NCBI GenBank assembly: GCA_964350265.1
Contig: CAYGJZ010000002.1
Location: 41,007-105,006, forward strand
Origin: an uncultured Gammaproteobacteria bacterium
GTDB taxonomy: Bacteria; Pseudomonadota; Gammaproteobacteria; Arenicellales; CAJQKF01
DNA length: 64,000 nt
Reading direction: 5' to 3'
Shown here: positions 1 through 64,000 of the stretch, one piece after another
Position numbering within the stretch: the stretch's first letter is position 1
Layout: each line of letters opens with the position of its first letter
The notes under the pieces: generated by a model
Seen by the model: the letters and a program-made list of their open reading frames with translations, nothing else
What the model was told of the DNA's origin: nothing
Database searches by the model: none
Position numbers and translations under genes: made by a program

Positions 1-780
1 CTTGGCGGACTCGGCTTCCGTGGCGCGCTGACGGCACTGGCGCTGTCGCTGGCGGTGGTCATGGTGATCACCATGGCGACTTTACCCCGCGGCATCGGCC
101 GGCTGTCCAGCAAGCCGAAGTTTTCCCAGGTGTTTTCCAACGTGCCTGCCATCAACCGGCTGTCGGCGGCACGCCTGTTCCTGTTCGCCGCCCGCGATGT
201 CTGGTTCGTGGTCGCCCTGCCGGTGTACCTGTACGCGGTGCTCGGCTGGTCCTTCGCCTGGGTGGGGGCATTCCTCGCCGCCTGGGTGATCGGCTACGGC
301 CTGGTGCAGGCGGCGGCGCCCGGGCTGCTGCGCGGACGGCTGGCCGCCGATGGTCGCGGCGCGGTGGTGCTGGCCCTGATGCTGGCCATGGCCACCGTGC
401 TCATGGCGCTGGCGCTGGAACGGGACCTGCCGGCGGCCACCGTGCTGGTGGTCGGCCTGGTGGCCTTCGGCGTGGTCTTCGCGCTCAACTCCGCGGTGCA
501 CTCCTACCTGGTGCTGGCCTATTCCGACGCTGATCGGGTGTCGATGAACGTTGGCTTCTACTACATGGCCAATGCCGGCGGACGACTGGCCGGCACGGTG
601 CTGTCCGGCTGGATGTACCAGCAGCACGGCCTGGTCGGCTGCCTGTGGATCTCGGCCGGCTTCGTGCTGGTGGCGGCGATGGTGTCCGTCACCCTGCCTT
701 CGCTGCCCCCAGGGAAGAAGCCGGGGAAGACGTCGGGGAAGACGTCGGGTGAGTTGCCGCGGCAGGTGCCCGGCGGGTGA
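1..780 (+). CDS. MFS transporter, ArsJ-like (C-terminal part; 5' end lies outside the window)
   Basis: Frame 1 is open from base 1 to the stop at 778-780. The product is multi-TM and hydrophobic. It carries the blocks AARLFLFAARDVWFVVALPVYLY and NVGFYYMANAGGRLAGT, which I recognise from ArsJ-type MFS permeases. The tail contains a 12-nt tandem duplication (GKTSGKTSG). Confidence 0.65.
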   Translation, partial: LGGLGFRGALTALALSLAVVMVITMATLPRGIGRLSSKPKFSQVFSNVPAINRLSAARLFLFAARDVWFVVALPVYLYAVLGWSFAWVGAFLAAWVIGYGLVQAAAPGLLRGRLAADGRGAVVLALMLAMATVLMALALERDLPAATVLVVGLVAFGVVFALNSAVHSYLVLAYSDADRVSMNVGFYYMANAGGRLAGTVLSGWMYQQHGLVGCLWISAGFVLVAAMVSVTLPSLPPGKKPGKTSGKTSGELPRQVPGG

Positions 781-852
781 TAGACTCCCCACCTGTCGTC
801 CATCCGGCCGCTTCGGCGGACCATCCCGTTCCCCCTGCCGCACAGGTGCCCC

Positions 853-1194
853 ATGCCCTCGACCCGCGTGATCCGAACGTTGCCGCCTTTTCTTGTCCTG
901 CTGCTGGCTGCCGGCCCGCTGCAGGCGGACGATGCCGTGGTCGGCATGTGCCTGGATCTCGGCAAGTCCGGCACGGTGTGCGACTGCGCCGCCGAGGCAC
1001 TGCGCGAGGAAGTGGGCGAAACGGACTATGCCCTGTACGAGTCCGTGGGCAGCGCCTATCGCCAGAACCAGCAGGCCGGCCAGGATGCCAGCGCCGCGTG
1101 GAGCGCGGCGTTGAACAGCGTCGGCGCACGCCTGCGCGACACCAATCCCCTCGGCGCCGCCCACCGCAAGGCGATCAGGTCCTGCGCGTCCTGA
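853..1194 (+). CDS. Small secreted hypothetical protein
   Basis: The N-terminus looks like a signal peptide (RTLPPFLVLLLAAGPLQADD). It is followed by a small Cys-containing soluble domain. I recognise no family. The 3' end overlaps the convergent EamA gene by 20 nt. Confidence 0.45.
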   Translation: MPSTRVIRTLPPFLVLLLAAGPLQADDAVVGMCLDLGKSGTVCDCAAEALREEVGETDYALYESVGSAYRQNQQAGQDASAAWSAALNSVGARLRDTNPLGAAHRKAIRSCAS

Positions 1195-2134
1195 GCCGGC
1201 GCAGCCTGGACAGATTGCGGGGCAGGGTGCGGGGCAGGCCGCCGCCCTGGGCCAGCACGATGCCGCCGAACACGCCGGCGGCACCCAGTGCATGCCAGGC
1301 ATGCAGCGACTCGCCGAGCAGCGCGATCCCCAGGACGGCGCCGAACAGCGGCATCAGGTGCAGGTAGACCCCGGCCCGTGCCGGGCCGATGCGGGCCACG
1401 CCCAGGTTCCAGCACCAGAACGCCGCCACCGAGGCGCCGATGCCGATGTAGACCACGGCGGCGATCACCGATGGTGACCACGCCACCACCAGGGTCGATG
1501 GCGCCAGTGCCAGGAAGGGCGTCATGGCCAGCAGCCCGGTGATCATGCTGGCGGCGAGCACGGTGCCCTGGGACAGGCTGGCGGGTCGGCGCTTGAGCAG
1601 TACCGAGTAGATGGCCCAGGTGGGCACCGCGGCCAGCATCCAGGCTTCGCCGGCGCCCAGCGTCAGGCGGGCGAGCATTGCCGGTTCCCCGCGGCAGACG
1701 AGCACGCCGGCACCGGCCAGGGACAGCGCCACGCCCAGGCGCTGGCGCCTGCCGATGGCTTCGCCAAGGGTGACGGCGGACAACAGCAGGATCAGCGCAG
1801 GCGCGGTGGACAGCAGCAACAGGGCATGGCTGGCCGGCGCATGCTGCAGGGCCTGGTAGATGAAGACGTGGAAGGCGGCGACACCGGTGATGCCCAGGGA
1901 CGCCAGGTAGGGCCAGTGGGCCAGCATCGCGCGCCACTCCCGTCGCAGTCCCGGCCAGGCCAGCGGCAGCACGATGACGGTGGCCAGCAGCCAGCGCCAG
2001 GCATTCAGCCCGAGGGGATGCACGGCGTCGCCGAGACCACGGCCGACGATGAAGTTTCCCGACCACAGCAGCGTGGCGGCGACCAGCAGCAGCGGGGCGA
2101 GATGACTCGCCGGGTTGGCGTTGGCGTCGTTCAT
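1175..2134 (-). CDS. DMT superfamily (EamA-type) transporter
   Basis: The sequence is hydrophobic throughout, with two EamA-like halves. I chose ATG 2134 (MNDANANPASHLAPLLLVAATLLWSGNF) as the start rather than the ORF-track ATG at 2182. Confidence 0.8.
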   Translation of the reverse strand: MNDANANPASHLAPLLLVAATLLWSGNFIVGRGLGDAVHPLGLNAWRWLLATVIVLPLAWPGLRREWRAMLAHWPYLASLGITGVAAFHVFIYQALQHAPASHALLLLSTAPALILLLSAVTLGEAIGRRQRLGVALSLAGAGVLVCRGEPAMLARLTLGAGEAWMLAAVPTWAIYSVLLKRRPASLSQGTVLAASMITGLLAMTPFLALAPSTLVVAWSPSVIAAVVYIGIGASVAAFWCWNLGVARIGPARAGVYLHLMPLFGAVLGIALLGESLHAWHALGAAGVFGGIVLAQGGGLPRTLPRNLSRLRRLRTRRT

Positions 2135-2278
2135 GGCCTGTGTTCCCGCGTGGTGAAGCCGGGTCACAGTGTGTGTCGCCATGCCGCGGGTGTCGTGAGG
2201 CAGGTGTCACGGTTTGGCCACGCCGTCTTGCCCGTGCTGCCGGGACGCTTGTCCCGGGTGGCCCGGCCCGTGCCGTCG

Positions 2279-3361
2279 TCAGCCCTCCGGCCGGGAGACG
2301 CCGAGGCCGGCACGACGCGCGGCGACGATGGCCTGGCCTCGGCTGCTCACGGACAACTTGTCGAACACCCGGGTCAGGTGGTTGCGCACGGTCTTTGGCG
2401 ACAGGTGCAGCCGCGCGGCGATGTCGGCGGTGTCCAGGCCGGTGGCCAGCAACTCGAGGATCTCGTGCTCACGCGGCGTCAGGTCGGCGGGCAGGGCGGT
2501 GGACGTCGGCAGCGGCGACGGTTCCGCGTTGACGAAGTCGGCCAGCTCGCGCAGGAAGGTCGGCCAGGCCTGTTCGCCTTCGAGGATGATGTGGTTGCGC
2601 CCGCCAAGCGGCACGAAGCGCGCCCCGGGAATCTCCCCGGCCAGTTCGCGGCCCTCGGCAAAGGGGATGCGCGCGTCGTCCTCGCAGTGCATCACCAGGG
2701 TCGGTACGCGCAGCGCGCGGGCCGAGGCGGTGATGGCCAGGGCATCGTTGACACCGACGATGCGCGCGGCGACCGACGGTTCCGCCGAACGCCGTTGCAG
2801 CTCGTTGAAGTGGGAGGCCAGCGCGGCGTCGGCGCCGGGCAGGAACATGGAACAGAACAGCTGTCGGTAGGCGGGATTGTCCCGTCCCCAGCCCAGCTCC
2901 ACCAGCGAGGCCAGCGCATCGGCCTCGCGTTCGGGCTGCTCCAGGCCGGGCCAGTGGCGGCGGCCCCGGGCATAGCTGCCGAACAGCACCAGGTGGCTGA
3001 CCCGGTGGGGATGGCGGGCGGCGTACTCGATGGCGATGGGGCCGCCCTGGGACATGCCGAGCAGGGCAAAGCGATCCAGGTTCGCGTTGTCGACCACGCA
3101 GGCGAGGTCGTCCACCCAGGCCGACAGGCTGATCTCGTCGACGTCGCGATCCGACAGACCGCAGCCGCGCAGGTCGTAGCGCAGCAGGCGGAAGCGCGAC
3201 GACAGATCCTGCAACTGGTGTCGCCAGATCGGGCTGTCACGGTCGTGGCCGATGTGGGTCAGCCAGTGCGCCGACTTCACCAGCGGCGGTCCGCTGCCGG
3301 ACAGCGCATAGGCGATCCGGGTACCGTCACCGGCGCGGCAGAAACGGATCTCCTGCTTCAC
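2279..3361 (-). CDS. Alpha/beta-hydrolase domain fused to a LuxR/FixJ-type HTH (one-component regulator)
   Basis: The N-terminal hydrolase fold has the nucleophile elbow GMSQG, a downstream Asp (HCEDDARIP) and a His (GGRNHII). The C-terminal HTH reads LTPREHEILELLATGLDTADIAARLHLSPKTVRNHLTRVFDKL. Confidence 0.85.
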   Translation of the reverse strand: MKQEIRFCRAGDGTRIAYALSGSGPPLVKSAHWLTHIGHDRDSPIWRHQLQDLSSRFRLLRYDLRGCGLSDRDVDEISLSAWVDDLACVVDNANLDRFALLGMSQGGPIAIEYAARHPHRVSHLVLFGSYARGRRHWPGLEQPEREADALASLVELGWGRDNPAYRQLFCSMFLPGADAALASHFNELQRRSAEPSVAARIVGVNDALAITASARALRVPTLVMHCEDDARIPFAEGRELAGEIPGARFVPLGGRNHIILEGEQAWPTFLRELADFVNAEPSPLPTSTALPADLTPREHEILELLATGLDTADIAARLHLSPKTVRNHLTRVFDKLSVSSRGQAIVAARRAGLGVSRPEG

Positions 3362-3377
3362 CGTGTCCGCCGCCGGA

Positions 3378-4076
3378 TCACGCCGTCGGCGGCGCGTTGG
3401 CCGGCGTCCGCGGTGAATCGGCGAACACGCTTTGTCGCAGCCAGTGATGAATGTTGCGGGTCAGCGCGCGGTTGCCCTGCACGGTCATCGTGCCGTCGCG
3501 CATGGCGTCGCGGTAGCTGCGCTCGCCCATCCACACGTCTGCCAGCGTGCGCACCGAGCAGTGGAAGTAGACGTCCACTTCGCGCCCGGGGTCCTTGAGG
3601 CAGACCTCGGTGCCTTCGCCGGCGACGATCAGCCACCAGTCCTGCTGGCCTGGCAGGTCGCTGAAGCGGAACTTGATGATGGTTTCGGCGCCCTTGAGCC
3701 GCGACGGGTCGACGCTGCGCTCCAGGTAGAACAGCAGGAAGTCGACATCGAAGTCCTCGTCGCCCAGGGTATGGCGCGCCCAGACCAGGCCCCACTCGCC
3801 CAGGGAGCGCAACACCGGCAGCAGGGCCTCGCAGGCATCGGTGGGGTAGTAGGCATGGCCACGCTGACCGGCTACGCGGCGGCGAATGACCATGCCCTGC
3901 TCCTCCAGGGTCTTCAGCCGCCGGGTGAGCAGGGCCGGCGAAATGTCGCCGAGGCCGCGTTGCAGGGTGTTGAACCGCCGGCCACCTGCGAGCAATTCGC
4001 GCAGGATCAACAATGTCCATCGTTCGCCGAGGATCTCGGCGGCTTTGGCGATCGGGCAGAACTGGTTGTATTGCAT
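3378..4076 (-). CDS. HxlR-type winged-helix regulator with C-terminal SCP2-like extension
   Basis: The sequence CPIAKAAEILGERWTLLILRELL...FNTLQRGLGDISPALLTRRLKTLEEQGMV is typical of HxlR. An extra ~120-aa C-terminal domain follows. The start is ATG 4076 (MQYNQF). The stop lies 16 nt upstream of the hydrolase-LuxR start. Confidence 0.8.
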   Translation of the reverse strand: MQYNQFCPIAKAAEILGERWTLLILRELLAGGRRFNTLQRGLGDISPALLTRRLKTLEEQGMVIRRRVAGQRGHAYYPTDACEALLPVLRSLGEWGLVWARHTLGDEDFDVDFLLFYLERSVDPSRLKGAETIIKFRFSDLPGQQDWWLIVAGEGTEVCLKDPGREVDVYFHCSVRTLADVWMGERSYRDAMRDGTMTVQGNRALTRNIHHWLRQSVFADSPRTPANAPPTA

Positions 4077-4147
4077 GGCTACACCGCGTCGGCTGTGATC
4101 GGGACTTCCAGCATGGTAGCGCATGGCTACCGAATCTGTAGCGGTTC

Positions 4148-4164
4148 ACTTCCGCGGCGGAAGT
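4148..4164. promoter_or_regulatory. 17-bp palindrome ACTTCCGC-g-GCGGAAGT in the HxlR/methyltransferase divergent region
   Basis: I read this directly from the sequence. A second small inverted repeat, GGTAGC-N5-GCTACC, sits at 4115-4131. The GGAAGT half-site recurs in the hairpin at 5349-5383 and again at 5391-5400. Confidence 0.35.
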
Positions 4165-4496
4165 ATTCGCCGTTCCTCCGTGGCGATAGTGTTCGCGTCG
4201 TCGCCGCACGGGCCTGTCCCGGCATCGTCGACACATCCCAGCGCACCAGACAGCAGGCAAACACCATGTCCCTACGCCTTCCAGTCCGCAGGCCACGCCA
4301 CGGCGGCCGAACCCGTGCCAGCCGGCAGGGCCTTCTTCATCCGCGTGAACTGTCGCGGCTGGATCGGCGGCTGCTGGCGGACATCGGCATAACGCCCATG
4401 GCCGCGACCTTCGGCCTGGCCGGTCCGGATGCGCGCGGAATCACCGCAACAACGCGCCCATCGGCGCATTATCGATCCGAATCGAGGAACAAGACA

Positions 4497-5339
4497 ATGA
4501 ACAACCACCAAGCCAACCTTGCCCAGGCCGTCACCACGCCGGACTACTCCGCCATCAAGGCGCGCCAGAACGCTGCCTGGGCCTCCGGCGACTATGCCGT
4601 GGTCGGCACCACGCTGCAGATCGTCGGGGAAACGCTGGCCGAGAGCATGGACCCGGTGCCAGGCTCCCGGGTGCTCGACGTGGCGGCCGGCAACGGCAAT
4701 GCCACGCTGGCCTTCGCCCGCCGCTGGCACCGGGTGACCTCCACCGACTACGTCGAGGCGTTGCTCGACAAGGGCAGGGCGCGGGCCGCCGCCGAGCAGC
4801 TCGACGTCGATTTCCGTGTCGCCGATGCCGAGGCACTGCCCTTCGACGACGGTGTCTTCGACGCGGTGGTGTCCACGTTCGGCGTGATGTTCGCCCCGCA
4901 CCAGGAGCAGGCCGCCGCCGAGATGCTGCGCGTATGTCGTTCCGGCGGCCAGCTCGGCATGGCCAACTGGACCCCGGACGGCTTCATCGGGCGGTTGTTC
5001 AAGCTCCTCGGCGGCTACCTGCCGCCGCCGGCCGGGCTGTCGTCTCCGGCACGCTGGGGCGACGGTCGCTGGCTCGACGAAACCTTCGGGCCCTCCGCCC
5101 GGGTAGTACAGTGCAGCCAGCGACAGTTCCACTTCCGCTACCGTTCGCCGGCCCATTTCATCGAAGTATTCCGCGGTCTCTACGGCCCGGTGCACAAGGC
5201 CTTCGCCGCCCTCGACGAGGACCGCGGCGCGGCGCTTGCGGCGGACATGCATGCCCTGATCGACAGCCTCAACATCGCCACCGACGGCAGCATGAACGTG
5301 CCCGGTGACTATGCCGAGGTCATTATCCTGAAGGCCTAG
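4497..5339 (+). CDS. Class I SAM-dependent methyltransferase
   Basis: Motif I is VLDVAAGNGNAT and the post-II block is FDAVVSTFGVMF. A GAGGAA Shine-Dalgarno lies 7 nt upstream of ATG 4497. The frame stays open upstream to an ATG at 4266 (see findings). Confidence 0.85.
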   Translation: MNNHQANLAQAVTTPDYSAIKARQNAAWASGDYAVVGTTLQIVGETLAESMDPVPGSRVLDVAAGNGNATLAFARRWHRVTSTDYVEALLDKGRARAAAEQLDVDFRVADAEALPFDDGVFDAVVSTFGVMFAPHQEQAAAEMLRVCRSGGQLGMANWTPDGFIGRLFKLLGGYLPPPAGLSSPARWGDGRWLDETFGPSARVVQCSQRQFHFRYRSPAHFIEVFRGLYGPVHKAFAALDEDRGAALAADMHALIDSLNIATDGSMNVPGDYAEVIILKA

Positions 5340-5348
5340 CCGTGTCGC

Positions 5349-5383
5349 ACCGCGGGAAGTCCCTCCACGGGACTTCCCGCGGT
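5349..5383 (+). terminator. 15-bp perfect GC-rich hairpin after the methyltransferase gene
   Basis: The arms are ACCGCGGGAAGTCCC and GGGACTTCCCGCGGT, with loop tccac. It starts 10 nt after the stop codon. There is no U-tract, so it could be an operator or REP-like element rather than an intrinsic terminator. Confidence 0.45.
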
Positions 5384-5403
5384 TCTGCCTCGCGGGAAGC
5401 GGG

Positions 5404-7083
5404 TTGCATGGCTTGCCTTCCGTCGTCGCCCCGGGGTCTACTCGGCGTCACGAAATCATCCGGGGAGTCAGGTTGGATCACGAGATATCCGCTGCGCGAA
5501 CAAAGGCGTGGCTCCACGACGGCGACGAGATTGCCCTGCTCGACGTGCGCGAGGCCGGGCAGTTCGGCGAAGGGCATCCCCTGTTCGCGGTGCCGTTGCC
5601 CTACAGTCGCCTGGAAGCCCGTATTGGTGCATTGGTGCCACGGCTTGATACCCGCATCGTGTTGCTGGACGACGCAGACGGGGTAGCCCGACGTGCTTCC
5701 GACTGCCTGGCCGGCGCCGGCTACAGCGACGTGTATACCGTTGCCGGTGGTGCGTCGGCCTGGGCCGATGCCGGGTATACCCTGTACCAGGGAGTGAACG
5801 TGCCCTCGAAAGCCCTCGGTGAACTGGTCGAGCATGCCTGGCGACCACCGACCGTGAATGCCGCCACCTTGTACCAGTGGCGAACGGAGGGAAGAGCGCA
5901 CCTGTTGTTCGATGCCCGACCCCCGGCGGAATACGCGAAGATGCGTATCCCCGGTGCGTTGTGCCTGCCGAACGGCGAGCTGGCGCATCGATTTCCGGCC
6001 GCGGTGTCTGATGCCGCGATTCCCGTGGTGGTGACCTGTGCCGGCCGTACCCGCTCGCTGGTCGGGGTGCTGGGTCTTCAGCTTGCCGGCATCACCTCGC
6101 CGATCCACGCGCTGGAGAACGGTACCCAGGGTTGGGTGCTTGCGGGTCATGCGCTGGAACGTGGCAACCAGGCAGCGTGTTATCCGTCGTTGAGTCCGTC
6201 GCAGGCGCGGCAAACCCGCGAGCGCGCTGACCGTGTGCTGGCCGCACAGGGCATCGACAGTGTTGATGCCAGGGATGTGCAGCGTTGGCGCGAGGAACCG
6301 GGTCGAACCACCTACCTGTTTGATCTGCGCTCGCCGGAGGAGATCGCCAACGATCCGGCACCGGCCTTCGTTCCCGCGCTGTCCGGGCAGTTGGTGCAGG
6401 CTGCCGACCAGTGGATCGGCGTGCGGCATGCCCGCCTGGTGCTGCTGGATGATCTCGGCCTGCGCGGCGCCATTGCCGCGTTCTGGCTCCGACAGCTTGG
6501 CTTCGAGGTCGCCGTGGTGCGCGTGGACGACACCGTCCGCGCGCTGGTCCCGCACCGAGCGGTTCCCGCGCCGGAGCGGATTGCCTGTATCGATGCGGCA
6601 GAAGCACTGGCTCGACATGCCCGCGGTACGGCCTTGCTGCTGGATGTTCGCGGTTCGGCAGCCTGTCGCGAGGCTCGGCTGGCCGGGGTGCCCTGGGGGG
6701 TGCGCCCGCGCCTGGATCGTCTGGCGCTCGAGCGGTCGCTTCCCGTGTACCTGGTGGGCGAGGGCGAGGTGGCGGCTCTGGCAGCGCGGGAGTGTCGACG
6801 ACTGGGGCACCCGGATGTGTCCTTGGTCGCCGGCGGAGTGGATGCCCTGGTCGATGCCGGGGCGACGCTGTCGCGGGACGGGAACGATCCAGGCGCCGAG
6901 GAATCCATCGATTTCCTCTGGTTCGTTCATGACCGGCACGATGGCAACCTGGCAGCATCCAGGCGATACCTGGCCTGGGAGCAGGGCCTGGTCGAACAAC
7001 TGGACGACGAGGAGCGGGCAGAGTTCCGCATCGCCGCTCGATCGCCGAAGAGCGCAGTCGGTCCACGGAAGGTTACGGATTGA
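5404..7083 (+). CDS. Multi-domain rhodanese-like sulfurtransferase (about four tandem rhodanese domains)
   Basis: Rhodanese-like modules repeat along the protein (LLDVREAGQFGEGH...; LFDARPPAEYAKMRIPGAL...). One active-site loop, CAGRTRS, is present. The protein is paralogous over its whole length to residues ~200-733 of the 21897-24098 product. An alternative start is TTG 5473, 5 nt after GGGGAG. Confidence 0.8.
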   Translation: MHGLPSVVAPGSTRRHEIIRGVRLDHEISAARTKAWLHDGDEIALLDVREAGQFGEGHPLFAVPLPYSRLEARIGALVPRLDTRIVLLDDADGVARRASDCLAGAGYSDVYTVAGGASAWADAGYTLYQGVNVPSKALGELVEHAWRPPTVNAATLYQWRTEGRAHLLFDARPPAEYAKMRIPGALCLPNGELAHRFPAAVSDAAIPVVVTCAGRTRSLVGVLGLQLAGITSPIHALENGTQGWVLAGHALERGNQAACYPSLSPSQARQTRERADRVLAAQGIDSVDARDVQRWREEPGRTTYLFDLRSPEEIANDPAPAFVPALSGQLVQAADQWIGVRHARLVLLDDLGLRGAIAAFWLRQLGFEVAVVRVDDTVRALVPHRAVPAPERIACIDAAEALARHARGTALLLDVRGSAACREARLAGVPWGVRPRLDRLALERSLPVYLVGEGEVAALAARECRRLGHPDVSLVAGGVDALVDAGATLSRDGNDPGAEESIDFLWFVHDRHDGNLAASRRYLAWEQGLVEQLDDEERAEFRIAARSPKSAVGPRKVTD

Positions 7084-7113
7084 ATATTGCAGGCATAGGG
7101 CAAGGAGGCGATG

Positions 7114-7141
7114 AGATGTTATCATCTGGTCTTTAACATCT
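7114..7141. promoter_or_regulatory. Inverted repeat AGATGTTA-N12-TAACATCT upstream of the GST gene
   Basis: The 8-bp arms are perfect. It lies in an AT-rich island 26 nt upstream of ATG 7167. It shares the TAACAT half-site with the TAACATGTTA palindromes. Confidence 0.45.
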
Positions 7142-7166
7142 TACAAGATCAACCAGGATCCTCGCC

Positions 7167-7775
7167 ATGAAACTGCACCAGCACCCGATGTCCGGCAATT
7201 GCTACAAGGTACGCCTGATGGCCTCACTGCTGGGCGTCGACGTTGCGTTGGTGCCCGTGGACTTGATGAACGGAGAGCAGAAGACTCCTGCCTTTCGGGC
7301 CTTGAATCCCCTCGGGCAAGTACCGGTTCTGGAAGATGATGGTGTACTGGTGCGCGACTCCCAGGCCATTCTCGTCTACCTCGCGCGCCGCTACGGTGGG
7401 GACGCCTGGCTGCCTGAAGACGCCGCTGGGCTCGCCGAAGTCATGCAGTGGCTGTCGTTTTCCGCCAGGGAGATGCTGGAGGGGCCGGCCCTGGCCCGGG
7501 CCCTCGTCCTGTTCAAGCGCACGGACGATCCGGAACCGGTGGCCAAGCGCGCACGACGGGCGCTCGCGGTGCTCGACGACCGTCTGCAGCACCATCCGTG
7601 GCTGGCGCTCGACCGGCCAACGGTGGCCGACGTCGCCTGTTATCCCTATGCCGCGCTGGCTCACCAGGGCGACCTGGACATCGGCGAACTCGATGGCCTG
7701 CTGGGTTGGTTCGCGCGGGTGCAGGGGTTGTCCGGTTACATTGCGCAGAAAGGCATCTACGAAGTTCCACTCTAA
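7167..7775 (+). CDS. Glutathione S-transferase
   Basis: The N-terminal thioredoxin-like half reads NPLGQVPVLEDDGVLVRDSQAILVYL. A C-terminal helical GST domain follows. The product is 202 aa. Confidence 0.9.
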   Translation: MKLHQHPMSGNCYKVRLMASLLGVDVALVPVDLMNGEQKTPAFRALNPLGQVPVLEDDGVLVRDSQAILVYLARRYGGDAWLPEDAAGLAEVMQWLSFSAREMLEGPALARALVLFKRTDDPEPVAKRARRALAVLDDRLQHHPWLALDRPTVADVACYPYAALAHQGDLDIGELDGLLGWFARVQGLSGYIAQKGIYEVPL

Positions 7776-7808
7776 TAACATCTTATATAGATCATATTGA
7801 CATGTTAT
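7776..7808. promoter_or_regulatory. TAACATCTTA plus TGACATGTTAT operator-like pair upstream of the PaaK-like operon
   Basis: It starts immediately after the GST stop codon. TAACATCTTA (7776-7785) duplicates 7134-7143. GACATGTTAT (7799-7808) is a one-mismatch variant of the TAACATGTTA palindrome. Confidence 0.45.
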
Positions 7809-7834
7809 AGAGTCGGCCCGTATCCTCGCCGCCT

Positions 7835-7856
7835 GGTGTCACTCGTCGGTGACACC
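7835..7856 (+). promoter_or_regulatory. Perfect inverted repeat GGTGTCAC-N6-GTGACACC in the 5' leader of the PaaK-like gene
   Basis: The arms are 8 bp. It ends 22 nt upstream of ATG 7879 and just before the GGGAGGA Shine-Dalgarno. It could be a leader hairpin or a second operator. Confidence 0.35.
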
Positions 7857-7878
7857 CTGACCGGGAGGAAAAATCTGG

Positions 7879-9294
7879 ATGACATCGCCGCAGGTACCGT
7901 ACTACTACGCCACGCTGGACTTCCAGGCACTGTGGCGGGACTATCCGCCGCCGCCGCGGGACGCCGATGTCGCGCGGGCATCGGCGGATGAAATCCGCGC
8001 CTTGCAGGAGCAACGTTTCGCCGAGCAGGTGGCCCGGGCCTGGACGATCCCTTTCTACCAGCGCCTGTGGGGCGAGGCAGGCATGCAGCCGGGGGATATC
8101 CGAGTACTCGACGATCTGTCGCGTTGCCCTTCGTTCACCGTCTCCGACCTGCGCGAAAGCATCGACCGGGCACCACCGTTCGGCGACTTCACCGGGGTCG
8201 ACCCGAAGAATGGCCCGCCCACGCCCTGGATCTTCCATACCAGCGGCGGAACCACCGGTTTGCCGCGTCCAATGCTGTACTCGCCAAAGGATCGCGAAGT
8301 CGTCAACATCCTGGGCGCCCGTCGCCTGCACATGGCGGGTATACGCGCGGGTGACATGGTGCAGGTGACTCACTCCCTGGGTCTGTCCAATGCCGGGATG
8401 TCCGCCGGGGAGTCTTTGTGGAAGTACTCCGGGGCAGTACCGGTCATGACCGGCAGTGGTTCATCGACGCCGTCACGGCGGCAGATCGAGCTTGCGAAGG
8501 CTTGGGGCAGCAACGCCTTGATCGGCTTCGCCGCCTACATGCGGCACCTGGCGCTGGTCTGTCGCGACGAGATGCGGATCGACCCGCGCGACCTTGGCAT
8601 CAAGTCCATATGTACACATCTCGGCACGGACGACCGTGCATCGCTGGAAGATCTCTGGAACGCGAAGGTGTACGACTCCTACGGTGCCAACGAGGCAGGC
8701 ATGATCGCCGCCGACTGCGAGGCGCGGAGCGGCATGCACGTGTTCGAGGATGCCCACTACGTGGAAGTGGTCGATCCGGTCTCGGGACAACCCGTACCCA
8801 CGGGTGCTGAAGGTACGGCGTTCATCACCAGCCTGTACAAGCATGCCGCACCGATGATCCGCTTCAACATCAACGACATTACCGCCATGGTTTCGGGAGA
8901 GTGTTCCTGTGGCAGCCGCCGGCGCAGGTTGCGCGGCATCCTCGGACGCAGCGACAACATGGTCAAGTTGCGCGGCGTCAATGTCTTTCCGGACGCCATC
9001 GGCGGCCTGATCCAGGACAACGACCGCATGACCGGCGACTACGTGTGCATCGTCGACACGGTGGCCGCAGGACGTGACGAGATGACCACCATGGTCGAGG
9101 CGTCTGGCAGCGAGGTCGACAGGGAAGCGCTGCGCGTGGATCTTGAGCAGCGGCTGCGCGAGGTCATCGGCGTGAAGATCGCGGTGGAAGTCGTGGACCG
9201 TGGCGCACTGGATCGCTACACCGGGTTGTCACAGACCTCCAAGGTCAAGCGCTTGATCGACAGGAGAAAGGACAAGCACCCGGGCACACACTAG
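7879..9294 (+). CDS. Phenylacetate-CoA ligase (PaaK)-family adenylate-forming enzyme
   Basis: The AMP-binding loop is HTSGGTTGLPRP. The overall layout is PaaK/F390-synthetase-like (LQEQRF..., YGANEAG, GRSDNMVKLRGVNVFP). Confidence 0.85.
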   Translation: MTSPQVPYYYATLDFQALWRDYPPPPRDADVARASADEIRALQEQRFAEQVARAWTIPFYQRLWGEAGMQPGDIRVLDDLSRCPSFTVSDLRESIDRAPPFGDFTGVDPKNGPPTPWIFHTSGGTTGLPRPMLYSPKDREVVNILGARRLHMAGIRAGDMVQVTHSLGLSNAGMSAGESLWKYSGAVPVMTGSGSSTPSRRQIELAKAWGSNALIGFAAYMRHLALVCRDEMRIDPRDLGIKSICTHLGTDDRASLEDLWNAKVYDSYGANEAGMIAADCEARSGMHVFEDAHYVEVVDPVSGQPVPTGAEGTAFITSLYKHAAPMIRFNINDITAMVSGECSCGSRRRRLRGILGRSDNMVKLRGVNVFPDAIGGLIQDNDRMTGDYVCIVDTVAAGRDEMTTMVEASGSEVDREALRVDLEQRLREVIGVKIAVEVVDRGALDRYTGLSQTSKVKRLIDRRKDKHPGTH

Positions 9295-9384
9295 CAGGTG
9301 AAGGTTTCCCGGTGCGCCGCAGGCCAGCGGTGTGAACAGGCTTGACATCGAACGCCGCATCGGCGGCAGCAACAGGAGAACGGT

Positions 9385-10176
9385 ATGGATCTGAAAATCC
9401 GGGACAAGGTGGCCATTGTCGGCGGCGCAAGCGGCGGCATCGGCTCGGCGATCGCCCACCAGTTGGGCAGCGAAGGTGCCCGTCTGGTGCTGTGGGCGCG
9501 CAAGGCAGAACCGCTGGAGCAGTCCGCCAGGGAGATTGCACAAGCCACCGGGGTCGAGGTGTTGACGGTGACCGGTGATATTCGCGAAGGCGAGGACCTT
9601 GAGCGGATCGTCGCGGCGACCATGGAGAAGTTCGGACAGGTGGATATCCTGGTCAACAACGACGGAGCACCGCGTCTTGGACCTCTGCTTACCTTTGACG
9701 ACGAGACCTGGGACAAGGCCATTCGCCAGATGCTGCTTTCCGTGGTGCGGTTGACGCGACTGTGCATTCCGTCGATGAAGGAGCGTGGGTGGGGTCGGGT
9801 GATCAACATCGGTGCGCTTGCGGGCAAGGCGCCCCAGGCGGGGTTTGGACTGTCCGCGGCCACCCTGGCGGGGATGATCGGCTACTGCAAGACGCTCTCG
9901 CGGGAGGTGGGGGCCGATGGCATTACCATCAACACGCTGTGTCCCGGCCGGGTGGATACCGCCCTGACCCGTCGTGCACTGAAGGCCCAGGCCGAGCACC
10001 GCAAGGCGTCGCTGGAGGACACCGTTGCCGAGGCAACCGCGCGCATCCCGGTGGGGCGGTTCGCACAGCCGGAGGAGATTGCCGCCGTGGTCGCCTTTCT
10101 TGCCTCTGAACAGGCTGCCTTCCTTACCGGTACCGCGTTGCAGGTTGACGGCGGCACGCTGGAAAGCATTGCCTGA
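9385..10176 (+). CDS. SDR-fold protein with intact dinucleotide-binding motif but degenerate catalytic tetrad
   Basis: GGASGGIG and NNDG are present. When aligned by eye to FabG-type SDRs, the Asn/Ser/Tyr/Lys positions read Met/Ala/Ser/Leu (IGALAGKAPQAGFGLSAATLAG). Confidence 0.85.
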   Translation: MDLKIRDKVAIVGGASGGIGSAIAHQLGSEGARLVLWARKAEPLEQSAREIAQATGVEVLTVTGDIREGEDLERIVAATMEKFGQVDILVNNDGAPRLGPLLTFDDETWDKAIRQMLLSVVRLTRLCIPSMKERGWGRVINIGALAGKAPQAGFGLSAATLAGMIGYCKTLSREVGADGITINTLCPGRVDTALTRRALKAQAEHRKASLEDTVAEATARIPVGRFAQPEEIAAVVAFLASEQAAFLTGTALQVDGGTLESIA

Positions 10177-10206
10177 ACCGTCGAACCCGACCACGGGAGA
10201 AATTCC

Positions 10207-11076
10207 ATGCCCATCTATGACCTCCATTCCCACTGGGGAACCCGGCGCGGCTACGCGCTGCGCTCGGAAAAAGAACTGGCGTTGCAGCGCAAGACCTGGA
10301 ACTCCGAGCCTGCCTATCACACCGAGGAGGAAATGGCTGCCTATTTTCGAGAAAGCGATGTGCGGGCCATTCTCGATTTCGGCTTCGACAAGTACCTGGA
10401 TCTCGAAGAAGCCGCCGAGTTGCACGACTACGGTATCGAGGTTCAACAAGCGTATCCGGATGTCATCATCGGCAACTGGATCCAGATCAATCCTCGCACG
10501 GGCAGCGCGGGTGTTCGAGAACTGCGACGGTGCAAGGACAAGGCCACCGGCTTCCTCGGCTTCGCGGCTTCTGGAAGTGGTGCGGGACCGGTCAGCGACG
10601 AAGTCTGGGCACCGTATTTCGAGTTCTGCGTCGAGGCGCAGATTCCGGTGCTCGTACTGGTGGGTACCACCGGCCTCGGTGCGGGTATGCCTGGCGGCAA
10701 CGGCATACTCATCGAGCACTGCCACCCGCGCTACCTCGACCAGGTCGCCGCCCGCTACCCGGACCTGACCATCGTTGCGGCGCGACCCGCCTGGCCCTGG
10801 CAGGCCGAGGCCATCGCGGTGATGCTGCACAAGCCGAATATCTGGTACGAGTTGCACGGGTGGTCGCCGAAGTATTTCACCCCGGACCTGAAGTACGAGA
10901 TCTCCCGCCGCCTGAAGAACCGCGTCATGTTCGGAGCCGATTACCCGTTGTTTACCTATGAACGGCTGCTGCGCGACTGGAAAGCGGAAGGATATGCCGA
11001 GGATGTCCTCGAGCGGGTGTTCACGCGCAATGCCGAGGCCTTCCTGGCCTCGATCCAGGGACGGGACCCGGCATAG
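10207..11076 (+). CDS. Amidohydrolase_2 (ACMSD-like) family metal-dependent hydrolase/decarboxylase
   Basis: An N-terminal HxH is present (IYDLHSHW), and the TIM-barrel amidohydrolase pattern continues to a C-terminal FGADYP. A GGGAGA Shine-Dalgarno lies upstream. Confidence 0.8.
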   Translation: MPIYDLHSHWGTRRGYALRSEKELALQRKTWNSEPAYHTEEEMAAYFRESDVRAILDFGFDKYLDLEEAAELHDYGIEVQQAYPDVIIGNWIQINPRTGSAGVRELRRCKDKATGFLGFAASGSGAGPVSDEVWAPYFEFCVEAQIPVLVLVGTTGLGAGMPGGNGILIEHCHPRYLDQVAARYPDLTIVAARPAWPWQAEAIAVMLHKPNIWYELHGWSPKYFTPDLKYEISRRLKNRVMFGADYPLFTYERLLRDWKAEGYAEDVLERVFTRNAEAFLASIQGRDPA

Positions 11077-11089
11077 ACCGCAGCGGTTG

Positions 11090-11120
11090 CCTCCCGATAC
11101 CGGGCCTGGGTACCGGGAGG
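11090..11120. terminator. Hairpin between convergent amidohydrolase and acuI genes
   Basis: The arms are CCTCCCGATACC and GGTACCGGGAGG (12 bp, one mismatch). A short T-run follows at 11131-11135. It is positioned to terminate both convergent genes. Confidence 0.45.
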
Positions 11121-11133
11121 TCGTCGTTCCGTT

Positions 11134-12126
11134 TTACTGCACCGCGACCACGGTACGGCCACGGATTTCCCCGGCGAGAATTCGCCGTCCCGCCTCGGGC
11201 ACGTCGGGCAGCCCGATGGTGTTCACCATGGAGTCCAGTCTAGCCATCGGCAGGTCGCTTGCCACGCGCTGCCAGGCCCGCGCCCGGGCGGCCGTCGGCT
11301 GCATCACCGAGTCGATGCCCAGCAGGTTGACGCCGCGCAGCAGGAAGGGAATGACCGTGGTGTTCAAGGAGCTGCCCCCGGCCAGTCCCACCGCCGCCAC
11401 TGAACCACCGTAGCGAATCTGGGTCAGGACGTGGGACAGCATGGTGCCGCCCACCGCATCCACGCAGCCAGCCCAGCGTTCCCGGTCCAGCGGCTTTGCA
11501 GGTGGTGAGGACAAGGCCTCGCGTTCAATGATCGTCGCGGCGCCGAGCGACCTCAGGTAGTCCGCGGTTTCCGCTCTGCCGGTGACCGCGGCAACTTGGT
11601 ACCCCAGGCTGGCGAGGATGGCGACCGCCACCGAGCCGACGCCGCCGGCCGCACCGGTAACCAGCACCTCGCCCTGGTCGGGCTCCAGACCGTGGTCTTC
11701 CAGCGCCATCACTGCCAGCATGGCAGTGAAGCCGGCCGTGCCTACCGCCATGGCCTGGCGAGCGGACAGGCCGGATGGTCGTGGCAACAGCCAGTCGCCC
11801 TTGACCCTGGCTCGCTCCGCGTAACCACCCCACCAGGTTTCTCCCACTCGCCAACCGGTCAGTAGCACCGGATCTCCAGCCTGGAACCGCTGGTCTTCCG
11901 AAACCACCACGGTGCCGGCCAGGTCAATGCCGGCAATGTGCGGATAGTTGCGTACCAGGCCACCCTTGCCGGACAAGCACAGCCCGTCCTTGTAGTTGAC
12001 GGTGGAGTATTCCACCGCAACCGTGACGCCTCCCTCCTGGGGCAGGGCGTGCTCGTTGATGGTCTCGACTGCGCTGGTGACCTTTCCCTGGTCGTTCTTC
12101 CGAGTGACGACGGCGTTGAATTCCAC
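11134..12126 (-). CDS. acuI: Acrylyl-CoA reductase / YhdH-family NADPH quinone oxidoreductase
   Basis: The product is colinear with E. coli YhdH as I remember it. Shared blocks include VNYKDGL, PHIAGIDLAGTV, LLTGWRVGETWWGGYAERARVKGDWL, GTAGFTAML, VTGAAGGVGS and GEIRGRTVV. Confidence 0.9.
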   Translation of the reverse strand: MEFNAVVTRKNDQGKVTSAVETINEHALPQEGGVTVAVEYSTVNYKDGLCLSGKGGLVRNYPHIAGIDLAGTVVVSEDQRFQAGDPVLLTGWRVGETWWGGYAERARVKGDWLLPRPSGLSARQAMAVGTAGFTAMLAVMALEDHGLEPDQGEVLVTGAAGGVGSVAVAILASLGYQVAAVTGRAETADYLRSLGAATIIEREALSSPPAKPLDRERWAGCVDAVGGTMLSHVLTQIRYGGSVAAVGLAGGSSLNTTVIPFLLRGVNLLGIDSVMQPTAARARAWQRVASDLPMARLDSMVNTIGLPDVPEAGRRILAGEIRGRTVVAVQ

Positions 12127-12259
12127 GTTGACCTCTTGCTGTGCAAATGATGGTTGATGGTGTGCCGCACCCAGTGACAGGCCATCCCAGGAGGCACGAC
12201 GTGCGGGATGCCTCGTTGAAACAGGTCACGAGGTGCTAAAGTGTCCAGAAGGTATAAAT

Positions 12260-12269
12260 TAACATGTTA
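12260..12269. promoter_or_regulatory. Exact palindrome TAACATGTTA (copy 1), upstream of acuI
   Basis: Read directly from the sequence. It lies 134 nt upstream of the acuI start on the minus strand. Confidence 0.55.
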
Positions 12270-12540
12270 GAGCATGGAGGATCGATACCCGCGATGCGGT
12301 TCGATGCCCTGGCTGCGCACTTGGCCCCACGTCCTGTCGACATTCTGCTAAGGCTTTCGGAGCCTGCGTATGGGATGCAAACCGCTGAAAAATCGTCGGT
12401 TATTGCGATATCCACGATGTAGAGCCGGCAATCCGCCGATTTTCCTGCCACAGGTCGTACGCACACGGCCAGTGGTCGATCCTGAAGACCAGGATACGTC
12501 GGGCTTGCAGATTTTCCTTGAAGTTCTAGAATAGCTTTCA

Positions 12541-12550
12541 TAACATGTTA
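12541..12550. promoter_or_regulatory. Exact palindrome TAACATGTTA (copy 2), upstream of the cupin-ABC operon
   Basis: Read directly from the sequence. It lies 43 nt upstream of ATG 12593. Confidence 0.55.
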
Positions 12551-12592
12551 ACTACATTGACCATCATCGAAACACAACGGGAAACCGCCACC

Positions 12593-13075
12593 ATGAGCAA
12601 GCCAACTGAACAGCAGACCTGGGGCGACAGGCTGGACGACGCGATCCAGGCGGCGTCGAGCGCGCGTCGGGAAGCACGCAAGGTGATTCGCTCGGAAGAG
12701 TTGCAATGGGAAGAGGACAAGATGGCCAAGAGCGCCTTGCTGGTGAGCGAGATGACCGGATTCTCGCTGCGCTCTATCCACGCATTTCTCGCCGAGATGC
12801 CACCTGCGGCATCCACCGGGAAACATCGTCACACCAGCGAAGCGCTGATGTACGCGTTGTCTGGCAGCGCCTACACCATCATCGACGGAGAGCGGATCGA
12901 CTGGAAGGCGGGAGATGCCATTGCCATCCCGGTGATGGCCTGGCATCAGCACTTCAATGCCAGCGACACCGAGCCGTTTCGCTACCTTGCCGCGAGCAAC
13001 TACCCGATGACGGTAAATCTCGGCGTGGAACTGATCGAGCACGCTGAATCGCGCAGCGATCTCGACGACAACTGA
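12593..13075 (+). CDS. Monocupin, gentisate-1,2-dioxygenase-like metal site
   Basis: The cupin motifs are GKHRHTSEALMYALSG and IPVMAWHQHFN. I chose ATG 12593 as the start. The ORF-track start at 12545 lies inside the palindrome. Confidence 0.7.
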   Translation: MSKPTEQQTWGDRLDDAIQAASSARREARKVIRSEELQWEEDKMAKSALLVSEMTGFSLRSIHAFLAEMPPAASTGKHRHTSEALMYALSGSAYTIIDGERIDWKAGDAIAIPVMAWHQHFNASDTEPFRYLAASNYPMTVNLGVELIEHAESRSDLDDN

Positions 13076-13094
13076 GCATGCGGGGAAGGCAGCG

Positions 13095-14192
13095 TTGATC
13101 ACCCTGACAAACATCAAGAAAACGTACCGTGGTACCCAGGCTCCCGCCGTGGACGGACTTTCGCTGACGGTAGAGGAGGGGCAACTGGTCACGTTGCTGG
13201 GTTCCAGTGGTTGCGGCAAGACCACCACCCTGCGTTGTCTTGCCGGGCTGGAAGAGCCTGATGCCGGAGAGATCGCCATCGACGGGGAGGTGGTGTACTC
13301 CAGCGAACGCGGCATCAACCTGCCTGCGAGCCGCAGACGACTTGGCATGGTGTTTCAAAGCTATGCCATCTGGCCGCACATGACGGTGTTCGAAAACGTC
13401 GCCTTTCCCTTGCGCTGCGAGAACAAGTCTCAAGACGAAATTGCAGAAGCCGTCGACTGGGCCCTGTCCCTGGTCAACCTGGAAGAATATGCACAACGTC
13501 GTGCGCCATTGCTTTCCGGTGGGCAGCAACAGCGGGTTGCCCTGGCCAGGGCGATCGTCAACCGTCCCCGGGTGTTGCTGCTTGACGAACCCTTGAGCAA
13601 CCTCGATGCCAAGCTGCGTGACCAGATGCGACTGGAACTGCGCCAGTTGCTCAAGGGCCTGAAGATTACCGCCGTGTACGTGACCCACGACCAGGACGAG
13701 GCCTACTCCCTGTCCGATGTGACTGCACTGATGAACGGTGGGCGCATTGTCGAGTACGGGCTGCCCATCGACATCTACAACCAGCCAAGAACAACTTTCG
13801 GCGCCGAGTTCCTCGGATTGTTCAGCCGGTTCCCGGGCACGGTTGTCGGAATGTCGTCGGAGAACCAGGCAAGGGTGCAATCCCCGCTCGGGGAAATCCT
13901 GTGCCACAGCCATGTCTCGCAGGCGGCGGGAACCGACGTCACCGTCTACCTGCGTCCGGAGGAAGTGGAAGTACTGGTGTCGTCCAGCGAACCCGGATTT
14001 GACGTGGACGTCACGGAAATCATTCGCCTTGGCAGCATCGTCGAATGGTGGGGGCAAGTCGGCGGAATCCAGGTGCGCGGAAGGATGTTGGCGGGGGCAC
14101 CAGGTGCCGCTCGCCTGCACGAGAGCGGAGTGGGGGGGCGATTGCGGGCGCACGTGTTGTCCGCACGATGCCTTCCCACGGATGCGGAATAA
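13095..14192 (+). CDS. ABC transporter ATP-binding protein (PotA/FbpC-like, with C-terminal regulatory domain)
   Basis: Walker A is GSSGCGKTT, the signature is LSGGQQQRVALA and Walker B is LLLDEP. The start is TTG, preceded by GGGGAAGG. Confidence 0.9.
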   Translation: MITLTNIKKTYRGTQAPAVDGLSLTVEEGQLVTLLGSSGCGKTTTLRCLAGLEEPDAGEIAIDGEVVYSSERGINLPASRRRLGMVFQSYAIWPHMTVFENVAFPLRCENKSQDEIAEAVDWALSLVNLEEYAQRRAPLLSGGQQQRVALARAIVNRPRVLLLDEPLSNLDAKLRDQMRLELRQLLKGLKITAVYVTHDQDEAYSLSDVTALMNGGRIVEYGLPIDIYNQPRTTFGAEFLGLFSRFPGTVVGMSSENQARVQSPLGEILCHSHVSQAAGTDVTVYLRPEEVEVLVSSSEPGFDVDVTEIIRLGSIVEWWGQVGGIQVRGRMLAGAPGAARLHESGVGGRLRAHVLSARCLPTDAE

Positions 14193-14215
14193 GCCAAACC
14201 AACGAGGAGCATGAC

Positions 14216-15322
14216 ATGACCGATCGAGGATTCTACAAGCAACGCAAGCCCCTGTGCCGGCTGGCTGGTGCCGCGTTGGCCGGTGCCATTGCGCTGGGGT
14301 TGTCCACCCCGGCTGCCGCGGAAGGCGACGTGCAGGCGACACTGGATGCCCTCGCCGGGATGGGGGGAGAAGAGCGTCTCGCCTTTCTCGAGGCCGAGGC
14401 GAACAAGGAAGGAAAGATCGTGGTGTACGCCGCGGATGATCCCAACGTGATGAAGGCCTGGGCAGATGCATTCGGCGAGAAGTACCCCGGTATCGAGGTG
14501 ATCTACCAGCGCATGAACACCCGCGACATGATCAGTCGCGTAGTGGCGGAAGTGGAGGCGGGCCGTCCTGTTGCTTCATTGCTCGGTGGTGTCACCGCGA
14601 CTGAGTTGGCGACGTTGAAGGAGAAGGGCTTGTTGGCCAGCTACCACTCTCCGGAAGCCGAGAGTTTCGATGCGCAGTTCAAGGATGAGAACGGCTACTG
14701 GACCGCACATTGGTTCGCGCCGGAGATCGTTGGCGTCAACGTCAACCAGTTGAAGAAGGAGGATGCACCGATCACCGTAGAAGACCTTGCCAACTCCGGC
14801 CTGGAGCGAAAACTGGGACGACGCAGTTCCGGGGGCCGCTGGCTGGCGGGTGTCGCCCACGTGCTCGGCGAGGAGAAGGCGCTCGAACTGGCGTCGCGTA
14901 TTGCCGATCTGAACCCGTTGCTGTTCAGCAGCACCAGCGCATTGACCAATGCGTTGACCAGCGGACAGATCTCGGTGGCCTTTGACATTCACGCAGGCAA
15001 TATCGGTATCGCCAAGGAGCGCGGCGCGCCGGTGGACTACGTGGTGCCCGAGCCGTTGTTCCTGCTTCCGGCCTACACGGTGTTCCTGAAGTCCGCGCCG
15101 CATCCCCATGCCGCGGCATTGAACTACGACTGGAGGCTGGCGAAGGATGGAGGCCAGGGAATGTACAAGGACTACCACCAGAATGGTCCGCGCCCGGATA
15201 CCGAGTATGCCTACATGGACATCATGAACGGCGCCAAGACGACGATCACCCTGAACCAGGACGTGCTCACGGAGATCCGCAAGTACGACGAGAAGTTCAA
15301 GGAAATGTTCGTCAAGGAATAA
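14216..15322 (+). CDS. Periplasmic substrate-binding protein (family-1, iron(III)/polyamine-type)
   Basis: A signal peptide is present (LAGAALAGAIALGLSTPAAAEG). An AGGAG Shine-Dalgarno lies 6 nt upstream of ATG 14216. The gene sits between the ATPase and permease genes. Confidence 0.8.
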   Translation: MTDRGFYKQRKPLCRLAGAALAGAIALGLSTPAAAEGDVQATLDALAGMGGEERLAFLEAEANKEGKIVVYAADDPNVMKAWADAFGEKYPGIEVIYQRMNTRDMISRVVAEVEAGRPVASLLGGVTATELATLKEKGLLASYHSPEAESFDAQFKDENGYWTAHWFAPEIVGVNVNQLKKEDAPITVEDLANSGLERKLGRRSSGGRWLAGVAHVLGEEKALELASRIADLNPLLFSSTSALTNALTSGQISVAFDIHAGNIGIAKERGAPVDYVVPEPLFLLPAYTVFLKSAPHPHAAALNYDWRLAKDGGQGMYKDYHQNGPRPDTEYAYMDIMNGAKTTITLNQDVLTEIRKYDEKFKEMFVKE

Positions 15323-15350
15323 CGGCAGGAACACTGGGCCAAGATCAGCA

Positions 15351-17081
15351 ATGAATACCGCACAACAGCCCTCGAGCAGTCGCGTACGTTGGTGGACGCG
15401 CATTGATCCCTGGCGTGACGGCACGACACTGTTGTGCGGTTTCCTGCTCATCTACCTGGTCGGTGTGCCGCTGGTTCTGCTGTTCTACGGCTCGGCGGCC
15501 ACCGGCGTCCCTGGTGAGGCCGGTGCGCTGAGTCTTTCCCGCTACTACGAGGTCCTGTCCGACCCGGATACCTACCGCTTGCTTGGTCGGTCGGTGGTCT
15601 ACGCCCTGGGTGTAGCCGCGGTGGCCCTGCCGCTGGGTGGCGTCACGGCCTGGTTGGTGCAGCGAACCAACCTGCCCGGCAAGGGAATTTTCGTGTTTCT
15701 TGCGCTGTGCCCGGCCTTCATGCCGCCGGTGTTGATCGCGCTGGGCTGGATACTGCTGCTGGACGGCAATATTGGACTCGTCAGTCGTTTCCTGCAGTCG
15801 ATGCTGGGTGCCGACGAACCCTTGCTGCAGGTGCACTCCCTGTACGGAATGATCTGGATCGGCGGCGTGCTCGACATGCCGCTGGCCTTTCTGTGGCTGT
15901 GGCCCGCCTTCGCGGCCATGGATCCCGCGCTCGAGGAAGCGGGAGCCATGGCCGGCGGGAGGCCCTGGCGAGTGCTGCGCAAGGTCACGCTTCCCCTGAT
16001 CTGGCCGGCCATTGCCGGTGCATTCCTGATCAGCTTTGTCCTTGCCATAGAAGACGTCACCGTACCGATCCTGGTCGGACTGCCGGGTCAGGTGCATGTC
16101 TTTGCCACGGACATCTACCTGGCCCATGCCCAGGAAACCCCGGATACCGCGCGTGCCAGTGCGCAGGGTGTCATCCTCTTGCTGGTCACCATCGGCTTCG
16201 TCTGGCTGTACCGCCACCTGACCCGCAAGTCTGAACGGTATGCCATCGTGCGTGGGCGTGGCTACCGACCGTCCGAAGTGTCTCTGGGTGTTTGGCGGTT
16301 GCCGGTGTTTGCGTTGATGTGCGCGGTCTTTGGTTTTGTCGTGTTGCTGCCACTGGTGATCCTGTTGTGGACTTCGCTCAGTCCCTATCTACAGGCGCCG
16401 ACGCTGGATGGCCTGACAAACCTCTCGCTGTACTGGTACCGCAGCCTGATTGATGACCCGATGGCCATTCGTGGATTGGTCAACAGCGCCCTGTCCGGGT
16501 TCGGCGCGGCGGTGGTGGTGATGGGCCTGTCGGTAATCGTTGGTTGGGCGGTCATTCGCTCGAAGAATCGCATCTGGGGCTTTCTCGACGTGCTCGCCTT
16601 CCTGCCGGTGGCGATTCCTGGACTGGTGGTCGGCCTTGGCCTGATCTGGCTGTACGTGCCGGTGGCGCTGCCGATCTACGGCACCCTGGTCATCATCTGG
16701 CTTGCCTACATCACCAAGTTCATTCCCTACGGTGCGCGACTGATCTACGCCGGCCTGCGCCAGTTGCACCCGGAACTGGAGGAGGCTGCGCATGTATCCG
16801 GGGCGAGCTGGGGCAAGACCTTGCGCAGAATCATCCTGCCGTTGCTCGCGCCGACGCTGGCAGCGGGCATCCTGTACTCCACCATGCGGGCGTTTCGGGA
16901 GCTGCCGGCATCGCTGTTGCTGGTGTCCTACGGCAACGAGACCTATTCGGTCATCGCCTATGAAATGTGGTCGGCCGGTGATCCCGGGCGTACCGCGGCC
17001 TACGGCATGGTGGTGATCGTAGTGATGACGACGATCGTCGCAATTACCTGGAGGACTGTGCGCAAATGGGCATTCCGATGA
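15351..17081 (+). CDS. ABC transporter permease, duplicated (two-module) FbpB/ThiP-type
   Basis: The 576-aa product is hydrophobic and contains two binding-protein-dependent transport modules. Confidence 0.85.
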   Translation: MNTAQQPSSSRVRWWTRIDPWRDGTTLLCGFLLIYLVGVPLVLLFYGSAATGVPGEAGALSLSRYYEVLSDPDTYRLLGRSVVYALGVAAVALPLGGVTAWLVQRTNLPGKGIFVFLALCPAFMPPVLIALGWILLLDGNIGLVSRFLQSMLGADEPLLQVHSLYGMIWIGGVLDMPLAFLWLWPAFAAMDPALEEAGAMAGGRPWRVLRKVTLPLIWPAIAGAFLISFVLAIEDVTVPILVGLPGQVHVFATDIYLAHAQETPDTARASAQGVILLLVTIGFVWLYRHLTRKSERYAIVRGRGYRPSEVSLGVWRLPVFALMCAVFGFVVLLPLVILLWTSLSPYLQAPTLDGLTNLSLYWYRSLIDDPMAIRGLVNSALSGFGAAVVVMGLSVIVGWAVIRSKNRIWGFLDVLAFLPVAIPGLVVGLGLIWLYVPVALPIYGTLVIIWLAYITKFIPYGARLIYAGLRQLHPELEEAAHVSGASWGKTLRRIILPLLAPTLAAGILYSTMRAFRELPASLLLVSYGNETYSVIAYEMWSAGDPGRTAAYGMVVIVVMTTIVAITWRTVRKWAFR

Positions 17082-17614
17082 GTAAAGACACCTTCAGCGA
17101 CGCCGACGCACTGCCGGATTCGCTGCCGGCGCCGGACCAGCGAGAACTGCGCAATGCCTTTGGCCGATTCGCCACCGGTGTGTGCGTGGTGACCACGCGC
17201 GACGCGGACGGTGCACCGGTTGGGGTGACCGTGAATTCGTTCAGCGCGCTGTCGCTGTCGCCGCCCCTGGTGTTGTGGTGCCTCGCCGAAACGGCGCTGT
17301 CTCGTGCCGCCTTCGAGCAGGCTGAGCGCTTCGCGGTAAACGTGCTCAGTGCCCACCAGCACGAGGTGTCGAAGAACTTCGCAACCTCGCGTGCGGACAA
17401 GTTCCGCAACCAGGTCTGGACGCCGGGCCTGGGCGATGTGCCGTTGCTGGGGGGAACCCTGGCACGGTTCGAGTGTCGTCGTTCTTCGCTGTTGGCAAAG
17501 GGGGATCACCTGTTGTTCGTTGGCCGGGTGGAGCGGTTTTCCTACGACGATGGCAATCCCTTGTTGTTCAGCGCCGGGCAGTACGGCGAGATGGCACGGG
17601 CATTGAGCGAATGA
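17066..17614 (+). CDS. Flavin reductase (HpaC/RutF-like)
   Basis: Characteristic blocks are FRNAFGRFATGVCVVTT, VNSFSALSLSPPLVLWC and GDHLLFVGRV. The gene overlaps the permease stop. A GGAGGA lies 9 nt upstream. Confidence 0.85.
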   Translation: MGIPMSKDTFSDADALPDSLPAPDQRELRNAFGRFATGVCVVTTRDADGAPVGVTVNSFSALSLSPPLVLWCLAETALSRAAFEQAERFAVNVLSAHQHEVSKNFATSRADKFRNQVWTPGLGDVPLLGGTLARFECRRSSLLAKGDHLLFVGRVERFSYDDGNPLLFSAGQYGEMARALSE

Positions 17615-17637
17615 TGTCGGTTTGCCGCGCGCGGGAA

Positions 17638-18384
17638 TCAGGTCGTCTCGAGGTGCAGGTTGCCCCCGTCCCTGGCGTCCCAGTGGAACGGGGTCGAAGA
17701 GGGCGCGCGGCACACGTGCAGACTGTACAGGTGACCGGTGGCCGGTTGGCGGTCGACTGTGCGGCCCACGGGCCGGATCTCGATCCGCGACTCGCCGAAG
17801 TCGAAGGTATGCCCGTCGTCTTTTTCCAACGTGCCGGGTTCCTGCTGCAACAAGGCCCGGTACAGCGCCGCCGTCTCTTCGATGTCGCTGCTCACCAGCC
17901 GAATGGCGGCTATTCCGTTGACCCCGTTGGGATGGCGGCAGGCTGGCGGTCGACGATGGGTGATCGGGGTGAGGTCTTCGATCAGGAAGGGCACCGTGCC
18001 CGGGGCGATGTGCGGGGGCACCGACAAGCGCCAGCGAATGGTGACACCGTCGGGCCTCGTTCGCGACATTTCCCGCGGCGGGCTCATGACGATACCGGCG
18101 GCGTCGTACCGCGCGAGGTCAGTGTCCAGGTCGTCGGAGATCGCGCAGAAGTCGGACAGTCCACCACCGCCGGCAAGGAGTGGCGCCCAACGATGCGACG
18201 GGTTCGGCTCGGCGAAGGCAAGCAACTCCAGGTAGCTGCCGTCCTCCAGTCCCACCAGGGCATTGTGGGTGCCCGTGGAATGGCGTCCTCCCGGGGTGAC
18301 GACGAAGCCCAGCCGGGCAAAACCTCGAATCGCTTGGTCAAGATTCGGGACCACGACAACGACATGATCAAGTCCAGTCAGCAT
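17638..18384 (-). CDS. VOC/glyoxalase-like domain protein
   Basis: The N-terminus reads LDHVVVVVPNLDQAIRGFARLGF...GTHNALVGLEDGSYLELLAF. The start is ATG 18384, preceded by AGGTGGA. Confidence 0.7.
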   Translation of the reverse strand: MLTGLDHVVVVVPNLDQAIRGFARLGFVVTPGGRHSTGTHNALVGLEDGSYLELLAFAEPNPSHRWAPLLAGGGGLSDFCAISDDLDTDLARYDAAGIVMSPPREMSRTRPDGVTIRWRLSVPPHIAPGTVPFLIEDLTPITHRRPPACRHPNGVNGIAAIRLVSSDIEETAALYRALLQQEPGTLEKDDGHTFDFGESRIEIRPVGRTVDRQPATGHLYSLHVCRAPSSTPFHWDARDGGNLHLETT

Positions 18385-18450
18385 TTTGGTTTTCCACCTG
18401 TCTTGCGCCCGTTGCCGAGAGCTTCCGGCGACAGGCTGTGATGAGTGCGG

Positions 18451-18492
18451 TGACATTTAAGAAAATGTCATCCAATTATAATTAACATGTTA
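18451..18492. promoter_or_regulatory. TGACATTT-N4-AAATGTCA inverted repeat plus exact TAACATGTTA (copy 3) in the VOC/LLM divergent region
   Basis: The inverted repeat is at 18451-18470. The exact 10-mer is at 18483-18492, directly abutting the AGGAG Shine-Dalgarno of the LLM gene (ATG 18507). Confidence 0.55.
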
Positions 18493-18506
18493 GGAGTGAC
18501 AATACA

Positions 18507-19532
18507 ATGGATTTCGGCGCCTTTGTCCTTTGCCAGAGACTGCACAGGGAAATCTCCTCAGCGGATGTGTTTGCCAATTCCCTGGAGCTGGTAAAACTGG
18601 CCGAGGAAGTTGGCTTCTCCAATGCCTGGTTCCCCGAACATCACCTTCTCCACTACGTTTCCTGCCCTTCGCCGTTGATGATGGCCGTGAAGGCGGCTTC
18701 CGTGACGCAGTCGATCCGCGTCGGCACCGCGATCGCGGTTGCACCGTACTACCATCCCATCCGGTTGGCCGGGGAGATCGGAATGGCCGACCATCTCACC
18801 GATGGTCGGTTGGAGATCGCGACCGGTCGGGGCGCGGTGAACTATGAGTTCTCCCGGTTCGGCATCGACGTGCCGACGGCCTCTGCGCGCTTCCAGGAGT
18901 CCGCCAAGGCGGTGCAGGATCTGCTGACCAACGAAGACTGTGTCAGCGACGGACCAACCTGGCCGTTTCCTGCGTCTACCGCGGTTCCACGGCCATTGCA
19001 GGATCCTTTTCCGCCGATGTGGGTAGCCGCGCGTTCGCCCGAAACCATCGACTGGTCGGTAAAGAACGGGTTCAACGTCATGACCAACACGCCCTGGGGC
19101 GAGCCGTTGGCGGCGATTGAGGCGGTGGGGCAGCAGTTTCAGGATGCCGTTTCCCGGGCCAATCCGACGGTGCGGCCGAAGTTCGGCGTTTCGCGCGTTG
19201 CATTCGTCGCCGAAAGCGACGCGGAGGCGCGTGCCGAGATGGACGCGGTGCAGGTCAGCAACCGGGTGTTTACCCGCCTGTTTCGAGACATGGCGGAGAT
19301 TCGTGGCGGGTTTGCCGAACCGGAGCCGGTGGAAGGCGAACCGACACCCGACGACCTGTTCAACGTGCTCATTGCCGGGTCGCCGAAGACCTGCATCGAC
19401 AAGTTGAAGATTCTCGAACGCGCAGGCGTCGATCACTTCATCATGTTCGTGTTCGGACGCGATCACGAATCGGCGATGCGATCGGTACGCATGTTTGGCG
19501 AGCAGGTCATTCCCGCGTTCCGCAAGGCATAG
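18507..19532 (+). CDS. Luciferase-like (LLM class) flavin-dependent monooxygenase
   Basis: The N-terminal block is AEEVGFSNAWFPEHHLL and the TIM-barrel LLM layout follows. A flavin reductase is encoded nearby. Confidence 0.85.
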   Translation: MDFGAFVLCQRLHREISSADVFANSLELVKLAEEVGFSNAWFPEHHLLHYVSCPSPLMMAVKAASVTQSIRVGTAIAVAPYYHPIRLAGEIGMADHLTDGRLEIATGRGAVNYEFSRFGIDVPTASARFQESAKAVQDLLTNEDCVSDGPTWPFPASTAVPRPLQDPFPPMWVAARSPETIDWSVKNGFNVMTNTPWGEPLAAIEAVGQQFQDAVSRANPTVRPKFGVSRVAFVAESDAEARAEMDAVQVSNRVFTRLFRDMAEIRGGFAEPEPVEGEPTPDDLFNVLIAGSPKTCIDKLKILERAGVDHFIMFVFGRDHESAMRSVRMFGEQVIPAFRKA

Positions 19533-19542
19533 GAGAGTAGCG

Positions 19543-20787
19543 ATGTCCATCACGGTGCTTGAGAATGCCTTTCTGCTGGACTGCACGGGGGCGGAGCCCC
19601 GGGACGGTGCCGCGGTCGTGATCGAGGACTCGATCATTCGCGAAGTCGTCGAGCCTGGTGGCAGGTTGTCCGCTTTTCCTGATGCCCGGAGAATCGACTT
19701 GCACGGGCTGACATTGATGCCAGGGCTGATCGACGCCCACGTGCATCTTTGCGCGGTGGAATCGAACCCGGCGGAGCAGCATCGACAAATCCCACCGAGC
19801 CTGGTGGCGGCAAAGGCGGTTCGACGGCTGGAGCAAACCCTGTTGCAGGGGTTCACCACGGTACGTGACGCGGGCGGTGCCGACTACGGCTTTCGCGAGA
19901 TGGTGGAACAAGGCGTGGTCGAGGGGCCACGGGTGCGGGTCAGCGGCAATCACATCTACCAGACTGGCGGGCACGGCGACAAGCGACGGCCGGCGGAACT
20001 GTGCTGCGCGATCCAGGCCACCGATGTCGGCATCGTCGGCGCGGTAGCCGATGGCTGCGACGAGGTTCGCAAGGTGGTTCGCGAGCAACTGCGCCGCCAT
20101 GCAGACCAGGTCAAGCTGATGTGTTCCGGTGGCGCGATGTCTCCTGGCGACGAACTGGAAACGTCACAGTTCACCCGAGAGGAAATTGCCGTCGCGGTCG
20201 CCGAGGCCGCCGCCGCCAACCGCTACGTCATGGCGCATGCCTACTCCGGTGCAGCGGTGCGCAACGCAGTGGCAGCAGGCGTACGTTCCATCGAGCACGG
20301 CAACCTGATGGACGAAGAAGCGGCAAGACTGATTCGCGATGCTGGTGCCTACCTGGTGCCGACGCTGGTGACCTACGAGGCCATCGCGCGCAACAGTGAG
20401 CGCATGGGCATCAGTGCCTTCATGCTCGAAAAGGTCAACGCGGCACGGGAGAAGGGGTTGCAGAGCCTGGAATACGCCTATCGTGCCGGCGTGAAGATCG
20501 GCTCCGGGTCAGACTTGCTCGGCGGCATGTTCCGATACCAGGCCCATGAACTCGAGCTGCAGGGCGAGGTGCAGCCGGCAATGGACGTCTTGCTCTCCGC
20601 GACCCGTGTCAACGCCGAAATCATGCGACTGGACGATCAGATCGGCACGGTGGAAGCCGGAAAGATTGCCGATCTCCTGGTGGTGCGCGGTAACCCGTTG
20701 AAGGATCTTTGTGTATTCCAGGATACCGACAACCTGCGCGTGATCATGAAGGAAGGCCGGGAAGTCAAGAACCTGTTGCCGGGGTAG
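19543..20787 (+). CDS. Amidohydrolase_1 family metal-dependent hydrolase
   Basis: Characteristic blocks are MPGLIDAHVHL, KLMCSGG, AHAYSG, SIEHG and GSGSDL. The C-terminal block reads GTVEAGKIADLLVV. Confidence 0.85.
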   Translation: MSITVLENAFLLDCTGAEPRDGAAVVIEDSIIREVVEPGGRLSAFPDARRIDLHGLTLMPGLIDAHVHLCAVESNPAEQHRQIPPSLVAAKAVRRLEQTLLQGFTTVRDAGGADYGFREMVEQGVVEGPRVRVSGNHIYQTGGHGDKRRPAELCCAIQATDVGIVGAVADGCDEVRKVVREQLRRHADQVKLMCSGGAMSPGDELETSQFTREEIAVAVAEAAAANRYVMAHAYSGAAVRNAVAAGVRSIEHGNLMDEEAARLIRDAGAYLVPTLVTYEAIARNSERMGISAFMLEKVNAAREKGLQSLEYAYRAGVKIGSGSDLLGGMFRYQAHELELQGEVQPAMDVLLSATRVNAEIMRLDDQIGTVEAGKIADLLVVRGNPLKDLCVFQDTDNLRVIMKEGREVKNLLPG

Positions 20788-20791
20788 GGGG

Positions 20792-21529
20792 CTAGAACCA
20801 GATCTCCTCCGCCGGCTTGTGTGCAAGGTTGATGTCAAGCAGCTCGGAACTGGAAAGCAACGCCTGGGAAACCATTTCGCGGGCGGCGCGAATCTGCTCG
20901 GCGGCAACGCCTTCGGCGACTTCTCCGTCCTGGCGCGCCAGCGCATCCACCAGCAGTCGGTGTTCGTGCTGCATTTGCGGCGTGCGGTCGCGTAGCGAAA
21001 GGCCGAAGTGGAACAGGCGCTCCATGTCCTCGAGCAGCTGACCGATCATGCGCGCGAGACGTTCGTTGCCGGAAGCCCGGGCAATGGTCACGTGGAACTC
21101 GTAGTTGGCTCGAAGGAAGACCGCGGTTCCCTGTTTGTCGTCGACGTTGTACTCGGTGCGGCAGATCTCGTCGAGGCGTCGCAGTCGCTCGGCATCGACG
21201 CCGTTCTGTGCCGCCAGGCGGGCCGCGGGCGGCTCCAGGAACAGGCGCAGCTGAAAGATGTTGTTGACGTCGCGGATGGTGATCGGCGCGATGACGTAAC
21301 CACGACGATGTACCGGTCGCACCAGGCCTTGCTGCGACAGTCGGGTCAGGGCGGCGCGAATCGGTGCCTTGCCAAGCTTGAGGCGTTCCGAGAGCTGTGA
21401 CTCGGTGACCTCGGAGCCCGGTTTCAGCAAGCAGTGGATGATTTCCTGCTTGATCTGGTCATAGGCGAGGTCGCCAAGCAGGGCGGGGGACTTTCGCTTG
21501 CTGGTCGTGGTTTTCTTCTGCGCCGCCAT
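20792..21529 (-). CDS. GntR-family regulator, FadR/FCD subfamily
   Basis: The N-terminal wHTH reads SQLSERLKLGKAPIRAALTRLSQQGLV. The C-terminal FCD-type helical domain reads FHVTIARASGNERL.... Confidence 0.9.
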   Translation of the reverse strand: MAAQKKTTTSKRKSPALLGDLAYDQIKQEIIHCLLKPGSEVTESQLSERLKLGKAPIRAALTRLSQQGLVRPVHRRGYVIAPITIRDVNNIFQLRLFLEPPAARLAAQNGVDAERLRRLDEICRTEYNVDDKQGTAVFLRANYEFHVTIARASGNERLARMIGQLLEDMERLFHFGLSLRDRTPQMQHEHRLLVDALARQDGEVAEGVAAEQIRAAREMVSQALLSSSELLDINLAHKPAEEIWF

Positions 21530-21560
21530 GGCCGGGGGACGAGCTCCTGTATATGTTTTC

Positions 21561-21594
21561 TGTCATGTCACTATACACGTTCATGTACATGTTT
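21561..21594. promoter_or_regulatory. ACATG-core sites (TGTCATGTCA; CATGTACATGTTT) just upstream of the gntR start
   Basis: Read directly from the sequence. The sites lie 32-65 nt upstream of the gntR ATG on the minus strand. This placement is consistent with autoregulation. Confidence 0.4.
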
Positions 21595-21737
21595 GGGATG
21601 CTTTGTTGATGCGGTCGTAATGGACGATTATCCGGGAAGTTACCGGCCGCTTGCCTGGATTGAGGTCAGGACTGCGAACTGCAAGATGACCGGGAATTCG
21701 TGTGGCCTGCGCAGGAATCGAAGGTTCGCATGGTCAA

Positions 21738-21770
21738 TAACATGTTATATATCATCCTTAAAAATGTTAA
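21738..21770. promoter_or_regulatory. Exact TAACATGTTA (copy 4) plus AATGTTAA half-site upstream of the cupin-rhodanese gene
   Basis: The 10-mer is at 21738-21747 and the extra half-site at 21763-21770. They lie about 150 nt upstream of ATG 21897. Confidence 0.55.
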
Positions 21771-21896
21771 ACTCGCGGACGCATTCCGCAAGTACATCGG
21801 CGAGCCTGGCTGCTGCCGTTGGCCAGGCCGCGTCGATCCCCGGAGATGCCCGTTTCGCGGGCGTGGCCGGTCGCACACCAGTGAGGGGTCCTACCC

Positions 21897-24098
21897 ATGA
21901 CGAGTACATCTGAGTCCGTTGTCGAGCAACGTACCGCCGCGGTCGCCACCACCATGGCCCGCATCGGGGACCTGGTGCAGGAGAGCGGCATCAACCGCGG
22001 TACGCTGGAGGAGATCAAGCAGGTGCTGATCGATCTCGCCATGCAGACCGGCCTGTTTCCCAAGGCCCACTACCCGGTTCCTGCCACGGGCAAGGGATTC
22101 ATCTATCGCTTGTTCGACGATCTGGACGCCGGGCTGGCGCTGTACGCATCGGCAGGCGTCCCGGGCAAGTACCAGCCGCCACACAACCACACCACCTGGG
22201 CTGCCATCGCCGCGGTCTATGGCGACGAGCACAACGTGATGTACGAGCGCACCGACAACGGTGCCACCCCCGGCCACGGCAGCCTGCGCCGAAGTGGCGA
22301 GGTGATCGTCAGCCCGGGAACCGGGGTGGCACTGATGCCGGACGACTTTCACACCATCGAGGTCACCAGTGCCGAGCCTTCCCTGCACTTGCATGTCTAT
22401 GGTCGAAGCCTGGAGCGGCTCCCGGGGCGGATCTTCTTTCAAACTCCGGACAGTACAACCTATGCCACCTTTCCGGCCAATCCGAACATTCGTACCCCGG
22501 TGGTTACCCCGGCCGCACTTCGTTCTCTGATCCTGTCCGATGCCGAACTCGCCCTGCTCGACGTGCGCGAAGAACGTGCGTATTCCGAGGAGCACCTGCT
22601 GACCGCCACGTCGACCCCCTTGTCGACCCTGGAACTGCGCATTGCGGCTCTTGTGCCAGCCAGGAAAACCACGATCGTGTTGTGCGATGGCGGTGGCGAT
22701 CTGGCCAATCGGGCAGCCACTTTGCTGGCGCGCCAGGGCTACCGCAACCTGTCCGTGCTCGATGGTGGCGTCAACGGCTGGAAGCGCGCCGGCTACGCCG
22801 TCTACGCGGGCATGCACGTGCCCAGCAAGGCCTTTGGAGAGTTCGTCGAGGACAAGGAGAAGACGCCGTCCATCCAGGCCGAAGACCTGGCCGGGCAGCT
22901 CGCCGCGGGCGAGCACTGGACGGTGATCGATTGCCGGCCGCGGGAGGAATACGCACGTGGCACGTTGCCTGGCGCTATCAACTGCCCGGGTGTCGAAGTG
23001 CTGACCGGGGTGCTGGACGCCGTGTCCTCGTCGTCGACGCGGGTGGCCGTGCACTGCGCCGGACGTACCCGTGGCATCCTTGCCGCCCAGACTCTCCTCG
23101 ATGGTGGAATTCCGAATCCGGTGCACGTACTCGAGGATGGCACCATGGGCTGGCACCTGGCCGGACACGATCTCGAGGAGGGCCGAACAAAGATCGCTTC
23201 CTTTCCGTCCACCGGCGCGCGCCGGGACGGCGGAGCGGCCTCGGCGGCCATCGGCCGCCGCGGGCAGGTGCGTTACCTGGACGAGGCCTCGTTGCTGGCC
23301 ATGCAGGAGGAGGCGTCTCGGCATACGCTGTACCTGGTGGACGTGCGATCCTCGGAGGAGTATGTCACCGGGCATCGGAGAGGCGCGCTCTCCATCCCCG
23401 GCGGCCAGTTGCTGCAAGCCACCGAGTCCTACCTGGCAGTGCGCAACGCGCGCATCGTGCTGACCGACGACGACGGCATCCGCGCCACCATCACCGCCGC
23501 GTGGCTCAACCGCATGGGCTACCCGCACGTGTACGTACTCGGTGCGCCGCGCCATGCCGACTGGCTGGAGACGGGACCAGAGCCCAGGTCGGTGCTGGGT
23601 CTTGGCCACTACCGCGTTGCCTGGGTTCGCGCCGATGCACTGGCCGAGGCGTTGGCGGATGGCGCGGATGGCATCGAGGTGATCGATCTCGCCCCGGGAC
23701 CGCAACACCTTTCCGGACACATACCCGGCGCGCGCTTCGCCGCGCGTGACGGCCTCGCGGCGGTGCTCAATGCCATGCCCAGGCGTGGATTGACGGTGCT
23801 CACCTCCGAGGACGGCGTGCTGGCCTCCATGGTGGCCGCCGAAATCGACGCCACGGTGACAGGCGATGTCCAGGTGTTGCTGGGCGGAACACGGGCCTGG
23901 CAGGCCGCGGGCCATTCCCTTGCCAGCGGCGACGAAGGCGCGTTGTCGCCGATGAACGACGTCTACCAGAAACCCTATCACCGGGCAGGCGGTCGCGAGG
24001 ACGCCATGCAAGCCTACCTGGCATGGGAAAAAGGGCTGTTGCGCGCGATTCATGACGCCGGCGACGACGAACTGCTGCCGTTCCTGCGCGAAGACTGA
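21897..24098 (+). CDS. Cysteine-dioxygenase-like cupin fused to tandem rhodanese domains
   Basis: The N-terminal ~190 aa is a cupin with PPHNHTTW...DFHTIE...HLHVYG. The remainder is paralogous to the 5404-7083 protein, including the active-site loop CAGRTRG and the YLAWE tail. Confidence 0.85.
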   Translation: MTSTSESVVEQRTAAVATTMARIGDLVQESGINRGTLEEIKQVLIDLAMQTGLFPKAHYPVPATGKGFIYRLFDDLDAGLALYASAGVPGKYQPPHNHTTWAAIAAVYGDEHNVMYERTDNGATPGHGSLRRSGEVIVSPGTGVALMPDDFHTIEVTSAEPSLHLHVYGRSLERLPGRIFFQTPDSTTYATFPANPNIRTPVVTPAALRSLILSDAELALLDVREERAYSEEHLLTATSTPLSTLELRIAALVPARKTTIVLCDGGGDLANRAATLLARQGYRNLSVLDGGVNGWKRAGYAVYAGMHVPSKAFGEFVEDKEKTPSIQAEDLAGQLAAGEHWTVIDCRPREEYARGTLPGAINCPGVEVLTGVLDAVSSSSTRVAVHCAGRTRGILAAQTLLDGGIPNPVHVLEDGTMGWHLAGHDLEEGRTKIASFPSTGARRDGGAASAAIGRRGQVRYLDEASLLAMQEEASRHTLYLVDVRSSEEYVTGHRRGALSIPGGQLLQATESYLAVRNARIVLTDDDGIRATITAAWLNRMGYPHVYVLGAPRHADWLETGPEPRSVLGLGHYRVAWVRADALAEALADGADGIEVIDLAPGPQHLSGHIPGARFAARDGLAAVLNAMPRRGLTVLTSEDGVLASMVAAEIDATVTGDVQVLLGGTRAWQAAGHSLASGDEGALSPMNDVYQKPYHRAGGREDAMQAYLAWEKGLLRAIHDAGDDELLPFLRED

Positions 24099-24105
24099 GC
24101 GGCAC

Positions 24106-24147
24106 GGGCAATACTCCGTGTCGTTGAACACGGACAGCGTGTTGCCC
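24106..24147 (+). terminator. Nested hairpin after the cupin-rhodanese gene
   Basis: The outer arms are GGGCAA and TTGCCC. The inner stem is TCCGTGT / ACACGGA with loop cgttga. There is no U-tract. Confidence 0.3.
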
Positions 24148-24335
24148 TGCGCGGCACGCGTTGGCCTGCGGGCCTAGCGCGTACAGGGCAAGCGCACGCC
24201 GCCGTTCTGCGCGCGACAGGGCAGCGCCAGCAGGGGTCGACGGTGGTCAACCCGGTCGGGTCTGCTGCACCGTGCCGGCGATCATCGTGCTAGGGTTGTC
24301 TGCCGCGGTGACTGGCACCCGGCAGCGGAGCGTGC

Positions 24336-25340
24336 GTGAACATCCTGATCGGCAACAACAGCCTGGAATACCTCGCCGGCTCGGAAACCTGGGCCGAGTC
24401 GGTGGCGCTGGCCCTGGCGGAACTGGGTTGCACGGTGCGCGGCTATGGCCGCACCCTCGGCGTCATTGCCGAGCGCCTGCAGGCGGCAGGCATTGCCTGT
24501 GTCGATGACACGAGGCGGCTCGGCGGCTTTCGCCCGTCGTTGATCGTTGCCGCGCACTGGCCGGTGGTGGAGGCGTTGGCCGCGGCCTTTCCGCGTACGC
24601 CGCTGGTATCCGTCATCCACGGAATCGAGCACCGTCGCGACGACGGCAGTCCTGCCCTGGAGCACCCGTCGCTGGGTGACCACGTGTGCGCCTACGTGGC
24701 GGTGTCCGAGGAAGTGCGTGACAAGCTTGGCCACGACCACGGCCTGCCGTCGATGGTGCTGCGCAATGCCATCTCCCTGCACCGCTATCCGGCTGCGCCG
24801 GCGGCATCGCGGCCGCGCCACCTGCTCTTCTCGGCCAACGATGTCAGCGCCGATGATCCGCGTTGCCGGGTGTTGCGGGATGTTGCCGTGCTGCTGGGCG
24901 CGCGCTTCGTCGGTATCGGCAGCCTGCTTGGAACCTGTGTCTCGCCCTGGCAGGAAATCGCTCGCGCAGACGTGGTCTTCGGCATGGGGCGAACGGTGCT
25001 GGAAGGAATGGCGATGGGGCGTCTTGGCGTGGTGCACGGTCGTTTCGGTACCGCCGGTGTCGTGTGTGCGGACAGTGCCCCGCTGCTGCGTCTTCGCAAC
25101 TACTCCGGTCGCGGCAGCGGACGATGCTGGTCGGCCGACGAACTGGTGCGGGCCATCGAGGCGGCCTACAACCCGGACAACCTGGCCTTCGGCCCTCGCT
25201 ACGTGGCCAGGCACCACGATGCCCTGGTCGTGGCGCGCACGCTTGTCGACCTCGGCGTCGCCCTGGCGGCGCGGCCGGTGGGCGCCGGGCCGGCAAGCGC
25301 GGCGGAACTGGAGCGAGTCTGCCGGAGGCGCACGCGCTAG
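24336..25340 (+). CDS. GT-B-fold glycosyltransferase-like protein (weak call)
   Basis: The N-terminus NILIGNNSLEYLAGSETWAESVALALAELGCTV and the C-terminal GMGRTVLEGMAMG resemble GT4-type enzymes. The start is GTG. There are no neighbouring polysaccharide genes. Confidence 0.5.
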   Translation: MNILIGNNSLEYLAGSETWAESVALALAELGCTVRGYGRTLGVIAERLQAAGIACVDDTRRLGGFRPSLIVAAHWPVVEALAAAFPRTPLVSVIHGIEHRRDDGSPALEHPSLGDHVCAYVAVSEEVRDKLGHDHGLPSMVLRNAISLHRYPAAPAASRPRHLLFSANDVSADDPRCRVLRDVAVLLGARFVGIGSLLGTCVSPWQEIARADVVFGMGRTVLEGMAMGRLGVVHGRFGTAGVVCADSAPLLRLRNYSGRGSGRCWSADELVRAIEAAYNPDNLAFGPRYVARHHDALVVARTLVDLGVALAARPVGAGPASAAELERVCRRRTR

Positions 25341-25408
25341 GCATTGCCCGGGAGACGTGGATGCCGGCTACAATGCGCGGCCCTTGTCTCAGATCCCAGC
25401 CAGCGAGC

Positions 25409-26665
25409 ATGACACGCGTGAACATCAACCCGGAGCGGCTGTGCGCGGCGCACCGGGAAATGGCGCAACTGGGCGCAACCGGTAACGGGGGTGTCAACCG
25501 CGCGGCCCTCACCGAAGACGACATCGAGGTGCACCGACGTCTGGCCGAGCGGGCCAGCCAGCGCGGCTTCGCGGTGGAGATCGACGACTTCGGCAACCAG
25601 TTCATGCGTCGCCCGGCCGGTTCCGGGAACCGCGCCGCGCTGGCCAGTGGCTCGCACAGCGACAGCCAGCCTACCGGTGGACGTTTCGACGGCATCTACG
25701 GCGTGCTGGCGGCCTTCGAGGTGCTCGAGGCGGTGGACGATGCCGGGCTCGTCACCCGTCACCCGCTGGAGGCGGTGATCTGGAACAACGAGGAGGGGGT
25801 GCGTTTCCTGCCCACCGCCTTCGGCTCCGCGGTGCACGTGGGCAATGCCTGTCTCGAGGAAATGCTGGCGGCGCGCGATGGCAACGGCATCACCATGGCG
25901 GCCGCGGTGGCGTCGTTGCGCGCCGCCATTCCCAAGGCCCGGCCGCGGGCACTGGCGACGCCGCTGGCCGGCTTCGTCGAAGCCCACATCGAGCAGGGTC
26001 CGAACCTCGAGGAACGCGGCTGCACCATCGGCCTGGTGACTGGCATCCAGGGCACGCGCAAGTTCTCGGTGGAGGTCATCGGCGAAGAGGCCCATGCCGG
26101 CACCACCCCGCGACGCACGCGGCGCGATGCCTTCTTCGAGGCGATTGCCGCGGTGAATGCCCTGCACCAGGCCTTCGAGGACCCTGACGACGTGGTGCGC
26201 TTCACCATTGGCCAGTTCGAGGTCTTTCCCGGTGCCCTTGCCGTGGTGCCCGGTCGTGTGTCCTTTCGTATCGACTTTCGTCATCCCGATGCCGAGGTGC
26301 TGCAGCAACTGGGCGACCGCGTAGCCGGCATCTGCCGCGCGGCCATGGACCGGTGCCGGGTAGCAGTGGTGGAAAGCGGCCGCGCTGCGCCGACCGCCTT
26401 CGAGGGGGCGGTGCCACGTGCCATTCGCCAGGCCGTGACCGAGCGGGGCCTTGCCTGGTTGTCCTTGCCGTCCGGAGCCGGTCACGATGCCCGTCACCTG
26501 GCGCGCTTCTGCCCAACCGGCATGATCTTCATTCCCTGTGCGGGCGGCATCAGTCACAACGAGCGTGAGCATGCCGCGGACGCCGACCTGGTGGCGGGAG
26601 CGCAGGTGCTGGCAGATACCCTGCTGATCCTCGACGACGACCTGGCCGGGCCGGGAAGCCCGTGA
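25409..26665 (+). CDS. M20-family amidase (N-carbamoyl-amino-acid / allantoate amidohydrolase type)
   Basis: Characteristic blocks are GGVNRAALT, GSHSDSQPTGGRFDG, WNNEEG, EAHIEQGP, GEEAHAGTTP and SGAGHDA. Confidence 0.85.
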   Translation: MTRVNINPERLCAAHREMAQLGATGNGGVNRAALTEDDIEVHRRLAERASQRGFAVEIDDFGNQFMRRPAGSGNRAALASGSHSDSQPTGGRFDGIYGVLAAFEVLEAVDDAGLVTRHPLEAVIWNNEEGVRFLPTAFGSAVHVGNACLEEMLAARDGNGITMAAAVASLRAAIPKARPRALATPLAGFVEAHIEQGPNLEERGCTIGLVTGIQGTRKFSVEVIGEEAHAGTTPRRTRRDAFFEAIAAVNALHQAFEDPDDVVRFTIGQFEVFPGALAVVPGRVSFRIDFRHPDAEVLQQLGDRVAGICRAAMDRCRVAVVESGRAAPTAFEGAVPRAIRQAVTERGLAWLSLPSGAGHDARHLARFCPTGMIFIPCAGGISHNEREHAADADLVAGAQVLADTLLILDDDLAGPGSP

Positions 26666-26712
26666 AACGGGCCCGGGCGGGCTTCGCCGGCAGCCTGGTA
26701 TTTATAATATTA

Positions 26713-26726
26713 GATTATAGATCAAC
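26713..26726 (+). repeat. AT-rich module GATTATAGATCAAC, near-identical to 61092-61106
   Basis: It matches GATTATAGAATCAAC at 61092 in 14 of 15 positions. Both lie upstream of binding-protein genes on the plus strand. The overlapping AGATCAACCA also occurs at 7146-7155. Confidence 0.4.
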
Positions 26727-26739
26727 CATCTAAATCCAA

Positions 26740-26753
26740 TTGTAATTATACAA
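26740..26753. promoter_or_regulatory. Imperfect palindrome TTGTAATTATACAA upstream of the dpp-like operon
   Basis: It has the GntR-type GT...AC architecture. It shares the TGTA/TATACA half-site flavour with the 24-bp palindrome at 34846. Confidence 0.3.
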
Positions 26754-26854
26754 ACCCCGCGCTAAGATGACCGCGCCCGCGTTGCTTCGAAGACGCTGGC
26801 AACAGGAGCATCCGCCGCAGGGAATGCTACACCGCAGCCAACTCGGGACGACCC

Positions 26855-28408
26855 ATGACAGCTACCGTTGCACGCATTCTTGCCGCCGCCACCACCGCGG
26901 TACTGGCTTCCACCGCACTCGCCAATGAACTCGTCGTCGGGGTCGCCACCGAGCCGACCTCGATGGATCCGCAGTACCAGGCACTGGGTTCCAACGAAGA
27001 GCTCTCCCTGCACCTGTTCGAGGCGCTCATCGAACGCGGCCCGGAGATGGAACTCAAGCCGGCGCTGGCGACCTCCTGGGCACCCACAGACGATCCGCTG
27101 GTCTGGGAGTTCAAGCTGCGTGACGACGTCACCTTCCACAACGGCGAGCCGTTCACCGCGCACGACGTGGTCTTCTCGCTGGAGCGTGCCCTGGACGTGC
27201 CCAATGCCCCCTCCACCTTCAAGCGACGCCTGGTCAAGGTGACCAAGTCCTGGGCGGTGGACGACCACACCCTGCACGTGCAGACCGAGACGCCGTATCC
27301 GCTGCTGCCGCGCTACCTGGCGGCGGTCTACATCGTCAGCAAGGGCATCGGCGACGGGACCGAGTCGACCACCTTCAACGACGGCACCAACACCCATGGC
27401 ACCGGCCGCTACAAGTTCACCGAGTTCGTGCCCGGCGACCACGCCACCTTCACCGCCAACGAGAACTACTACGGCGACAGGCCGCACTGGGACAAGGTCA
27501 CCTTCCGCTGGCTGGAAAGCGGTCCGTCGCGGGTTGCGGCGCTGCTCTCCGGCGATGTCGACGCCATTGCCACGGTGCCGACCACCGATGTCGACCGGCT
27601 GCGCGACAACCCGGACATCAATGTCAGCTGCGGCGTCACCAGTCGGCTGATCTACTGGTCGCTGGACGTGTCCAGCGAACAGGCCGCGCACATCACCGCG
27701 AAGGACGGCAGCGCCATCCCCAACCCGCTCGCCGACGTGCGCGTACGCAAGGCCTTCTCCATGGCCATGGATCGTTCGGCCATCGTCGACAACGTCATGG
27801 GTGGTCTTGCCGTGCCCACCGGCCAGATCGTGTTCGAGGCATTGGGTGGCTACAACCCGGACATCGCCGTGCCCGAGTTCGACGTCGCCGGGGCGAAGGC
27901 GCTGCTCGCCGAGGCCGGTTACCCGGATGGCTTCAAGCTCACCATTCATGCCACCAACGACCGCTACGTCAACGATGCCAAGCTGGCCCAGGCCGTGGCG
28001 CAGATGCTGACCCGCATCGGTGTCGACGTCACCGTGGAGACCATGCCGGTGGCGGTGTACTACGGCAAGGCACGCAAGCACGAGTTCACCATGGCCCAGA
28101 TCGGCTGGAGCACGGCATCGGGCGAGTCCTCGGCCATCCTGCACCCGGCCCTGGCATCCGGGCAGCGCAACAACTACGGTCGCTGGGAAAACGCCGAGTT
28201 CAACCAGCAACTGGAGGCGGCGTTGAGCACGGTGGATCTTGAGCAGTACGAAAAGTCCCTGCAGGCGGCCACGCGGGTCGCGGTGGAAGAAGACGTGGCC
28301 ATCATCCCCACCCACATCCAGGTGCTGTGCAGCGCCTCGCGCAAGGAACTGGCGGTGACGCCGCGCATCGACGAGCTGATGCTCGCCGAGTCGGTCCGTC
28401 GGCAGTAG
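26855..28408 (+). CDS. ABC substrate-binding protein, family 5 (DppA/OppA-like)
   Basis: A signal peptide is present (ILAAATTAVLASTALA). The product is a 517-aa family-5 binding protein and is followed by DppBCDF-like genes. Confidence 0.85.
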   Translation: MTATVARILAAATTAVLASTALANELVVGVATEPTSMDPQYQALGSNEELSLHLFEALIERGPEMELKPALATSWAPTDDPLVWEFKLRDDVTFHNGEPFTAHDVVFSLERALDVPNAPSTFKRRLVKVTKSWAVDDHTLHVQTETPYPLLPRYLAAVYIVSKGIGDGTESTTFNDGTNTHGTGRYKFTEFVPGDHATFTANENYYGDRPHWDKVTFRWLESGPSRVAALLSGDVDAIATVPTTDVDRLRDNPDINVSCGVTSRLIYWSLDVSSEQAAHITAKDGSAIPNPLADVRVRKAFSMAMDRSAIVDNVMGGLAVPTGQIVFEALGGYNPDIAVPEFDVAGAKALLAEAGYPDGFKLTIHATNDRYVNDAKLAQAVAQMLTRIGVDVTVETMPVAVYYGKARKHEFTMAQIGWSTASGESSAILHPALASGQRNNYGRWENAEFNQQLEAALSTVDLEQYEKSLQAATRVAVEEDVAIIPTHIQVLCSASRKELAVTPRIDELMLAESVRRQ

Positions 28409-28449
28409 GACCCCGATCAACGGCGGACCATCTCCCGTGGTAACACGCG

Positions 28450-28473
28450 CGGCCGGCGCCATGGCGCCGGCCG
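28450..28473 (+). other. 24-bp perfect GC palindrome (hairpin) after the binding-protein gene
   Basis: The sequence is CGGCCGGCGCCATGGCGCCGGCCG. It starts 42 nt after the stop, and a CTTTTCC tract lies about 20 nt downstream. It could be an intercistronic attenuator or stabiliser. Confidence 0.45.
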
Positions 28474-28512
28474 ACGCCCACTGTTGCGCACTTTTCCCGG
28501 CGGCGTAGCGCG

Positions 28513-29496
28513 ATGAGCCTGTACATCATTCACCGGATGGCACAAAGCGTGTTGGTGCTGCTGGTCACCATCGCCTTGATGTTCATCGGCATCTACGTCA
28601 TCGGCAACCCGGTGGACGTGCTGGTTTCCCAGGAAGCCGACCAGGCCGAGTTCGAGCGCATGGTGGCCATGCTCGGTCTCGACCGGCCCTTGTGGGAACA
28701 GTTCCTGGCCTACCTGTCCAACCTCGTCACCGGCAACCTCGGTCGATCCTTCGCCTTCAGCGAGCCGGCGCTGCAACTGGTGGTGCAACGACTGCCGGCG
28801 ACCCTGGAACTGGTCTTCGTCGCCATGTCGCTGGCGCTGGTCATCGGCATTCCCCTTGGCCTGTATACCGGCCTGCATCCGAATCGTCGCAGCGCGCGGC
28901 TGATCATGGGCACCTCCATCGTCGGGGTGAGCATTCCCAACTTCTGGCAGGGCCTGGTGCTGATTTTCATCATGGCGGTGAGCCTGCAGGCATTGCCGGC
29001 CGGTGGACGTGGCGACACCGCCACCGTGCTGGGCATCACCTCCAGCCTGTGGACACTGGACGGCTGGAGCCACGTGCTGCTGCCGGCGGTGAACCTGGCG
29101 CTGTTCCAGTGCACGCTGGTGATCAGGCTGGTGCGCGCCAGCGTCCGCGAGATCAGCGCACTGGACTTCGTCAAGTTCGCCCGCGCCAAGGGGCTTCGCG
29201 CCGGTCGCATCGTCTGGGTGCATATTTTCAAGAACACCCTGGTAGTGCTGATCACCGTGGTCGGCATGCAGCTCGGTTCGCTGATTGCCTACTCGGTGGT
29301 CACCGAGACCATCTTCGCCTGGCCGGGCATCGGCAAGCTGATCATCGACAGCGTCTACATCCTCGACCGGCCGGTGATCCTGGCCTACATGCTGGTGATG
29401 GTCCTGATGTTCATCACCATCAACCTGGTGGTGGATATCCTGTACTCGTTCATCGATCCGCGCATCCGGCTCGGCGGGGGTGAATCGTGGCGCTAG
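28513..29496 (+). CDS. ABC permease, DppB-like
   Basis: The product is hydrophobic and 327 aa long. It carries an EAA-type loop (ARAKGLRAGRIVWVHIFKN). Confidence 0.9.
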   Translation: MSLYIIHRMAQSVLVLLVTIALMFIGIYVIGNPVDVLVSQEADQAEFERMVAMLGLDRPLWEQFLAYLSNLVTGNLGRSFAFSEPALQLVVQRLPATLELVFVAMSLALVIGIPLGLYTGLHPNRRSARLIMGTSIVGVSIPNFWQGLVLIFIMAVSLQALPAGGRGDTATVLGITSSLWTLDGWSHVLLPAVNLALFQCTLVIRLVRASVREISALDFVKFARAKGLRAGRIVWVHIFKNTLVVLITVVGMQLGSLIAYSVVTETIFAWPGIGKLIIDSVYILDRPVILAYMLVMVLMFITINLVVDILYSFIDPRIRLGGGESWR

Positions 29497-30788
29497 GGGA
29501 GGGCGGCGTGCCGGCGGTTGCCGCCAACGGCGCCATTGCCGCCGAGGACGAGTCGCCGGTGCGGCGCACCGTGCGCCAGTTCCGCGAGAACCGCGTGGCG
29601 GTGGCTTCGCTGGTCATCCTGGTGCTGATCGTGGTGCTGTCGGTGCTGGCACCGTGGATCGCCCCACAGGACCCCTACGACCTCGGCGAGATCGACATCG
29701 CCGACAGCCGGCTGCCGCCGGGTACGGCGAAGATGTCGCCGCCAGCGGAGCTCGGGTTGTATGCGACCATCGCCGCGGACGGCTCGGTCAGCACCCGGCG
29801 GGTGGATCGCGCCGACTACGAATCCCTCGACCAGTTGCGCGTCGAGGTCGCCGCGCAGGCCGAGGGCGGCGGTTATCGCCTGGCCCTGGTGCCGACGGCG
29901 GATGGCCCGCTGGATCCGTTGCGCGGCGTCCAGGTCAAGGAACTGCCCGGCGGTGCGACGCTGTCGGCTGGGGAGAAGGACCCGTTCCGCAACCTGTGGC
30001 GCGTTCCGGGCAGTGCCGCCGACGCGCTGGTGCTTACGCTTCCCGCAGCCACCGCCAGGGACGAGGTCACCTTCCGCATCGAGGTCACCGGCGAACGGAC
30101 CACCGCCTTGCAGACCTTCTGGCTGGGCACCGACGACCAGGGGCGCGACATGCTCAGCGCCATCCTCTACGGCCTGCGCATCAGCATCGCCATCGCCCTT
30201 GGCAGCGTGCTCATCGCGCTGACCATCGGCACGTTGGTCGGGTTGTGCGCTGCCTACTACGGTGGCCGCGTGGATGCCGTGATCATGCGCGTGGTGGACC
30301 TGCAGTTGAGCTTTCCCACCATCCTGGTGGCGTTGATCCTGCTCGCCGCCATGGGCCAGGGCCTGGTCAACGTGCTGGTGGCCCTGGTCGTCGTGCAGTG
30401 GGCCCTGTACGCGCGCACCGCACGCGGCGTGGCGCTGGCGGAACGGGAGCGGGAATACGTCGAGGCCGCCCGCGGGCTCGGCCTGCGCACGCCGCGCATC
30501 CTGCTCGTGCACATCCTGCCCAACTGCCTGCCGTCGCTGATCGTCATTGCCACGCTGGAGGTCGGCAATGCCATCTCGCTGGAAGCAACGCTGAGCTTTC
30601 TTGGCCTCGGCCTGCCGGTCACCGAGCCCTCCCTGGGCCTGCTGGTCTCGGCCGGCTTCGAGTACCTGCTGTCCGGCTATCCCTGGATCAGCATCCTGCC
30701 CGGGGTGGCCTTGCTGGTGACCGTGGTCTGCATCAACCTGGTCGGCGACGAGTTGCGCGACATCATGAATCCACGCCTGCAGAAATGA
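29487..30788 (+). CDS. ABC permease, DppC-like, with ~130-aa periplasmic insertion
   Basis: The conserved blocks APWIAPQDPY and FWLGTDDQGRD are separated by about 130 non-hydrophobic residues rather than the usual ~15. The start is GTG and overlaps the dppB-like stop. Confidence 0.85.
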   Translation: MALGEGGVPAVAANGAIAAEDESPVRRTVRQFRENRVAVASLVILVLIVVLSVLAPWIAPQDPYDLGEIDIADSRLPPGTAKMSPPAELGLYATIAADGSVSTRRVDRADYESLDQLRVEVAAQAEGGGYRLALVPTADGPLDPLRGVQVKELPGGATLSAGEKDPFRNLWRVPGSAADALVLTLPAATARDEVTFRIEVTGERTTALQTFWLGTDDQGRDMLSAILYGLRISIAIALGSVLIALTIGTLVGLCAAYYGGRVDAVIMRVVDLQLSFPTILVALILLAAMGQGLVNVLVALVVVQWALYARTARGVALAEREREYVEAARGLGLRTPRILLVHILPNCLPSLIVIATLEVGNAISLEATLSFLGLGLPVTEPSLGLLVSAGFEYLLSGYPWISILPGVALLVTVVCINLVGDELRDIMNPRLQK

Positions 30789-31780
30789 ACCAGGCCGAGC
30801 ACGGACATCCCACGGCACTGCTCGCGGTGGAGGGGCTGCGTACCAGCTTCTTCACCCGTGGCGGCGAACTGCGCGCGGTGGACGATGTCAGCTTCCACGT
30901 TGATCGTGGCGAGATCGTCGGCCTGGTCGGTGAATCCGGTTCGGGCAAGACGGTCACCGGGCAGTCCATCCTTGGCCTGGTGGACGAGCCGGGTCGCATT
31001 ACCGGTGGCCGCGTACTGTTCCATGGCGAAGACCTCGTTCACGCCAGTGCCGAGCGCCTGCGTGAACTGCGCGGACATCGCATTGCCATGATCTTCCAGG
31101 ACCCGGCGACCACGCTGAACCCGGTGCTGCGGGTCGGTACGCAGATGGTCGAGGCCATTCGCACCCACCAGCGCGTTTCCGCCGCCGAGGCGCGGCAGCG
31201 TGCCCGCGATGCACTGGGCATGATGGGCATTCCGTCGCCGGAGGAACGACTGGACGGCTACCCCCACCAGTTCTCCGGCGGCATGCGCCAGCGCGTGGCC
31301 ATCGCCATCGCGGTGCTGCACGAGCCGGACCTGGTGATCGCCGATGAGCCCACCACCGCGCTGGACGTCACCATCCAGGCGCAGATCCTGCACGAGGTGC
31401 AGCGACTGCGGCGGGATCGTGGCATGGCGGTGATCTGGATCAGCCACGACCTGTCGGTGGTTGCCGGCCTGGTGGACCGGGTCTGCGTCATGTACGCGGG
31501 CAGCATCATCGAGCAGGGCAGTGTCGACGATGTGCTTGACCGGCCGCTGCATCCCTACAGCCGCGGGCTGATCGATTCGGTGCCCAGTCGCAACCGGCCG
31601 GGGCAGCCGCTGGCGCAGATTCCCGGCGCCATGCCGTCGCTGCTCGATCTCGCCCCGGGCTGCCGCTTCCAGCCCCGCTGTCCACGCGCCGACGACTCCT
31701 GTACGCCGCTGCCGGCACTGCGCGACCATGGCCGGCGACAGGTGCGCTGCGTGCACCCGCTGGCGGAGGGGGAACGTTGA
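30785..31780 (+). CDS. ABC ATP-binding protein, DppD-like
   Basis: Walker A is GESGSGKT and the signature is [12 protein letters not shown]. The C-terminal oligopeptide-type extension reads [10 protein letters not shown]...CRFQPRCP. An ATGA overlap joins it to the upstream gene. Confidence 0.9.
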
Positions 31781-32775
31781 CCACGCCGATCATGGAACTG
31801 TCCGCCGTGTCGCGCCGCTTCAGCCGCGGTCTCGACCCGGTGGCGCGCATGCTCAACCGGCTCGGCGCGCGCTACCGCGAGCAGGTGGTGCACGCGGTGG
31901 AGCAGGTGGATCTCGCGGTGATGCCCGGGGAAGTGATGGGCCTGGTCGGCGAATCCGGCTGTGGCAAGTCCACCCTTGGTCGCGTGGTTGCCGGCCTGCT
32001 CAAGCCCAGCGCGGGCGAGATCCGCTACCGCGGCGAGTCCTTGTCATCGTTGTCCGCGGTTGACGCCCATCGCTACCGCATGGACGTGCAGGTCATCTTC
32101 CAGGATCCGTTCACGTCGCTGAATCCGCGTCGCCGGGTGCGCGACATCATCGGCGAGGCGCCCCGCATCCACGGCCAGTGGCCGGCGGCGGAGGTCGACC
32201 AGCGGCTGGTCGACGTGATGCAGCGGGTCGGTCTCGACCCGAAGGTGCGCGGACGCTACCCGCACCAGTTCTCCGGCGGCCAGCGCCAGCGTATCGGCAT
32301 TGCCCGCGCCATCGCCGTGAACCCCGCCTTCCTGGTCTGCGACGAGGCGGTGGCGGCGCTGGACGTTTCCATCCAGGCGCAGATCCTCAACCTGTTCATG
32401 CAACTGCGCGAGGATCTCGGTCTGACCTACCTGTTCATCAGCCACGATCTCGGCGTCATCCGGCACCTGTCGGACCGCGTCACGGTGATGTATCTCGGCC
32501 GGGTGGTGGAAAGCGGGCCGACCGCCGAACTGCTGGGCGAGCCCAACCACCCCTATACCCGGGCACTGCTCGACGAGGTGCCGCGCATCGAGGACCGCCA
32601 GCGCAGCTTTCCCGCGGTGCGCGGCGAGATTCCCTCGCCGCTGAACCCGCCTGGTGGCTGCGCCTACCACCCGCGCTGCCCGCATGCCATGGCCCGTTGC
32701 CGGGTGGAGACGCCGCTGCCGCGGGAGATTGCCCCGGGGCGGCGCAGCGCCTGCCACCTGAACGACGTCGCCTGA
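31777..32775 (+). CDS. ABC ATP-binding protein, DppF-like
   Basis: Walker A is GESGCGKST and the signature is [12 protein letters not shown]. The C-terminal blocks are HPYTRALL and CAYHPRCP. Confidence 0.9.
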
Positions 32776-32783
32776 GGCGACGT
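32765..32783. terminator. Short hairpin between convergent dppF-like and peptidase-like genes
   Basis: The arms are ACGTCGCC and GGCGACGT, with the stop codon TGA forming the loop. The 3-nt loop is tight, so this call is weak. Confidence 0.3.
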
Positions 32784-32790
32784 TGCCGCG

Positions 32791-33882
32791 CTAGGTGGCG
32801 ATGCGCGACAACGCGGTTCGGGTCACCTCCAGGCCGCGCTCCCAGACCTGCTGCTTCCAGGCGGTTTCGTCGGGGTAGGAGGCGTCCTTGACCTCGCGCT
32901 TGATGCGCCGGCCCAGATCGCTGTCCAGTTCGCCCCGTGCATGCAGCCAGGTGTTGGCAAGCATGCAGCGACGCATGTGTTCGCGCTCGCGGGTGCCGAA
33001 CTCCAGGCCGATGGCGGCCCACGCCAGGTGTTCCAGCGGTGGCTTGAAGCCGGCCAGGATGCTGCCCTTGGAGCCGGCATAGGCGGAGCTGCCGGCAGTG
33101 GTGCTGTGCACCTGGTCGCCGTACCAGTCATGGAAGAGGTCGTAGACCGGCTCGCCCGGCTTGCTCGGCGTCATCAGCTCGCCGTAGCCATAGGGGCCAA
33201 GGCCGGTGTGCACGTCGATCAGCACCGCCCGCCGCGCATGTTCCAGGTAGCGCGTGCAGATCTTCGACAGCGTCCGACTCGACCAGCTGGCGCGGTCGCC
33301 GCCGTAGTGCACGCTGTCCGGGTGGCGGTACTGTCCCTTGTGCATGGCCTTGCGTACGGGTACCTCGCCGTAGCGTTGGTTGAGGCGCTCCAGGGTGGCC
33401 TTGTAGCGCTCCCAGGCATCGTCGTTCCACTGTGCCGGCACCAGGTGTTCCACCAGTTCCTCGAACAGGTCGTTCTCGGGGTAGTTGCCGCCCTCGTGGT
33501 CGACGAAGTTGCGGTTGAGGTCGACGCCGTCCTCGTTCTCCCGCCGCAGCCAGGCCATGCCCCAGGGGTTGATGGCATGCACCAGCAGCAGCGCGGTGCC
33601 CACCGCAGGCTTTGGTGCGGAGTGGTCCAGCAGCAGGCCGACCTGGATGGCCGAGCCGGCGAAGCCCTCGACGCCGTGGGTCGCCGAGGTGATGGCGACC
33701 ACCTGTTCCGCGTCGGGGTCGCCGACCAGCGCCACGTCGGTGAACAGGGACTCTCCCTCGGGTCCTTTCAGCGGGTTGCGGTAGCTGTCGACGTTGACCC
33801 CGGCACGCAGGCAGGCGGCCAGGAAGGTGGCGCGGGCATCGGTGTAGGTGGCTGCGTAGTAGTCTTCGGTCGACCGGGTCAT
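32791..33882 (-). CDS. M14-like zinc carboxypeptidase-fold protein (DUF2817-type)
   Basis: Characteristic blocks are SATHGVEGFAGSAIQ, VDLNRNF and IDVHTGLGPYGYGE. I chose ATG 33882 (MTRSTEDYY) as the start. Confidence 0.6.
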   Translation of the reverse strand: MTRSTEDYYAATYTDARATFLAACLRAGVNVDSYRNPLKGPEGESLFTDVALVGDPDAEQVVAITSATHGVEGFAGSAIQVGLLLDHSAPKPAVGTALLLVHAINPWGMAWLRRENEDGVDLNRNFVDHEGGNYPENDLFEELVEHLVPAQWNDDAWERYKATLERLNQRYGEVPVRKAMHKGQYRHPDSVHYGGDRASWSSRTLSKICTRYLEHARRAVLIDVHTGLGPYGYGELMTPSKPGEPVYDLFHDWYGDQVHSTTAGSSAYAGSKGSILAGFKPPLEHLAWAAIGLEFGTREREHMRRCMLANTWLHARGELDSDLGRRIKREVKDASYPDETAWKQQVWERGLEVTRTALSRIAT

Positions 33883-34016
33883 GGGCGTGGATTCCTTGCG
33901 GTGGAGTCTGTCGGGCAGAGCGGACATGCTATCAGAATCCGATGCCGGTCACGGTTGGCGGGCATGCGTTCCGGCACCTGCCAACGCGTCCGTCGCCGCG
34001 TGCGCGACACCGGCCG

Positions 34017-34796
34017 CTAGCGCGGCCGCATCAATACCCGTGGCTGGTTGCCGTCACCATCAAGATCGAGGTCGAAGCCGTAGCGGACCATGTCCGCGCG
34101 GTGCACGGTGCGGCCGGCGAGGACCCTTCGGCCGCGGATGTCGCGGTAGGTCATGCGCCGCTCCAGCACCGCGTCGCTTGGCGACAGCAGCAGGATGGCG
34201 GCAAGGGTGTCGCCGGCGACGCCTGCGCCGATGGTCCACTGGATCCGGCCGAGCGAGGTGGCGGCGCGCAGACGGCCGGCGATGGCGTCGCGCGCATTGT
34301 CCTCGCAAAACCCCGCCTCGCGGGCCAGCGGCCCGGCCAGCAAGCGTTCGTCCACTGCCACCGGCGAGGACCCCACCGAGCGGCTGCGAATGATCCACAG
34401 CACGTCGTCGCCCTCGTCGAGATCCAACTGGGTGGTTTCCGCGCGGCTGGGAGGGCGGAACTCGAAACTCAGTACCCGCACCTCCTGGGCCACGCCGACG
34501 TCGGCGTACTGGCCGGCGATGTCGAGGTCTTTGTCCAGTCGCTCGATGAAGACGCGTTCGGTGACGAAGGTGCCCTGGCCGGAGCGGCGCCGCAGCAGTC
34601 CCTCGTCGACCAGGCCGGCGATGGCCTGGCGCACGGTCATGCGGCTGACGCCGTAGCGTTCGGCCAGTTCGTTGTCGCCGTGAAAGCGCTCGGCCGGGTC
34701 CGGCCAGCGCAGGATCTCGGCGAGCAGGTCGAGGCGGATCTGCATGAACAGCGGGATCGGCGAGTCGTGGTCCAGGGTGTGGAAATGTCCACGCAT
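34017..34796 (-). CDS. GntR-family regulator, HutC/UTRA subfamily
   Basis: The wHTH reads GDNELAERYGVSRMTVRQAIAGLVDEGLLRRRSGQGTFV. A C-terminal UTRA-like effector domain follows. Confidence 0.85.
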   Translation of the reverse strand: MRGHFHTLDHDSPIPLFMQIRLDLLAEILRWPDPAERFHGDNELAERYGVSRMTVRQAIAGLVDEGLLRRRSGQGTFVTERVFIERLDKDLDIAGQYADVGVAQEVRVLSFEFRPPSRAETTQLDLDEGDDVLWIIRSRSVGSSPVAVDERLLAGPLAREAGFCEDNARDAIAGRLRAATSLGRIQWTIGAGVAGDTLAAILLLSPSDAVLERRMTYRDIRGRRVLAGRTVHRADMVRYGFDLDLDGDGNQPRVLMRPR

Positions 34797-34845
34797 GGCG
34801 GTGTTTCCGGTGTGCGGGGCAGGGCGCTTGCGGCCGCATGGGTCA

Positions 34846-34869
34846 AAATGTATAGTCGACTATACATTT
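34846..34869. promoter_or_regulatory. 24-bp perfect palindrome AAATGTATAGTCGACTATACATTT (candidate HutC-type operator)
   Basis: I checked it base by base and found 12 of 12 pairs. It lies between the divergent gntR (start 34796) and diiron-protein (start 34943) genes. Confidence 0.6.
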
Positions 34870-34942
34870 AAATGGTGACGGATTTCCAACCGCCGCCGAC
34901 GCCGAACCGAAACACCGCGAACACGACACGAGGAGCATCTCA

Positions 34943-35881
34943 ATGGACGCATCCATGCTGGAGGAGACCATCCAGAATCCCAACCCCTATCCCATCGTCG
35001 CCGAGCCGCACTACGACGATGTCTGGCACCTGTGCCAGCAGTCCCGCGACCTGGCCTGGGATCCGGTGCGCGACATCGACTGGGACAAGCTGCGTGGCGA
35101 AGTGGCCGACCTGCCCGAGGAAGTCCGCTCGGCCGGCGCCGAGTGGTGGTCGTTGCGCGCGTGGATGGAGCATGGCGCCACGCCCTACGGTGCCGAGCGC
35201 TTCCGCCAGGCGGTGTTCGAGCACCTGCCGTTCGAGATCAAGCAGCACGTGGCCAACTTCATCATGGAAGAGCTGCGTCACCACGAGGCTTCCTTCCGCA
35301 TCGCCGACGTGCTCGGCGGTTACCAGCCGCAGCCGCGCAGCGACTACTTCAAGCTGGTGATCCCGAAGTTCCATGACGAGAAGGACGAGCGCCAGATGAC
35401 CTTCTATGCCGGCATGGCGGTGAACACCCTGTTCGAGCAGCTGTCCGGCGAACTGCTGACCGCGCGGTACCGCAATGCCCGCTTCGAGGGCATCCGCGAG
35501 GCCTGCAAGCTGATCCTGCGCGACGAGGCCCGGCACATCCAGTTCGGCCGCGTGCTGATGCGCCGCTTCTTCCAGAGCCTGTCGCTGGAAGACAAGGAAA
35601 TGCTCGGCGCGAAGTTTGCCAAGAAGCTGCGTGGCAGCCTGCTCAACGGCGTCTACTCGGTGGTCAACCTGACCGCCGACGAGCGCAAGCGTTCCGGGCG
35701 TGCCCGGGCACTGGCGGCGGAATACGGTCTCGGCGCCACCCACCCCGACGAAGAGGTGGAGATCATTGCCGGCGCGCTGGCCCAGATCCGCGAGGACGTG
35801 GCCCCCTACGATGTGCCGATTCCGCGCATCCCGGAAGTGGAAGGGGAGAGTGATCCGCCGGCGAAGCGCGCCATCGGCTAG
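34943..35881 (+). CDS. Ferritin-like diiron-carboxylate protein (putative oxygenase; family not resolved)
   Basis: Two E...ExxH pairs are present (WMEHG...MEELRHHE and FEQLSGE...RDEARHIQF), spaced as in four-helix-bundle diiron enzymes. A GAGGAG Shine-Dalgarno lies upstream. Confidence 0.7.
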   Translation: MDASMLEETIQNPNPYPIVAEPHYDDVWHLCQQSRDLAWDPVRDIDWDKLRGEVADLPEEVRSAGAEWWSLRAWMEHGATPYGAERFRQAVFEHLPFEIKQHVANFIMEELRHHEASFRIADVLGGYQPQPRSDYFKLVIPKFHDEKDERQMTFYAGMAVNTLFEQLSGELLTARYRNARFEGIREACKLILRDEARHIQFGRVLMRRFFQSLSLEDKEMLGAKFAKKLRGSLLNGVYSVVNLTADERKRSGRARALAAEYGLGATHPDEEVEIIAGALAQIREDVAPYDVPIPRIPEVEGESDPPAKRAIG

Positions 35882-35893
35882 AACGATGGCAGG

Positions 35894-35917
35894 CACGTGC
35901 CCGGAGACGGGCACGTG
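35894..35917 (+). terminator. Hairpin after the diiron-protein gene
   Basis: The arms are CACGTGCCCG and CGGGCACGTG (10 bp, perfect) with loop gaga. TGTTG follows. More GC-rich inverted repeats lie at 35925-35975, before the convergent RidA gene. Confidence 0.5.
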
Positions 35918-35986
35918 TTGCGGGCAGCGGGCGGTGAGATTCAGCCGCCAGGCACTGCCCGCCAGGGCGGGAAGTCGAAGCCGGCG

Positions 35987-36373
35987 CTAGTCGGCCCGGG
36001 CCGCCTGCACCTCCACCTCGACCTTCATCTCCGGCTTCACCAGTCCCGACACGTACACCAGCGTGGAAGCCGGACGGTGTGCGCCCAGCACCTCGGTGCG
36101 CGCGGCGCCGTAGGCGGCCAGGTCACTGGCATCGACCAGGTAGGCCGTCATCTTCACGATGTCTTCCACGCCCATGCCCGCGCCTTCGAGAATGCGCTGG
36201 ATGTTGCGCCAGATGATGGCCGACTGGGTAGCGGCATCGGCCGGCAGGTTGCCGTCGACATCGATGCCGACCTGGCCGGACAGGGTCAGCCAGCGGGCAC
36301 CCGCGGGCACCTCGACGCCGTGGCTGTAGGCGGATACGGGCGCCGACACGCCCTCGGGGTTGTGAAACTTCAT
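35987..36373 (-). CDS. RidA/YjgF-family protein
   Basis: The sequence SAYSHGVEVPAGARWLTLSGQVGID...VKMTAYL...ASTLVYVSGL is typical of RidA. The start is ATG 36373, preceded by GAAGGAGG. Confidence 0.85.
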   Translation of the reverse strand: MKFHNPEGVSAPVSAYSHGVEVPAGARWLTLSGQVGIDVDGNLPADAATQSAIIWRNIQRILEGAGMGVEDIVKMTAYLVDASDLAAYGAARTEVLGAHRPASTLVYVSGLVKPEMKVEVEVQAARAD

Positions 36374-36393
36374 GTCGCCTCCTTCGGCTCGGT

Positions 36394-37566
36394 TCAGGAA
36401 TCCAGGTCCAGCTGCGGCTGGCCGCCGCCGGTGGGGGTGCGCATGGCCTCGACGATGACGCGCATCTCCCGCTCCTCGGGCAGTCGCGGGTTGACCCGGA
36501 TCTGTCCGCTCTTCATGGCGCCGGCGGCGACCGCGTCGCGTTCGGCATCGTCCTTGACCCACTCGTCCAGGCTGAGATCGAGACCGATCTCGTGACGCAG
36601 GCGGGACAGGCCCTCGGCAGCGGTGCTGCCACCGAAGATGCGCGCGATCTCGTCGCCCTTGTCACCCAGGTTGGGCTGGTTGAAGGTCATCGTCCAGGGC
36701 AGGGCGAGGGCATTGGCGAGGCCGTGCGGCACGTGGTTCAGCGCGCCCAGGGCACCGGCAACGGCATGGGCCAGCCCGAGATGCGCGGTGTTGAAGGCGA
36801 TGCCGGCCTGCATGGAACCGACCAGGCAGGCGGCGCGTGCATCGACGTTGTCGCCCTCGCGACAGGCCACCGGCAGGGCCTCGGCAAGCAGTTGCATGGC
36901 CGAGCGGGCGAAGGGATCGGTCATCGGTCCGGAGACCTTCGAGGTGAAGGCTTCCACCGCGTGGGTCACCGCATCGTAGCCGGAGGCGGCGGTCACGCTG
37001 GCCGGTGCCGTCACCGACAGTTCCGGGTCGAGCAGGGCCACCGCCGCGCTCATCGCCGGCGAGCGCAGTACCATCTTGTAGTCGGTTCCGGTCTTGGCCA
37101 CGATGGCGGACTCGGAGACCTCGCTGCCGGTGCCCGCGGTGGTCGGCACGCAGACGAACAGCGAGGTGTGCGGCAGCATGTAGACACCCATCGGGCCGAC
37201 GATGTCGTCGATGGGACCGGGATTGCTGGCCGCCATGCGCGCCGCCTTGGCGGTGTCCATGGCCGAGCCGCCGCCGATGGCGATGACCAGGTCGGCCTCG
37301 CTGTCGACCAGCGCGGCACGGGCTGCTTCCACCGAGTCGGTGTCGGGTTCATGACGCGGGATGCCGTGGAAGACCGGTGCGAACTCGGCCAGCAGCTTGT
37401 CCAGCCGCTGGTGCAGTTCGCCGCCGAGAAAGAACTCGTCCAGCATCACCAGCGCCTTGCGGCGCTTCTCGTGACGGGCCATGGCGGGCAGCTCGTCCAG
37501 GCTGCCGTTGGCGAAGACCACGCGGTGGGTGGCATGGGAGAAGGAAAAGGGAGCAGGTACGTTCAT
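36394..37566 (-). CDS. Iron-containing (group III) alcohol dehydrogenase family
   Basis: Characteristic blocks are AIGGGSAMDTAKA, VPTTAGTGSE, GYDAVTHAVEA and the HLGLAHAVAG...HG metal ligands. The start is ATG 37566. The long ORF-track extension upstream is Arg/Pro-rich and I rejected it. Confidence 0.85.
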   Translation of the reverse strand: MNVPAPFSFSHATHRVVFANGSLDELPAMARHEKRRKALVMLDEFFLGGELHQRLDKLLAEFAPVFHGIPRHEPDTDSVEAARAALVDSEADLVIAIGGGSAMDTAKAARMAASNPGPIDDIVGPMGVYMLPHTSLFVCVPTTAGTGSEVSESAIVAKTGTDYKMVLRSPAMSAAVALLDPELSVTAPASVTAASGYDAVTHAVEAFTSKVSGPMTDPFARSAMQLLAEALPVACREGDNVDARAACLVGSMQAGIAFNTAHLGLAHAVAGALGALNHVPHGLANALALPWTMTFNQPNLGDKGDEIARIFGGSTAAEGLSRLRHEIGLDLSLDEWVKDDAERDAVAAGAMKSGQIRVNPRLPEEREMRVIVEAMRTPTGGGQPQLDLDS

Positions 37567-37589
37567 GGGTGCAACAGCCGGAAAGGGAA

Positions 37590-39053
37590 TCAGGAAAGGT
37601 CGACGATGACGGACTTGGACTGCAGGTAGCCGTCCAGCCCCTCGCTGCCCAGTTCGCGGCCGTAGCCACTTTGCTTGTAGCCGCCGAAGGGCGTTTCCAG
37701 GCCGACCACGGCCGGCGTGTTGACGCTGACGGTGCCGGCCTCGATGGCGGCGGCAACCCGGTGGGCACGGCCGATGTCCCGGGTCCAGACGGTGGCGGCA
37801 AGGCCGTAGTCGCTGTCGTTGGCGACGGCCACCGCCTCTTCCTCGTCGGCCACGCGGATCACCGCCAGCACCGGGCCGAATATCTCCTCGCGGGCAAAGG
37901 ACATGTCGTTGCTGGCGCGGTCGAACACGGTGGCCTCGACGTAGGGCCCGGCGAAGTCGGCGGCGCGGCCGCCGCAGATGCGCTCGGCACCTTCGGCGAC
38001 GGCGCTGTCGCAGTACTCGACGATGCGGCGCTGGGCGTTGTGGTCGATGACCGGGCCAAGCTGGGTCTGCGGGTCGAGCACGTCGCCGATCTTCAGCGCG
38101 GTGGCGGCCCTGGCCAGCTTCTCCACCAGTTCGTCGGCCACCGACTCGGTGACGATGCAACGGGTGCGGGCGGCACATTTCTGGCCGGCATGGCCGAACA
38201 CGCCGGCCGCGGTGCCGGCGGCGGCACGGTCGATGTCGGCGTCGTCGAAGACCAGGTTGGGGGACTTGCCGCCCAGTTCCAGGGTGACCCGCTTGACGCC
38301 CTCGGCGGCGGCGGCGGCCACTTGGCAGCCGATCTCGGTGGAGCCGGTGAAGCTGACCTTGGCCACCTTTGGATGACGCACCAGGTGCATGCCGATCTCG
38401 CTGCCGGCGCCGGGCACCACGTTGAGCACGCCGGCGGGCAGGCCGGCGGCGCAGGCCAGTTCGGCGAACAGCAGCGCGGTCAGCGGCGTGGCGCTGGCCG
38501 GCTTGACCACGATGACGTTGCCGGTGGCCAGTGCCGGGGCGACCTTCCACAGCATCAGCAGCAGGGGAAAGTTCCACGGCACGATGGCGGCGCAGACGCC
38601 GATGGGTTCGCGTCGCACGTAGCGGTGCTGGCTGTCAGCGGAGGCCACCAGCCGGCCGTCGATGCGGTCGGCATAGCCGGCATACCAGCGCAGCACGCCC
38701 ACCGAGGCGAGGATGTCGATGCGGGCATCGGACATCGGCTTGCCCGCGTGCACCGCCTCCAGGGCGATCCAGCGGTCGGCGTCCGCCTCCAGCGCATTGG
38801 CGATGTCGTGCAGGATGCGGGCGCGCTGCGCAGGCGGCGTCGCCCGCCAGCGCGGCCAGGCCTGGCTGGCGCTGTCCACCGCGGCATCGATGGTGGCGGT
38901 GTCGGCGGCGCCGACGTCGGCGAGGGTGTCCCCGGATACCTTGCCGAGTACCGCCAGGGTGCCTGGCGCGGCCTGCTGCTTGCCGTCGAGGAATACCGAG
39001 CCGGTGTTGTAGCGGTCAATCAGCGGCGAGAACAGGGATGCATCAATGGTCAT
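37590..39053 (-). CDS. NAD(P)-dependent aldehyde dehydrogenase
   Basis: Characteristic blocks are VPWNFPLL, FTGSTEIG, ELGGKSP, the catalytic-Cys motif GQKCAA and EEIFGPV. Confidence 0.9.
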   Translation of the reverse strand: MTIDASLFSPLIDRYNTGSVFLDGKQQAAPGTLAVLGKVSGDTLADVGAADTATIDAAVDSASQAWPRWRATPPAQRARILHDIANALEADADRWIALEAVHAGKPMSDARIDILASVGVLRWYAGYADRIDGRLVASADSQHRYVRREPIGVCAAIVPWNFPLLLMLWKVAPALATGNVIVVKPASATPLTALLFAELACAAGLPAGVLNVVPGAGSEIGMHLVRHPKVAKVSFTGSTEIGCQVAAAAAEGVKRVTLELGGKSPNLVFDDADIDRAAAGTAAGVFGHAGQKCAARTRCIVTESVADELVEKLARAATALKIGDVLDPQTQLGPVIDHNAQRRIVEYCDSAVAEGAERICGGRAADFAGPYVEATVFDRASNDMSFAREEIFGPVLAVIRVADEEEAVAVANDSDYGLAATVWTRDIGRAHRVAAAIEAGTVSVNTPAVVGLETPFGGYKQSGYGRELGSEGLDGYLQSKSVIVDLS

Positions 39054-39075
39054 ACGGTGCGTTTCGTGTCGTGGG

Positions 39076-39336
39076 TTACAGTCGGTGCCTGCGAATCTTG
39101 TCGATCAGTGCGCGAACCACGGGCAGCGGACGGCAGTCGCCGAGCATGTCCAGGGCGGCTTCGCGGTGATCGTTGTTGCTGGCGAGCGAAGCCCGGTCCA
39201 GGTCCGGGTAGCCCTGCTGGTTCAGCGCTTCGATGACGATGCGCAGGATCTCGTCTTCCATCGAACCGTCGAAGGACAGTTCGACTTCGGGGAAGTTGCC
39301 TCCCAGGTCGGGGGGCGGTTGGCGGCTGTCGGTCAT
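39076..39336 (-). CDS. Small hypothetical protein (~86 aa)
   Basis: It occupies the gap between the TRAP and ALDH genes. I placed the start at ATG 39336 or 39348 because the ORF-track GTG at 39390 falls inside the 39371-39403 hairpin. There is no clear Shine-Dalgarno and I recognise no family. Confidence 0.4.
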   Translation of the reverse strand: MTDSRQPPPDLGGNFPEVELSFDGSMEDEILRIVIEALNQQGYPDLDRASLASNNDHREAALDMLGDCRPLPVVRALIDKIRRHRL

Positions 39337-39370
39337 GGGCGGGAACATCGCTGCGGGCGGGAATGGGAGC

Positions 39371-39403
39371 CTGGCTGGCGATCGCGGCACGATCGCCAGC
39401 CAG
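39371..39403 (-). other. 13-bp perfect hairpin directly after the TRAP binding-protein gene
   Basis: The arms are CTGGCTGGCGATC and GATCGCCAGCCAG with a 7-nt loop. On the transcribed strand it starts 11 nt after the stop codon. There is no U-tract. Confidence 0.5.
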
Positions 39404-39413
39404 GAAGCGGGGG

Positions 39414-40406
39414 TTACTCGATCTCGACGATGGCCTCGATGCGCTCCATGCCGCCGACCTTGTCGGCGTAGCTCTGCCAGAAGGAGGCCATGGCTTCCTG
39501 CCAGGCGGCGATGTCAGGCTGCACGACTTCCGCGCCGGCTTCCACCGTCTTCGCCAGGGAGGCGTCCTGTTCCGCCGAGGCCAGCTCGTTGAAGTAGGGG
39601 ATGGCCTCGTCCGCGGCTGCCTGCATCACTGCCTGCTGTTCGGCGGAGAGTCCTTCCCAGAAAGACTTGCTGAGGTACATCGCGCCCAGCGACCAGATGT
39701 GGTTGGTCTCGGTGAGGTAGGGCACCACCTCGAACAGCTTCAGCGCATGGTAGCCGGACTTGGTCATGTCCATGTAGTCGACCACGCCGGTCTGCAGCGC
39801 ATTGTAGGCCTCGGTGATCGGCACCGGGGTCGGGTTGGCACCCAGGGAACTCCACAGGTCGATGTGCAGCGGGCTTTGCAGCACGCGCATCTTCTTGCCG
39901 TCGACATCGGCCGGGACGCGGATCGGCTCCTTGCTGATCACGTGGCGTGAGCCGTAGACGATGAAGCCGAGCACCTTGAAGCCCTGGGCATCGTACAGCG
40001 CCTTGAACTCGTCACCGATGGGGCCGGTCATGGCCTTGTTGATGTGCTCCAGGTCGCGGAACATGAAGGGCATGTCGAACAGCGCGCCTTCCGGCACCCA
40101 GGTGGTCAGGTTGGCCAGCGTCGACAGGGCGCCCTGGATGGAGCCCAGGCGAATGCCCTCGGTGGTTTCCTTCTCGCCGCCGAGGGCGCCGTCGGTGACC
40201 ACCTTGACATCGAACTGCCCGGGCATCTTCTCGTTGACGATGTCGCTGAACTTGTACCAGATCTTCGACTGCGGCTTGTCCGGTCCGTAGATCACGGACA
40301 CGGTCAGCGTCTTCGGTGCCTGCGCCGCGGCGTGACCCGCCGCGGCCAGCCCGAGGGCGGCCACCGTGGCCAGTGCCACGGGCTTGAACCAGTTGGATTG
40401 CTTCAT
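39414..40406 (-). CDS. TRAP transporter substrate-binding protein (DctP family)
   Basis: A signal peptide is present (VALATVAALGLAAAGHAAA). The DctP-like blocks are GALGGEKE, FDMPFMFRD and LQTGVVD. Confidence 0.9.
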   Translation of the reverse strand: MKQSNWFKPVALATVAALGLAAAGHAAAQAPKTLTVSVIYGPDKPQSKIWYKFSDIVNEKMPGQFDVKVVTDGALGGEKETTEGIRLGSIQGALSTLANLTTWVPEGALFDMPFMFRDLEHINKAMTGPIGDEFKALYDAQGFKVLGFIVYGSRHVISKEPIRVPADVDGKKMRVLQSPLHIDLWSSLGANPTPVPITEAYNALQTGVVDYMDMTKSGYHALKLFEVVPYLTETNHIWSLGAMYLSKSFWEGLSAEQQAVMQAAADEAIPYFNELASAEQDASLAKTVEAGAEVVQPDIAAWQEAMASFWQSYADKVGGMERIEAIVEIE

Positions 40407-40473
40407 TTTCACGGTCAGTTCCTCTCTTGTCTTTTGATGGGTGTACAACGAAATCGAACTCGAATGAAACCGG

Positions 40474-42375
40474 TCAGCGGCCACCGATCAGCCAGCCGAG
40501 TCCCAGGGAAATAGCCGGTACGTAGGTGATGACCAGCAGGGCGGCAAACAAGGCCGCCAGCAACGGCAGCATGGCGCGAAACACGTCGTGCACCGGGGTG
40601 CGGGAAATCGACCCGGTGATGAATGCCAGCATGCCCACCGGCGGTGTCAGTCCGCCGAGCATCAGGTTGACCACCACCACGATGCCGAAGTGCACCGGGT
40701 CGATGCCGAGGCTGGTGACCAGCGGCATCAGCAGCGGGGTCAGGATCAGGATGGCGGCGCCGATGTCCAGGAACATGCCGAACAGCAGCATCAACATGTT
40801 GACCAGCAGCAGCACCACGTAGGGATTCTCCGACAGGGTGGCCACGCTGACGGTGAGCAACTGCGGGATCTGTTCGGTCACCAGCACGAAGGCGAAGGGG
40901 GCCGCGGCACCGATCAACAGCCCGACCATGGCGGCTTCCACCGCCGCGCCGCGCAGGGTCTGCCACAGGTCGCGGACACCGTAGCTGCGGTAGACGAACA
41001 TGCCCAGCACCCAGCCGTAGACCACTGCCAGCACGCCGGCCTCGGTGGGCGTGACCACGCCGAAACGGATGCCGCCGAGGATCAGCACGGCCAGCCCGAG
41101 CACCGGCAGCGCCTGGCCGAAGGCACGCCAGCGCTCGCCGCTGCCGGCCTTCTCGTTGGCGGTGCCAAAGCCCTTGATGCGGGCAATGATGTACACGCAG
41201 ATCATCAGCGAGAAGATCATGAACAGTCCCGGCACCACCCCGGCCAGCCACAGGCTGCCCACCGACAGGTTGGCGGCGGCGGCAAGGATGAGCAGGGCGA
41301 TGGACGGCGGGATCACGTTCGGCACCGTGGCCGAAGCCGCGGTCACCGCGCAGGAGAAGGCAGGCGAGTAGCCGTGGCGGACCATCTGCGGCACCAGCAG
41401 CTTGGTGCCCAGCGCGGCCTCGGAGTAGCTCGAGCCGGAGATGCCCGCGTACAGGCCGCTGGAAACCACGTTGACCTGGGCGAAGCCGCCGCGCATGTGT
41501 CCCACCAGCTTGAAGGCGAAGTCCATCAGGCGCCGGGTCAGGCCGCCGGCATTCATCAGCGCGCCGGCAGTGATGAAGAAGGGGATGGCCAGCAACAGGA
41601 ACTTGGTGGCGCCGTTGACCATGTTCTGTACCACCGCCGCTGGTGGCATCAGGCCGCCGGCCAGGTTGGCGACGAAGGCGGCGAAGATCATGGCGAAGGC
41701 CACCGGCGAGCCGAGCGCCATGGCGACCACGAAGGACAGCGCCATGACCAGGCCCGGGTCGCTGCCGGCAATGGACAGCGTGCCGGTGACGTTGACCACG
41801 TAGTACAGGGCCGCGCCGACGATGATGGCCAGCGGGCCGCGCCAGGGTTCACGACCTTCGTCGACGCCGCGCAGGGCGAGGTAGACCAGGCCGAGGACAC
41901 AGGCCACCGGGATCAGCGAGAACTTCACCCAGGTGGGCAGGCCGAGGGCGTAGTTGACGCCGCCGACCATCTCGATGATGGTCATGCCGCCGAACAGCAG
42001 CATGATGGTGGTGTAGGCGATGATGACGTCGCTGGCGAGTTCGGCCACGGTGCGGGCGCGCGCTGGCAGCCGGTCCACGAACAGGCCGATGGACAGGTGC
42101 ATGCGGGTGCGGTGGGCGAGGGGAACGGCGAGGAAGATCACCGCCACGAACAGCCACTGTGCCGCATCCGCGGCCCAGGTGATGGAATTGTTGAAGCCGT
42201 AGCGACCAATGACGTTGGCGAAGATGATGGCGATCAGCGCGATCAATGCCAGCGTGACCGCGGCACCGATGACATGGTCGAGCAGGCCAAGAAAGCGCTG
42301 CGCAAGGCCGCGCACGCCGTCGGCGCGGGGCGCCTCGGGGGATACGCCAAGACGGGGTTCAGCGACCGACGGCAT
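40474..42375 (-). CDS. TRAP transporter fused small/large permease (DctQ-DctM)
   Basis: The N-terminal ~170 aa is a DctQ-like 4-TM module fused to a DctM-like 12-TM module. The start is ATG 42375, 7 nt after GAGGAGGA. It overlaps the stop of the GGT-like gene. Confidence 0.9.
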   Translation of the reverse strand: MPSVAEPRLGVSPEAPRADGVRGLAQRFLGLLDHVIGAAVTLALIALIAIIFANVIGRYGFNNSITWAADAAQWLFVAVIFLAVPLAHRTRMHLSIGLFVDRLPARARTVAELASDVIIAYTTIMLLFGGMTIIEMVGGVNYALGLPTWVKFSLIPVACVLGLVYLALRGVDEGREPWRGPLAIIVGAALYYVVNVTGTLSIAGSDPGLVMALSFVVAMALGSPVAFAMIFAAFVANLAGGLMPPAAVVQNMVNGATKFLLLAIPFFITAGALMNAGGLTRRLMDFAFKLVGHMRGGFAQVNVVSSGLYAGISGSSYSEAALGTKLLVPQMVRHGYSPAFSCAVTAASATVPNVIPPSIALLILAAAANLSVGSLWLAGVVPGLFMIFSLMICVYIIARIKGFGTANEKAGSGERWRAFGQALPVLGLAVLILGGIRFGVVTPTEAGVLAVVYGWVLGMFVYRSYGVRDLWQTLRGAAVEAAMVGLLIGAAAPFAFVLVTEQIPQLLTVSVATLSENPYVVLLLVNMLMLLFGMFLDIGAAILILTPLLMPLVTSLGIDPVHFGIVVVVNLMLGGLTPPVGMLAFITGSISRTPVHDVFRAMLPLLAALFAALLVITYVPAISLGLGWLIGGR

Positions 42376-44203
42376 AACCGATTCCTCCTCGGGGGTTGGC
42401 AGCGGCGCGAATGCGACCGTCGCGTTCACGCGCAATGGCCGTCAGGCGGCCCTCGGACCATGGTCCGTTCTCGTTGACCTCGTGGCCACGCCGTTTCAGC
42501 TCGTCGATGACCTCCGCGCCGAAGCGGCTTTCCACCACCAGCTTGCCCGGCGAAGCATGCCGGGGATAGAAGGAGTTCGGCCAGTGCTCGGAATGAAAGG
42601 CCGGTGCCTCGATGGCCTCCTGCAGGCCGGTGCCATGCAGCAGGTGGCGCAACAGGAAGCTGGTCTGCCACTGGTCCTGCTGGTCGCCACCGGGGGTGCC
42701 GCAGGCGAGGTAGCCACGGCCGTCGCGGAGCACCAGTGTCGGCGTCAGGGTGGTGCGCGGACGGGTGCCGGGCACCAGGCTGGACGGCAGTTCACCGTCC
42801 AGCCAGGTCATCTGTGCGCGGGTGCCGAGGGGAAAGCCGAGGGCGGCGATCACCGGCGAGGACTGCAGCCAGCCACCGGACGGGGTCGCCGAGACCATGT
42901 GCCCGGCCTCGTCGACCACGTCGATGTGGCAGGTGTCGCCGGCCACGCTGGCCAGGTAGCCAGGCGCGGCCACCTCGCCCACGGTGGGCTCGCCGCCGCC
43001 GTAGGCGGACAGCAGGCCACCCTCGCGCACGCGGGCGGTGGCGGCGGCGTAGTCGAAGGCCGGCGCCGGCCCGTCGGCGTCGCCCGGACGCCAGCGGTTG
43101 TCGGCGGTATCGCCGATCAGCGCCCGGCGGACCTCGTTGTACTCCCGCGACAGCAGTCGGTCCATCGGCACCGTGCCGTGCAGCGGGTCGCCGTACCAGG
43201 TCTCGCGGTCGGCGAAGGCGAGTTTCATTGCCTCGGTCACCCGGTGCACGAACTCGGCGCCGTTGGGGTCCAGTGCGGACATTTCCTCGGCATCGAGCAG
43301 GGCCAGGGTCTGCAGCAGGGCCGGTCCCTGGCTCCAGGCCGGGCACTTGGCCACCTGCCAGCCGGCATAGTCGAGGCTGACCGGGGACTCCACCGAGGCC
43401 GACCAGTTGGCCAGGTCATCGCCGCGCAGCAGGGCCGGGTGCTCCTGGCCGGTCACGTCCATGGCCACCGCGTGCTGGCAGAAGCGGTCGATTTCCTCGG
43501 CGACGAAGCCGTTGGACCAGGCCCTGCGGGCGGCGTCGATGCGTGCTTCGCGGTTGCCGCCGGCTTCGCGGGAAACCTGGACCAGGCGTCGGAAGGTGTT
43601 GGCCAGCGGCGTGTTGACCAGCAACGAGTCAACGGCGGGGACGCAGCCGCCAGGCAGGAACAGCGCCGCGGAGTCCGGCCAGTACTTGCGGAACAGGCCT
43701 TCCGCCGCCGCCAGCGTGTCGTGCAGGCGCGGGCTGACCGGCACGCCGTGCTCGGCGTAGTGGATGGCGCACTCGAGCACGTCGCCGAGTTCCAGCGTGC
43801 CGTGGTCGCGCAGTACGCGCACCCAGCCATCGAAGGCCCCCGGCACCACCGCGGGAAGCAGTCCGGTGCCGGGCACCATGTCCAGGCCCAGGGCGTGGAA
43901 GCGTTCGCGGGTGGCGGCGGCGGGCACCGGGCCCTGGCCACACACCGACAGCGTCTCGCCGTTGTCGGCGCGGTGCAGCAGGATGGCCACGTCGCCGGCG
44001 GGGCCGTTCAGGTGCGGCGCCACCACCTGCAGCACGAAGCCCCCGGCCACTGCCGCGTCGAAGGCATTGCCGCCGCGTTCCAGGATGCGCATGGCGCAGG
44101 AACTGGCGATCCAGTGCGACGACGATACCGCGCCAAAGGTGCCGACGATTTCCGGCCTCGTAAGCTGCATCTGAACCTGTCCCATCCCGAAAAGCGGTTG
44201 CAT
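42359..44203 (-). CDS. Gamma-glutamyltransferase-family Ntn hydrolase, no signal peptide
   Basis: Characteristic blocks are GGNAFDAAVA, the autoprocessing region GDTCHIDVVD and GTPGGDQQ. The start is uncertain; in-frame ATGs lie at 44203, 44185 and 44170. Confidence 0.8.
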   Translation of the reverse strand: MQPLFGMGQVQMQLTRPEIVGTFGAVSSSHWIASSCAMRILERGGNAFDAAVAGGFVLQVVAPHLNGPAGDVAILLHRADNGETLSVCGQGPVPAAATRERFHALGLDMVPGTGLLPAVVPGAFDGWVRVLRDHGTLELGDVLECAIHYAEHGVPVSPRLHDTLAAAEGLFRKYWPDSAALFLPGGCVPAVDSLLVNTPLANTFRRLVQVSREAGGNREARIDAARRAWSNGFVAEEIDRFCQHAVAMDVTGQEHPALLRGDDLANWSASVESPVSLDYAGWQVAKCPAWSQGPALLQTLALLDAEEMSALDPNGAEFVHRVTEAMKLAFADRETWYGDPLHGTVPMDRLLSREYNEVRRALIGDTADNRWRPGDADGPAPAFDYAAATARVREGGLLSAYGGGEPTVGEVAAPGYLASVAGDTCHIDVVDEAGHMVSATPSGGWLQSSPVIAALGFPLGTRAQMTWLDGELPSSLVPGTRPRTTLTPTLVLRDGRGYLACGTPGGDQQDQWQTSFLLRHLLHGTGLQEAIEAPAFHSEHWPNSFYPRHASPGKLVVESRFGAEVIDELKRRGHEVNENGPWSEGRLTAIARERDGRIRAAANPRGGIGYAVGR

Positions 44204-44205
44204 GA

Positions 44206-44249
44206 GAACCAATCAACTATAATGGTTCGCAATTATGGAACCATTATAG
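44206..44249. promoter_or_regulatory. GAACCAAT plus 12-bp-arm inverted repeat CTATAATGGTTC-N9-GAACCATTATAG
   Basis: The perfect inverted repeat is at 44217-44249 and an extra GAACCAAT half-site at 44206-44213. It lies immediately upstream of the GGT-like gene. The half-sites are FadR-type TGGT/ACCA. Confidence 0.6.
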
Positions 44250-44305
44250 GCACAGCCTCGAAGACGAGTCAAAGCGTTCGCGGAGGTGTCCGGAGCGGCC
44301 TGCCG

Positions 44306-44965
44306 TCAGTCGACCAGCAGGTTGCCCTTGACCCGGGACAGGTGGTGCACGATGGCTTGTCTTGCCTGCTCCGCATCGCGTGCACAGAAGGCTTCGACGA
44401 TGCGCTCGTGGTCGGCCTGGTAGGCGCGGCGACGGTCGTCGGTGAGCCCGCGGCGACGCAGTGCGCCCCATTCGTCGGAGCGGCGGATGCGATGCATGCC
44501 CTCGACGATGCCGATCAGGTACTGGTTCTTGCTGGCGCGGGCAATGGCACGGTGAAAGCGGTTGTCCCACTGTTCGAACTCGGCCATGGAACGGGCCTCG
44601 CCACCGCGCATTACCAGCGTGCGTATGGCATCGAGCTCGGCGATGGAGGCGCGTGCGACGACCAGCCGAGCCAGCAGCGGTTCGATCAGCAGGCGGGCTT
44701 CCATCATCTCCTCCGGGTTGACCACGCTGACGTCGACGCCGGTGCGGGCATCGGCGGTGAGGTTGTCGGCGACGAAGGTGCCGCGGCCGACATGACGCAC
44801 GATCAGCCCGCGGCTCTCCAGGTTCCCGAGCACCCGCCGCACGGTGTTTCGACCGACGCCGTAGCGTTGCGCGAGCTCTCGTTCGGTGGGCAGCCGGGCG
44901 CCGGATTGCCAGTCCCCGGAGTCCAGTTTCTCCTGCAGTGCGTGTAGTAGTAGCTCTGCGCTCAT
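44306..44965 (-). CDS. GntR-family regulator, FadR/FCD subfamily
   Basis: The wHTH reads LPTERELAQRYGVGRNTVRRVLGNLESRGLI. The FCD domain reads FHRAIARASKNQYL. The start is ATG 44965 (MSAELLL). Confidence 0.85.
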   Translation of the reverse strand: MSAELLLHALQEKLDSGDWQSGARLPTERELAQRYGVGRNTVRRVLGNLESRGLIVRHVGRGTFVADNLTADARTGVDVSVVNPEEMMEARLLIEPLLARLVVARASIAELDAIRTLVMRGGEARSMAEFEQWDNRFHRAIARASKNQYLIGIVEGMHRIRRSDEWGALRRRGLTDDRRRAYQADHERIVEAFCARDAEQARQAIVHHLSRVKGNLLVD

Positions 44966-45001
44966 GGTATCTTCGTGGTCCCCTGTGGAATGAATTGAGC
45001 A

Positions 45002-45020
45002 GAACCAATGCGGAACCAAT
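45002..45020. promoter_or_regulatory. Direct repeat GAACCAAT-N3-GAACCAAT in the gntR / acyl-CoA synthetase divergent region
   Basis: Two exact 8-mers are spaced 11 bp start to start. The half-site is the same as at 44206-44249. Confidence 0.5.
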
Positions 45021-45039
45021 ATACCAAAGCTGCGCGACC

Positions 45040-46752
45040 ATGGGTAGGGTCAGTTCATCGCCTTGCGGACGCCACGGGTGGACGCCGGTGAGCGGGCCCG
45101 TGGATCCGTCCGCGTCGCAGCGCGTGGCCCTGTTCGAAACCGACCTGCCGCGCCGCGCCGCCAACCACGCCGCGCTGACGCCGCTGTCCTTTCTTCGTCG
45201 CTCGGCCGCGGTCTACCCGGACAAGGTCGCGGTCATCCACGGCCCGTTGCAGTACCGCTACGACGAACTGTACCGCCGCTGCCGCGCACTGGCCTCGGCG
45301 CTGTCTCGCGCCGGCGTACGTCCGGGGGAGGCGGTGTCGGTGCTGGCCCCCAACGTGCCGCCGTTGCTGGAAGCCCACTACGGCGTGGCCATGGCCGGCG
45401 CCATTCTCAACGCCATCAACACCCGGCTCGACGCGGCCTCCATCGGCTTCATCCTGGAACATGCGAAGACCCGGGTGTTGATCGTCGACGCCGCGTGGTC
45501 GCAGGTGGCTGCCGAGGCGATCACGGCAAGCGGCGCCTCGCCGACGGTGGTGGTCTACCACGATCCCACCGCGGCGGACGAGGCCGGGCAGCCCGGCGCG
45601 CTCGATGGCGAGGACTACGAGGCGTTTCTTGCCGGCGGCGATCCGGACTGTGCCTGGCAGGGGCCGGACGACGAGTGGCAGGCGATCAGCCTGAACTACA
45701 CCTCCGGCACCACCGGCAATCCCAAGGGCGTGGTCTACAGCCACCGCGGCGCCTGCCTGAACGCCCTGGGCAACGTGATGACCTTCGGCCTGGATGCGCG
45801 CTCGGTCTACCTGTGGACGCTGCCCATGTTCCACTGCAACGGCTGGACCTACACCTGGGCGGTGACCGCCGCCGGTGGTACCCACGTCTGCCTGCGCCGG
45901 GTGGAGCGCGACGCGGTGCTGGACAGCATCCGCGCCCACCGGGTGTCGCACATGTGCGGCGCGCCGATCATTCTCAACATGCTGGCCCGCGGCGAAGGTG
46001 ACAGCGAACCGTTGCCGCACACGGTGGAAGTCGCCACCGGCGGGGCGGCGCCGCCGACCACGGTGATCCGCGCCCTCGAGCAGCAGGGCTTTCGCGTCAC
46101 CCACCTCTACGGCCTGACCGAGAGCTACGGTCCGGCCACGGTCTGCGTGTGGCAGCCGGCCTGGGACGACCTCGACCTGGCCGAGCGCGGCGTGCACATG
46201 GCGCGGCAGGGCGTCAGCCATGTCACCGCCGACGAGGCCATCGTCGCCGATCCGCAAAGCGGTGTCGCGGTGCCCCGGGACGGAGTCACCATGGGCGAGA
46301 TCCTGCTGCGTGGCAATACCGTGATGAAGGGCTACCTGAAGAATCCCGAGGCCACCGACGAGGCCCTGCGCGACGGCTGGTTCCGTACCGGCGACCTGGC
46401 GGTGTGGCACGCCGACGGCTACATCGAGATCAAGGACCGTTCCAAGGACATCATCATTTCCGGCGGTGAGAACATCTCCAGCCTGGAGGTGGAGGAAGTG
46501 CTCTACGCCCACCCCGCGGTGCTGGAGGCGGCGGTGGTGGCACGGCCGGACGAGAAGTGGGGGGAGACACCCTGTGCCTTCGTCACCCTGCGCGCGGGGG
46601 CCGAGGTCGACGACGCCGGCATCATCGCCTGGTGCCGCGAACGCATGGCCCACTTCAAGGCACCGAAGACGGTGATCTTCGGTGAGCTGCCGAAGACCTC
46701 CACGGGCAAGATCCAGAAACACGTGCTGCGGGAACGGGCGGCGGCATGCTGA
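45040..46752 (+). CDS. AMP-dependent acyl-CoA synthetase (LvaE-like position)
   Basis: Characteristic blocks are YTSGTTGNPKGV, LPMFHCNGW, YGLTESYG, GWFRTGD and KTSTGKIQK. The start is uncertain (ATG 45040 or GTG 45124). Confidence 0.9.
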   Translation: MGRVSSSPCGRHGWTPVSGPVDPSASQRVALFETDLPRRAANHAALTPLSFLRRSAAVYPDKVAVIHGPLQYRYDELYRRCRALASALSRAGVRPGEAVSVLAPNVPPLLEAHYGVAMAGAILNAINTRLDAASIGFILEHAKTRVLIVDAAWSQVAAEAITASGASPTVVVYHDPTAADEAGQPGALDGEDYEAFLAGGDPDCAWQGPDDEWQAISLNYTSGTTGNPKGVVYSHRGACLNALGNVMTFGLDARSVYLWTLPMFHCNGWTYTWAVTAAGGTHVCLRRVERDAVLDSIRAHRVSHMCGAPIILNMLARGEGDSEPLPHTVEVATGGAAPPTTVIRALEQQGFRVTHLYGLTESYGPATVCVWQPAWDDLDLAERGVHMARQGVSHVTADEAIVADPQSGVAVPRDGVTMGEILLRGNTVMKGYLKNPEATDEALRDGWFRTGDLAVWHADGYIEIKDRSKDIIISGGENISSLEVEEVLYAHPAVLEAAVVARPDEKWGETPCAFVTLRAGAEVDDAGIIAWCRERMAHFKAPKTVIFGELPKTSTGKIQKHVLRERAAAC

Positions 46753-46772
46753 GCAGCGGCGGGAGCACGCAG

Positions 46773-47540
46773 ATGGCCAACGGCTTCGACATCCACGGCC
46801 GGCACGTGCTGGTCACCGGCGCCTCCAGCGGTCTTGGCCGCTACTTCGCGCGCATGCTGGCCGCCGACGGTGCCCTGGTGACCCTGGCGGCGCGGCGCGA
46901 AGCCGCCTTGCAGGCGGTGGTGGACGAGATCGTCGCCGATGGTGGCGAGGCACGCTCGGTGGTCATGGACGTGACCAGCGAGGCGTCGGTGCAGGCAGCC
47001 TTCGCCGCCGCCGAGGTCGATGGTCGACCGCCGTCCATCGTCATCAACAACGCCGGCGTGGCGCGGACCAACCGGGCGCTGGAGACCAGCGCCGAGGAGT
47101 TCGACGGCGTGCTCGACACCAACCTGCGCGGTGCCTTCCTGGTGGCGCGCGAGGCGGCCGCGCGGATGGTCGCGGCGGACATCGGCGGCAGCATCGTCAA
47201 CATCGCATCCATTCTCGGTCTCGGCGTGGCCGGCGCGGTGATGCCCTACGCGGTGTCCAAGGCGGGCCTGGTGCACATGACCCGTTCGCTGGCGCTGGAA
47301 TGGGCCCGGCACGGCATCCGCGTCAATGCCCTGGCGCCGGGCTACGTCGAGACCGACCTGAACGCGGACTTCCTCGCCTCCGAGGCCGGAGGCGCGCTGC
47401 GCAAGCGCATACCCATGCGACGCTTCGGCCGGCTCGAGGAGCTGGCCGGGCCGTTGCGACTGCTGGTTTCCGACGCCGGCGCCTACATGACCGGCAGCGT
47501 GGTGACCGTGGATGGCGGTCACCTGGTCGCCTCGCTGTAG
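46773..47540 (+). CDS. Classical SDR oxidoreductase (LvaD-like position)
   Basis: Characteristic blocks are VTGASSGLG, NNAG, NIASILG and the canonical dyad YAVSK. The start is ATG 46773, 7 nt after GGGAG. The ORF-track start is 46746. Confidence 0.85.
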   Translation: MANGFDIHGRHVLVTGASSGLGRYFARMLAADGALVTLAARREAALQAVVDEIVADGGEARSVVMDVTSEASVQAAFAAAEVDGRPPSIVINNAGVARTNRALETSAEEFDGVLDTNLRGAFLVAREAAARMVAADIGGSIVNIASILGLGVAGAVMPYAVSKAGLVHMTRSLALEWARHGIRVNALAPGYVETDLNADFLASEAGGALRKRIPMRRFGRLEELAGPLRLLVSDAGAYMTGSVVTVDGGHLVASL

Positions 47541-47572
47541 ACGGCGTCGCCCACCCTTCACGGAGTACCCCG

Positions 47573-48772
47573 ATGGATTTTTCACTGCCCCCCCGGCTGG
47601 AATCGTTGCGCGGCGATGTTCGCGCCTTTGTCGACCAGCACATCCTGCCGCTGGAAGCCGACCCGGGCAATTACGACGAACACGAGAACATTGCCGCCGA
47701 CGTGCTCGATCGCGTGCGTGGCGAGGTCAAGGCAGCCGGCCTGTGGGCGCCGCAGTTGCCGCGGGAAGACGGCGGTCTCGGCCTCGACACCTTGTCCATG
47801 GCCGTGCTGTACGAGGAGATGGGGCGTTCCATCTTCGGCCCGGTGTGCTTCAACTGCGCGGCGCCGGACGACGGCAACATGATCCTGCTCTCGCGGGTGG
47901 CGAGCGAGGCGCAGAAGGCGCGCTGGCTGGCACCCATTGCCGACGGCCGGGTGCGCTCCGCCTTCGCCATGACCGAGCCCATGCCCGGTTCCGGCTCCGA
48001 CCCCTCGGCGATGCTGACCCGGGCCACCCGGGTTGGTGACGGCTGGCGCATCGACGGCCACAAGTGGTTCATCACCGGGGCCGGGGTGGCCAGCCACTTC
48101 ATCCTTCTTGCGCGCACCTCGGATGATCCACGCAAGGGACTGACTGCCTTCCTGTTCGACCGCGAACAGCCGGGCTGGGAAGTGGTGCGGCGCATTCCGA
48201 TCATGGGGCCGGAAGAACATGGCGGGCACTGCGAGCTGCGTTTCGACGGTCTGGAAGTATCGGACGAGAACGTGCTGATGAACGTCGGCGATGGCCTCAA
48301 GGTCACCCAGATCCGTCTCGGCACCGCGCGCCTGACCCACTGCATGCGCTGGCTGGGCATGGCCAAGCGGGCGCTGGAAATCGCCGGCGACTACGTGCGT
48401 GAACGACGCAGTTTCGGCATGACGCTGGCCGAGCACGAGGGCGTGCAGTGGATGCTGGGCGAGGCGGCGATGGAGATCGAGACCGGACGGCTGCTTACCG
48501 CCAAGGCCGCCTGCATGCTGGATCGCGGCGACTTCGCCAAGCGCGAGGTGTCGATGGCCAAGGTGCAGGTGTCCGAAACCCTGCACAAGGCCATCGATAC
48601 CGCCATCCAGCTGTGCGGTGCGCGTGGCTATTCCCGTGACACGCCGCTGGAATGGATGTACCGCTATGCCCGCCAGGCCCGCCTGGTGGATGGCGCCTCG
48701 GAGGTGCACAAGATGGTGCTGGCGCAGACCTTCCTCGCCGAGGGCAACGACTTCTGGAGGTGGACCCCTTGA
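47573..48772 (+). CDS. Acyl-CoA dehydrogenase family protein (LvaC-like position)
   Basis: The ACAD N/M/C domain pattern is present (SAFAMTEP, GHKWFITGA, RSFG, ARGYSRDTPLEWMYRYAR...DGASEVH). Confidence 0.9.
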   Translation: MDFSLPPRLESLRGDVRAFVDQHILPLEADPGNYDEHENIAADVLDRVRGEVKAAGLWAPQLPREDGGLGLDTLSMAVLYEEMGRSIFGPVCFNCAAPDDGNMILLSRVASEAQKARWLAPIADGRVRSAFAMTEPMPGSGSDPSAMLTRATRVGDGWRIDGHKWFITGAGVASHFILLARTSDDPRKGLTAFLFDREQPGWEVVRRIPIMGPEEHGGHCELRFDGLEVSDENVLMNVGDGLKVTQIRLGTARLTHCMRWLGMAKRALEIAGDYVRERRSFGMTLAEHEGVQWMLGEAAMEIETGRLLTAKAACMLDRGDFAKREVSMAKVQVSETLHKAIDTAIQLCGARGYSRDTPLEWMYRYARQARLVDGASEVHKMVLAQTFLAEGNDFWRWTP

Positions 48773-49785
48773 GCGAAGCGCAGTACGACGCCCTGGCCGA
48801 CTGGCTGCGCGGTGCCAGCGGGGCACGCGCGGCGACGGTGCATGAAGGTCGCCGCCTCGGTGGCGGTGCCATCCAGGACAACCGCGCGCTCACCGTCGAG
48901 TTCGACGGTGGCGACCTGCCGGGGCGCCAGTCGCTGGTGCTGCGGCGTTCCAATCCCGGCACCGTGGAAGCCAGCCATGACCGCGCCACCGAGTTCGCCC
49001 TGCTGACCGCGGCCCATGCCGCCGGGGTCAGCGTGCCCGAGCCGCTGTACCTGTGCGAGGACGAGTCGGTGTTCGACGGCGCCTTCTTCGTCATGCGCCA
49101 GGTGCCCGGCACCGGTCTCGGGCCGAAGGTGGTCAAGGACACCTCCCTCGGCGGCGACCGCGATCGCCTGGCCGTGGTGCTGGCAGAAGAATTGGCGCGC
49201 ATCCACGGCATCACCCCGGCGGACGGCACGCTGTCGATGCTGGCGCCACCCCCCGACGACCCGGCGCTGGCCCTGGTGGGCTGCTACCGCCGCTGGCTGG
49301 ACGAGCTGCAGGCCCGGCGGCCGGTGCTGGAGTGGGCCATTGACTGGCTGACCCGCCATGCACCGTCGCCAACGGACGTGGTGCTGTGCCACCGCGACTT
49401 CCGCACCGGCAACTACATGGTGGACGAGTCGGGCCTGACGGCGGTGCTGGACTGGGAGTTCGCCGGCTGGGGTGATCCGATGGAGGACCTCGGCTGGTTC
49501 ATGAGTCGCTTCTGGCGCTTCGGCGCCGACCATCTCGCCGCCGGCGGCATTGCCGACGGCAAGGTCTTCATCGATGCCTATGCCCGTGCCGCGAAGCGCA
49601 CGGTGGACCCCGAACGGCTGCGCTACTACGAGGTCATGGCCAACCTGCGCTGGGCGGTGATCGCGTTGCAGCAATGCCATCGCTTCGTGTCCGGCGCCGA
49701 GGCCGGCCTGGAACTGGCACTGATCGGTCGACGGGTACCGGAGATGGAAATGGAAATACTGGAGCTGACGGAGGCAAGGCCATGA
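48769..49785 (+). CDS. APH-type phosphotransferase (LvaA-like position)
   Basis: The kinase catalytic loop is LCHRDFRTGNYMV and the DxE block is VLDWEFAGWGDP. The start is TTG and overlaps the ACAD stop by 4 nt. Confidence 0.85.
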   Translation: MSEAQYDALADWLRGASGARAATVHEGRRLGGGAIQDNRALTVEFDGGDLPGRQSLVLRRSNPGTVEASHDRATEFALLTAAHAAGVSVPEPLYLCEDESVFDGAFFVMRQVPGTGLGPKVVKDTSLGGDRDRLAVVLAEELARIHGITPADGTLSMLAPPPDDPALALVGCYRRWLDELQARRPVLEWAIDWLTRHAPSPTDVVLCHRDFRTGNYMVDESGLTAVLDWEFAGWGDPMEDLGWFMSRFWRFGADHLAAGGIADGKVFIDAYARAAKRTVDPERLRYYEVMANLRWAVIALQQCHRFVSGAEAGLELALIGRRVPEMEMEILELTEARP

Positions 49786-50156
49786 AGCTTGCGCCGGACA
49801 TTCTTGCCCTGCTGGAAGCCACCCGCACCACGCTGGTGGAGCGGGTTGCCCCGGCCCTGCGTGGCGGTGAACGCTACGAGGCGCTGCTGGCCGCCAACGC
49901 CCTGGCCACCGCGGTGCGCGAGCTGGCGGTGGATGCCGAAGACGACGAGCGGGAGCGCGACAACATTCTCTCATTGCTCGGCGGGAGCACCGGGGAGGGC
50001 AGTCTCGACGATGCCAGCCGCGCACTGGCCGAAGCCATCCGTGCCGGTGCCTTCGCCGAGCCGGCCCGGGCCAGGGCGCTGCACGCCTTGCTGCGCGCAT
50101 CCACCGCCCGCCTGCTGGCGCAGACCAACCCGGTGGTGGCCGCCAAGTACCGCTGA
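49782..50156 (+). CDS. Small helical protein (~124 aa) in the LvaB-like position
   Basis: An ATGA overlap joins it to the phosphotransferase stop. The composition is Ala/Leu/Arg-rich and helical. I cannot name a family with confidence. Confidence 0.55.
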   Translation: MKLAPDILALLEATRTTLVERVAPALRGGERYEALLAANALATAVRELAVDAEDDERERDNILSLLGGSTGEGSLDDASRALAEAIRAGAFAEPARARALHALLRASTARLLAQTNPVVAAKYR

Positions 50157-50177
50157 CCGGCAATCGCCGGCCAGCGG
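50150..50177. terminator. Hairpin between convergent lva-like operon and dienelactone hydrolase gene
   Basis: The arms are CCGCTGACCGGC and GCCGGCCAGCGG (12 bp, one mismatch) with loop aatc. The left arm includes the stop codon. Confidence 0.4.
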
Positions 50178-50184
50178 CGCCGGC

Positions 50185-51072
50185 TCAGGCGAGCTTCTCG
50201 CCGAAGAAGGCCACGGTGCGTTCCCACGCCAGCTTCGCCGCGTCCTCGTTGTAGCGCGGCGTGGAGTTGTTGTGGAAGCCGTGGCGGGTGCCCGGGTAGA
50301 GGTGGTGCTGGTATTCCTTGCCGTGTTCCTTGAGTGCGGCCTCGAAGTCCGGCCACATGGCATTGATGCGCGGATCGTCCTCGGCGGCCTGGATCATCAG
50401 CGGGGCCTGGATCTTCGCCACCTGGTCGGCGGCCGGCGCGGCGCCGTAGAAGGGCACGCCCGCGGCCAGGTCCCCGCCCATCTCCACCGCCAGGAAGTTG
50501 GTGGTGCCGCCGCCCCAGCAGAATCCCACCGAGCCGAGCTTGCCGCTGGACAGGGCATGGGACTGGACCAGCCGGGCGCTGTTCAGCATGTCCTGCTTCA
50601 GCTTGTCCTGGTCGAGGCCTTTCTGCAGCTCGCGACCATCGTCGTCGTTGCCCGGGTAGCCACCCACCGGGGCGAGGCCGTCCGGTGCCAGTGCCAGGAA
50701 GCCCTCCACAGCGAAGCGGCGGGCGACGTCCTCGATGTAGGGGTTCAGGCCGCGATTCTCGTGGATGACGATCACCGCGGGGAACGGGCCGTCGCCGCTG
50801 GGCTGCACCAGGTAGCCACGCATTTCGCCGCTGCTGCCGCCGGGAGAGTCGTAGTCGATGTAGGTGGCCTTGATGCGCTCGTCGGTGAACGAGACCATCT
50901 GCGCCTCGGCATAGCGTGGCAGCATGGCCTGGGCAAGGGCCAGCCCGGTGGCACCGGCCACCGACAGCGCGCTGGCGCGGGAGAGGAACATGCGTCGGTC
51001 GATGAAACCGTGGCAGTACTCGTCGTACAACTCGTAGACCTTGCGTTCGAGGTCCTGGTGGGTCGTCGTCAT
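50185..51072 (-). CDS. Dienelactone hydrolase family protein with Tat-like signal
   Basis: The twin-arginine region reads IDRRMFLSRASALSVAGATGLALAQA. The DLH blocks are VIVIHENRGL and GSVGFCWGG. Confidence 0.85.
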   Translation of the reverse strand: MTTTHQDLERKVYELYDEYCHGFIDRRMFLSRASALSVAGATGLALAQAMLPRYAEAQMVSFTDERIKATYIDYDSPGGSSGEMRGYLVQPSGDGPFPAVIVIHENRGLNPYIEDVARRFAVEGFLALAPDGLAPVGGYPGNDDDGRELQKGLDQDKLKQDMLNSARLVQSHALSSGKLGSVGFCWGGGTTNFLAVEMGGDLAAGVPFYGAAPAADQVAKIQAPLMIQAAEDDPRINAMWPDFEAALKEHGKEYQHHLYPGTRHGFHNNSTPRYNEDAAKLAWERTVAFFGEKLA

Positions 51073-51171
51073 CGGGTCTCCTCCTCGTCGTCGTGTGCGG
51101 AAAAGGGAAGGGGCACTATAGCGAGAAACCGCGGTCGACTCGTTGCGCCGCGGCCAAGTCTCACCAAACTT

Positions 51172-51963
51172 TCATGAAGCCGCGCCACTGCCCCGGTAGA
51201 CCGGCGCGCACAGGGCCTGGCCGTCGGCCAGCGTCTCGATGCGCACCGAAACCCCGTAGACCTCGCGCAGCAGGGCCGGCGTCAGGGTGGAGCGCGGTTC
51301 GCCGTCGGCCACCAGCCGGCCGTCATGCATCACCAGCACGCGGCTGGCACAGGCCAGTGCATGACCCGGGTCATGGGTGGACAGGAGCAGGCCGGGGCCG
51401 CGCCTGGCCAAGGCCACGACCTGTTCCAGTACCTGTACCTGGTTGCCGAAGTCCAGGCTGGCAGTGGGTTCATCCATGACGATCAGCGACGTGTCCTGGG
51501 CCAGCGCCCGTGCCACCAGTGCCAGTTGCCGCTGCCCGCCGCTGATGCGGGTATAGTCCCGCGCGGCCAGCGAGGCGATACCGAGCTGGGCCAGCGCCTC
51601 GCGGGCACGCCGGAGGTCCTCGTTGGCCGGGGCGCGGAACAGTCCGCGATGGGCGGTACGTCCCATCAGCACCATCTCCTCGACGCTGTAGGGAAACACC
51701 GCGTCGTGTGCCTGCGGCACGTAGGCGATGCGCCGCGCAATCGCGCGGCGGGACAGGCGGGCCAGCGGCTGGCCGTCCAGGCTCACCGAGCCGCGCCGTG
51801 CCGGCAGCAGGCCGAGCAGGGTCTTGAACAAGGTGGTCTTGCCGCAGCCGTTGGCGCCGAGCAGGGCGACCACTTCCCCCGGACCCACCGCGAGCGTCAC
51901 CGCGCTGCCCACCGCCCGGCCACGGTAGCCGTAGGCGAGGTCGTCGGCGCGCAGTATGCTCAC
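51172..51963 (-). CDS. ABC ATP-binding protein, FecE/BtuD/HmuV-type
   Basis: Walker A is GANGCGKTT, the signature is ISGGQRQLALVA and Walker B is IVMDEP. Confidence 0.9.
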   Translation of the reverse strand: MSILRADDLAYGYRGRAVGSAVTLAVGPGEVVALLGANGCGKTTLFKTLLGLLPARRGSVSLDGQPLARLSRRAIARRIAYVPQAHDAVFPYSVEEMVLMGRTAHRGLFRAPANEDLRRAREALAQLGIASLAARDYTRISGGQRQLALVARALAQDTSLIVMDEPTASLDFGNQVQVLEQVVALARRGPGLLLSTHDPGHALACASRVLVMHDGRLVADGEPRSTLTPALLREVYGVSVRIETLADGQALCAPVYRGSGAAS

Positions 51964-52982
51964 CAGCTTCGCTGGCGGGTGGCCAGCAGGTAGAGAAAGA
52001 CCGGCGCGCCGAGAAAGGCGGTGAGCACGCCCAAGGGCGTTTCGGTGGCAGCCAGGCTGCGCGCCAGCGTGTCCACCGCCACCAGGTAGGTGGCGCCAAG
52101 CAGCATGGCGGTCGGCAACAGGCGGTTGAAGTCGGGGCCGACCAGCAGCCGCGCGATGTGCGGGATGACCAGGCCCACCCAGCCGATCACCCCGGCGATG
52201 GCCACCACGCTGGCGGTCATCAGGGTGGCCGCGGCCACCAGCACCAGCCGAAGGCGGCGCGGGTCGACGCCCAGCGCGGCGGCCTCCTCGTCCCCCAGCG
52301 ACAGCAGGTTGACCCGCCAGCGCAGCAGCACCAGCGGCACCAGGCCGACAAGCACCGCCGGTGCGGTGGCGACGATGTCCTCCGCGCGGATGGCGGCGAG
52401 GCTGCCGAGCAGCCAGAAGGTCATGGCCGGAAGCTGGTCATAGGGGTCGGCGAGGATCTTCAGCAGCGAGATACAGGCACCGGCCAACGCACCGACCACC
52501 ACCCCGGCCAGTACCAGCACCAGCGTGGGTTCATGGTGCCGCACCGCGCTGGCCACCAGGTAGACCAGGCCCACCGTGGCCAGGCCGCCGGCGAAGGCGA
52601 GTCCCTGGATCAGCACCACCGGCAGGGCGAGGAAGATGCCGAGCACGGCGCCGAGGCCGGCGCCGGCGGAAACACCGAGGATGTCCGGGGAGACCAGCGG
52701 GTTGCGGAACAGGCCCTGGAAGACGGCACCGGCGGCGGCCAGCGCGGCGCCGCTCAACAGTGCCGCGGCGACCCGTGGCAGGCGCACCGAGAGCAGCACC
52801 GTGTCCGCGGCGCCCTGGCCGGCTTCGCCGCGCAGCCAGCGACCCAGCACCGCGGCCAGTTGCTCGAGGCCGAGGGGGAAGGGACCGCTCAGCAGCGCGT
52901 GGCCGAGCGTTGCCACCAATGCCAGCGCCAGCAGCGCCGGCGCCGTCCGGGGACCTACTCGCCGGGTTGCCGGTTCGCCCAC
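51960..52982 (-). CDS. ABC permease, FecCD/BtuC family
   Basis: Characteristic blocks are RLPRVAAALLSGAALAAAGAVFQGLFRNPLVSPDILGVSAGA and GVIGWVGLVIPHIARLL. I chose GTG 52982 as the start. It overlaps the upstream gene by 28 nt. Confidence 0.8.
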   Translation of the reverse strand: MGEPATRRVGPRTAPALLALALVATLGHALLSGPFPLGLEQLAAVLGRWLRGEAGQGAADTVLLSVRLPRVAAALLSGAALAAAGAVFQGLFRNPLVSPDILGVSAGAGLGAVLGIFLALPVVLIQGLAFAGGLATVGLVYLVASAVRHHEPTLVLVLAGVVVGALAGACISLLKILADPYDQLPAMTFWLLGSLAAIRAEDIVATAPAVLVGLVPLVLLRWRVNLLSLGDEEAAALGVDPRRLRLVLVAAATLMTASVVAIAGVIGWVGLVIPHIARLLVGPDFNRLLPTAMLLGATYLVAVDTLARSLAATETPLGVLTAFLGAPVFLYLLATRQRSW

Positions 52983-54094
52983 TGGATCAGCGCATCGCGC
53001 TCGGTCGCGCTCAGCTCGACGTGGTAGAAGGTGCGGTAGAAATCCTCGGTGGCGGCGGCGAGATCGAGGGGAAAGTGGGCCGGGTAGAACAGGTTGGCCA
53101 GCCAGCGCAGGCCGATCACGCGGTTGATCGAGGGTGGCCGGTCGATCCAGCCGAAGGGTGCCACGGGTGCGAGGTAGACGCGCCCACGACGCACCGCCTC
53201 GATGTCCTGCCACAGCGGGTCGTGCGACACCGCGTCGAAGAAGTGCTCGTCCCAGGTGATGATGGTGTCCGGGTTGGCGAGGATGATGTTCTCGATGGAA
53301 GAGCGCACCAGGCCCCGGCGGATGGTTTCCCCGCCCGGGTCGGCAACGTTGCGCCCGCCGGCACGCTCGATGATCTCGGTGTTGATGGAACCTGCCAGGC
53401 CGGTCTCGAGACCGTCCGGTCCCCGCGCCAGGTAGACCCGTGGCCTGGCCTCCGGCGGAATCCCGGCGAGCACCCGGTCGAGATCCTGAAACAGCTGCTC
53501 GACTTCCCGCGCCAGTCGCTCGCCGCGTTGCCGGACGCCGAGCACCTCGCCGAGCAGGCGCAGCGCCGCCGGCGTGTGCTCGAAGCGACCATCGATGAGC
53601 AGGTAGGGAATGCCGGTCTGCTGCTGCACCCGGTCGGCCAGGGAGACGTAGGTGTCGGCGGTGGAGCCGAAGTCCAGCACCAGGTCGGGCCGTTCCTGGA
53701 CCAGTCGCTCGAGACTGGCGGTGCCGCCACGGCCGGTCAGCCGGCCAGTGGCGGGCAGGTCCCGCCAGGGAGCGGCGAGGTAGGCGCGTTCGTCGGCACG
53801 GGGCTCCCTGGGCCAGCCCGCGAGGGTGTCGGGGGCCAGCACGTAGAGGGCGATGGCCGCCGGCGGACCGGCGGCGAACACCCGGTCGACGTGCTCGGGC
53901 ACGTTGACCGCGCGGCCGGCGGAGTCGGTGACGACGCGCGCGTCGGCCGCGGTGGCGAAGGCCGCCGCCAGCGCCAGCAGCACCGTCGGCAGGCGCCGGG
54001 CGCGGGCGGGGGGCTTCGGACCCACCCCCCGGGCACGCCGCGACCGGGTGTCGGGTCGCGCTGCCCGGTGCCCCGTTGCCTGGCGGTCAGTCAA
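52955..54094 (-). CDS. Periplasmic binding protein, class III (FecB/BtuF-like)
   Basis: The signal-like segment reads RRLPTVLLALAAAFATAADA. The family pattern is PDLVLDFG...YLARGPDGLETG...NPDTIITW. The start is TTG and overlaps the ModA-like stop by 8 nt. Confidence 0.75.
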   Translation of the reverse strand: MTDRQATGHRAARPDTRSRRARGVGPKPPARARRLPTVLLALAAAFATAADARVVTDSAGRAVNVPEHVDRVFAAGPPAAIALYVLAPDTLAGWPREPRADERAYLAAPWRDLPATGRLTGRGGTASLERLVQERPDLVLDFGSTADTYVSLADRVQQQTGIPYLLIDGRFEHTPAALRLLGEVLGVRQRGERLAREVEQLFQDLDRVLAGIPPEARPRVYLARGPDGLETGLAGSINTEIIERAGGRNVADPGGETIRRGLVRSSIENIILANPDTIITWDEHFFDAVSHDPLWQDIEAVRRGRVYLAPVAPFGWIDRPPSINRVIGLRWLANLFYPAHFPLDLAAATEDFYRTFYHVELSATERDALIQWANRQPGE

Positions 54095-54944
54095 GCGCGC
54101 CGGCGGCGTCGAAGCCGTAGCCGGCGAGAATCTCCTGGCCGGCCGGGGAGAGAATGAACCAGGCCAGGTGCCAGGCGTCGCGCTGGTCCTCGTCGAGGAC
54201 CAGCAGGCCGTAGTCGGCGCCGACCCCGAGTGCTGGCGGGATGGCCACCACCTGCAGGGAGGTTTCCTCGCGACTGGCCAGCACCGCGTTGGTGCAGTAG
54301 GTCAGGAAGACGTCGGCCTTGCCTTCGCTCATCACCCAGGCATAGGGATTGCGTCCCTCCGGGGGCGGCGCTGAATCCGGCCCGCCGGTGAGTTGCAGCG
54401 CCTTCTCCTTGAGGATGACGTCAGCGCCTTGCCGCAGTCCGCCAGCCTTGTCGAACAGCTGCCAGGCATAGTCGCCGGACGGGTCGGCCTTCGGTGTCGA
54501 CGTGCCCACGCGCACCTGCGGGTCGAGCAGCACGTCGAGCATGCCGTCAGTGTCGATGGCCAGCGACGGCGAGGCCAGCGCGCACAGGCGGTTGCGGGCG
54601 AAACGCACCACTGGCCCGATGTCCCGCGCCGAGGCCAGGGTCTCGGGGTGCTTCATGTTGGCCGAGGCAAAGACCTGCGCCGCCTCGCCCTGCTCGATGC
54701 GACCGCGCAGCAGGCCGGAGGGACCGAACGTGGTCGCTACCTCGGTCTCATAGCGTTCGGCATACCGCCGGGCGACATCGCCAAGGGCGGCCTTGAGGCT
54801 GCCGGCCGCGTACAGGGAAACGGGTTCATCGGCATGGGCCATGGTCACGCTCCCGCCGGCGCCGGCCAGCAGCAGGCAGAGAAGGAGCAGCCCGCGACGG
54901 GGCCGGCGGAAGGGTTTCGGGGACGCAGAAAGGTCGTGAGACAA
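54087..54944 (-). CDS. ModA-like (molybdate/tungstate-type, class II) periplasmic binding protein
   Basis: The core reads LYAAGSLKAALGDVARRY...TFGPSGLL...ASANMKHP...DVFLTYCTNA. The signal segment reads GLLLLCLLLAGAGG. The start is TTG 54944, after AGGAAA. Confidence 0.7.
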   Translation of the reverse strand: MSHDLSASPKPFRRPRRGLLLLCLLLAGAGGSVTMAHADEPVSLYAAGSLKAALGDVARRYAERYETEVATTFGPSGLLRGRIEQGEAAQVFASANMKHPETLASARDIGPVVRFARNRLCALASPSLAIDTDGMLDVLLDPQVRVGTSTPKADPSGDYAWQLFDKAGGLRQGADVILKEKALQLTGGPDSAPPPEGRNPYAWVMSEGKADVFLTYCTNAVLASREETSLQVVAIPPALGVGADYGLLVLDEDQRDAWHLAWFILSPAGQEILAGYGFDAAGALD

Positions 54945-55025
54945 TGTTTTTTCCTGTGTAATGAACGCAATATGGGAAATAATGCGTAAAAACGACAGCA
55001 AAAACAAGCGCTCTCCTTCGGATTG

Positions 55026-55724
55026 CTAGCGCAGGCGAACCTCGTCGTCCCCCAGCCCGGCCGCCCAGCTCGCCGCCCGTCGCAGCAGGCGGCCGTGGAC
55101 GGGATGATCGAGGGAGGCGGCGTCGTGACCGAGGGCATCGAATACCACCCGTCCCTGGCCGAAGCGATGGGTCCACAGCACGGGCTCTTCGCCGTTCCCG
55201 ACAGCGGCGGTGAGCAGCGGCTGGATGCCCGGTGCCAGGTCGAGGGCGCTGTAGACCTCGTCGACGATGTCGAACGGGGGCAGGTCGTCGACCAGCACGT
55301 GCTCCGCCACGGCACGTACGCGCACCATGGCCGGCGGTGGATGGTGGGAGCGGCCCCACTGCCAGCGGCCGCCGAGCAGGTCGCGCCAGCCCGGCCAGTC
55401 GTCGAAGCACAGGCAGGCGGTATGAATGCCCAGCAGTCCGCCGCCGGCGTGCACGTGGCTGGACAGGGTCCGCTGGCAGTCGGCGGGCATGCTGAAGGCA
55501 TGCTGCTCGCGGTAGGGGGCGTACTTCGGGTGATTGTCCATCGGCCAGCGCAAGGCCATCACCGCGACCAGTTCAACGGGTTCGCGTGCAAGTTGACGGA
55601 TGCCGGCGGCAAGGTCGGTGGTGACCTGTACCTGGAAGCCCGCCGCCGCCAACTGTGCTTCCACCCGTGGCGTATTGCCCGCGAAGTCATGCCGGATACC
55701 GCCGCTGAGCAACAGTGCGCGCAT
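55026..55724 (-). CDS. ThuA-domain (class I glutamine-amidotransferase-like fold) protein
   Basis: The ThuA-type pattern reads MRALLLSGGIRHDF...GGGLLGIHTA...W...FGQGRVVFDALGHD. Confidence 0.7.
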   Translation of the reverse strand: MRALLLSGGIRHDFAGNTPRVEAQLAAAGFQVQVTTDLAAGIRQLAREPVELVAVMALRWPMDNHPKYAPYREQHAFSMPADCQRTLSSHVHAGGGLLGIHTACLCFDDWPGWRDLLGGRWQWGRSHHPPPAMVRVRAVAEHVLVDDLPPFDIVDEVYSALDLAPGIQPLLTAAVGNGEEPVLWTHRFGQGRVVFDALGHDAASLDHPVHGRLLRRAASWAAGLGDDEVRLR

Positions 55725-55773
55725 CGCTAGTGTCCCGTGCCGGGGTGCTGTTCGCCGTCCGCGACGGGTGACA

Positions 55774-56586
55774 TCAGCGTTCGGCCTCGCTGGGTGCCTT
55801 GCGCGGCATCTGCTTCTTCAGGCTGCAGAACACACCGCCGTCCACCACCAGGTGCTGGCCATGAATGTAGCCGGCTTCCTCGGAGACCAGGAACGAGACG
55901 GCGGCGGCAACGTCCTCGGCGTTGCCGATGCGCCCGGCGGGAACGCTGGCCTCGCGCTGGGCAAGGGCGTCGCCCTCGGCGTAGATGGGCGCGGACATTC
56001 CGGCGTTGATGAAGCCCGGTGCCACTGCGTTCACGCGGATGCCCCGTGGTGCCAGCGACAACACCATCTGCTCGGTGAGCTTGGCCAGCGCCGCCTTGGT
56101 CGCCGGGTAGGCGCCGGCGTCTGCGCTGGGTGCGAGCGCGTTCAGCGACGTGATGTTGACGATGGCGCCGTCGCCACGCGCCGCCATGCGTCGAGCCACC
56201 GCACGGGAGACGATGAAGGCGCCGACCAGGTTCACTTCCACCACGGCGCGGAAGTCGGCGACTTCGTGATCCAGCAGGTCGCCGAAGCGCACCAGGCCGG
56301 CATTGTTGACCAGCACGGAGGGCGCCTGTCCGAGTTCGTCGACGATCCGTTCAAGCGCTTCGTCCACCGACGCCTCGTCGGTGATGTCGCAGGCATAGCC
56401 ATGGGCATGATCGACAGCGGATGCCGCTTCGGCCACCCGCGCGGCATCGATATCGAGCAGGGCCACGCAGTAGCCGTCCCCGGCAAGGCGACGACCGATG
56501 GCCAGGCCGAGTCCGCCGGCCGCGCCGGTTACCAGTGCAACCGGTCGTTCCGGGTTCGCGTTGCGGCGGTGTCGCGGGGCGTTCAA
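55774..56586 (-). CDS. Classical SDR oxidoreductase
   Basis: Characteristic blocks are VTGAAGGLG, NNAG, NITSLNA and YPATK. The start is TTG and overlaps the cupin stop (TTGA). Confidence 0.9.
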   Translation of the reverse strand: MNAPRHRRNANPERPVALVTGAAGGLGLAIGRRLAGDGYCVALLDIDAARVAEAASAVDHAHGYACDITDEASVDEALERIVDELGQAPSVLVNNAGLVRFGDLLDHEVADFRAVVEVNLVGAFIVSRAVARRMAARGDGAIVNITSLNALAPSADAGAYPATKAALAKLTEQMVLSLAPRGIRVNAVAPGFINAGMSAPIYAEGDALAQREASVPAGRIGNAEDVAAAVSFLVSEEAGYIHGQHLVVDGGVFCSLKKQMPRKAPSEAER

Positions 56587-57137
56587 TGTCGATTCGCCGG
56601 GCGACGGGAAACGCAGGTGCCGGCCTGTGGATCGTAGTAGAGGCGCTCTTCCTTGTAGGCACCGTTGACGATGGTGATGCCGAGGCTTCCCGGCTCCAGC
56701 GATGCGAAGCCGTGGATGTCCATGGGTGGTGCCACGATGGCCATGTCCCCGGCCTGCAGTTCTTCATCCGACACCGTGTGCAGGGCTGCACGGCCAGGCA
56801 GTTCGCCGTCGTCCGTGCGCTGCCAGACACGGTGGCGGACCCGTCCACGGTAGACGCAGAAGGCTTCCCAGACACCGTGGTCATGGGGGGGGATGGGTGC
56901 GTCGTCGGGTACCTCGAACAACAGGATCGACAGCTGACCGTCGAAGTAGAGGAACCAGGAATTGGCCACGTTGTTGCCCTGGCGCGGGACGCCGAGCATT
57001 GCCAGGTCGTCCCGTTGCAGCAGGCGCCCGACCGGTTGGTGCACGGCGCTGCGAAAGTGTTCAGGATCGCTTGCCGCCATTGCCGAGGCGTCGATGATGG
57101 CCTGTGCGCAGTCGCGCACGGTGATCGGGTTGGTCAT
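56583..57137 (-). CDS. Cysteine-dioxygenase-like cupin (stand-alone)
   Basis: The motifs PPHDHGVW...DIHGF match the cupin half of the 21897-24098 protein (PPHNHTTW...DFHTI). The start is ATG 57137, with no Shine-Dalgarno of its own. Confidence 0.75.
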   Translation of the reverse strand: MTNPITVRDCAQAIIDASAMAASDPEHFRSAVHQPVGRLLQRDDLAMLGVPRQGNNVANSWFLYFDGQLSILLFEVPDDAPIPPHDHGVWEAFCVYRGRVRHRVWQRTDDGELPGRAALHTVSDEELQAGDMAIVAPPMDIHGFASLEPGSLGITIVNGAYKEERLYYDPQAGTCVSRRPANRH

Positions 57138-57241
57138 GGTCGTGGCCCGGGAATTCGTGTGAGGCGCATCGGCCGGCAGATCGTTGCCTGGCAGCCGAAG
57201 TCGGGGGTGCAGGTGTCTTTGACGCATGCGATGCGAATCAT
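57134..57241 (-). CDS. Candidate 35-codon Cys-rich mini-ORF (speculative)
   Basis: The product is MIRIACVKDTCTPDFGCQATICRPMRLTRIPGPRP. AAGGAGG lies 10 nt upstream of the ATG. The stop overlaps the cupin start as ATGA. The first 27 codons have high GC3. The same AT-rich patch could instead simply be -10 boxes of divergent promoters. Confidence 0.25.
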   Translation of the reverse strand: MIRIACVKDTCTPDFGCQATICRPMRLTRIPGPRP

Positions 57242-57280
57242 AATAATGTCGCCTCCTTGAACGGGCAACCAGGTAACGAG

Positions 57281-58294
57281 ATGACGGGAAATGGAACGGG
57301 TATCGGCGCGGCCGGTGTCATCGACGTGCATGCGCACGTGCGATTGAATTCGACTACCGGCGCCGCCGGGCGCTACGGGCCGGAGTTCGGTGAGGATGAA
57401 GATGGCACGCCCTGGTACCGCGTGGGCAACTTCAAGCTGGTCGGTGTCCGGCACAAGGCCAGCCCGTTCACCGACCCGGAACTTCGCACCCAGCGCATGG
57501 ATCTCGACGGTACCGATTTCCAGGTGTTGTCGCCGAGCCCGTTGACCTACTTTCATCACATCGATGTCAACGAGGCGGTGGCCTTCTGTCGACGCCACAA
57601 CGATGCCTGCGCTGAGCTCGTGGCACGCTATCCCCACCGGCTCGGTGGACTGGCGGCGTTGCCGATGCAGGACGTGCAGGCGGCGCGCGAGGAACTGCAT
57701 CGAGCGGTCACCGAGCTTGGCCTGTGGGGTGCTGCATTCGGCACCGAGTTCGGCGAGCCCCTGCACAGCGAGCGACTGGATCCCCTGTACGAGTCCTTCG
57801 TCGAGCTCGACGTGCCGATGTTCCTGCACCCGGCGCCGTCCGGCATCGATGGACCGCCGGGTGATCCCAACCTGAAGCGGTTCGACCTCGACGTCATCAT
57901 CGGCTTCGCGGCACAGGAATCCATCGCGGTGGCGACGTTGATCTTCGGCGGCGTGCTGGACCGGCACCCGGATCTCGACATCTGGATCAGTCATGGCGGT
58001 GGTGGCATCCCGATGCTGGCCGGGCGACTGGCGCAGGCAGCGCAGAAGAGACCCTGGGCCAGCGAGTCGATCCGCAAGGATGGCGCGTTCGAGGAGGCGC
58101 TGACCCGCTTGTGGTACGACGCCCATGTCACCGATGACTCGGCACTGTCGCTGCTGCGCCGCTGGGTCGGCAACGACCGCATCGTCTACGGGACCAACTT
58201 TGCTGGCTGGGATGCCCCGGAAGAGGGCGGTCACGGCGCGATCGACCCGGCCTGGGCGGACAACGCGCGGCGCCTGCTGCGCCGGGTAGGCTAG
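57281..58294 (+). CDS. Amidohydrolase_2 (ACMSD-like) family decarboxylase/hydrolase
   Basis: Characteristic blocks are VIDVHAHV, PMFLHP, ISHGGG and YGTNFAGWD. I chose ATG 57281 as the start. The ORF-track TTG is at 57257. Confidence 0.8.
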   Translation: MTGNGTGIGAAGVIDVHAHVRLNSTTGAAGRYGPEFGEDEDGTPWYRVGNFKLVGVRHKASPFTDPELRTQRMDLDGTDFQVLSPSPLTYFHHIDVNEAVAFCRRHNDACAELVARYPHRLGGLAALPMQDVQAAREELHRAVTELGLWGAAFGTEFGEPLHSERLDPLYESFVELDVPMFLHPAPSGIDGPPGDPNLKRFDLDVIIGFAAQESIAVATLIFGGVLDRHPDLDIWISHGGGGIPMLAGRLAQAAQKRPWASESIRKDGAFEEALTRLWYDAHVTDDSALSLLRRWVGNDRIVYGTNFAGWDAPEEGGHGAIDPAWADNARRLLRRVG

Positions 58295-58338
58295 GCGGCG
58301 CCGGGATGTCGTTGGCCATGCGCCGAGAGCCGGCGTCG

Positions 58339-59145
58339 TCAATCGTCGTCGGGCGCAGCCCGCGATGCGGGCACGCCACCGAACTGGCTCCAGGTGGAGG
58401 CCACCTGCCAGCCGGCGTCCACCACCAGGTTGACACCGGTAATGGCGGATGCGCGGGCGGAGGCGAGGAACTCGATGGCCTCGGCCACTTCGTTCGGCTG
58501 GACAATGCGACCCAGCGCGGTGAAATCCCCGGGGTGTGCCGCGTATCGACCCGAGGCAAGCCGCTGTTCCACCCGGGGGACCAGCGTGGACCCGGGAGAC
58601 ACCACGTTCACCCGCACACCGGATCGACCCCATTCCCCGGCAAGGTTGCGACTCAACGAGACGACACCGGTCTTCGCGGTGGCATAGCCCTGCGCCGGCA
58701 TCGAGCCGAGCGCGGCAATGGACGCGACATTGACGATGCTGCCCCGGCCACGCCGCACCATGGCGCCGCCGAAAACCCGGTTGGCGAGAAAGGTGCCGGT
58801 CAGGTTGACGCGCACGATGTGCTCCCACGCGGACAGTGGCAGGTTCTCCGCGGGCGCCAGGTCCTGGAACACGGCGGCGGCGACCACCAGCGCATCGGGG
58901 CATCCCGCGGTATCGAAGACCTGGCGTGCGCCTGCTTCGACATCGGCCTCGTCGGCGATGTCCATGGCCAGCGCCATGCCGTCGACGTCGCGGGCGACCC
59001 GGGTCGCGGCCTGGCCGTCGATATCCGCCACCGCGAGTCGCCAACCCCGTTCCCGCATCAGTCGACAGCTCGCTTCGCCGATCCCGTTGCCGCCGCCGAT
59101 CACCACGCACAGCGGCGTTGCACGGCCGTTCGCCTGGTCCGTCAC
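58339..59145 (-). CDS. Classical SDR oxidoreductase
   Basis: Characteristic blocks are VIGGGNGIG, NVASIAA and GYATAK. The start is GTG 59145. The rest of the 544-aa ORF-track frame is Arg/Pro-rich shadow. Confidence 0.85.
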   Translation of the reverse strand: MTDQANGRATPLCVVIGGGNGIGEASCRLMRERGWRLAVADIDGQAATRVARDVDGMALAMDIADEADVEAGARQVFDTAGCPDALVVAAAVFQDLAPAENLPLSAWEHIVRVNLTGTFLANRVFGGAMVRRGRGSIVNVASIAALGSMPAQGYATAKTGVVSLSRNLAGEWGRSGVRVNVVSPGSTLVPRVEQRLASGRYAAHPGDFTALGRIVQPNEVAEAIEFLASARASAITGVNLVVDAGWQVASTWSQFGGVPASRAAPDDD

Positions 59146-59204
59146 GGCGATGCTCGTCGGCCAGGGTGCGCGCGCGCGGCGTCGGCCGCGGATCGATTCC
59201 GGAG

Positions 59205-60044
59205 ATGCCGATGATGCCTCCCCGCCCGCTGTCGCTGTCCTACTACACGGTGCCCGAACTCGACGCCCTGGAATGCGTTTCCGTTGCCGCCGGCGCCGGC
59301 TTTCGATTCGTCGGCCTGCGCCTGCTCGGCGGTGCGCCGGGCGGCAGCGAATTGCCGTTGATGACCGATGCCGGGCTGCGCAGGAGAATGCGCGACACGC
59401 TCCGGGAACACGGCGTCGAAGCCCTGGACGCGAACACCATTCGACTGGTTGCCGACTCCCACCCGGCGGATTTCCTGCCGATGCTCGATGTTGCCGCGGA
59501 ACTCGGCGCACGCCACGTGCTGACGACCTGCGACGATGCGGACAACGCGCGTCGCGTGGAACGGCTCGCACTGCTGGCCGGCCATGCCGGGGAACGAGGA
59601 CTGACACTGGATATCGAGTTCGTGCCCTGGCAGGCCACCCGAGACCTTGCCGCCGCCGCGGCGCTGGTGCGCGAGGTGGATCACCCCGCGCTCGGGATCG
59701 CGGTGGACGCCCTGCACCTGTACCGGTCCGGCAGCGATCCTGCGCTGCTTGCCGAATTGCCCGGTGCCTGGTTCCGCTACCTGCAACTGTGCGACGCCCC
59801 GGCGCGGGCTGCGGCGCCGACCCGGGAGGAACTCGTCGAGGAAGCGGTGCGCGAACGTCTCGCTCCCGGGGACGGGGACATCGATCTTGCAGCCATCCTC
59901 GCCGCGCTGCCGACCGATCTGCCCATTGCGCTGGAGGTGCCGCAGGCGATGCTGGCACGACGGGTGGCGGCACCGGAGCGGGTCGCCCGGCTGGGCCGGG
60001 CCATGCGCGCGCTCCTCTCGAACGGGCAAGCGGGGCATGCCTGA
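59205..60044 (+). CDS. Xylose-isomerase-like TIM-barrel protein (sugar phosphate isomerase/epimerase family)
   Basis: The family pattern reads GFRFVGLRL...HGVEALDAN...LDIEFVPW...HLYRSG...LQLCD. The start is among ATG 59205, 59211 and 59214. Confidence 0.7.
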   Translation: MPMMPPRPLSLSYYTVPELDALECVSVAAGAGFRFVGLRLLGGAPGGSELPLMTDAGLRRRMRDTLREHGVEALDANTIRLVADSHPADFLPMLDVAAELGARHVLTTCDDADNARRVERLALLAGHAGERGLTLDIEFVPWQATRDLAAAAALVREVDHPALGIAVDALHLYRSGSDPALLAELPGAWFRYLQLCDAPARAAAPTREELVEEAVRERLAPGDGDIDLAAILAALPTDLPIALEVPQAMLARRVAAPERVARLGRAMRALLSNGQAGHA

Positions 60045-60058
60045 CGGGCCTCGCGCCA

Positions 60059-60952
60059 CTAGCCCTGCTCGACGCCTTCGCGTCCCTGGATGCAGACCCG
60101 TTTCATGACCCTTCGCTCGTTGCCCATGTCGTAGTTGCTGACCCCGCGGTGCATCAGGCAGCGATTGTCCCAGATCAGCACGTCGCCCATGCGCCAGTGA
60201 TGGGTATAGACGAACGGCGGCTGGGTGGATTGTTCCTGCAGCCGCGCCAGGCGGGTGCGCCCGTCCTCGACCGGCAGGCCCTCGATGTGCGAGGCATACA
60301 TGCCGATGTACAGGCAACTCCGACCGGTTTCCGGATGCCGCCGGACAATGGGATGCGACACCGGGGGTGCAGCCCTGCGCTGCGACTCGGTGGGCGGCGG
60401 GTTGTCGAGGCTGTCGCGCATGAATGCCAGGCTGTGGACGGCGCGCAGTCCGTCGATGCGGCTGCGGGTGATCTCCGGCAACGCGTCCAGGGCCAGGCCC
60501 ATGTGGGCAAGCTCGGTATCGCCGCCCCCGGCAGGCAGCTCGGCGGGATAGAGCAAGGTGGCCAGTGACGGCTTGGCGAGGTAGGACTTGTCCGAATGCC
60601 AGAAGTAGTTGGTGTTGATGTACGGGCGGGTCGACGGGGCACCGGATGCGTCAAAATTGTTGATCGTGTGCACCTTGGTCATGATGCGTCCGTCGTTGTT
60701 CTCGATGAGGTTTTCCTCGAGCGTGCCGAACAGTTCGCCCAGCGTGACCAGGTGATCGTCCTGCAACTGCTGGTCGCGGAACACCAGTGCGCCGTAGCGG
60801 AGAAAGGCGGCGCGGATCGTGTCGGCGGTGTGTGCATCGATCGGCCGCGCAAGATCGATCCTGTCCGTTTCCGCGCCGAATGCACGGTGCAAGGGTGAAA
60901 ACAGTTCGTCGAGGGCGGGAGCGGGGTCGCTGCCGGGAGCAGATTGATTCAT
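60059..60952 (-). CDS. TauD/TfdA-family Fe(II)/2-oxoglutarate dioxygenase
   Basis: The HxD motif is WHSDKSY. Other blocks are TELAHM, HPIVRRHPETG and WDNRCLMHR. Confidence 0.9.
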   Translation of the reverse strand: MNQSAPGSDPAPALDELFSPLHRAFGAETDRIDLARPIDAHTADTIRAAFLRYGALVFRDQQLQDDHLVTLGELFGTLEENLIENNDGRIMTKVHTINNFDASGAPSTRPYINTNYFWHSDKSYLAKPSLATLLYPAELPAGGGDTELAHMGLALDALPEITRSRIDGLRAVHSLAFMRDSLDNPPPTESQRRAAPPVSHPIVRRHPETGRSCLYIGMYASHIEGLPVEDGRTRLARLQEQSTQPPFVYTHHWRMGDVLIWDNRCLMHRGVSNYDMGNERRVMKRVCIQGREGVEQG

Positions 60953-60956
60953 CAGA

Positions 60957-60986
60957 AGTTATGCTCGCCTAAAAAATAGTTATGCT
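60957..60986. repeat. Direct repeat AGTTATGCT x2, 21 bp apart, abutting the TauD-family start codon
   Basis: The copies are at 60957-60965 and 60978-60986 and are separated by an A-tract. They lie 5-35 nt upstream of the minus-strand ATG. Confidence 0.35.
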
Positions 60987-61022
60987 GAGGCGTGTCGCAA
61001 GCAAGTGACTGACCCAACTATT

Positions 61023-61072
61023 GTCATGTTTATCAACGAATCCCGGCATAACATGACGAGTGTTGACATGAA
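61023..61072. promoter_or_regulatory. ACATG-core sites: GTCATGTT-N19-AACATGAC inverted repeat plus TTGACATGAA
   Basis: The 8-bp arms are at 61023-61030 and 61050-61057. A third related site is at 61063-61072. The core resembles the TAACATGTTA family at 7-22 kb. Confidence 0.35.
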
Positions 61073-61091
61073 TCTAGTTTGCATCATAATC

Positions 61092-61106
61092 GATTATAGA
61101 ATCAAC
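61092..61106 (+). repeat. AT-rich module GATTATAGAATCAAC, near-identical to 26713-26726
   Basis: See 26713-26726. It is preceded by the 12-bp perfect palindrome ATAATCGATTAT (61086-61097). Confidence 0.4.
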
Positions 61107-61298
61107 GAACGGTCAACTGGAGTCGGTCGGAACCTTTGACCCGTTTGCAAAGCGGTACCGGAACGAGTTCCTAATCTTCCCTTCGTGGTTCGCGCGTCGT
61201 CGCCTTGAACGAAGCGCGCAATGACTCTGCAACGTGCTTACATTCATCGTTGCCAGGTCGCATACAAAGTCATAACCAAAGTAACCAGGAGTGAAGGC

Positions 61299-62276
61299 AT
61301 GAAAATCCTGCCCCGCATGTTGGGCGCAGCATCGGCGCTCGCCCTGTCCGCCAGCCTGACGATGACCCCGGCGCAAGCCGACACCATCGTTGCATCGCAC
61401 TACGGCTTCCTGCTCAACACCGCGCCGATCGCGGTGGCCATTGAACGTGGCGAGTTCTCCAAGCGCGGCATCGAGATCACCGAGGTCATTTCGTCCTCCG
61501 GTGGCGGCACCACCATGCGCAACCAGATCGCCTCCGGCGCCGGCTACGGTGTGGTCGGTACCGCGGCCGCCCTGGCGGCCTACCGGGAAGGTCACGACAT
61601 CCTGATCGTCAGTGCCAACGTGATGTCCCTGGCCGACCTGTTCTGGGTCTCGATGCCGGGCAAGGGCATCAGCTCGATCCAGGATCTTCGCGGCAAGAAG
61701 ATCGCCTACACCAAGCCGCGTTCGACCAGTGAAACCCTGGCCAAGATGGCGGTTGCCGCAGCCGGAATCGACGAGAGCGAAGTGGAACTGATTTCCCTCG
61801 GCAAGGTCGGTGCCGGTCTCGCCGCGCTGGAGCGAGGCGACGTCGACGCGGCGCTGATTCTCGAGCCGTTGTGGAGTGGTCGACAGGGCAAGTACGAGAT
61901 TGCCTTCGACCTGAAGAACCTGCCGCGCATGACGCAGACGGTGGGCGTGACCACCAAGGAATTCACCAAGTCCAACCCGGACAAGCTGCGCGCCATCCTC
62001 GAAGCTCGCCGCGCCGCGGTGGACTACCTCTACGAGCAGCCCGAGGAAGCCGCGAAGCTGGTGGCCAAGGCCTATGGCGAGAAGCTCACCGAGGAAGTGG
62101 CGATCAGCGCGGTGAAGAACATGGTGGCCATCGACTACTGGGGCCGTGGCGGCTTCGACATGCCCGGTCTCGAGGCCATGCTCCAGGGCCTGCGTGACCA
62201 GGGTGCCTGGGAAGGCCCCATTGACTGGGATGACGTCCTTGACCGGTCGTTCCTGCCGGAAGACCTGCGCGGCTGA
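61299..62276 (+). CDS. ABC substrate-binding protein, NMT1/TauA/SsuA-like
   Basis: A signal peptide is present (LGAASALALSASLTMTPAQA). An AGGAG Shine-Dalgarno lies upstream. NitT/TauT-type ATPase and permease genes follow. Confidence 0.8.
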   Translation: MKILPRMLGAASALALSASLTMTPAQADTIVASHYGFLLNTAPIAVAIERGEFSKRGIEITEVISSSGGGTTMRNQIASGAGYGVVGTAAALAAYREGHDILIVSANVMSLADLFWVSMPGKGISSIQDLRGKKIAYTKPRSTSETLAKMAVAAAGIDESEVELISLGKVGAGLAALERGDVDAALILEPLWSGRQGKYEIAFDLKNLPRMTQTVGVTTKEFTKSNPDKLRAILEARRAAVDYLYEQPEEAAKLVAKAYGEKLTEEVAISAVKNMVAIDYWGRGGFDMPGLEAMLQGLRDQGAWEGPIDWDDVLDRSFLPEDLRG

Positions 62277-62300
62277 TTCGGCCCGGGGATAGACCGTCAT

Positions 62301-62340
62301 CGTCGACGGCGCGCAGGGTCCAACCCTCGCGCCGTCGTCG
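62301..62340 (+). other. GC-rich hairpin between binding-protein and ATPase genes
   Basis: The arms are CGACGGCGCGcAGGG and CCCTCGCGCCGTCG (14 bp, one bulge) with loop tccaa. There is no U-tract. Confidence 0.45.
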
Positions 62341-62414
62341 TATCCGTCTGCGCACAACCGCGGTTCGCGGCCCACGACGAGGCCGCGACTCGACATCGAA
62401 AGGGAACATCACCC

Positions 62415-63233
62415 ATGCCAGAATTCGCAACCGCAGCCAATGCGGACGATCGACCGGTCGCCGTGTCGGTACAGAACGTGGAGCATGTGTACGGCGACAC
62501 CGTGCACGCGCTTGGACCCGTAGACCTTGAACTGAAGCAGGGGGAATTCTTTTCCACCATCGGTCCGTCCGGCTGTGGCAAGACCACGTTGCTGGAGGTG
62601 GTGGCCGGGCTGACACAACCCACCGGCGGACAGGTTACCTTCGAAGGATCGGTGGTGTCCGGGGAGGTGCCGGAGGGCGTCGGCATCGTGTTCCAGGACG
62701 ACGCATCTTTTCCCTGGCTGTCGGTCTGGGACAACATCGCCTTTGGCCTGCGCCGTGCAGGCACCGATGGCGCCGAGGTGAAACGACGAGTCGACTATGC
62801 CATCGAGTTCATGGGCCTGAAGGGCTTTGCCGATGCCCGGCCGTCGCAACTCTCCGGCGGCATGCGCCAACGGGTGTGCATTGCGCGCACCTTCGTCCTG
62901 CAGCCACGCCTGATCCTGCTCGACGAGCCCTTCGGGGCCCTCGATCAGCAGACCCGCTTCCTGATGGGTGACGAGCTGCTGAGACTGTGGCGGGAAACCG
63001 GTGCCACGGTGCTGCTGATCACGCACTCCCTCGACGAGGCGGCGCTTTTATCGGACCGCATCGGCATCATGTCCTCCCGTCCGGGTCGCTTCATCGACAT
63101 CTTCACCACCGACTGGCCGGCCGACCGTGACAGCCGGATCGCGTCGAGAGAGGACTTCGGCAAGGTCACCTCGCACCTTTGGCAGCGTCTGCGCGAGGAG
63201 TCGATGAAGGCCATGGGGGAGGGGGCACGTTGA
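62415..63233 (+). CDS. ABC ATP-binding protein, NitT/TauT (TauB/SsuB-like)
   Basis: Walker A is GPSGCGKTT, the signature is [12 protein letters not shown] and Walker B is ILLDEP. Confidence 0.9.
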   Translation: MPEFATAANADDRPVAVSVQNVEHVYGDTVHALGPVDLELKQGEFFSTIGPSGCGKTTLLEVVAGLTQPTGGQVTFEGSVVSGEVPEGVGIVFQDDASFPWLSVWDNIAFGLRRAGTDGAEVKRRVDYAIEFMGLKGFADARPSQLSGGMRQRVCIARTFVLQPRLILLDEPFGALDQQTRFLMGDELLRLWRETGATVLLITHSLDEAALLSDRIGIMSSRPGRFIDIFTTDWPADRDSRIASREDFGKVTSHLWQRLREESMKAMGEGAR

Positions 63234-64000
63234 ACGCCAATGCCACCACCATACGCATCACCCTGCTGGTCTCGGCAGTGTTGCTGCTCGAGCTGCTGTG
63301 CCGGATCGGCACCATCAGTCCCCTGCAGCTGACCGCGCCGTCGGTGATGGTGACCACCCTGTTCGGATTGATGGGAGAGGCAGAGTTCTGGGGGCATGCG
63401 TTCAAGACCATCCGCAACATCATCATCGCCATCGCGCTGGCGACCAGCCTGGGCTTCCTGATCGGACTGACCCTGTACCGGTGGCCGCGTCTGCGTCGAG
63501 CCACCGAACCGGTGATTGCCAGCTACTATGCGCTGCCGTTCTTCGTGCTGTATCCGCTGGCCATCGTGATCATCGGCATGAACGACGCGTCGATCATCCT
63601 GATGGGCTTCGCCTATGCCCTGGTCGCGATGATCACCAATACGCTCAGCGGTCTTGACCGGATACCGCCGGTATTGGCGAAGACCGGCCGCACCTACCGC
63701 ATGGGACGCGTGGAAACCGCGCTCAAGCTGCAGTTGCCGGCGGCAGCACCCTACATCTTCACTGGCATCAAGTTGGTGCTCGGCTATGGCATGGCCGGTG
63801 TTATCGGCTCGGAGTTCATCCTCTCGACATCGGGGGTCGGCTACTCCATCGCATTCGCCTACGAGGGCTTCGAAAGCGAACGCATGTACGCGTTGCTGCT
63901 GTTCGTGATCCTGCTGGTGACGCTGTTCCTGACCGCGGTGAACCGGCTGGAGAAGCGTTCCCAGTTCACCGCCGGCGCGGCCTGGACGGTGTCGACCGCG
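63230..64000 (+). CDS. ABC permease, TauC/SsuC-like (3' end outside window)
   Basis: This ORF is not in the ORF track because no stop is reached. I translated by hand from TTG 63230, which overlaps the ATPase stop. The product is hydrophobic and carries the EAA-type loop LDRIPPVLAKTGRTYRMGRVETALKLQLPAAAPYIFTG. Confidence 0.8.
   Translation, partial: MNANATTIRITLLVSAVLLLELLCRIGTISPLQLTAPSVMVTTLFGLMGEAEFWGHAFKTIRNIIIAIALATSLGFLIGLTLYRWPRLRRATEPVIASYYALPFFVLYPLAIVIIGMNDASIILMGFAYALVAMITNTLSGLDRIPPVLAKTGRTYRMGRVETALKLQLPAAAPYIFTGIKLVLGYGMAGVIGSEFILSTSGVGYSIAFAYEGFESERMYALLLFVILLVTLFLTAVNRLEKRSQFTAGAAWTVSTA

Follow-up and report, generated by a model that had tools for sequence, protein, structure and literature searches.

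The window, that is, the whole 64-kb stretch of DNA analysed here, contains five consecutive genes on the plus strand, encoding an acyl-CoA synthetase (ACS), an SDR, an acyl-CoA dehydrogenase (ACAD), an APH-fold kinase and a small helical protein. The initial annotation had described the same five genes, with a last product of about 124 aa, and all of them are present where it had placed them. A gene for a GntR-family regulator lies upstream of the operon in divergent orientation. The features are displayed in Table 1.

Table 1. Features of the five-gene locus and its upstream region, with positions in the window.
Feature	Position	Strand	Evidence or remark
Acyl-CoA synthetase (LvaE-type)	45040..46752	+	Pfam AMP-binding 6.4e-78; NCBIfam PRK08162 841 bits, cutoff 677
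SDR (LvaD-type, putative 4-oxoacyl-CoA reductase)	46746 or 46773..47540	+	adh_short_C2 2.8e-56
ACAD (LvaC/ACAD10/11-type, putative 4-phosphoacyl-CoA phosphate-eliminating enzyme)	47573..48772	+	all four ACAD domains match
APH-fold kinase (LvaA-type, putative 4-hydroxyacyl-CoA kinase)	48769..49785	+	TTG start; PF01636 1.3e-38
Small helical protein (LvaB-type, presumed kinase partner subunit), 124 aa	49782..50156	+	PF19802 DUF6285 1.5e-15
GntR-family regulator with FCD (FadR-type) ligand domain	44306..44965	-	Pfam GntR 5.9e-20, FCD 1.1e-22
Candidate GntR operator motif AACCAATGCGGAACCAATATA	45003..45023	not assigned	repeated ACCAA(T) half-sites
GGT-family protein	42359-44212	-	Pfam match
Fused TRAP DctQM permease	40474-42435	-	Pfam match
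DctP binding protein	39414-40487	-	Pfam match

The last three genes overlap by 4 nt each, as had been noted initially. The ACAD/kinase junction reads TTGA, with a GGAGG sequence 8 nt upstream of the TTG, and the junction between the kinase and the small protein reads ATGA, with a GGAGG 7 nt upstream. A gap of 32 nt separates the SDR and ACAD genes, and the ACS and SDR genes either overlap by 7 nt or are 20 nt apart, depending on which ATG is chosen. The synthetase probably starts at the GTG at 45100 or at 45124 and not at the ATG at 45040, because the homology with LvaE, PRK08162 and the nearest relative begins only there. The regulator ORF reaches the TTG at 45019, but its start is probably the ATG at 44965 (CAT at 44963-44965), giving 219 aa. 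The GntR of the nearest relative, which is 86% identical and occupies the same position, is also called at 219 aa.

The levulinate operon lvaRABCDEFG of Pseudomonas putida KT2440 was reportedly described by Rand et al. in 2017. The canonical lvaRABCDEFG copy on the P. aeruginosa plasmid p12939-PER (NZ_MF344569.1), whose small gene is named lvaB by RefSeq itself, was used as the reference. The five activities had been proposed to correspond to LvaE, LvaD, LvaC, LvaA and LvaB, and a comparison with P. putida PP_2791-2795 had been suggested as a check; the comparison with the plasmid copy supports the proposal. The window proteins are full-length homologues, with identities of 59% to LvaE (over 539 aa), 56% to LvaD (over 251 aa, end to end), 44.5% to LvaC, 46% to LvaA (over 328 of 338 aa) and 40% to LvaB (over 113 aa, E 1e-13). 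When LvaA-E were searched by tblastn against the whole window, the best matches were exactly these five contiguous genes. The core claim of a complete LvaE/D/C/A/B-type set, with gene homology beyond chance, holds at the sequence level, and orthology of function with the Lva proteins is likely at 40-59% identity. LvaR gave zero tblastn matches anywhere in the window, and LvaF and LvaG (a DUF485 protein and an ActP-type symporter) gave zero matches in the same 64 kb.

Regarding the synthetase, LvaE also passes the PRK08162 cutoff (856 bits). The SDR and LvaD share PRK06949 as their best NCBIfam model, although the window protein scores below its cutoff, and the other SDRs in the window reach at most 37% identity to LvaD versus 56% for the operon SDR, a putative 4-oxoacyl-CoA reductase. 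The kinase carries the catalytic motifs H208-x-D210...N215 and D228-W-E230, and 10 homologues show no variation in the stretches HRDFRTGN and LDWEF. The small protein scores 58.1 bits with PF19802 (DUF6285; Pfam gathering threshold 28.1), a family to which the RefSeq-named LvaB also belongs, and a profile search with it retrieved RefSeq 'LvaB' proteins at 38-43% identity. Its AF2 model is all-helical (pLDDT 90.8), with no match to the fold among solved structures. The LvaB-type protein is still listed as a DUF in Pfam.

The best PDB matches of the ACAD are ACAD11 structures (2wbi, 2.6e-67; 8v3u, 2.5e-65), whereas the best ordinary ACAD reaches 9.8e-52 (179.3 versus 230.6 bits for ACAD11). The motifs QIRLGTARLTHCMR and VDGASEVH align with R626, H634, R637 and D753 of mouse ACAD11, so that a catalytic Asp replaces Glu and the phosphate-site R...HCMR is present. 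The Asp column was located by means of the D753N mutant chain 8v3v, and Thermus MCAD carries Glu there. LvaC of p12939-PER has the same Asp and HCMR signature, with RLAPARLTHCMRW and YDGPSEVH in the places of RLGTARLTHCMRW and VDGASEVH in the window protein. This combination of residues has been reported as specific to LvaC and ACAD10/11 versus ordinary ACADs (PMC12440821). Among the ACADs adjoining related kinases, HCMR is kept in 73 of 74 and DG[AP]SE[VI]H in 68 of 74. With no more than 44.5% identity to LvaC, and with a PDB search that places the protein close to ACAD11, the sequence does not reveal the chain-length preference.

The regulator is the point where an earlier statement, that it is a GntR and not a sigma-54 activator, agrees with the finding of a GntR/FCD protein and with the lack of an LvaR match in the window. 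The motif AACCAATGCGGAACCAATATA between the divergent genes is unique in the window, where 0.10 matches would be expected by chance, and among 89 loci searched it occurs only at the equivalent position in the nearest relative. The intergenic region around it has otherwise diverged between the two. This motif is a candidate GntR operator, and control of the operon by GntR is proposed from adjacency, backed only by the conservation of the regulator and of this one motif in the nearest relative.

Further upstream on the other strand lie the genes of a TRAP system, with DctQM 2.6 kb and DctP 4.6 kb away, and the DctP-DctQM-GGT-GntR block flanks the operon in the nearest relative too. A gene of the dienelactone hydrolase family is convergent, 28 nt downstream of the operon. 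The TRAP system is a candidate for the operon's uptake system, and the GGT and TRAP genes are possibly linked to it.

Relatives of the kinase were found in at least 584 species representatives, and gene orders were compared among the 80 closest. The C-A-B genes, usually with D and E, recur among them. E-D-C-A-B ranks among the most frequent orders (17/80), and neither the A-B-C-D-E order nor an LvaR-like activator occurs in any of the 80. The order had been correctly read as E-D-C-A-B versus A-B-C-D-E, but being rearranged in this sense does not make the locus special. The LvaR-type activator is a trait of the P. putida operon and not of the enzymology. The C-A-B core is found alone in 16 of these loci, and SDRs of the operon type (47-64% identity) adjoin the kinase or the ACAD in about 50. 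The closest relative (kinase 73% identical) shares the GntR, but its cluster reads ACS-ACAD-kinase-DUF6285, with no SDR gene, and a further relative carries just ACAD-kinase-DUF6285. Given the absence of the SDR from the nearest relative, the 4-oxo entry step is accessory, and a general role of the core for 4-hydroxy acids is possible.

The best explanation, in which we have good confidence as a whole, is that the five genes are transcribed together and encode an lva-type route, which would turn 4-oxo or 4-hydroxy carboxylic acids of short or medium chain length into beta-oxidation intermediates. Our best guess for the substrate is levulinate and 4-hydroxyvalerate. The biochemistry of LvaA, LvaB, LvaC, LvaD and LvaE has been summarised previously (PMC6692424, PMC9399607). 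By homology, the LvaE-like synthetase would make the CoA thioester and the LvaD-like SDR would reduce the 4-oxoacyl-CoA to 4-hydroxyacyl-CoA. The LvaA-like APH kinase, in a presumed complex with its DUF6285/LvaB partner, would then phosphorylate the 4-OH with ATP, and elimination of the phosphate by the LvaC/ACAD11-like flavoprotein would yield the 2-enoyl-CoA (or 3-hydroxyacyl-CoA). A likely local repressor is the divergent GntR/FCD protein, and the nearby TRAP system may stand in for the LvaF/G importer.

The same chemistry could act on 4-hydroxy or 4-oxo acids other than levulinate, for example 4-hydroxyalkanoates derived from gamma-lactones, or products of lipid peroxidation, imported by the TRAP system, with the SDR as a late addition. 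This is a serious possibility, although we do not favour it. The relatives without the SDR or with the C-A-B core alone would fit it, and so would the convergent hydrolase gene and the synteny of the TRAP and GGT-family genes with the operon in the nearest relative; moreover, the closest solved relative of the window ACAD, ACAD11, acts on longer 4-hydroxyacyl-CoAs (PMC12440821). However, the identities of the ACS to LvaE and of the SDR to LvaD are high for these families, LvaE prefers C4-C6 acids (PMC6692424), and the hydrolase and TRAP genes are not conserved beside the cluster in more distant relatives. A further, rather unlikely reading sees a layered lva module, in which a universal ACAD-kinase-LvaB core gains a synthetase and a 4-oxo reductase as accessories and, in this lineage, has come under a GntR/FCD repressor, with a TRAP/GGT block for the uptake of a non-levulinate substrate, for instance a 4-oxo or 4-hydroxy acid from an amide, a gamma-glutamyl conjugate or a lactone. 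If this were true, the SDR, present here but missing from the relative with 73% identity, would point to a recent extension of the range from 4-hydroxy acids to 4-oxo acids.

It is improbable that the SDR is instead a 3-hydroxyacyl-CoA/3-oxoacyl reductase for downstream beta-oxidation, in an operon handling 4-hydroxy acids only. Its generic NCBIfam matches are FabG-like, its best model stays below cutoff and the closest relative lacks it, but LvaD, which has been reported to reduce levulinyl-CoA (PMC6692424), gives the same profile pattern, and both the end-to-end similarity to LvaD and the recurrence of like SDRs beside the kinase or ACAD argue against this role. An aminoglycoside or antibiotic kinase that happens to lie beside an ordinary beta-oxidation ACAD is scarcely credible. 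The kinase does match APH(3') and thiamine kinase models of NCBIfam, and RefSeq calls such proteins only 'phosphotransferase family protein', but those matches are weak and all fall far below cutoffs. In the ACAD the catalytic Glu is missing and the phosphate-binding R...HCMR is present, all five Lva homologues are contiguous with the last three joined by two start/stop overlaps, and dozens of species show the same adjacency, which effectively refutes a coincidence.

If the lva-type route is accepted, the locus is one more carrier, from an uncultured organism, of an already understood pathway, and its practical value is modest. It supports annotating phosphotransferase/DUF6285/acyl-CoA dehydrogenase triplets as 4-hydroxyacyl-CoA kinase (LvaA/LvaB) and phosphate-eliminating LvaC. 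In the clade around the window, the gene order and the sigma-54 regulator of P. putida turn out to be exceptional rather than typical, and the GntR and its candidate operator are candidates for an alternative biosensor for levulinate or 4-hydroxyacids.

Compared with the operon of P. putida and p12939-PER, the window likewise has the small lvaB gene directly after the kinase gene. It differs in having a divergent GntR/FCD gene instead of the sigma-54 PrpR-like LvaR, and a TRAP system nearby instead of the DUF485/ActP pair LvaF/G at the operon end. The levulinate cluster of Pseudomonas citronellolis LA18T, an illustration that species differ in their lva genes, also has LvaA-, LvaC- and LvaD-like genes and an acyl-CoA synthetase (PMC6692424). 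However, it has a histidine-phosphatase gene and no lvaB, and its synthetase LvaE2 is phylogenetically distinct, whereas the window encodes a true LvaB and a synthetase of the LvaE type.

The kinase and ACAD had also been likened to the pair fused in mammalian ACAD10 and ACAD11, and they are indeed homologous to both domains, with the ACAD signature residues shared. In the window they are separate polypeptides, their genes joined by the 4-nt overlap. The window kinase and the ACAD11 kinase domain, one of its PDB relatives, share the APH fold family, at weak similarity (1.3e-13). In vitro, pairs of a bacterial kinase and an ACAD complement domains of ACAD10 (PMC11342911). The window kinase is LvaA-type with a DUF6285 partner, for which no counterpart is reported in the ACAD10/11 papers (LvaB is unmentioned in PMC11342911).

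The true nearest relatives are uncharacterised clusters of the SDR-ACAD-kinase-DUF6285 type, without a name, in Alpha- and Gammaproteobacteria, which have the same D-C-A-B core, often with E in front. Examples are found in Paroceanicella profunda (plasmid pD4M1C), on chromosome CP030885.1 and in Marinobacter, Tistlia and Kiloniellaceae, with ACADs 66-80% and kinases 46-57% identical to those of the window. Their regulators differ, and in many of the clusters that begin with E the divergent gene is of the DsbA family and not a GntR. The cluster, its gene order and the kinase partner protein are common in Proteobacteria, and the locus is an ordinary further example of a known pathway.

Translation, inspection of the gene junctions and domain scans confirmed the five-gene operon with an adjacent GntR gene that the initial annotation had described, and only the start coordinates of the regulator and of the acyl-CoA synthetase (ACS) had to be slightly corrected. 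The GntR+FCD regulator lies divergently upstream of the ACS and likely starts at ATG 44965, and the ACS gene likely starts at GTG 45100 or 45124, so the intergenic region would span about 134 nt, not 20 nt. A 32-nt gap separates the SDR gene from the gene of the acyl-CoA-dehydrogenase-family protein (ACAD), whose stop overlaps the TTG start of the kinase gene (TTGA), and the kinase stop in turn overlaps the ATG of the small-protein gene (ATGA). GGAGG is found 7-8 nt 5' of both overlapping starts. No Rfam families or tRNAs were found in the window, and terminator-like sites within the operon were no more frequent than expected by chance. As the G+C content of the window is about 68%, mechanical ORF lists are crowded. 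The 912-aa plus-strand ORF at 42209-44947 (ATG start) was discarded as a spurious ORF of the high-GC type; it has no Pfam or NCBIfam match and runs opposite to the genes of the GGT-family protein and GntR. The genuine gene under it is the GGT-family gene on the minus strand.

Features of the operon and its surroundings in the window, with pairwise BLASTP identities to the Lva proteins of the plasmid reference copy (L003)
Feature	Position	Strand	Basis or remark	L003 protein, identity (aligned)
AMP-binding acyl-CoA synthetase (ACS)	45040-46752	+	domain scan	LvaE, 59% (539 aa)
Classical SDR	46746 or 46773 to 47540	+	domain scan	LvaD, 56% (251 aa)
Acyl-CoA-dehydrogenase-family protein (ACAD)	47573-48772	+	domain scan	LvaC, 44.5% (393 aa)
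APH-fold phosphotransferase (kinase)	48769-49785	+	domain scan	LvaA, 46% (328 aa)
Small 124-aa protein	49782-50156	+	Pfam DUF6285, 58.1 bits vs cutoff 28.1	LvaB, 40% (113 aa, E 1e-13)
AACCAATGCGGAACCAATATA motif	in 44966-45099		candidate GntR operator	
GGT-family protein, fused TRAP DctQM permease, DctP binding protein, aldehyde dehydrogenase	37590-44272	-	downstream of GntR	
Dienelactone-hydrolase / YghX-family hydrolase	50185-51072	-	NCBIfam NF041440, 385 bits, below 460 cutoff	

The Lva reference was L003, a canonical copy on the Pseudomonas aeruginosa megaplasmid p12939-PER (NZ_MF344569.1), which was located by tblastn of the kinase against plasmids and used in place of the KT2440 lva locus. 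The published PlvaA primer (PMC10164729) was tried as a probe for the KT2440 locus: its 23-mer was unmatched in genome and metagenome contigs, and a 20-mer gave only two chance matches (an AMP-ligase gene and a eukaryote-like contig), neither being the lva locus. In L003, a divergent PrpR-type regulator is followed by the phosphotransferase, lvaB, ACAD, SDR, acyl-CoA synthetase, a DUF485 gene and an acetate-type symporter, which is the published lvaRABCDEFG layout (PMC10164729, PMC9399607).

When LvaA-E were searched against the entire window, exactly the five operon genes were picked, and the remaining SDRs of the window reached at most 37% identity to LvaD. Moreover, both LvaE and the window ACS pass the cutoff of NCBIfam PRK08162, LvaD and the window SDR have the same best NCBIfam model, and LvaB from L003 belongs to DUF6285 (PF19802, 4.8e-24). 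Given the BLASTP identities of 40-59%, the whole-window search and the shared DUF6285 and NCBIfam models, the relationship to the Lva proteins goes beyond family level, and the lva-type identity proposed in the initial annotation is upheld.

Concerning the ACAD, two traits are reported to set LvaC and ACAD10/11 apart from the rest of the family, namely the catalytic Asp and the Arg plus HCMR on the phosphate-facing helix (Rashan et al., PMC12440821), and the same Arg has been described along with a conserved Pro within the FNCxAPDTGNM motif (Paquay et al., PMC11342911, supplement). A PDB search gave ACAD11 as the best solved relative of the window ACAD (2wbi, 2.6e-67; mouse 8v3u, 2.5e-65), with the top ordinary ACAD (1ukw, 9.8e-52) clearly below. 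At residue level, QIRLGTARLTHCMR of the window ACAD aligned to mouse ACAD11 QGRLGPGRIHHCMR, and VDGASEVH to mouse LADGPDEVH; the catalytic column holds N in the D753N mutant chain 8v3v and the classical Glu (YEGTNEIQ) in Thermus MCAD. FNCAAPDDGNM is also present in the window ACAD. In other genomes, 73 of 74 ACADs whose genes adjoin that of a related kinase retain HCMR, and 68 of 74 retain DG[AP]SE[VI]H.

The window kinase retains HxDxxxxN and DWE, both invariant across ten diverse homologues. Its relatives of solved structure, the ACAD11 kinase domain (1.3e-13) and the uncharacterised APH-fold proteins 9o56 and 3dxp, are far less similar to it than LvaA is (46%). For the small protein, a single query of a large protein collection gave near-identical matches only, and it took a six-sequence profile to retrieve Pseudomonas proteins named LvaB in RefSeq and UniRef, with 38-43% identity to the window protein. 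The tblastn search with this protein against plasmids gave no match because it is too short and diverged. Its predicted model presents four long helices and a short C-terminal helix (pLDDT 90.8), but neither a sequence relative in the PDB nor a significant Foldseek match (best E 2.3) was found, so the fold offers no functional clue. For its putative role, the sole source is the literature on LvaB, where LvaB is reported to co-purify with LvaA and phosphorylation to require both (as related in PMC6692424, citing Rand 2017).

Regarding the nomenclature, L003 8990-9346 is named '4-hydroxypentanoyl-CoA kinase subunit LvaB' in RefSeq, yet its product is a clear member of PF19802, which Pfam still labels DUF6285. 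No NCBIfam HMM was found for LvaA, LvaB or LvaC; hence, the RefSeq name stems from some other rule, and most homologues are named 'DUF6285' or, wrongly, 'acyl-CoA dehydrogenase', as is also the case for some Pseudomonas homologues.

To place the gene order, kinase relatives were scanned in one genome per GTDB species, and Lva-like genes were mapped by tblastn onto the best 80 of at least 584 stretches. With letters standing for the LvaA-LvaE homologues, E-D-C-A-B was found in 17 of these best 80 loci (B detected in 11 and missed by tblastn in 6), C-A-B in 16, D-C-A-B in 13, D-C-A-B-E, C-D-A-B and E-D-A(-B) in 5 each, C-A-B-D-E in 2, and other orders, truncated contigs included, in 17. Neither the A-B-C-D-E order nor an LvaR-like gene within 9 kb appeared in any of the 80. 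Annotated examples are a Paroceanicella plasmid (SDR-ACAD-kinase-DUF6285) and the chromosome CP030885.1 (L007; ACS-SDR-ACAD-kinase-DUF6285). The E-D-C-A-B order, previously described as rearranged, does differ from A-B-C-D-E, but these counts and examples indicate that it is the norm in the clade.

A DsbA-family gene is divergent 5' of the ACS in 16 of the 24 related clusters that start with an LvaE-like synthetase (L007, L013, L014, L017, L019, L021, L022, L025, L026, L028, L046, L049, L053, L071, L075 and L079). Its product is not a transcription factor; it carries a CPWC[FY][IV]GK motif, and the L007 copy has a match to PF01323. This gene is absent from the window and looks like a conserved companion of the E-D-C-A-B cluster.

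The arrangement of the window is repeated in near-identical metagenome contigs. The next relative locus (L005, kinase 73%) has the same neighbourhood, with DctP-DctQM-GGT-GntR divergent from ACS-ACAD-kinase-DUF6285 and a GntR 86% identical, but the SDR is missing; in L006 (65%), GntR/FCD is divergent from ACAD-kinase-DUF6285 alone. Apart from AACCAATG[C/T]GGAACCAATATA, at window 45003-45023, the intergenic regions of the window and L005 have diverged. The shared motif occurs once in the window, is missing from the 87 other loci searched and is a reasonable candidate for the GntR operator. No inverted repeat was found in the divergent intergenic region. GntR would be the putative regulator of the operon.

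On the other side of GntR, a strong sigma-70-like site (TTGACT-18-TATAAT, 11/12) is located at 44272-44243, between the GntR and GGT genes. L005 shows synteny for the GGT/TRAP block, which makes the TRAP system a possible importer; no clue to the substrate came from the NCBIfam matches of the neighbouring GGT, TRAP and ALDH proteins. The hydrolase, convergent and 28 nt past the LvaB-like gene, could be a lactonase furnishing 4-hydroxy acids. It is conserved in the near-identical contigs only and not at L006 or L007, the L005 contig being uninformative as it stops about 0.6 kb past the cluster. Farther away, window ~9300-24300 shows a G+C of 0.59-0.65 versus 0.66-0.73 in its flanks, has no ORF passing GC3 > 0.8 and carries genes for an SDR, amidohydrolases, a Zn-ADH, a luciferase-like monooxygenase and parts of ABC transporters. 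This segment may represent a catabolic island gained by horizontal transfer.

The best-supported reading of the operon is a four-step lva-type route, in which the substrate would be activated to its CoA ester, the 4-oxo group would be reduced, the kinase with its LvaB-type partner would carry out the ATP-dependent 4-O-phosphorylation, and a FAD-dependent elimination of phosphate would yield the enoyl-CoA. As physiological substrates, levulinate-like C5 acids are favoured by how closely the ACS and SDR match LvaE and LvaD; other 4-hydroxy acids are possible too, given that D and E are modular around a constant C-A-B core and that the ACAD is close to ACAD11. Rand et al. had previously pointed out lvaABCD homologues throughout the Alpha-, Beta- and Gammaproteobacteria (as cited in PMC6692424). 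The earlier recognition of the locus was correct, and the operon is an ordinary further carrier of the known and widespread lva pathway.
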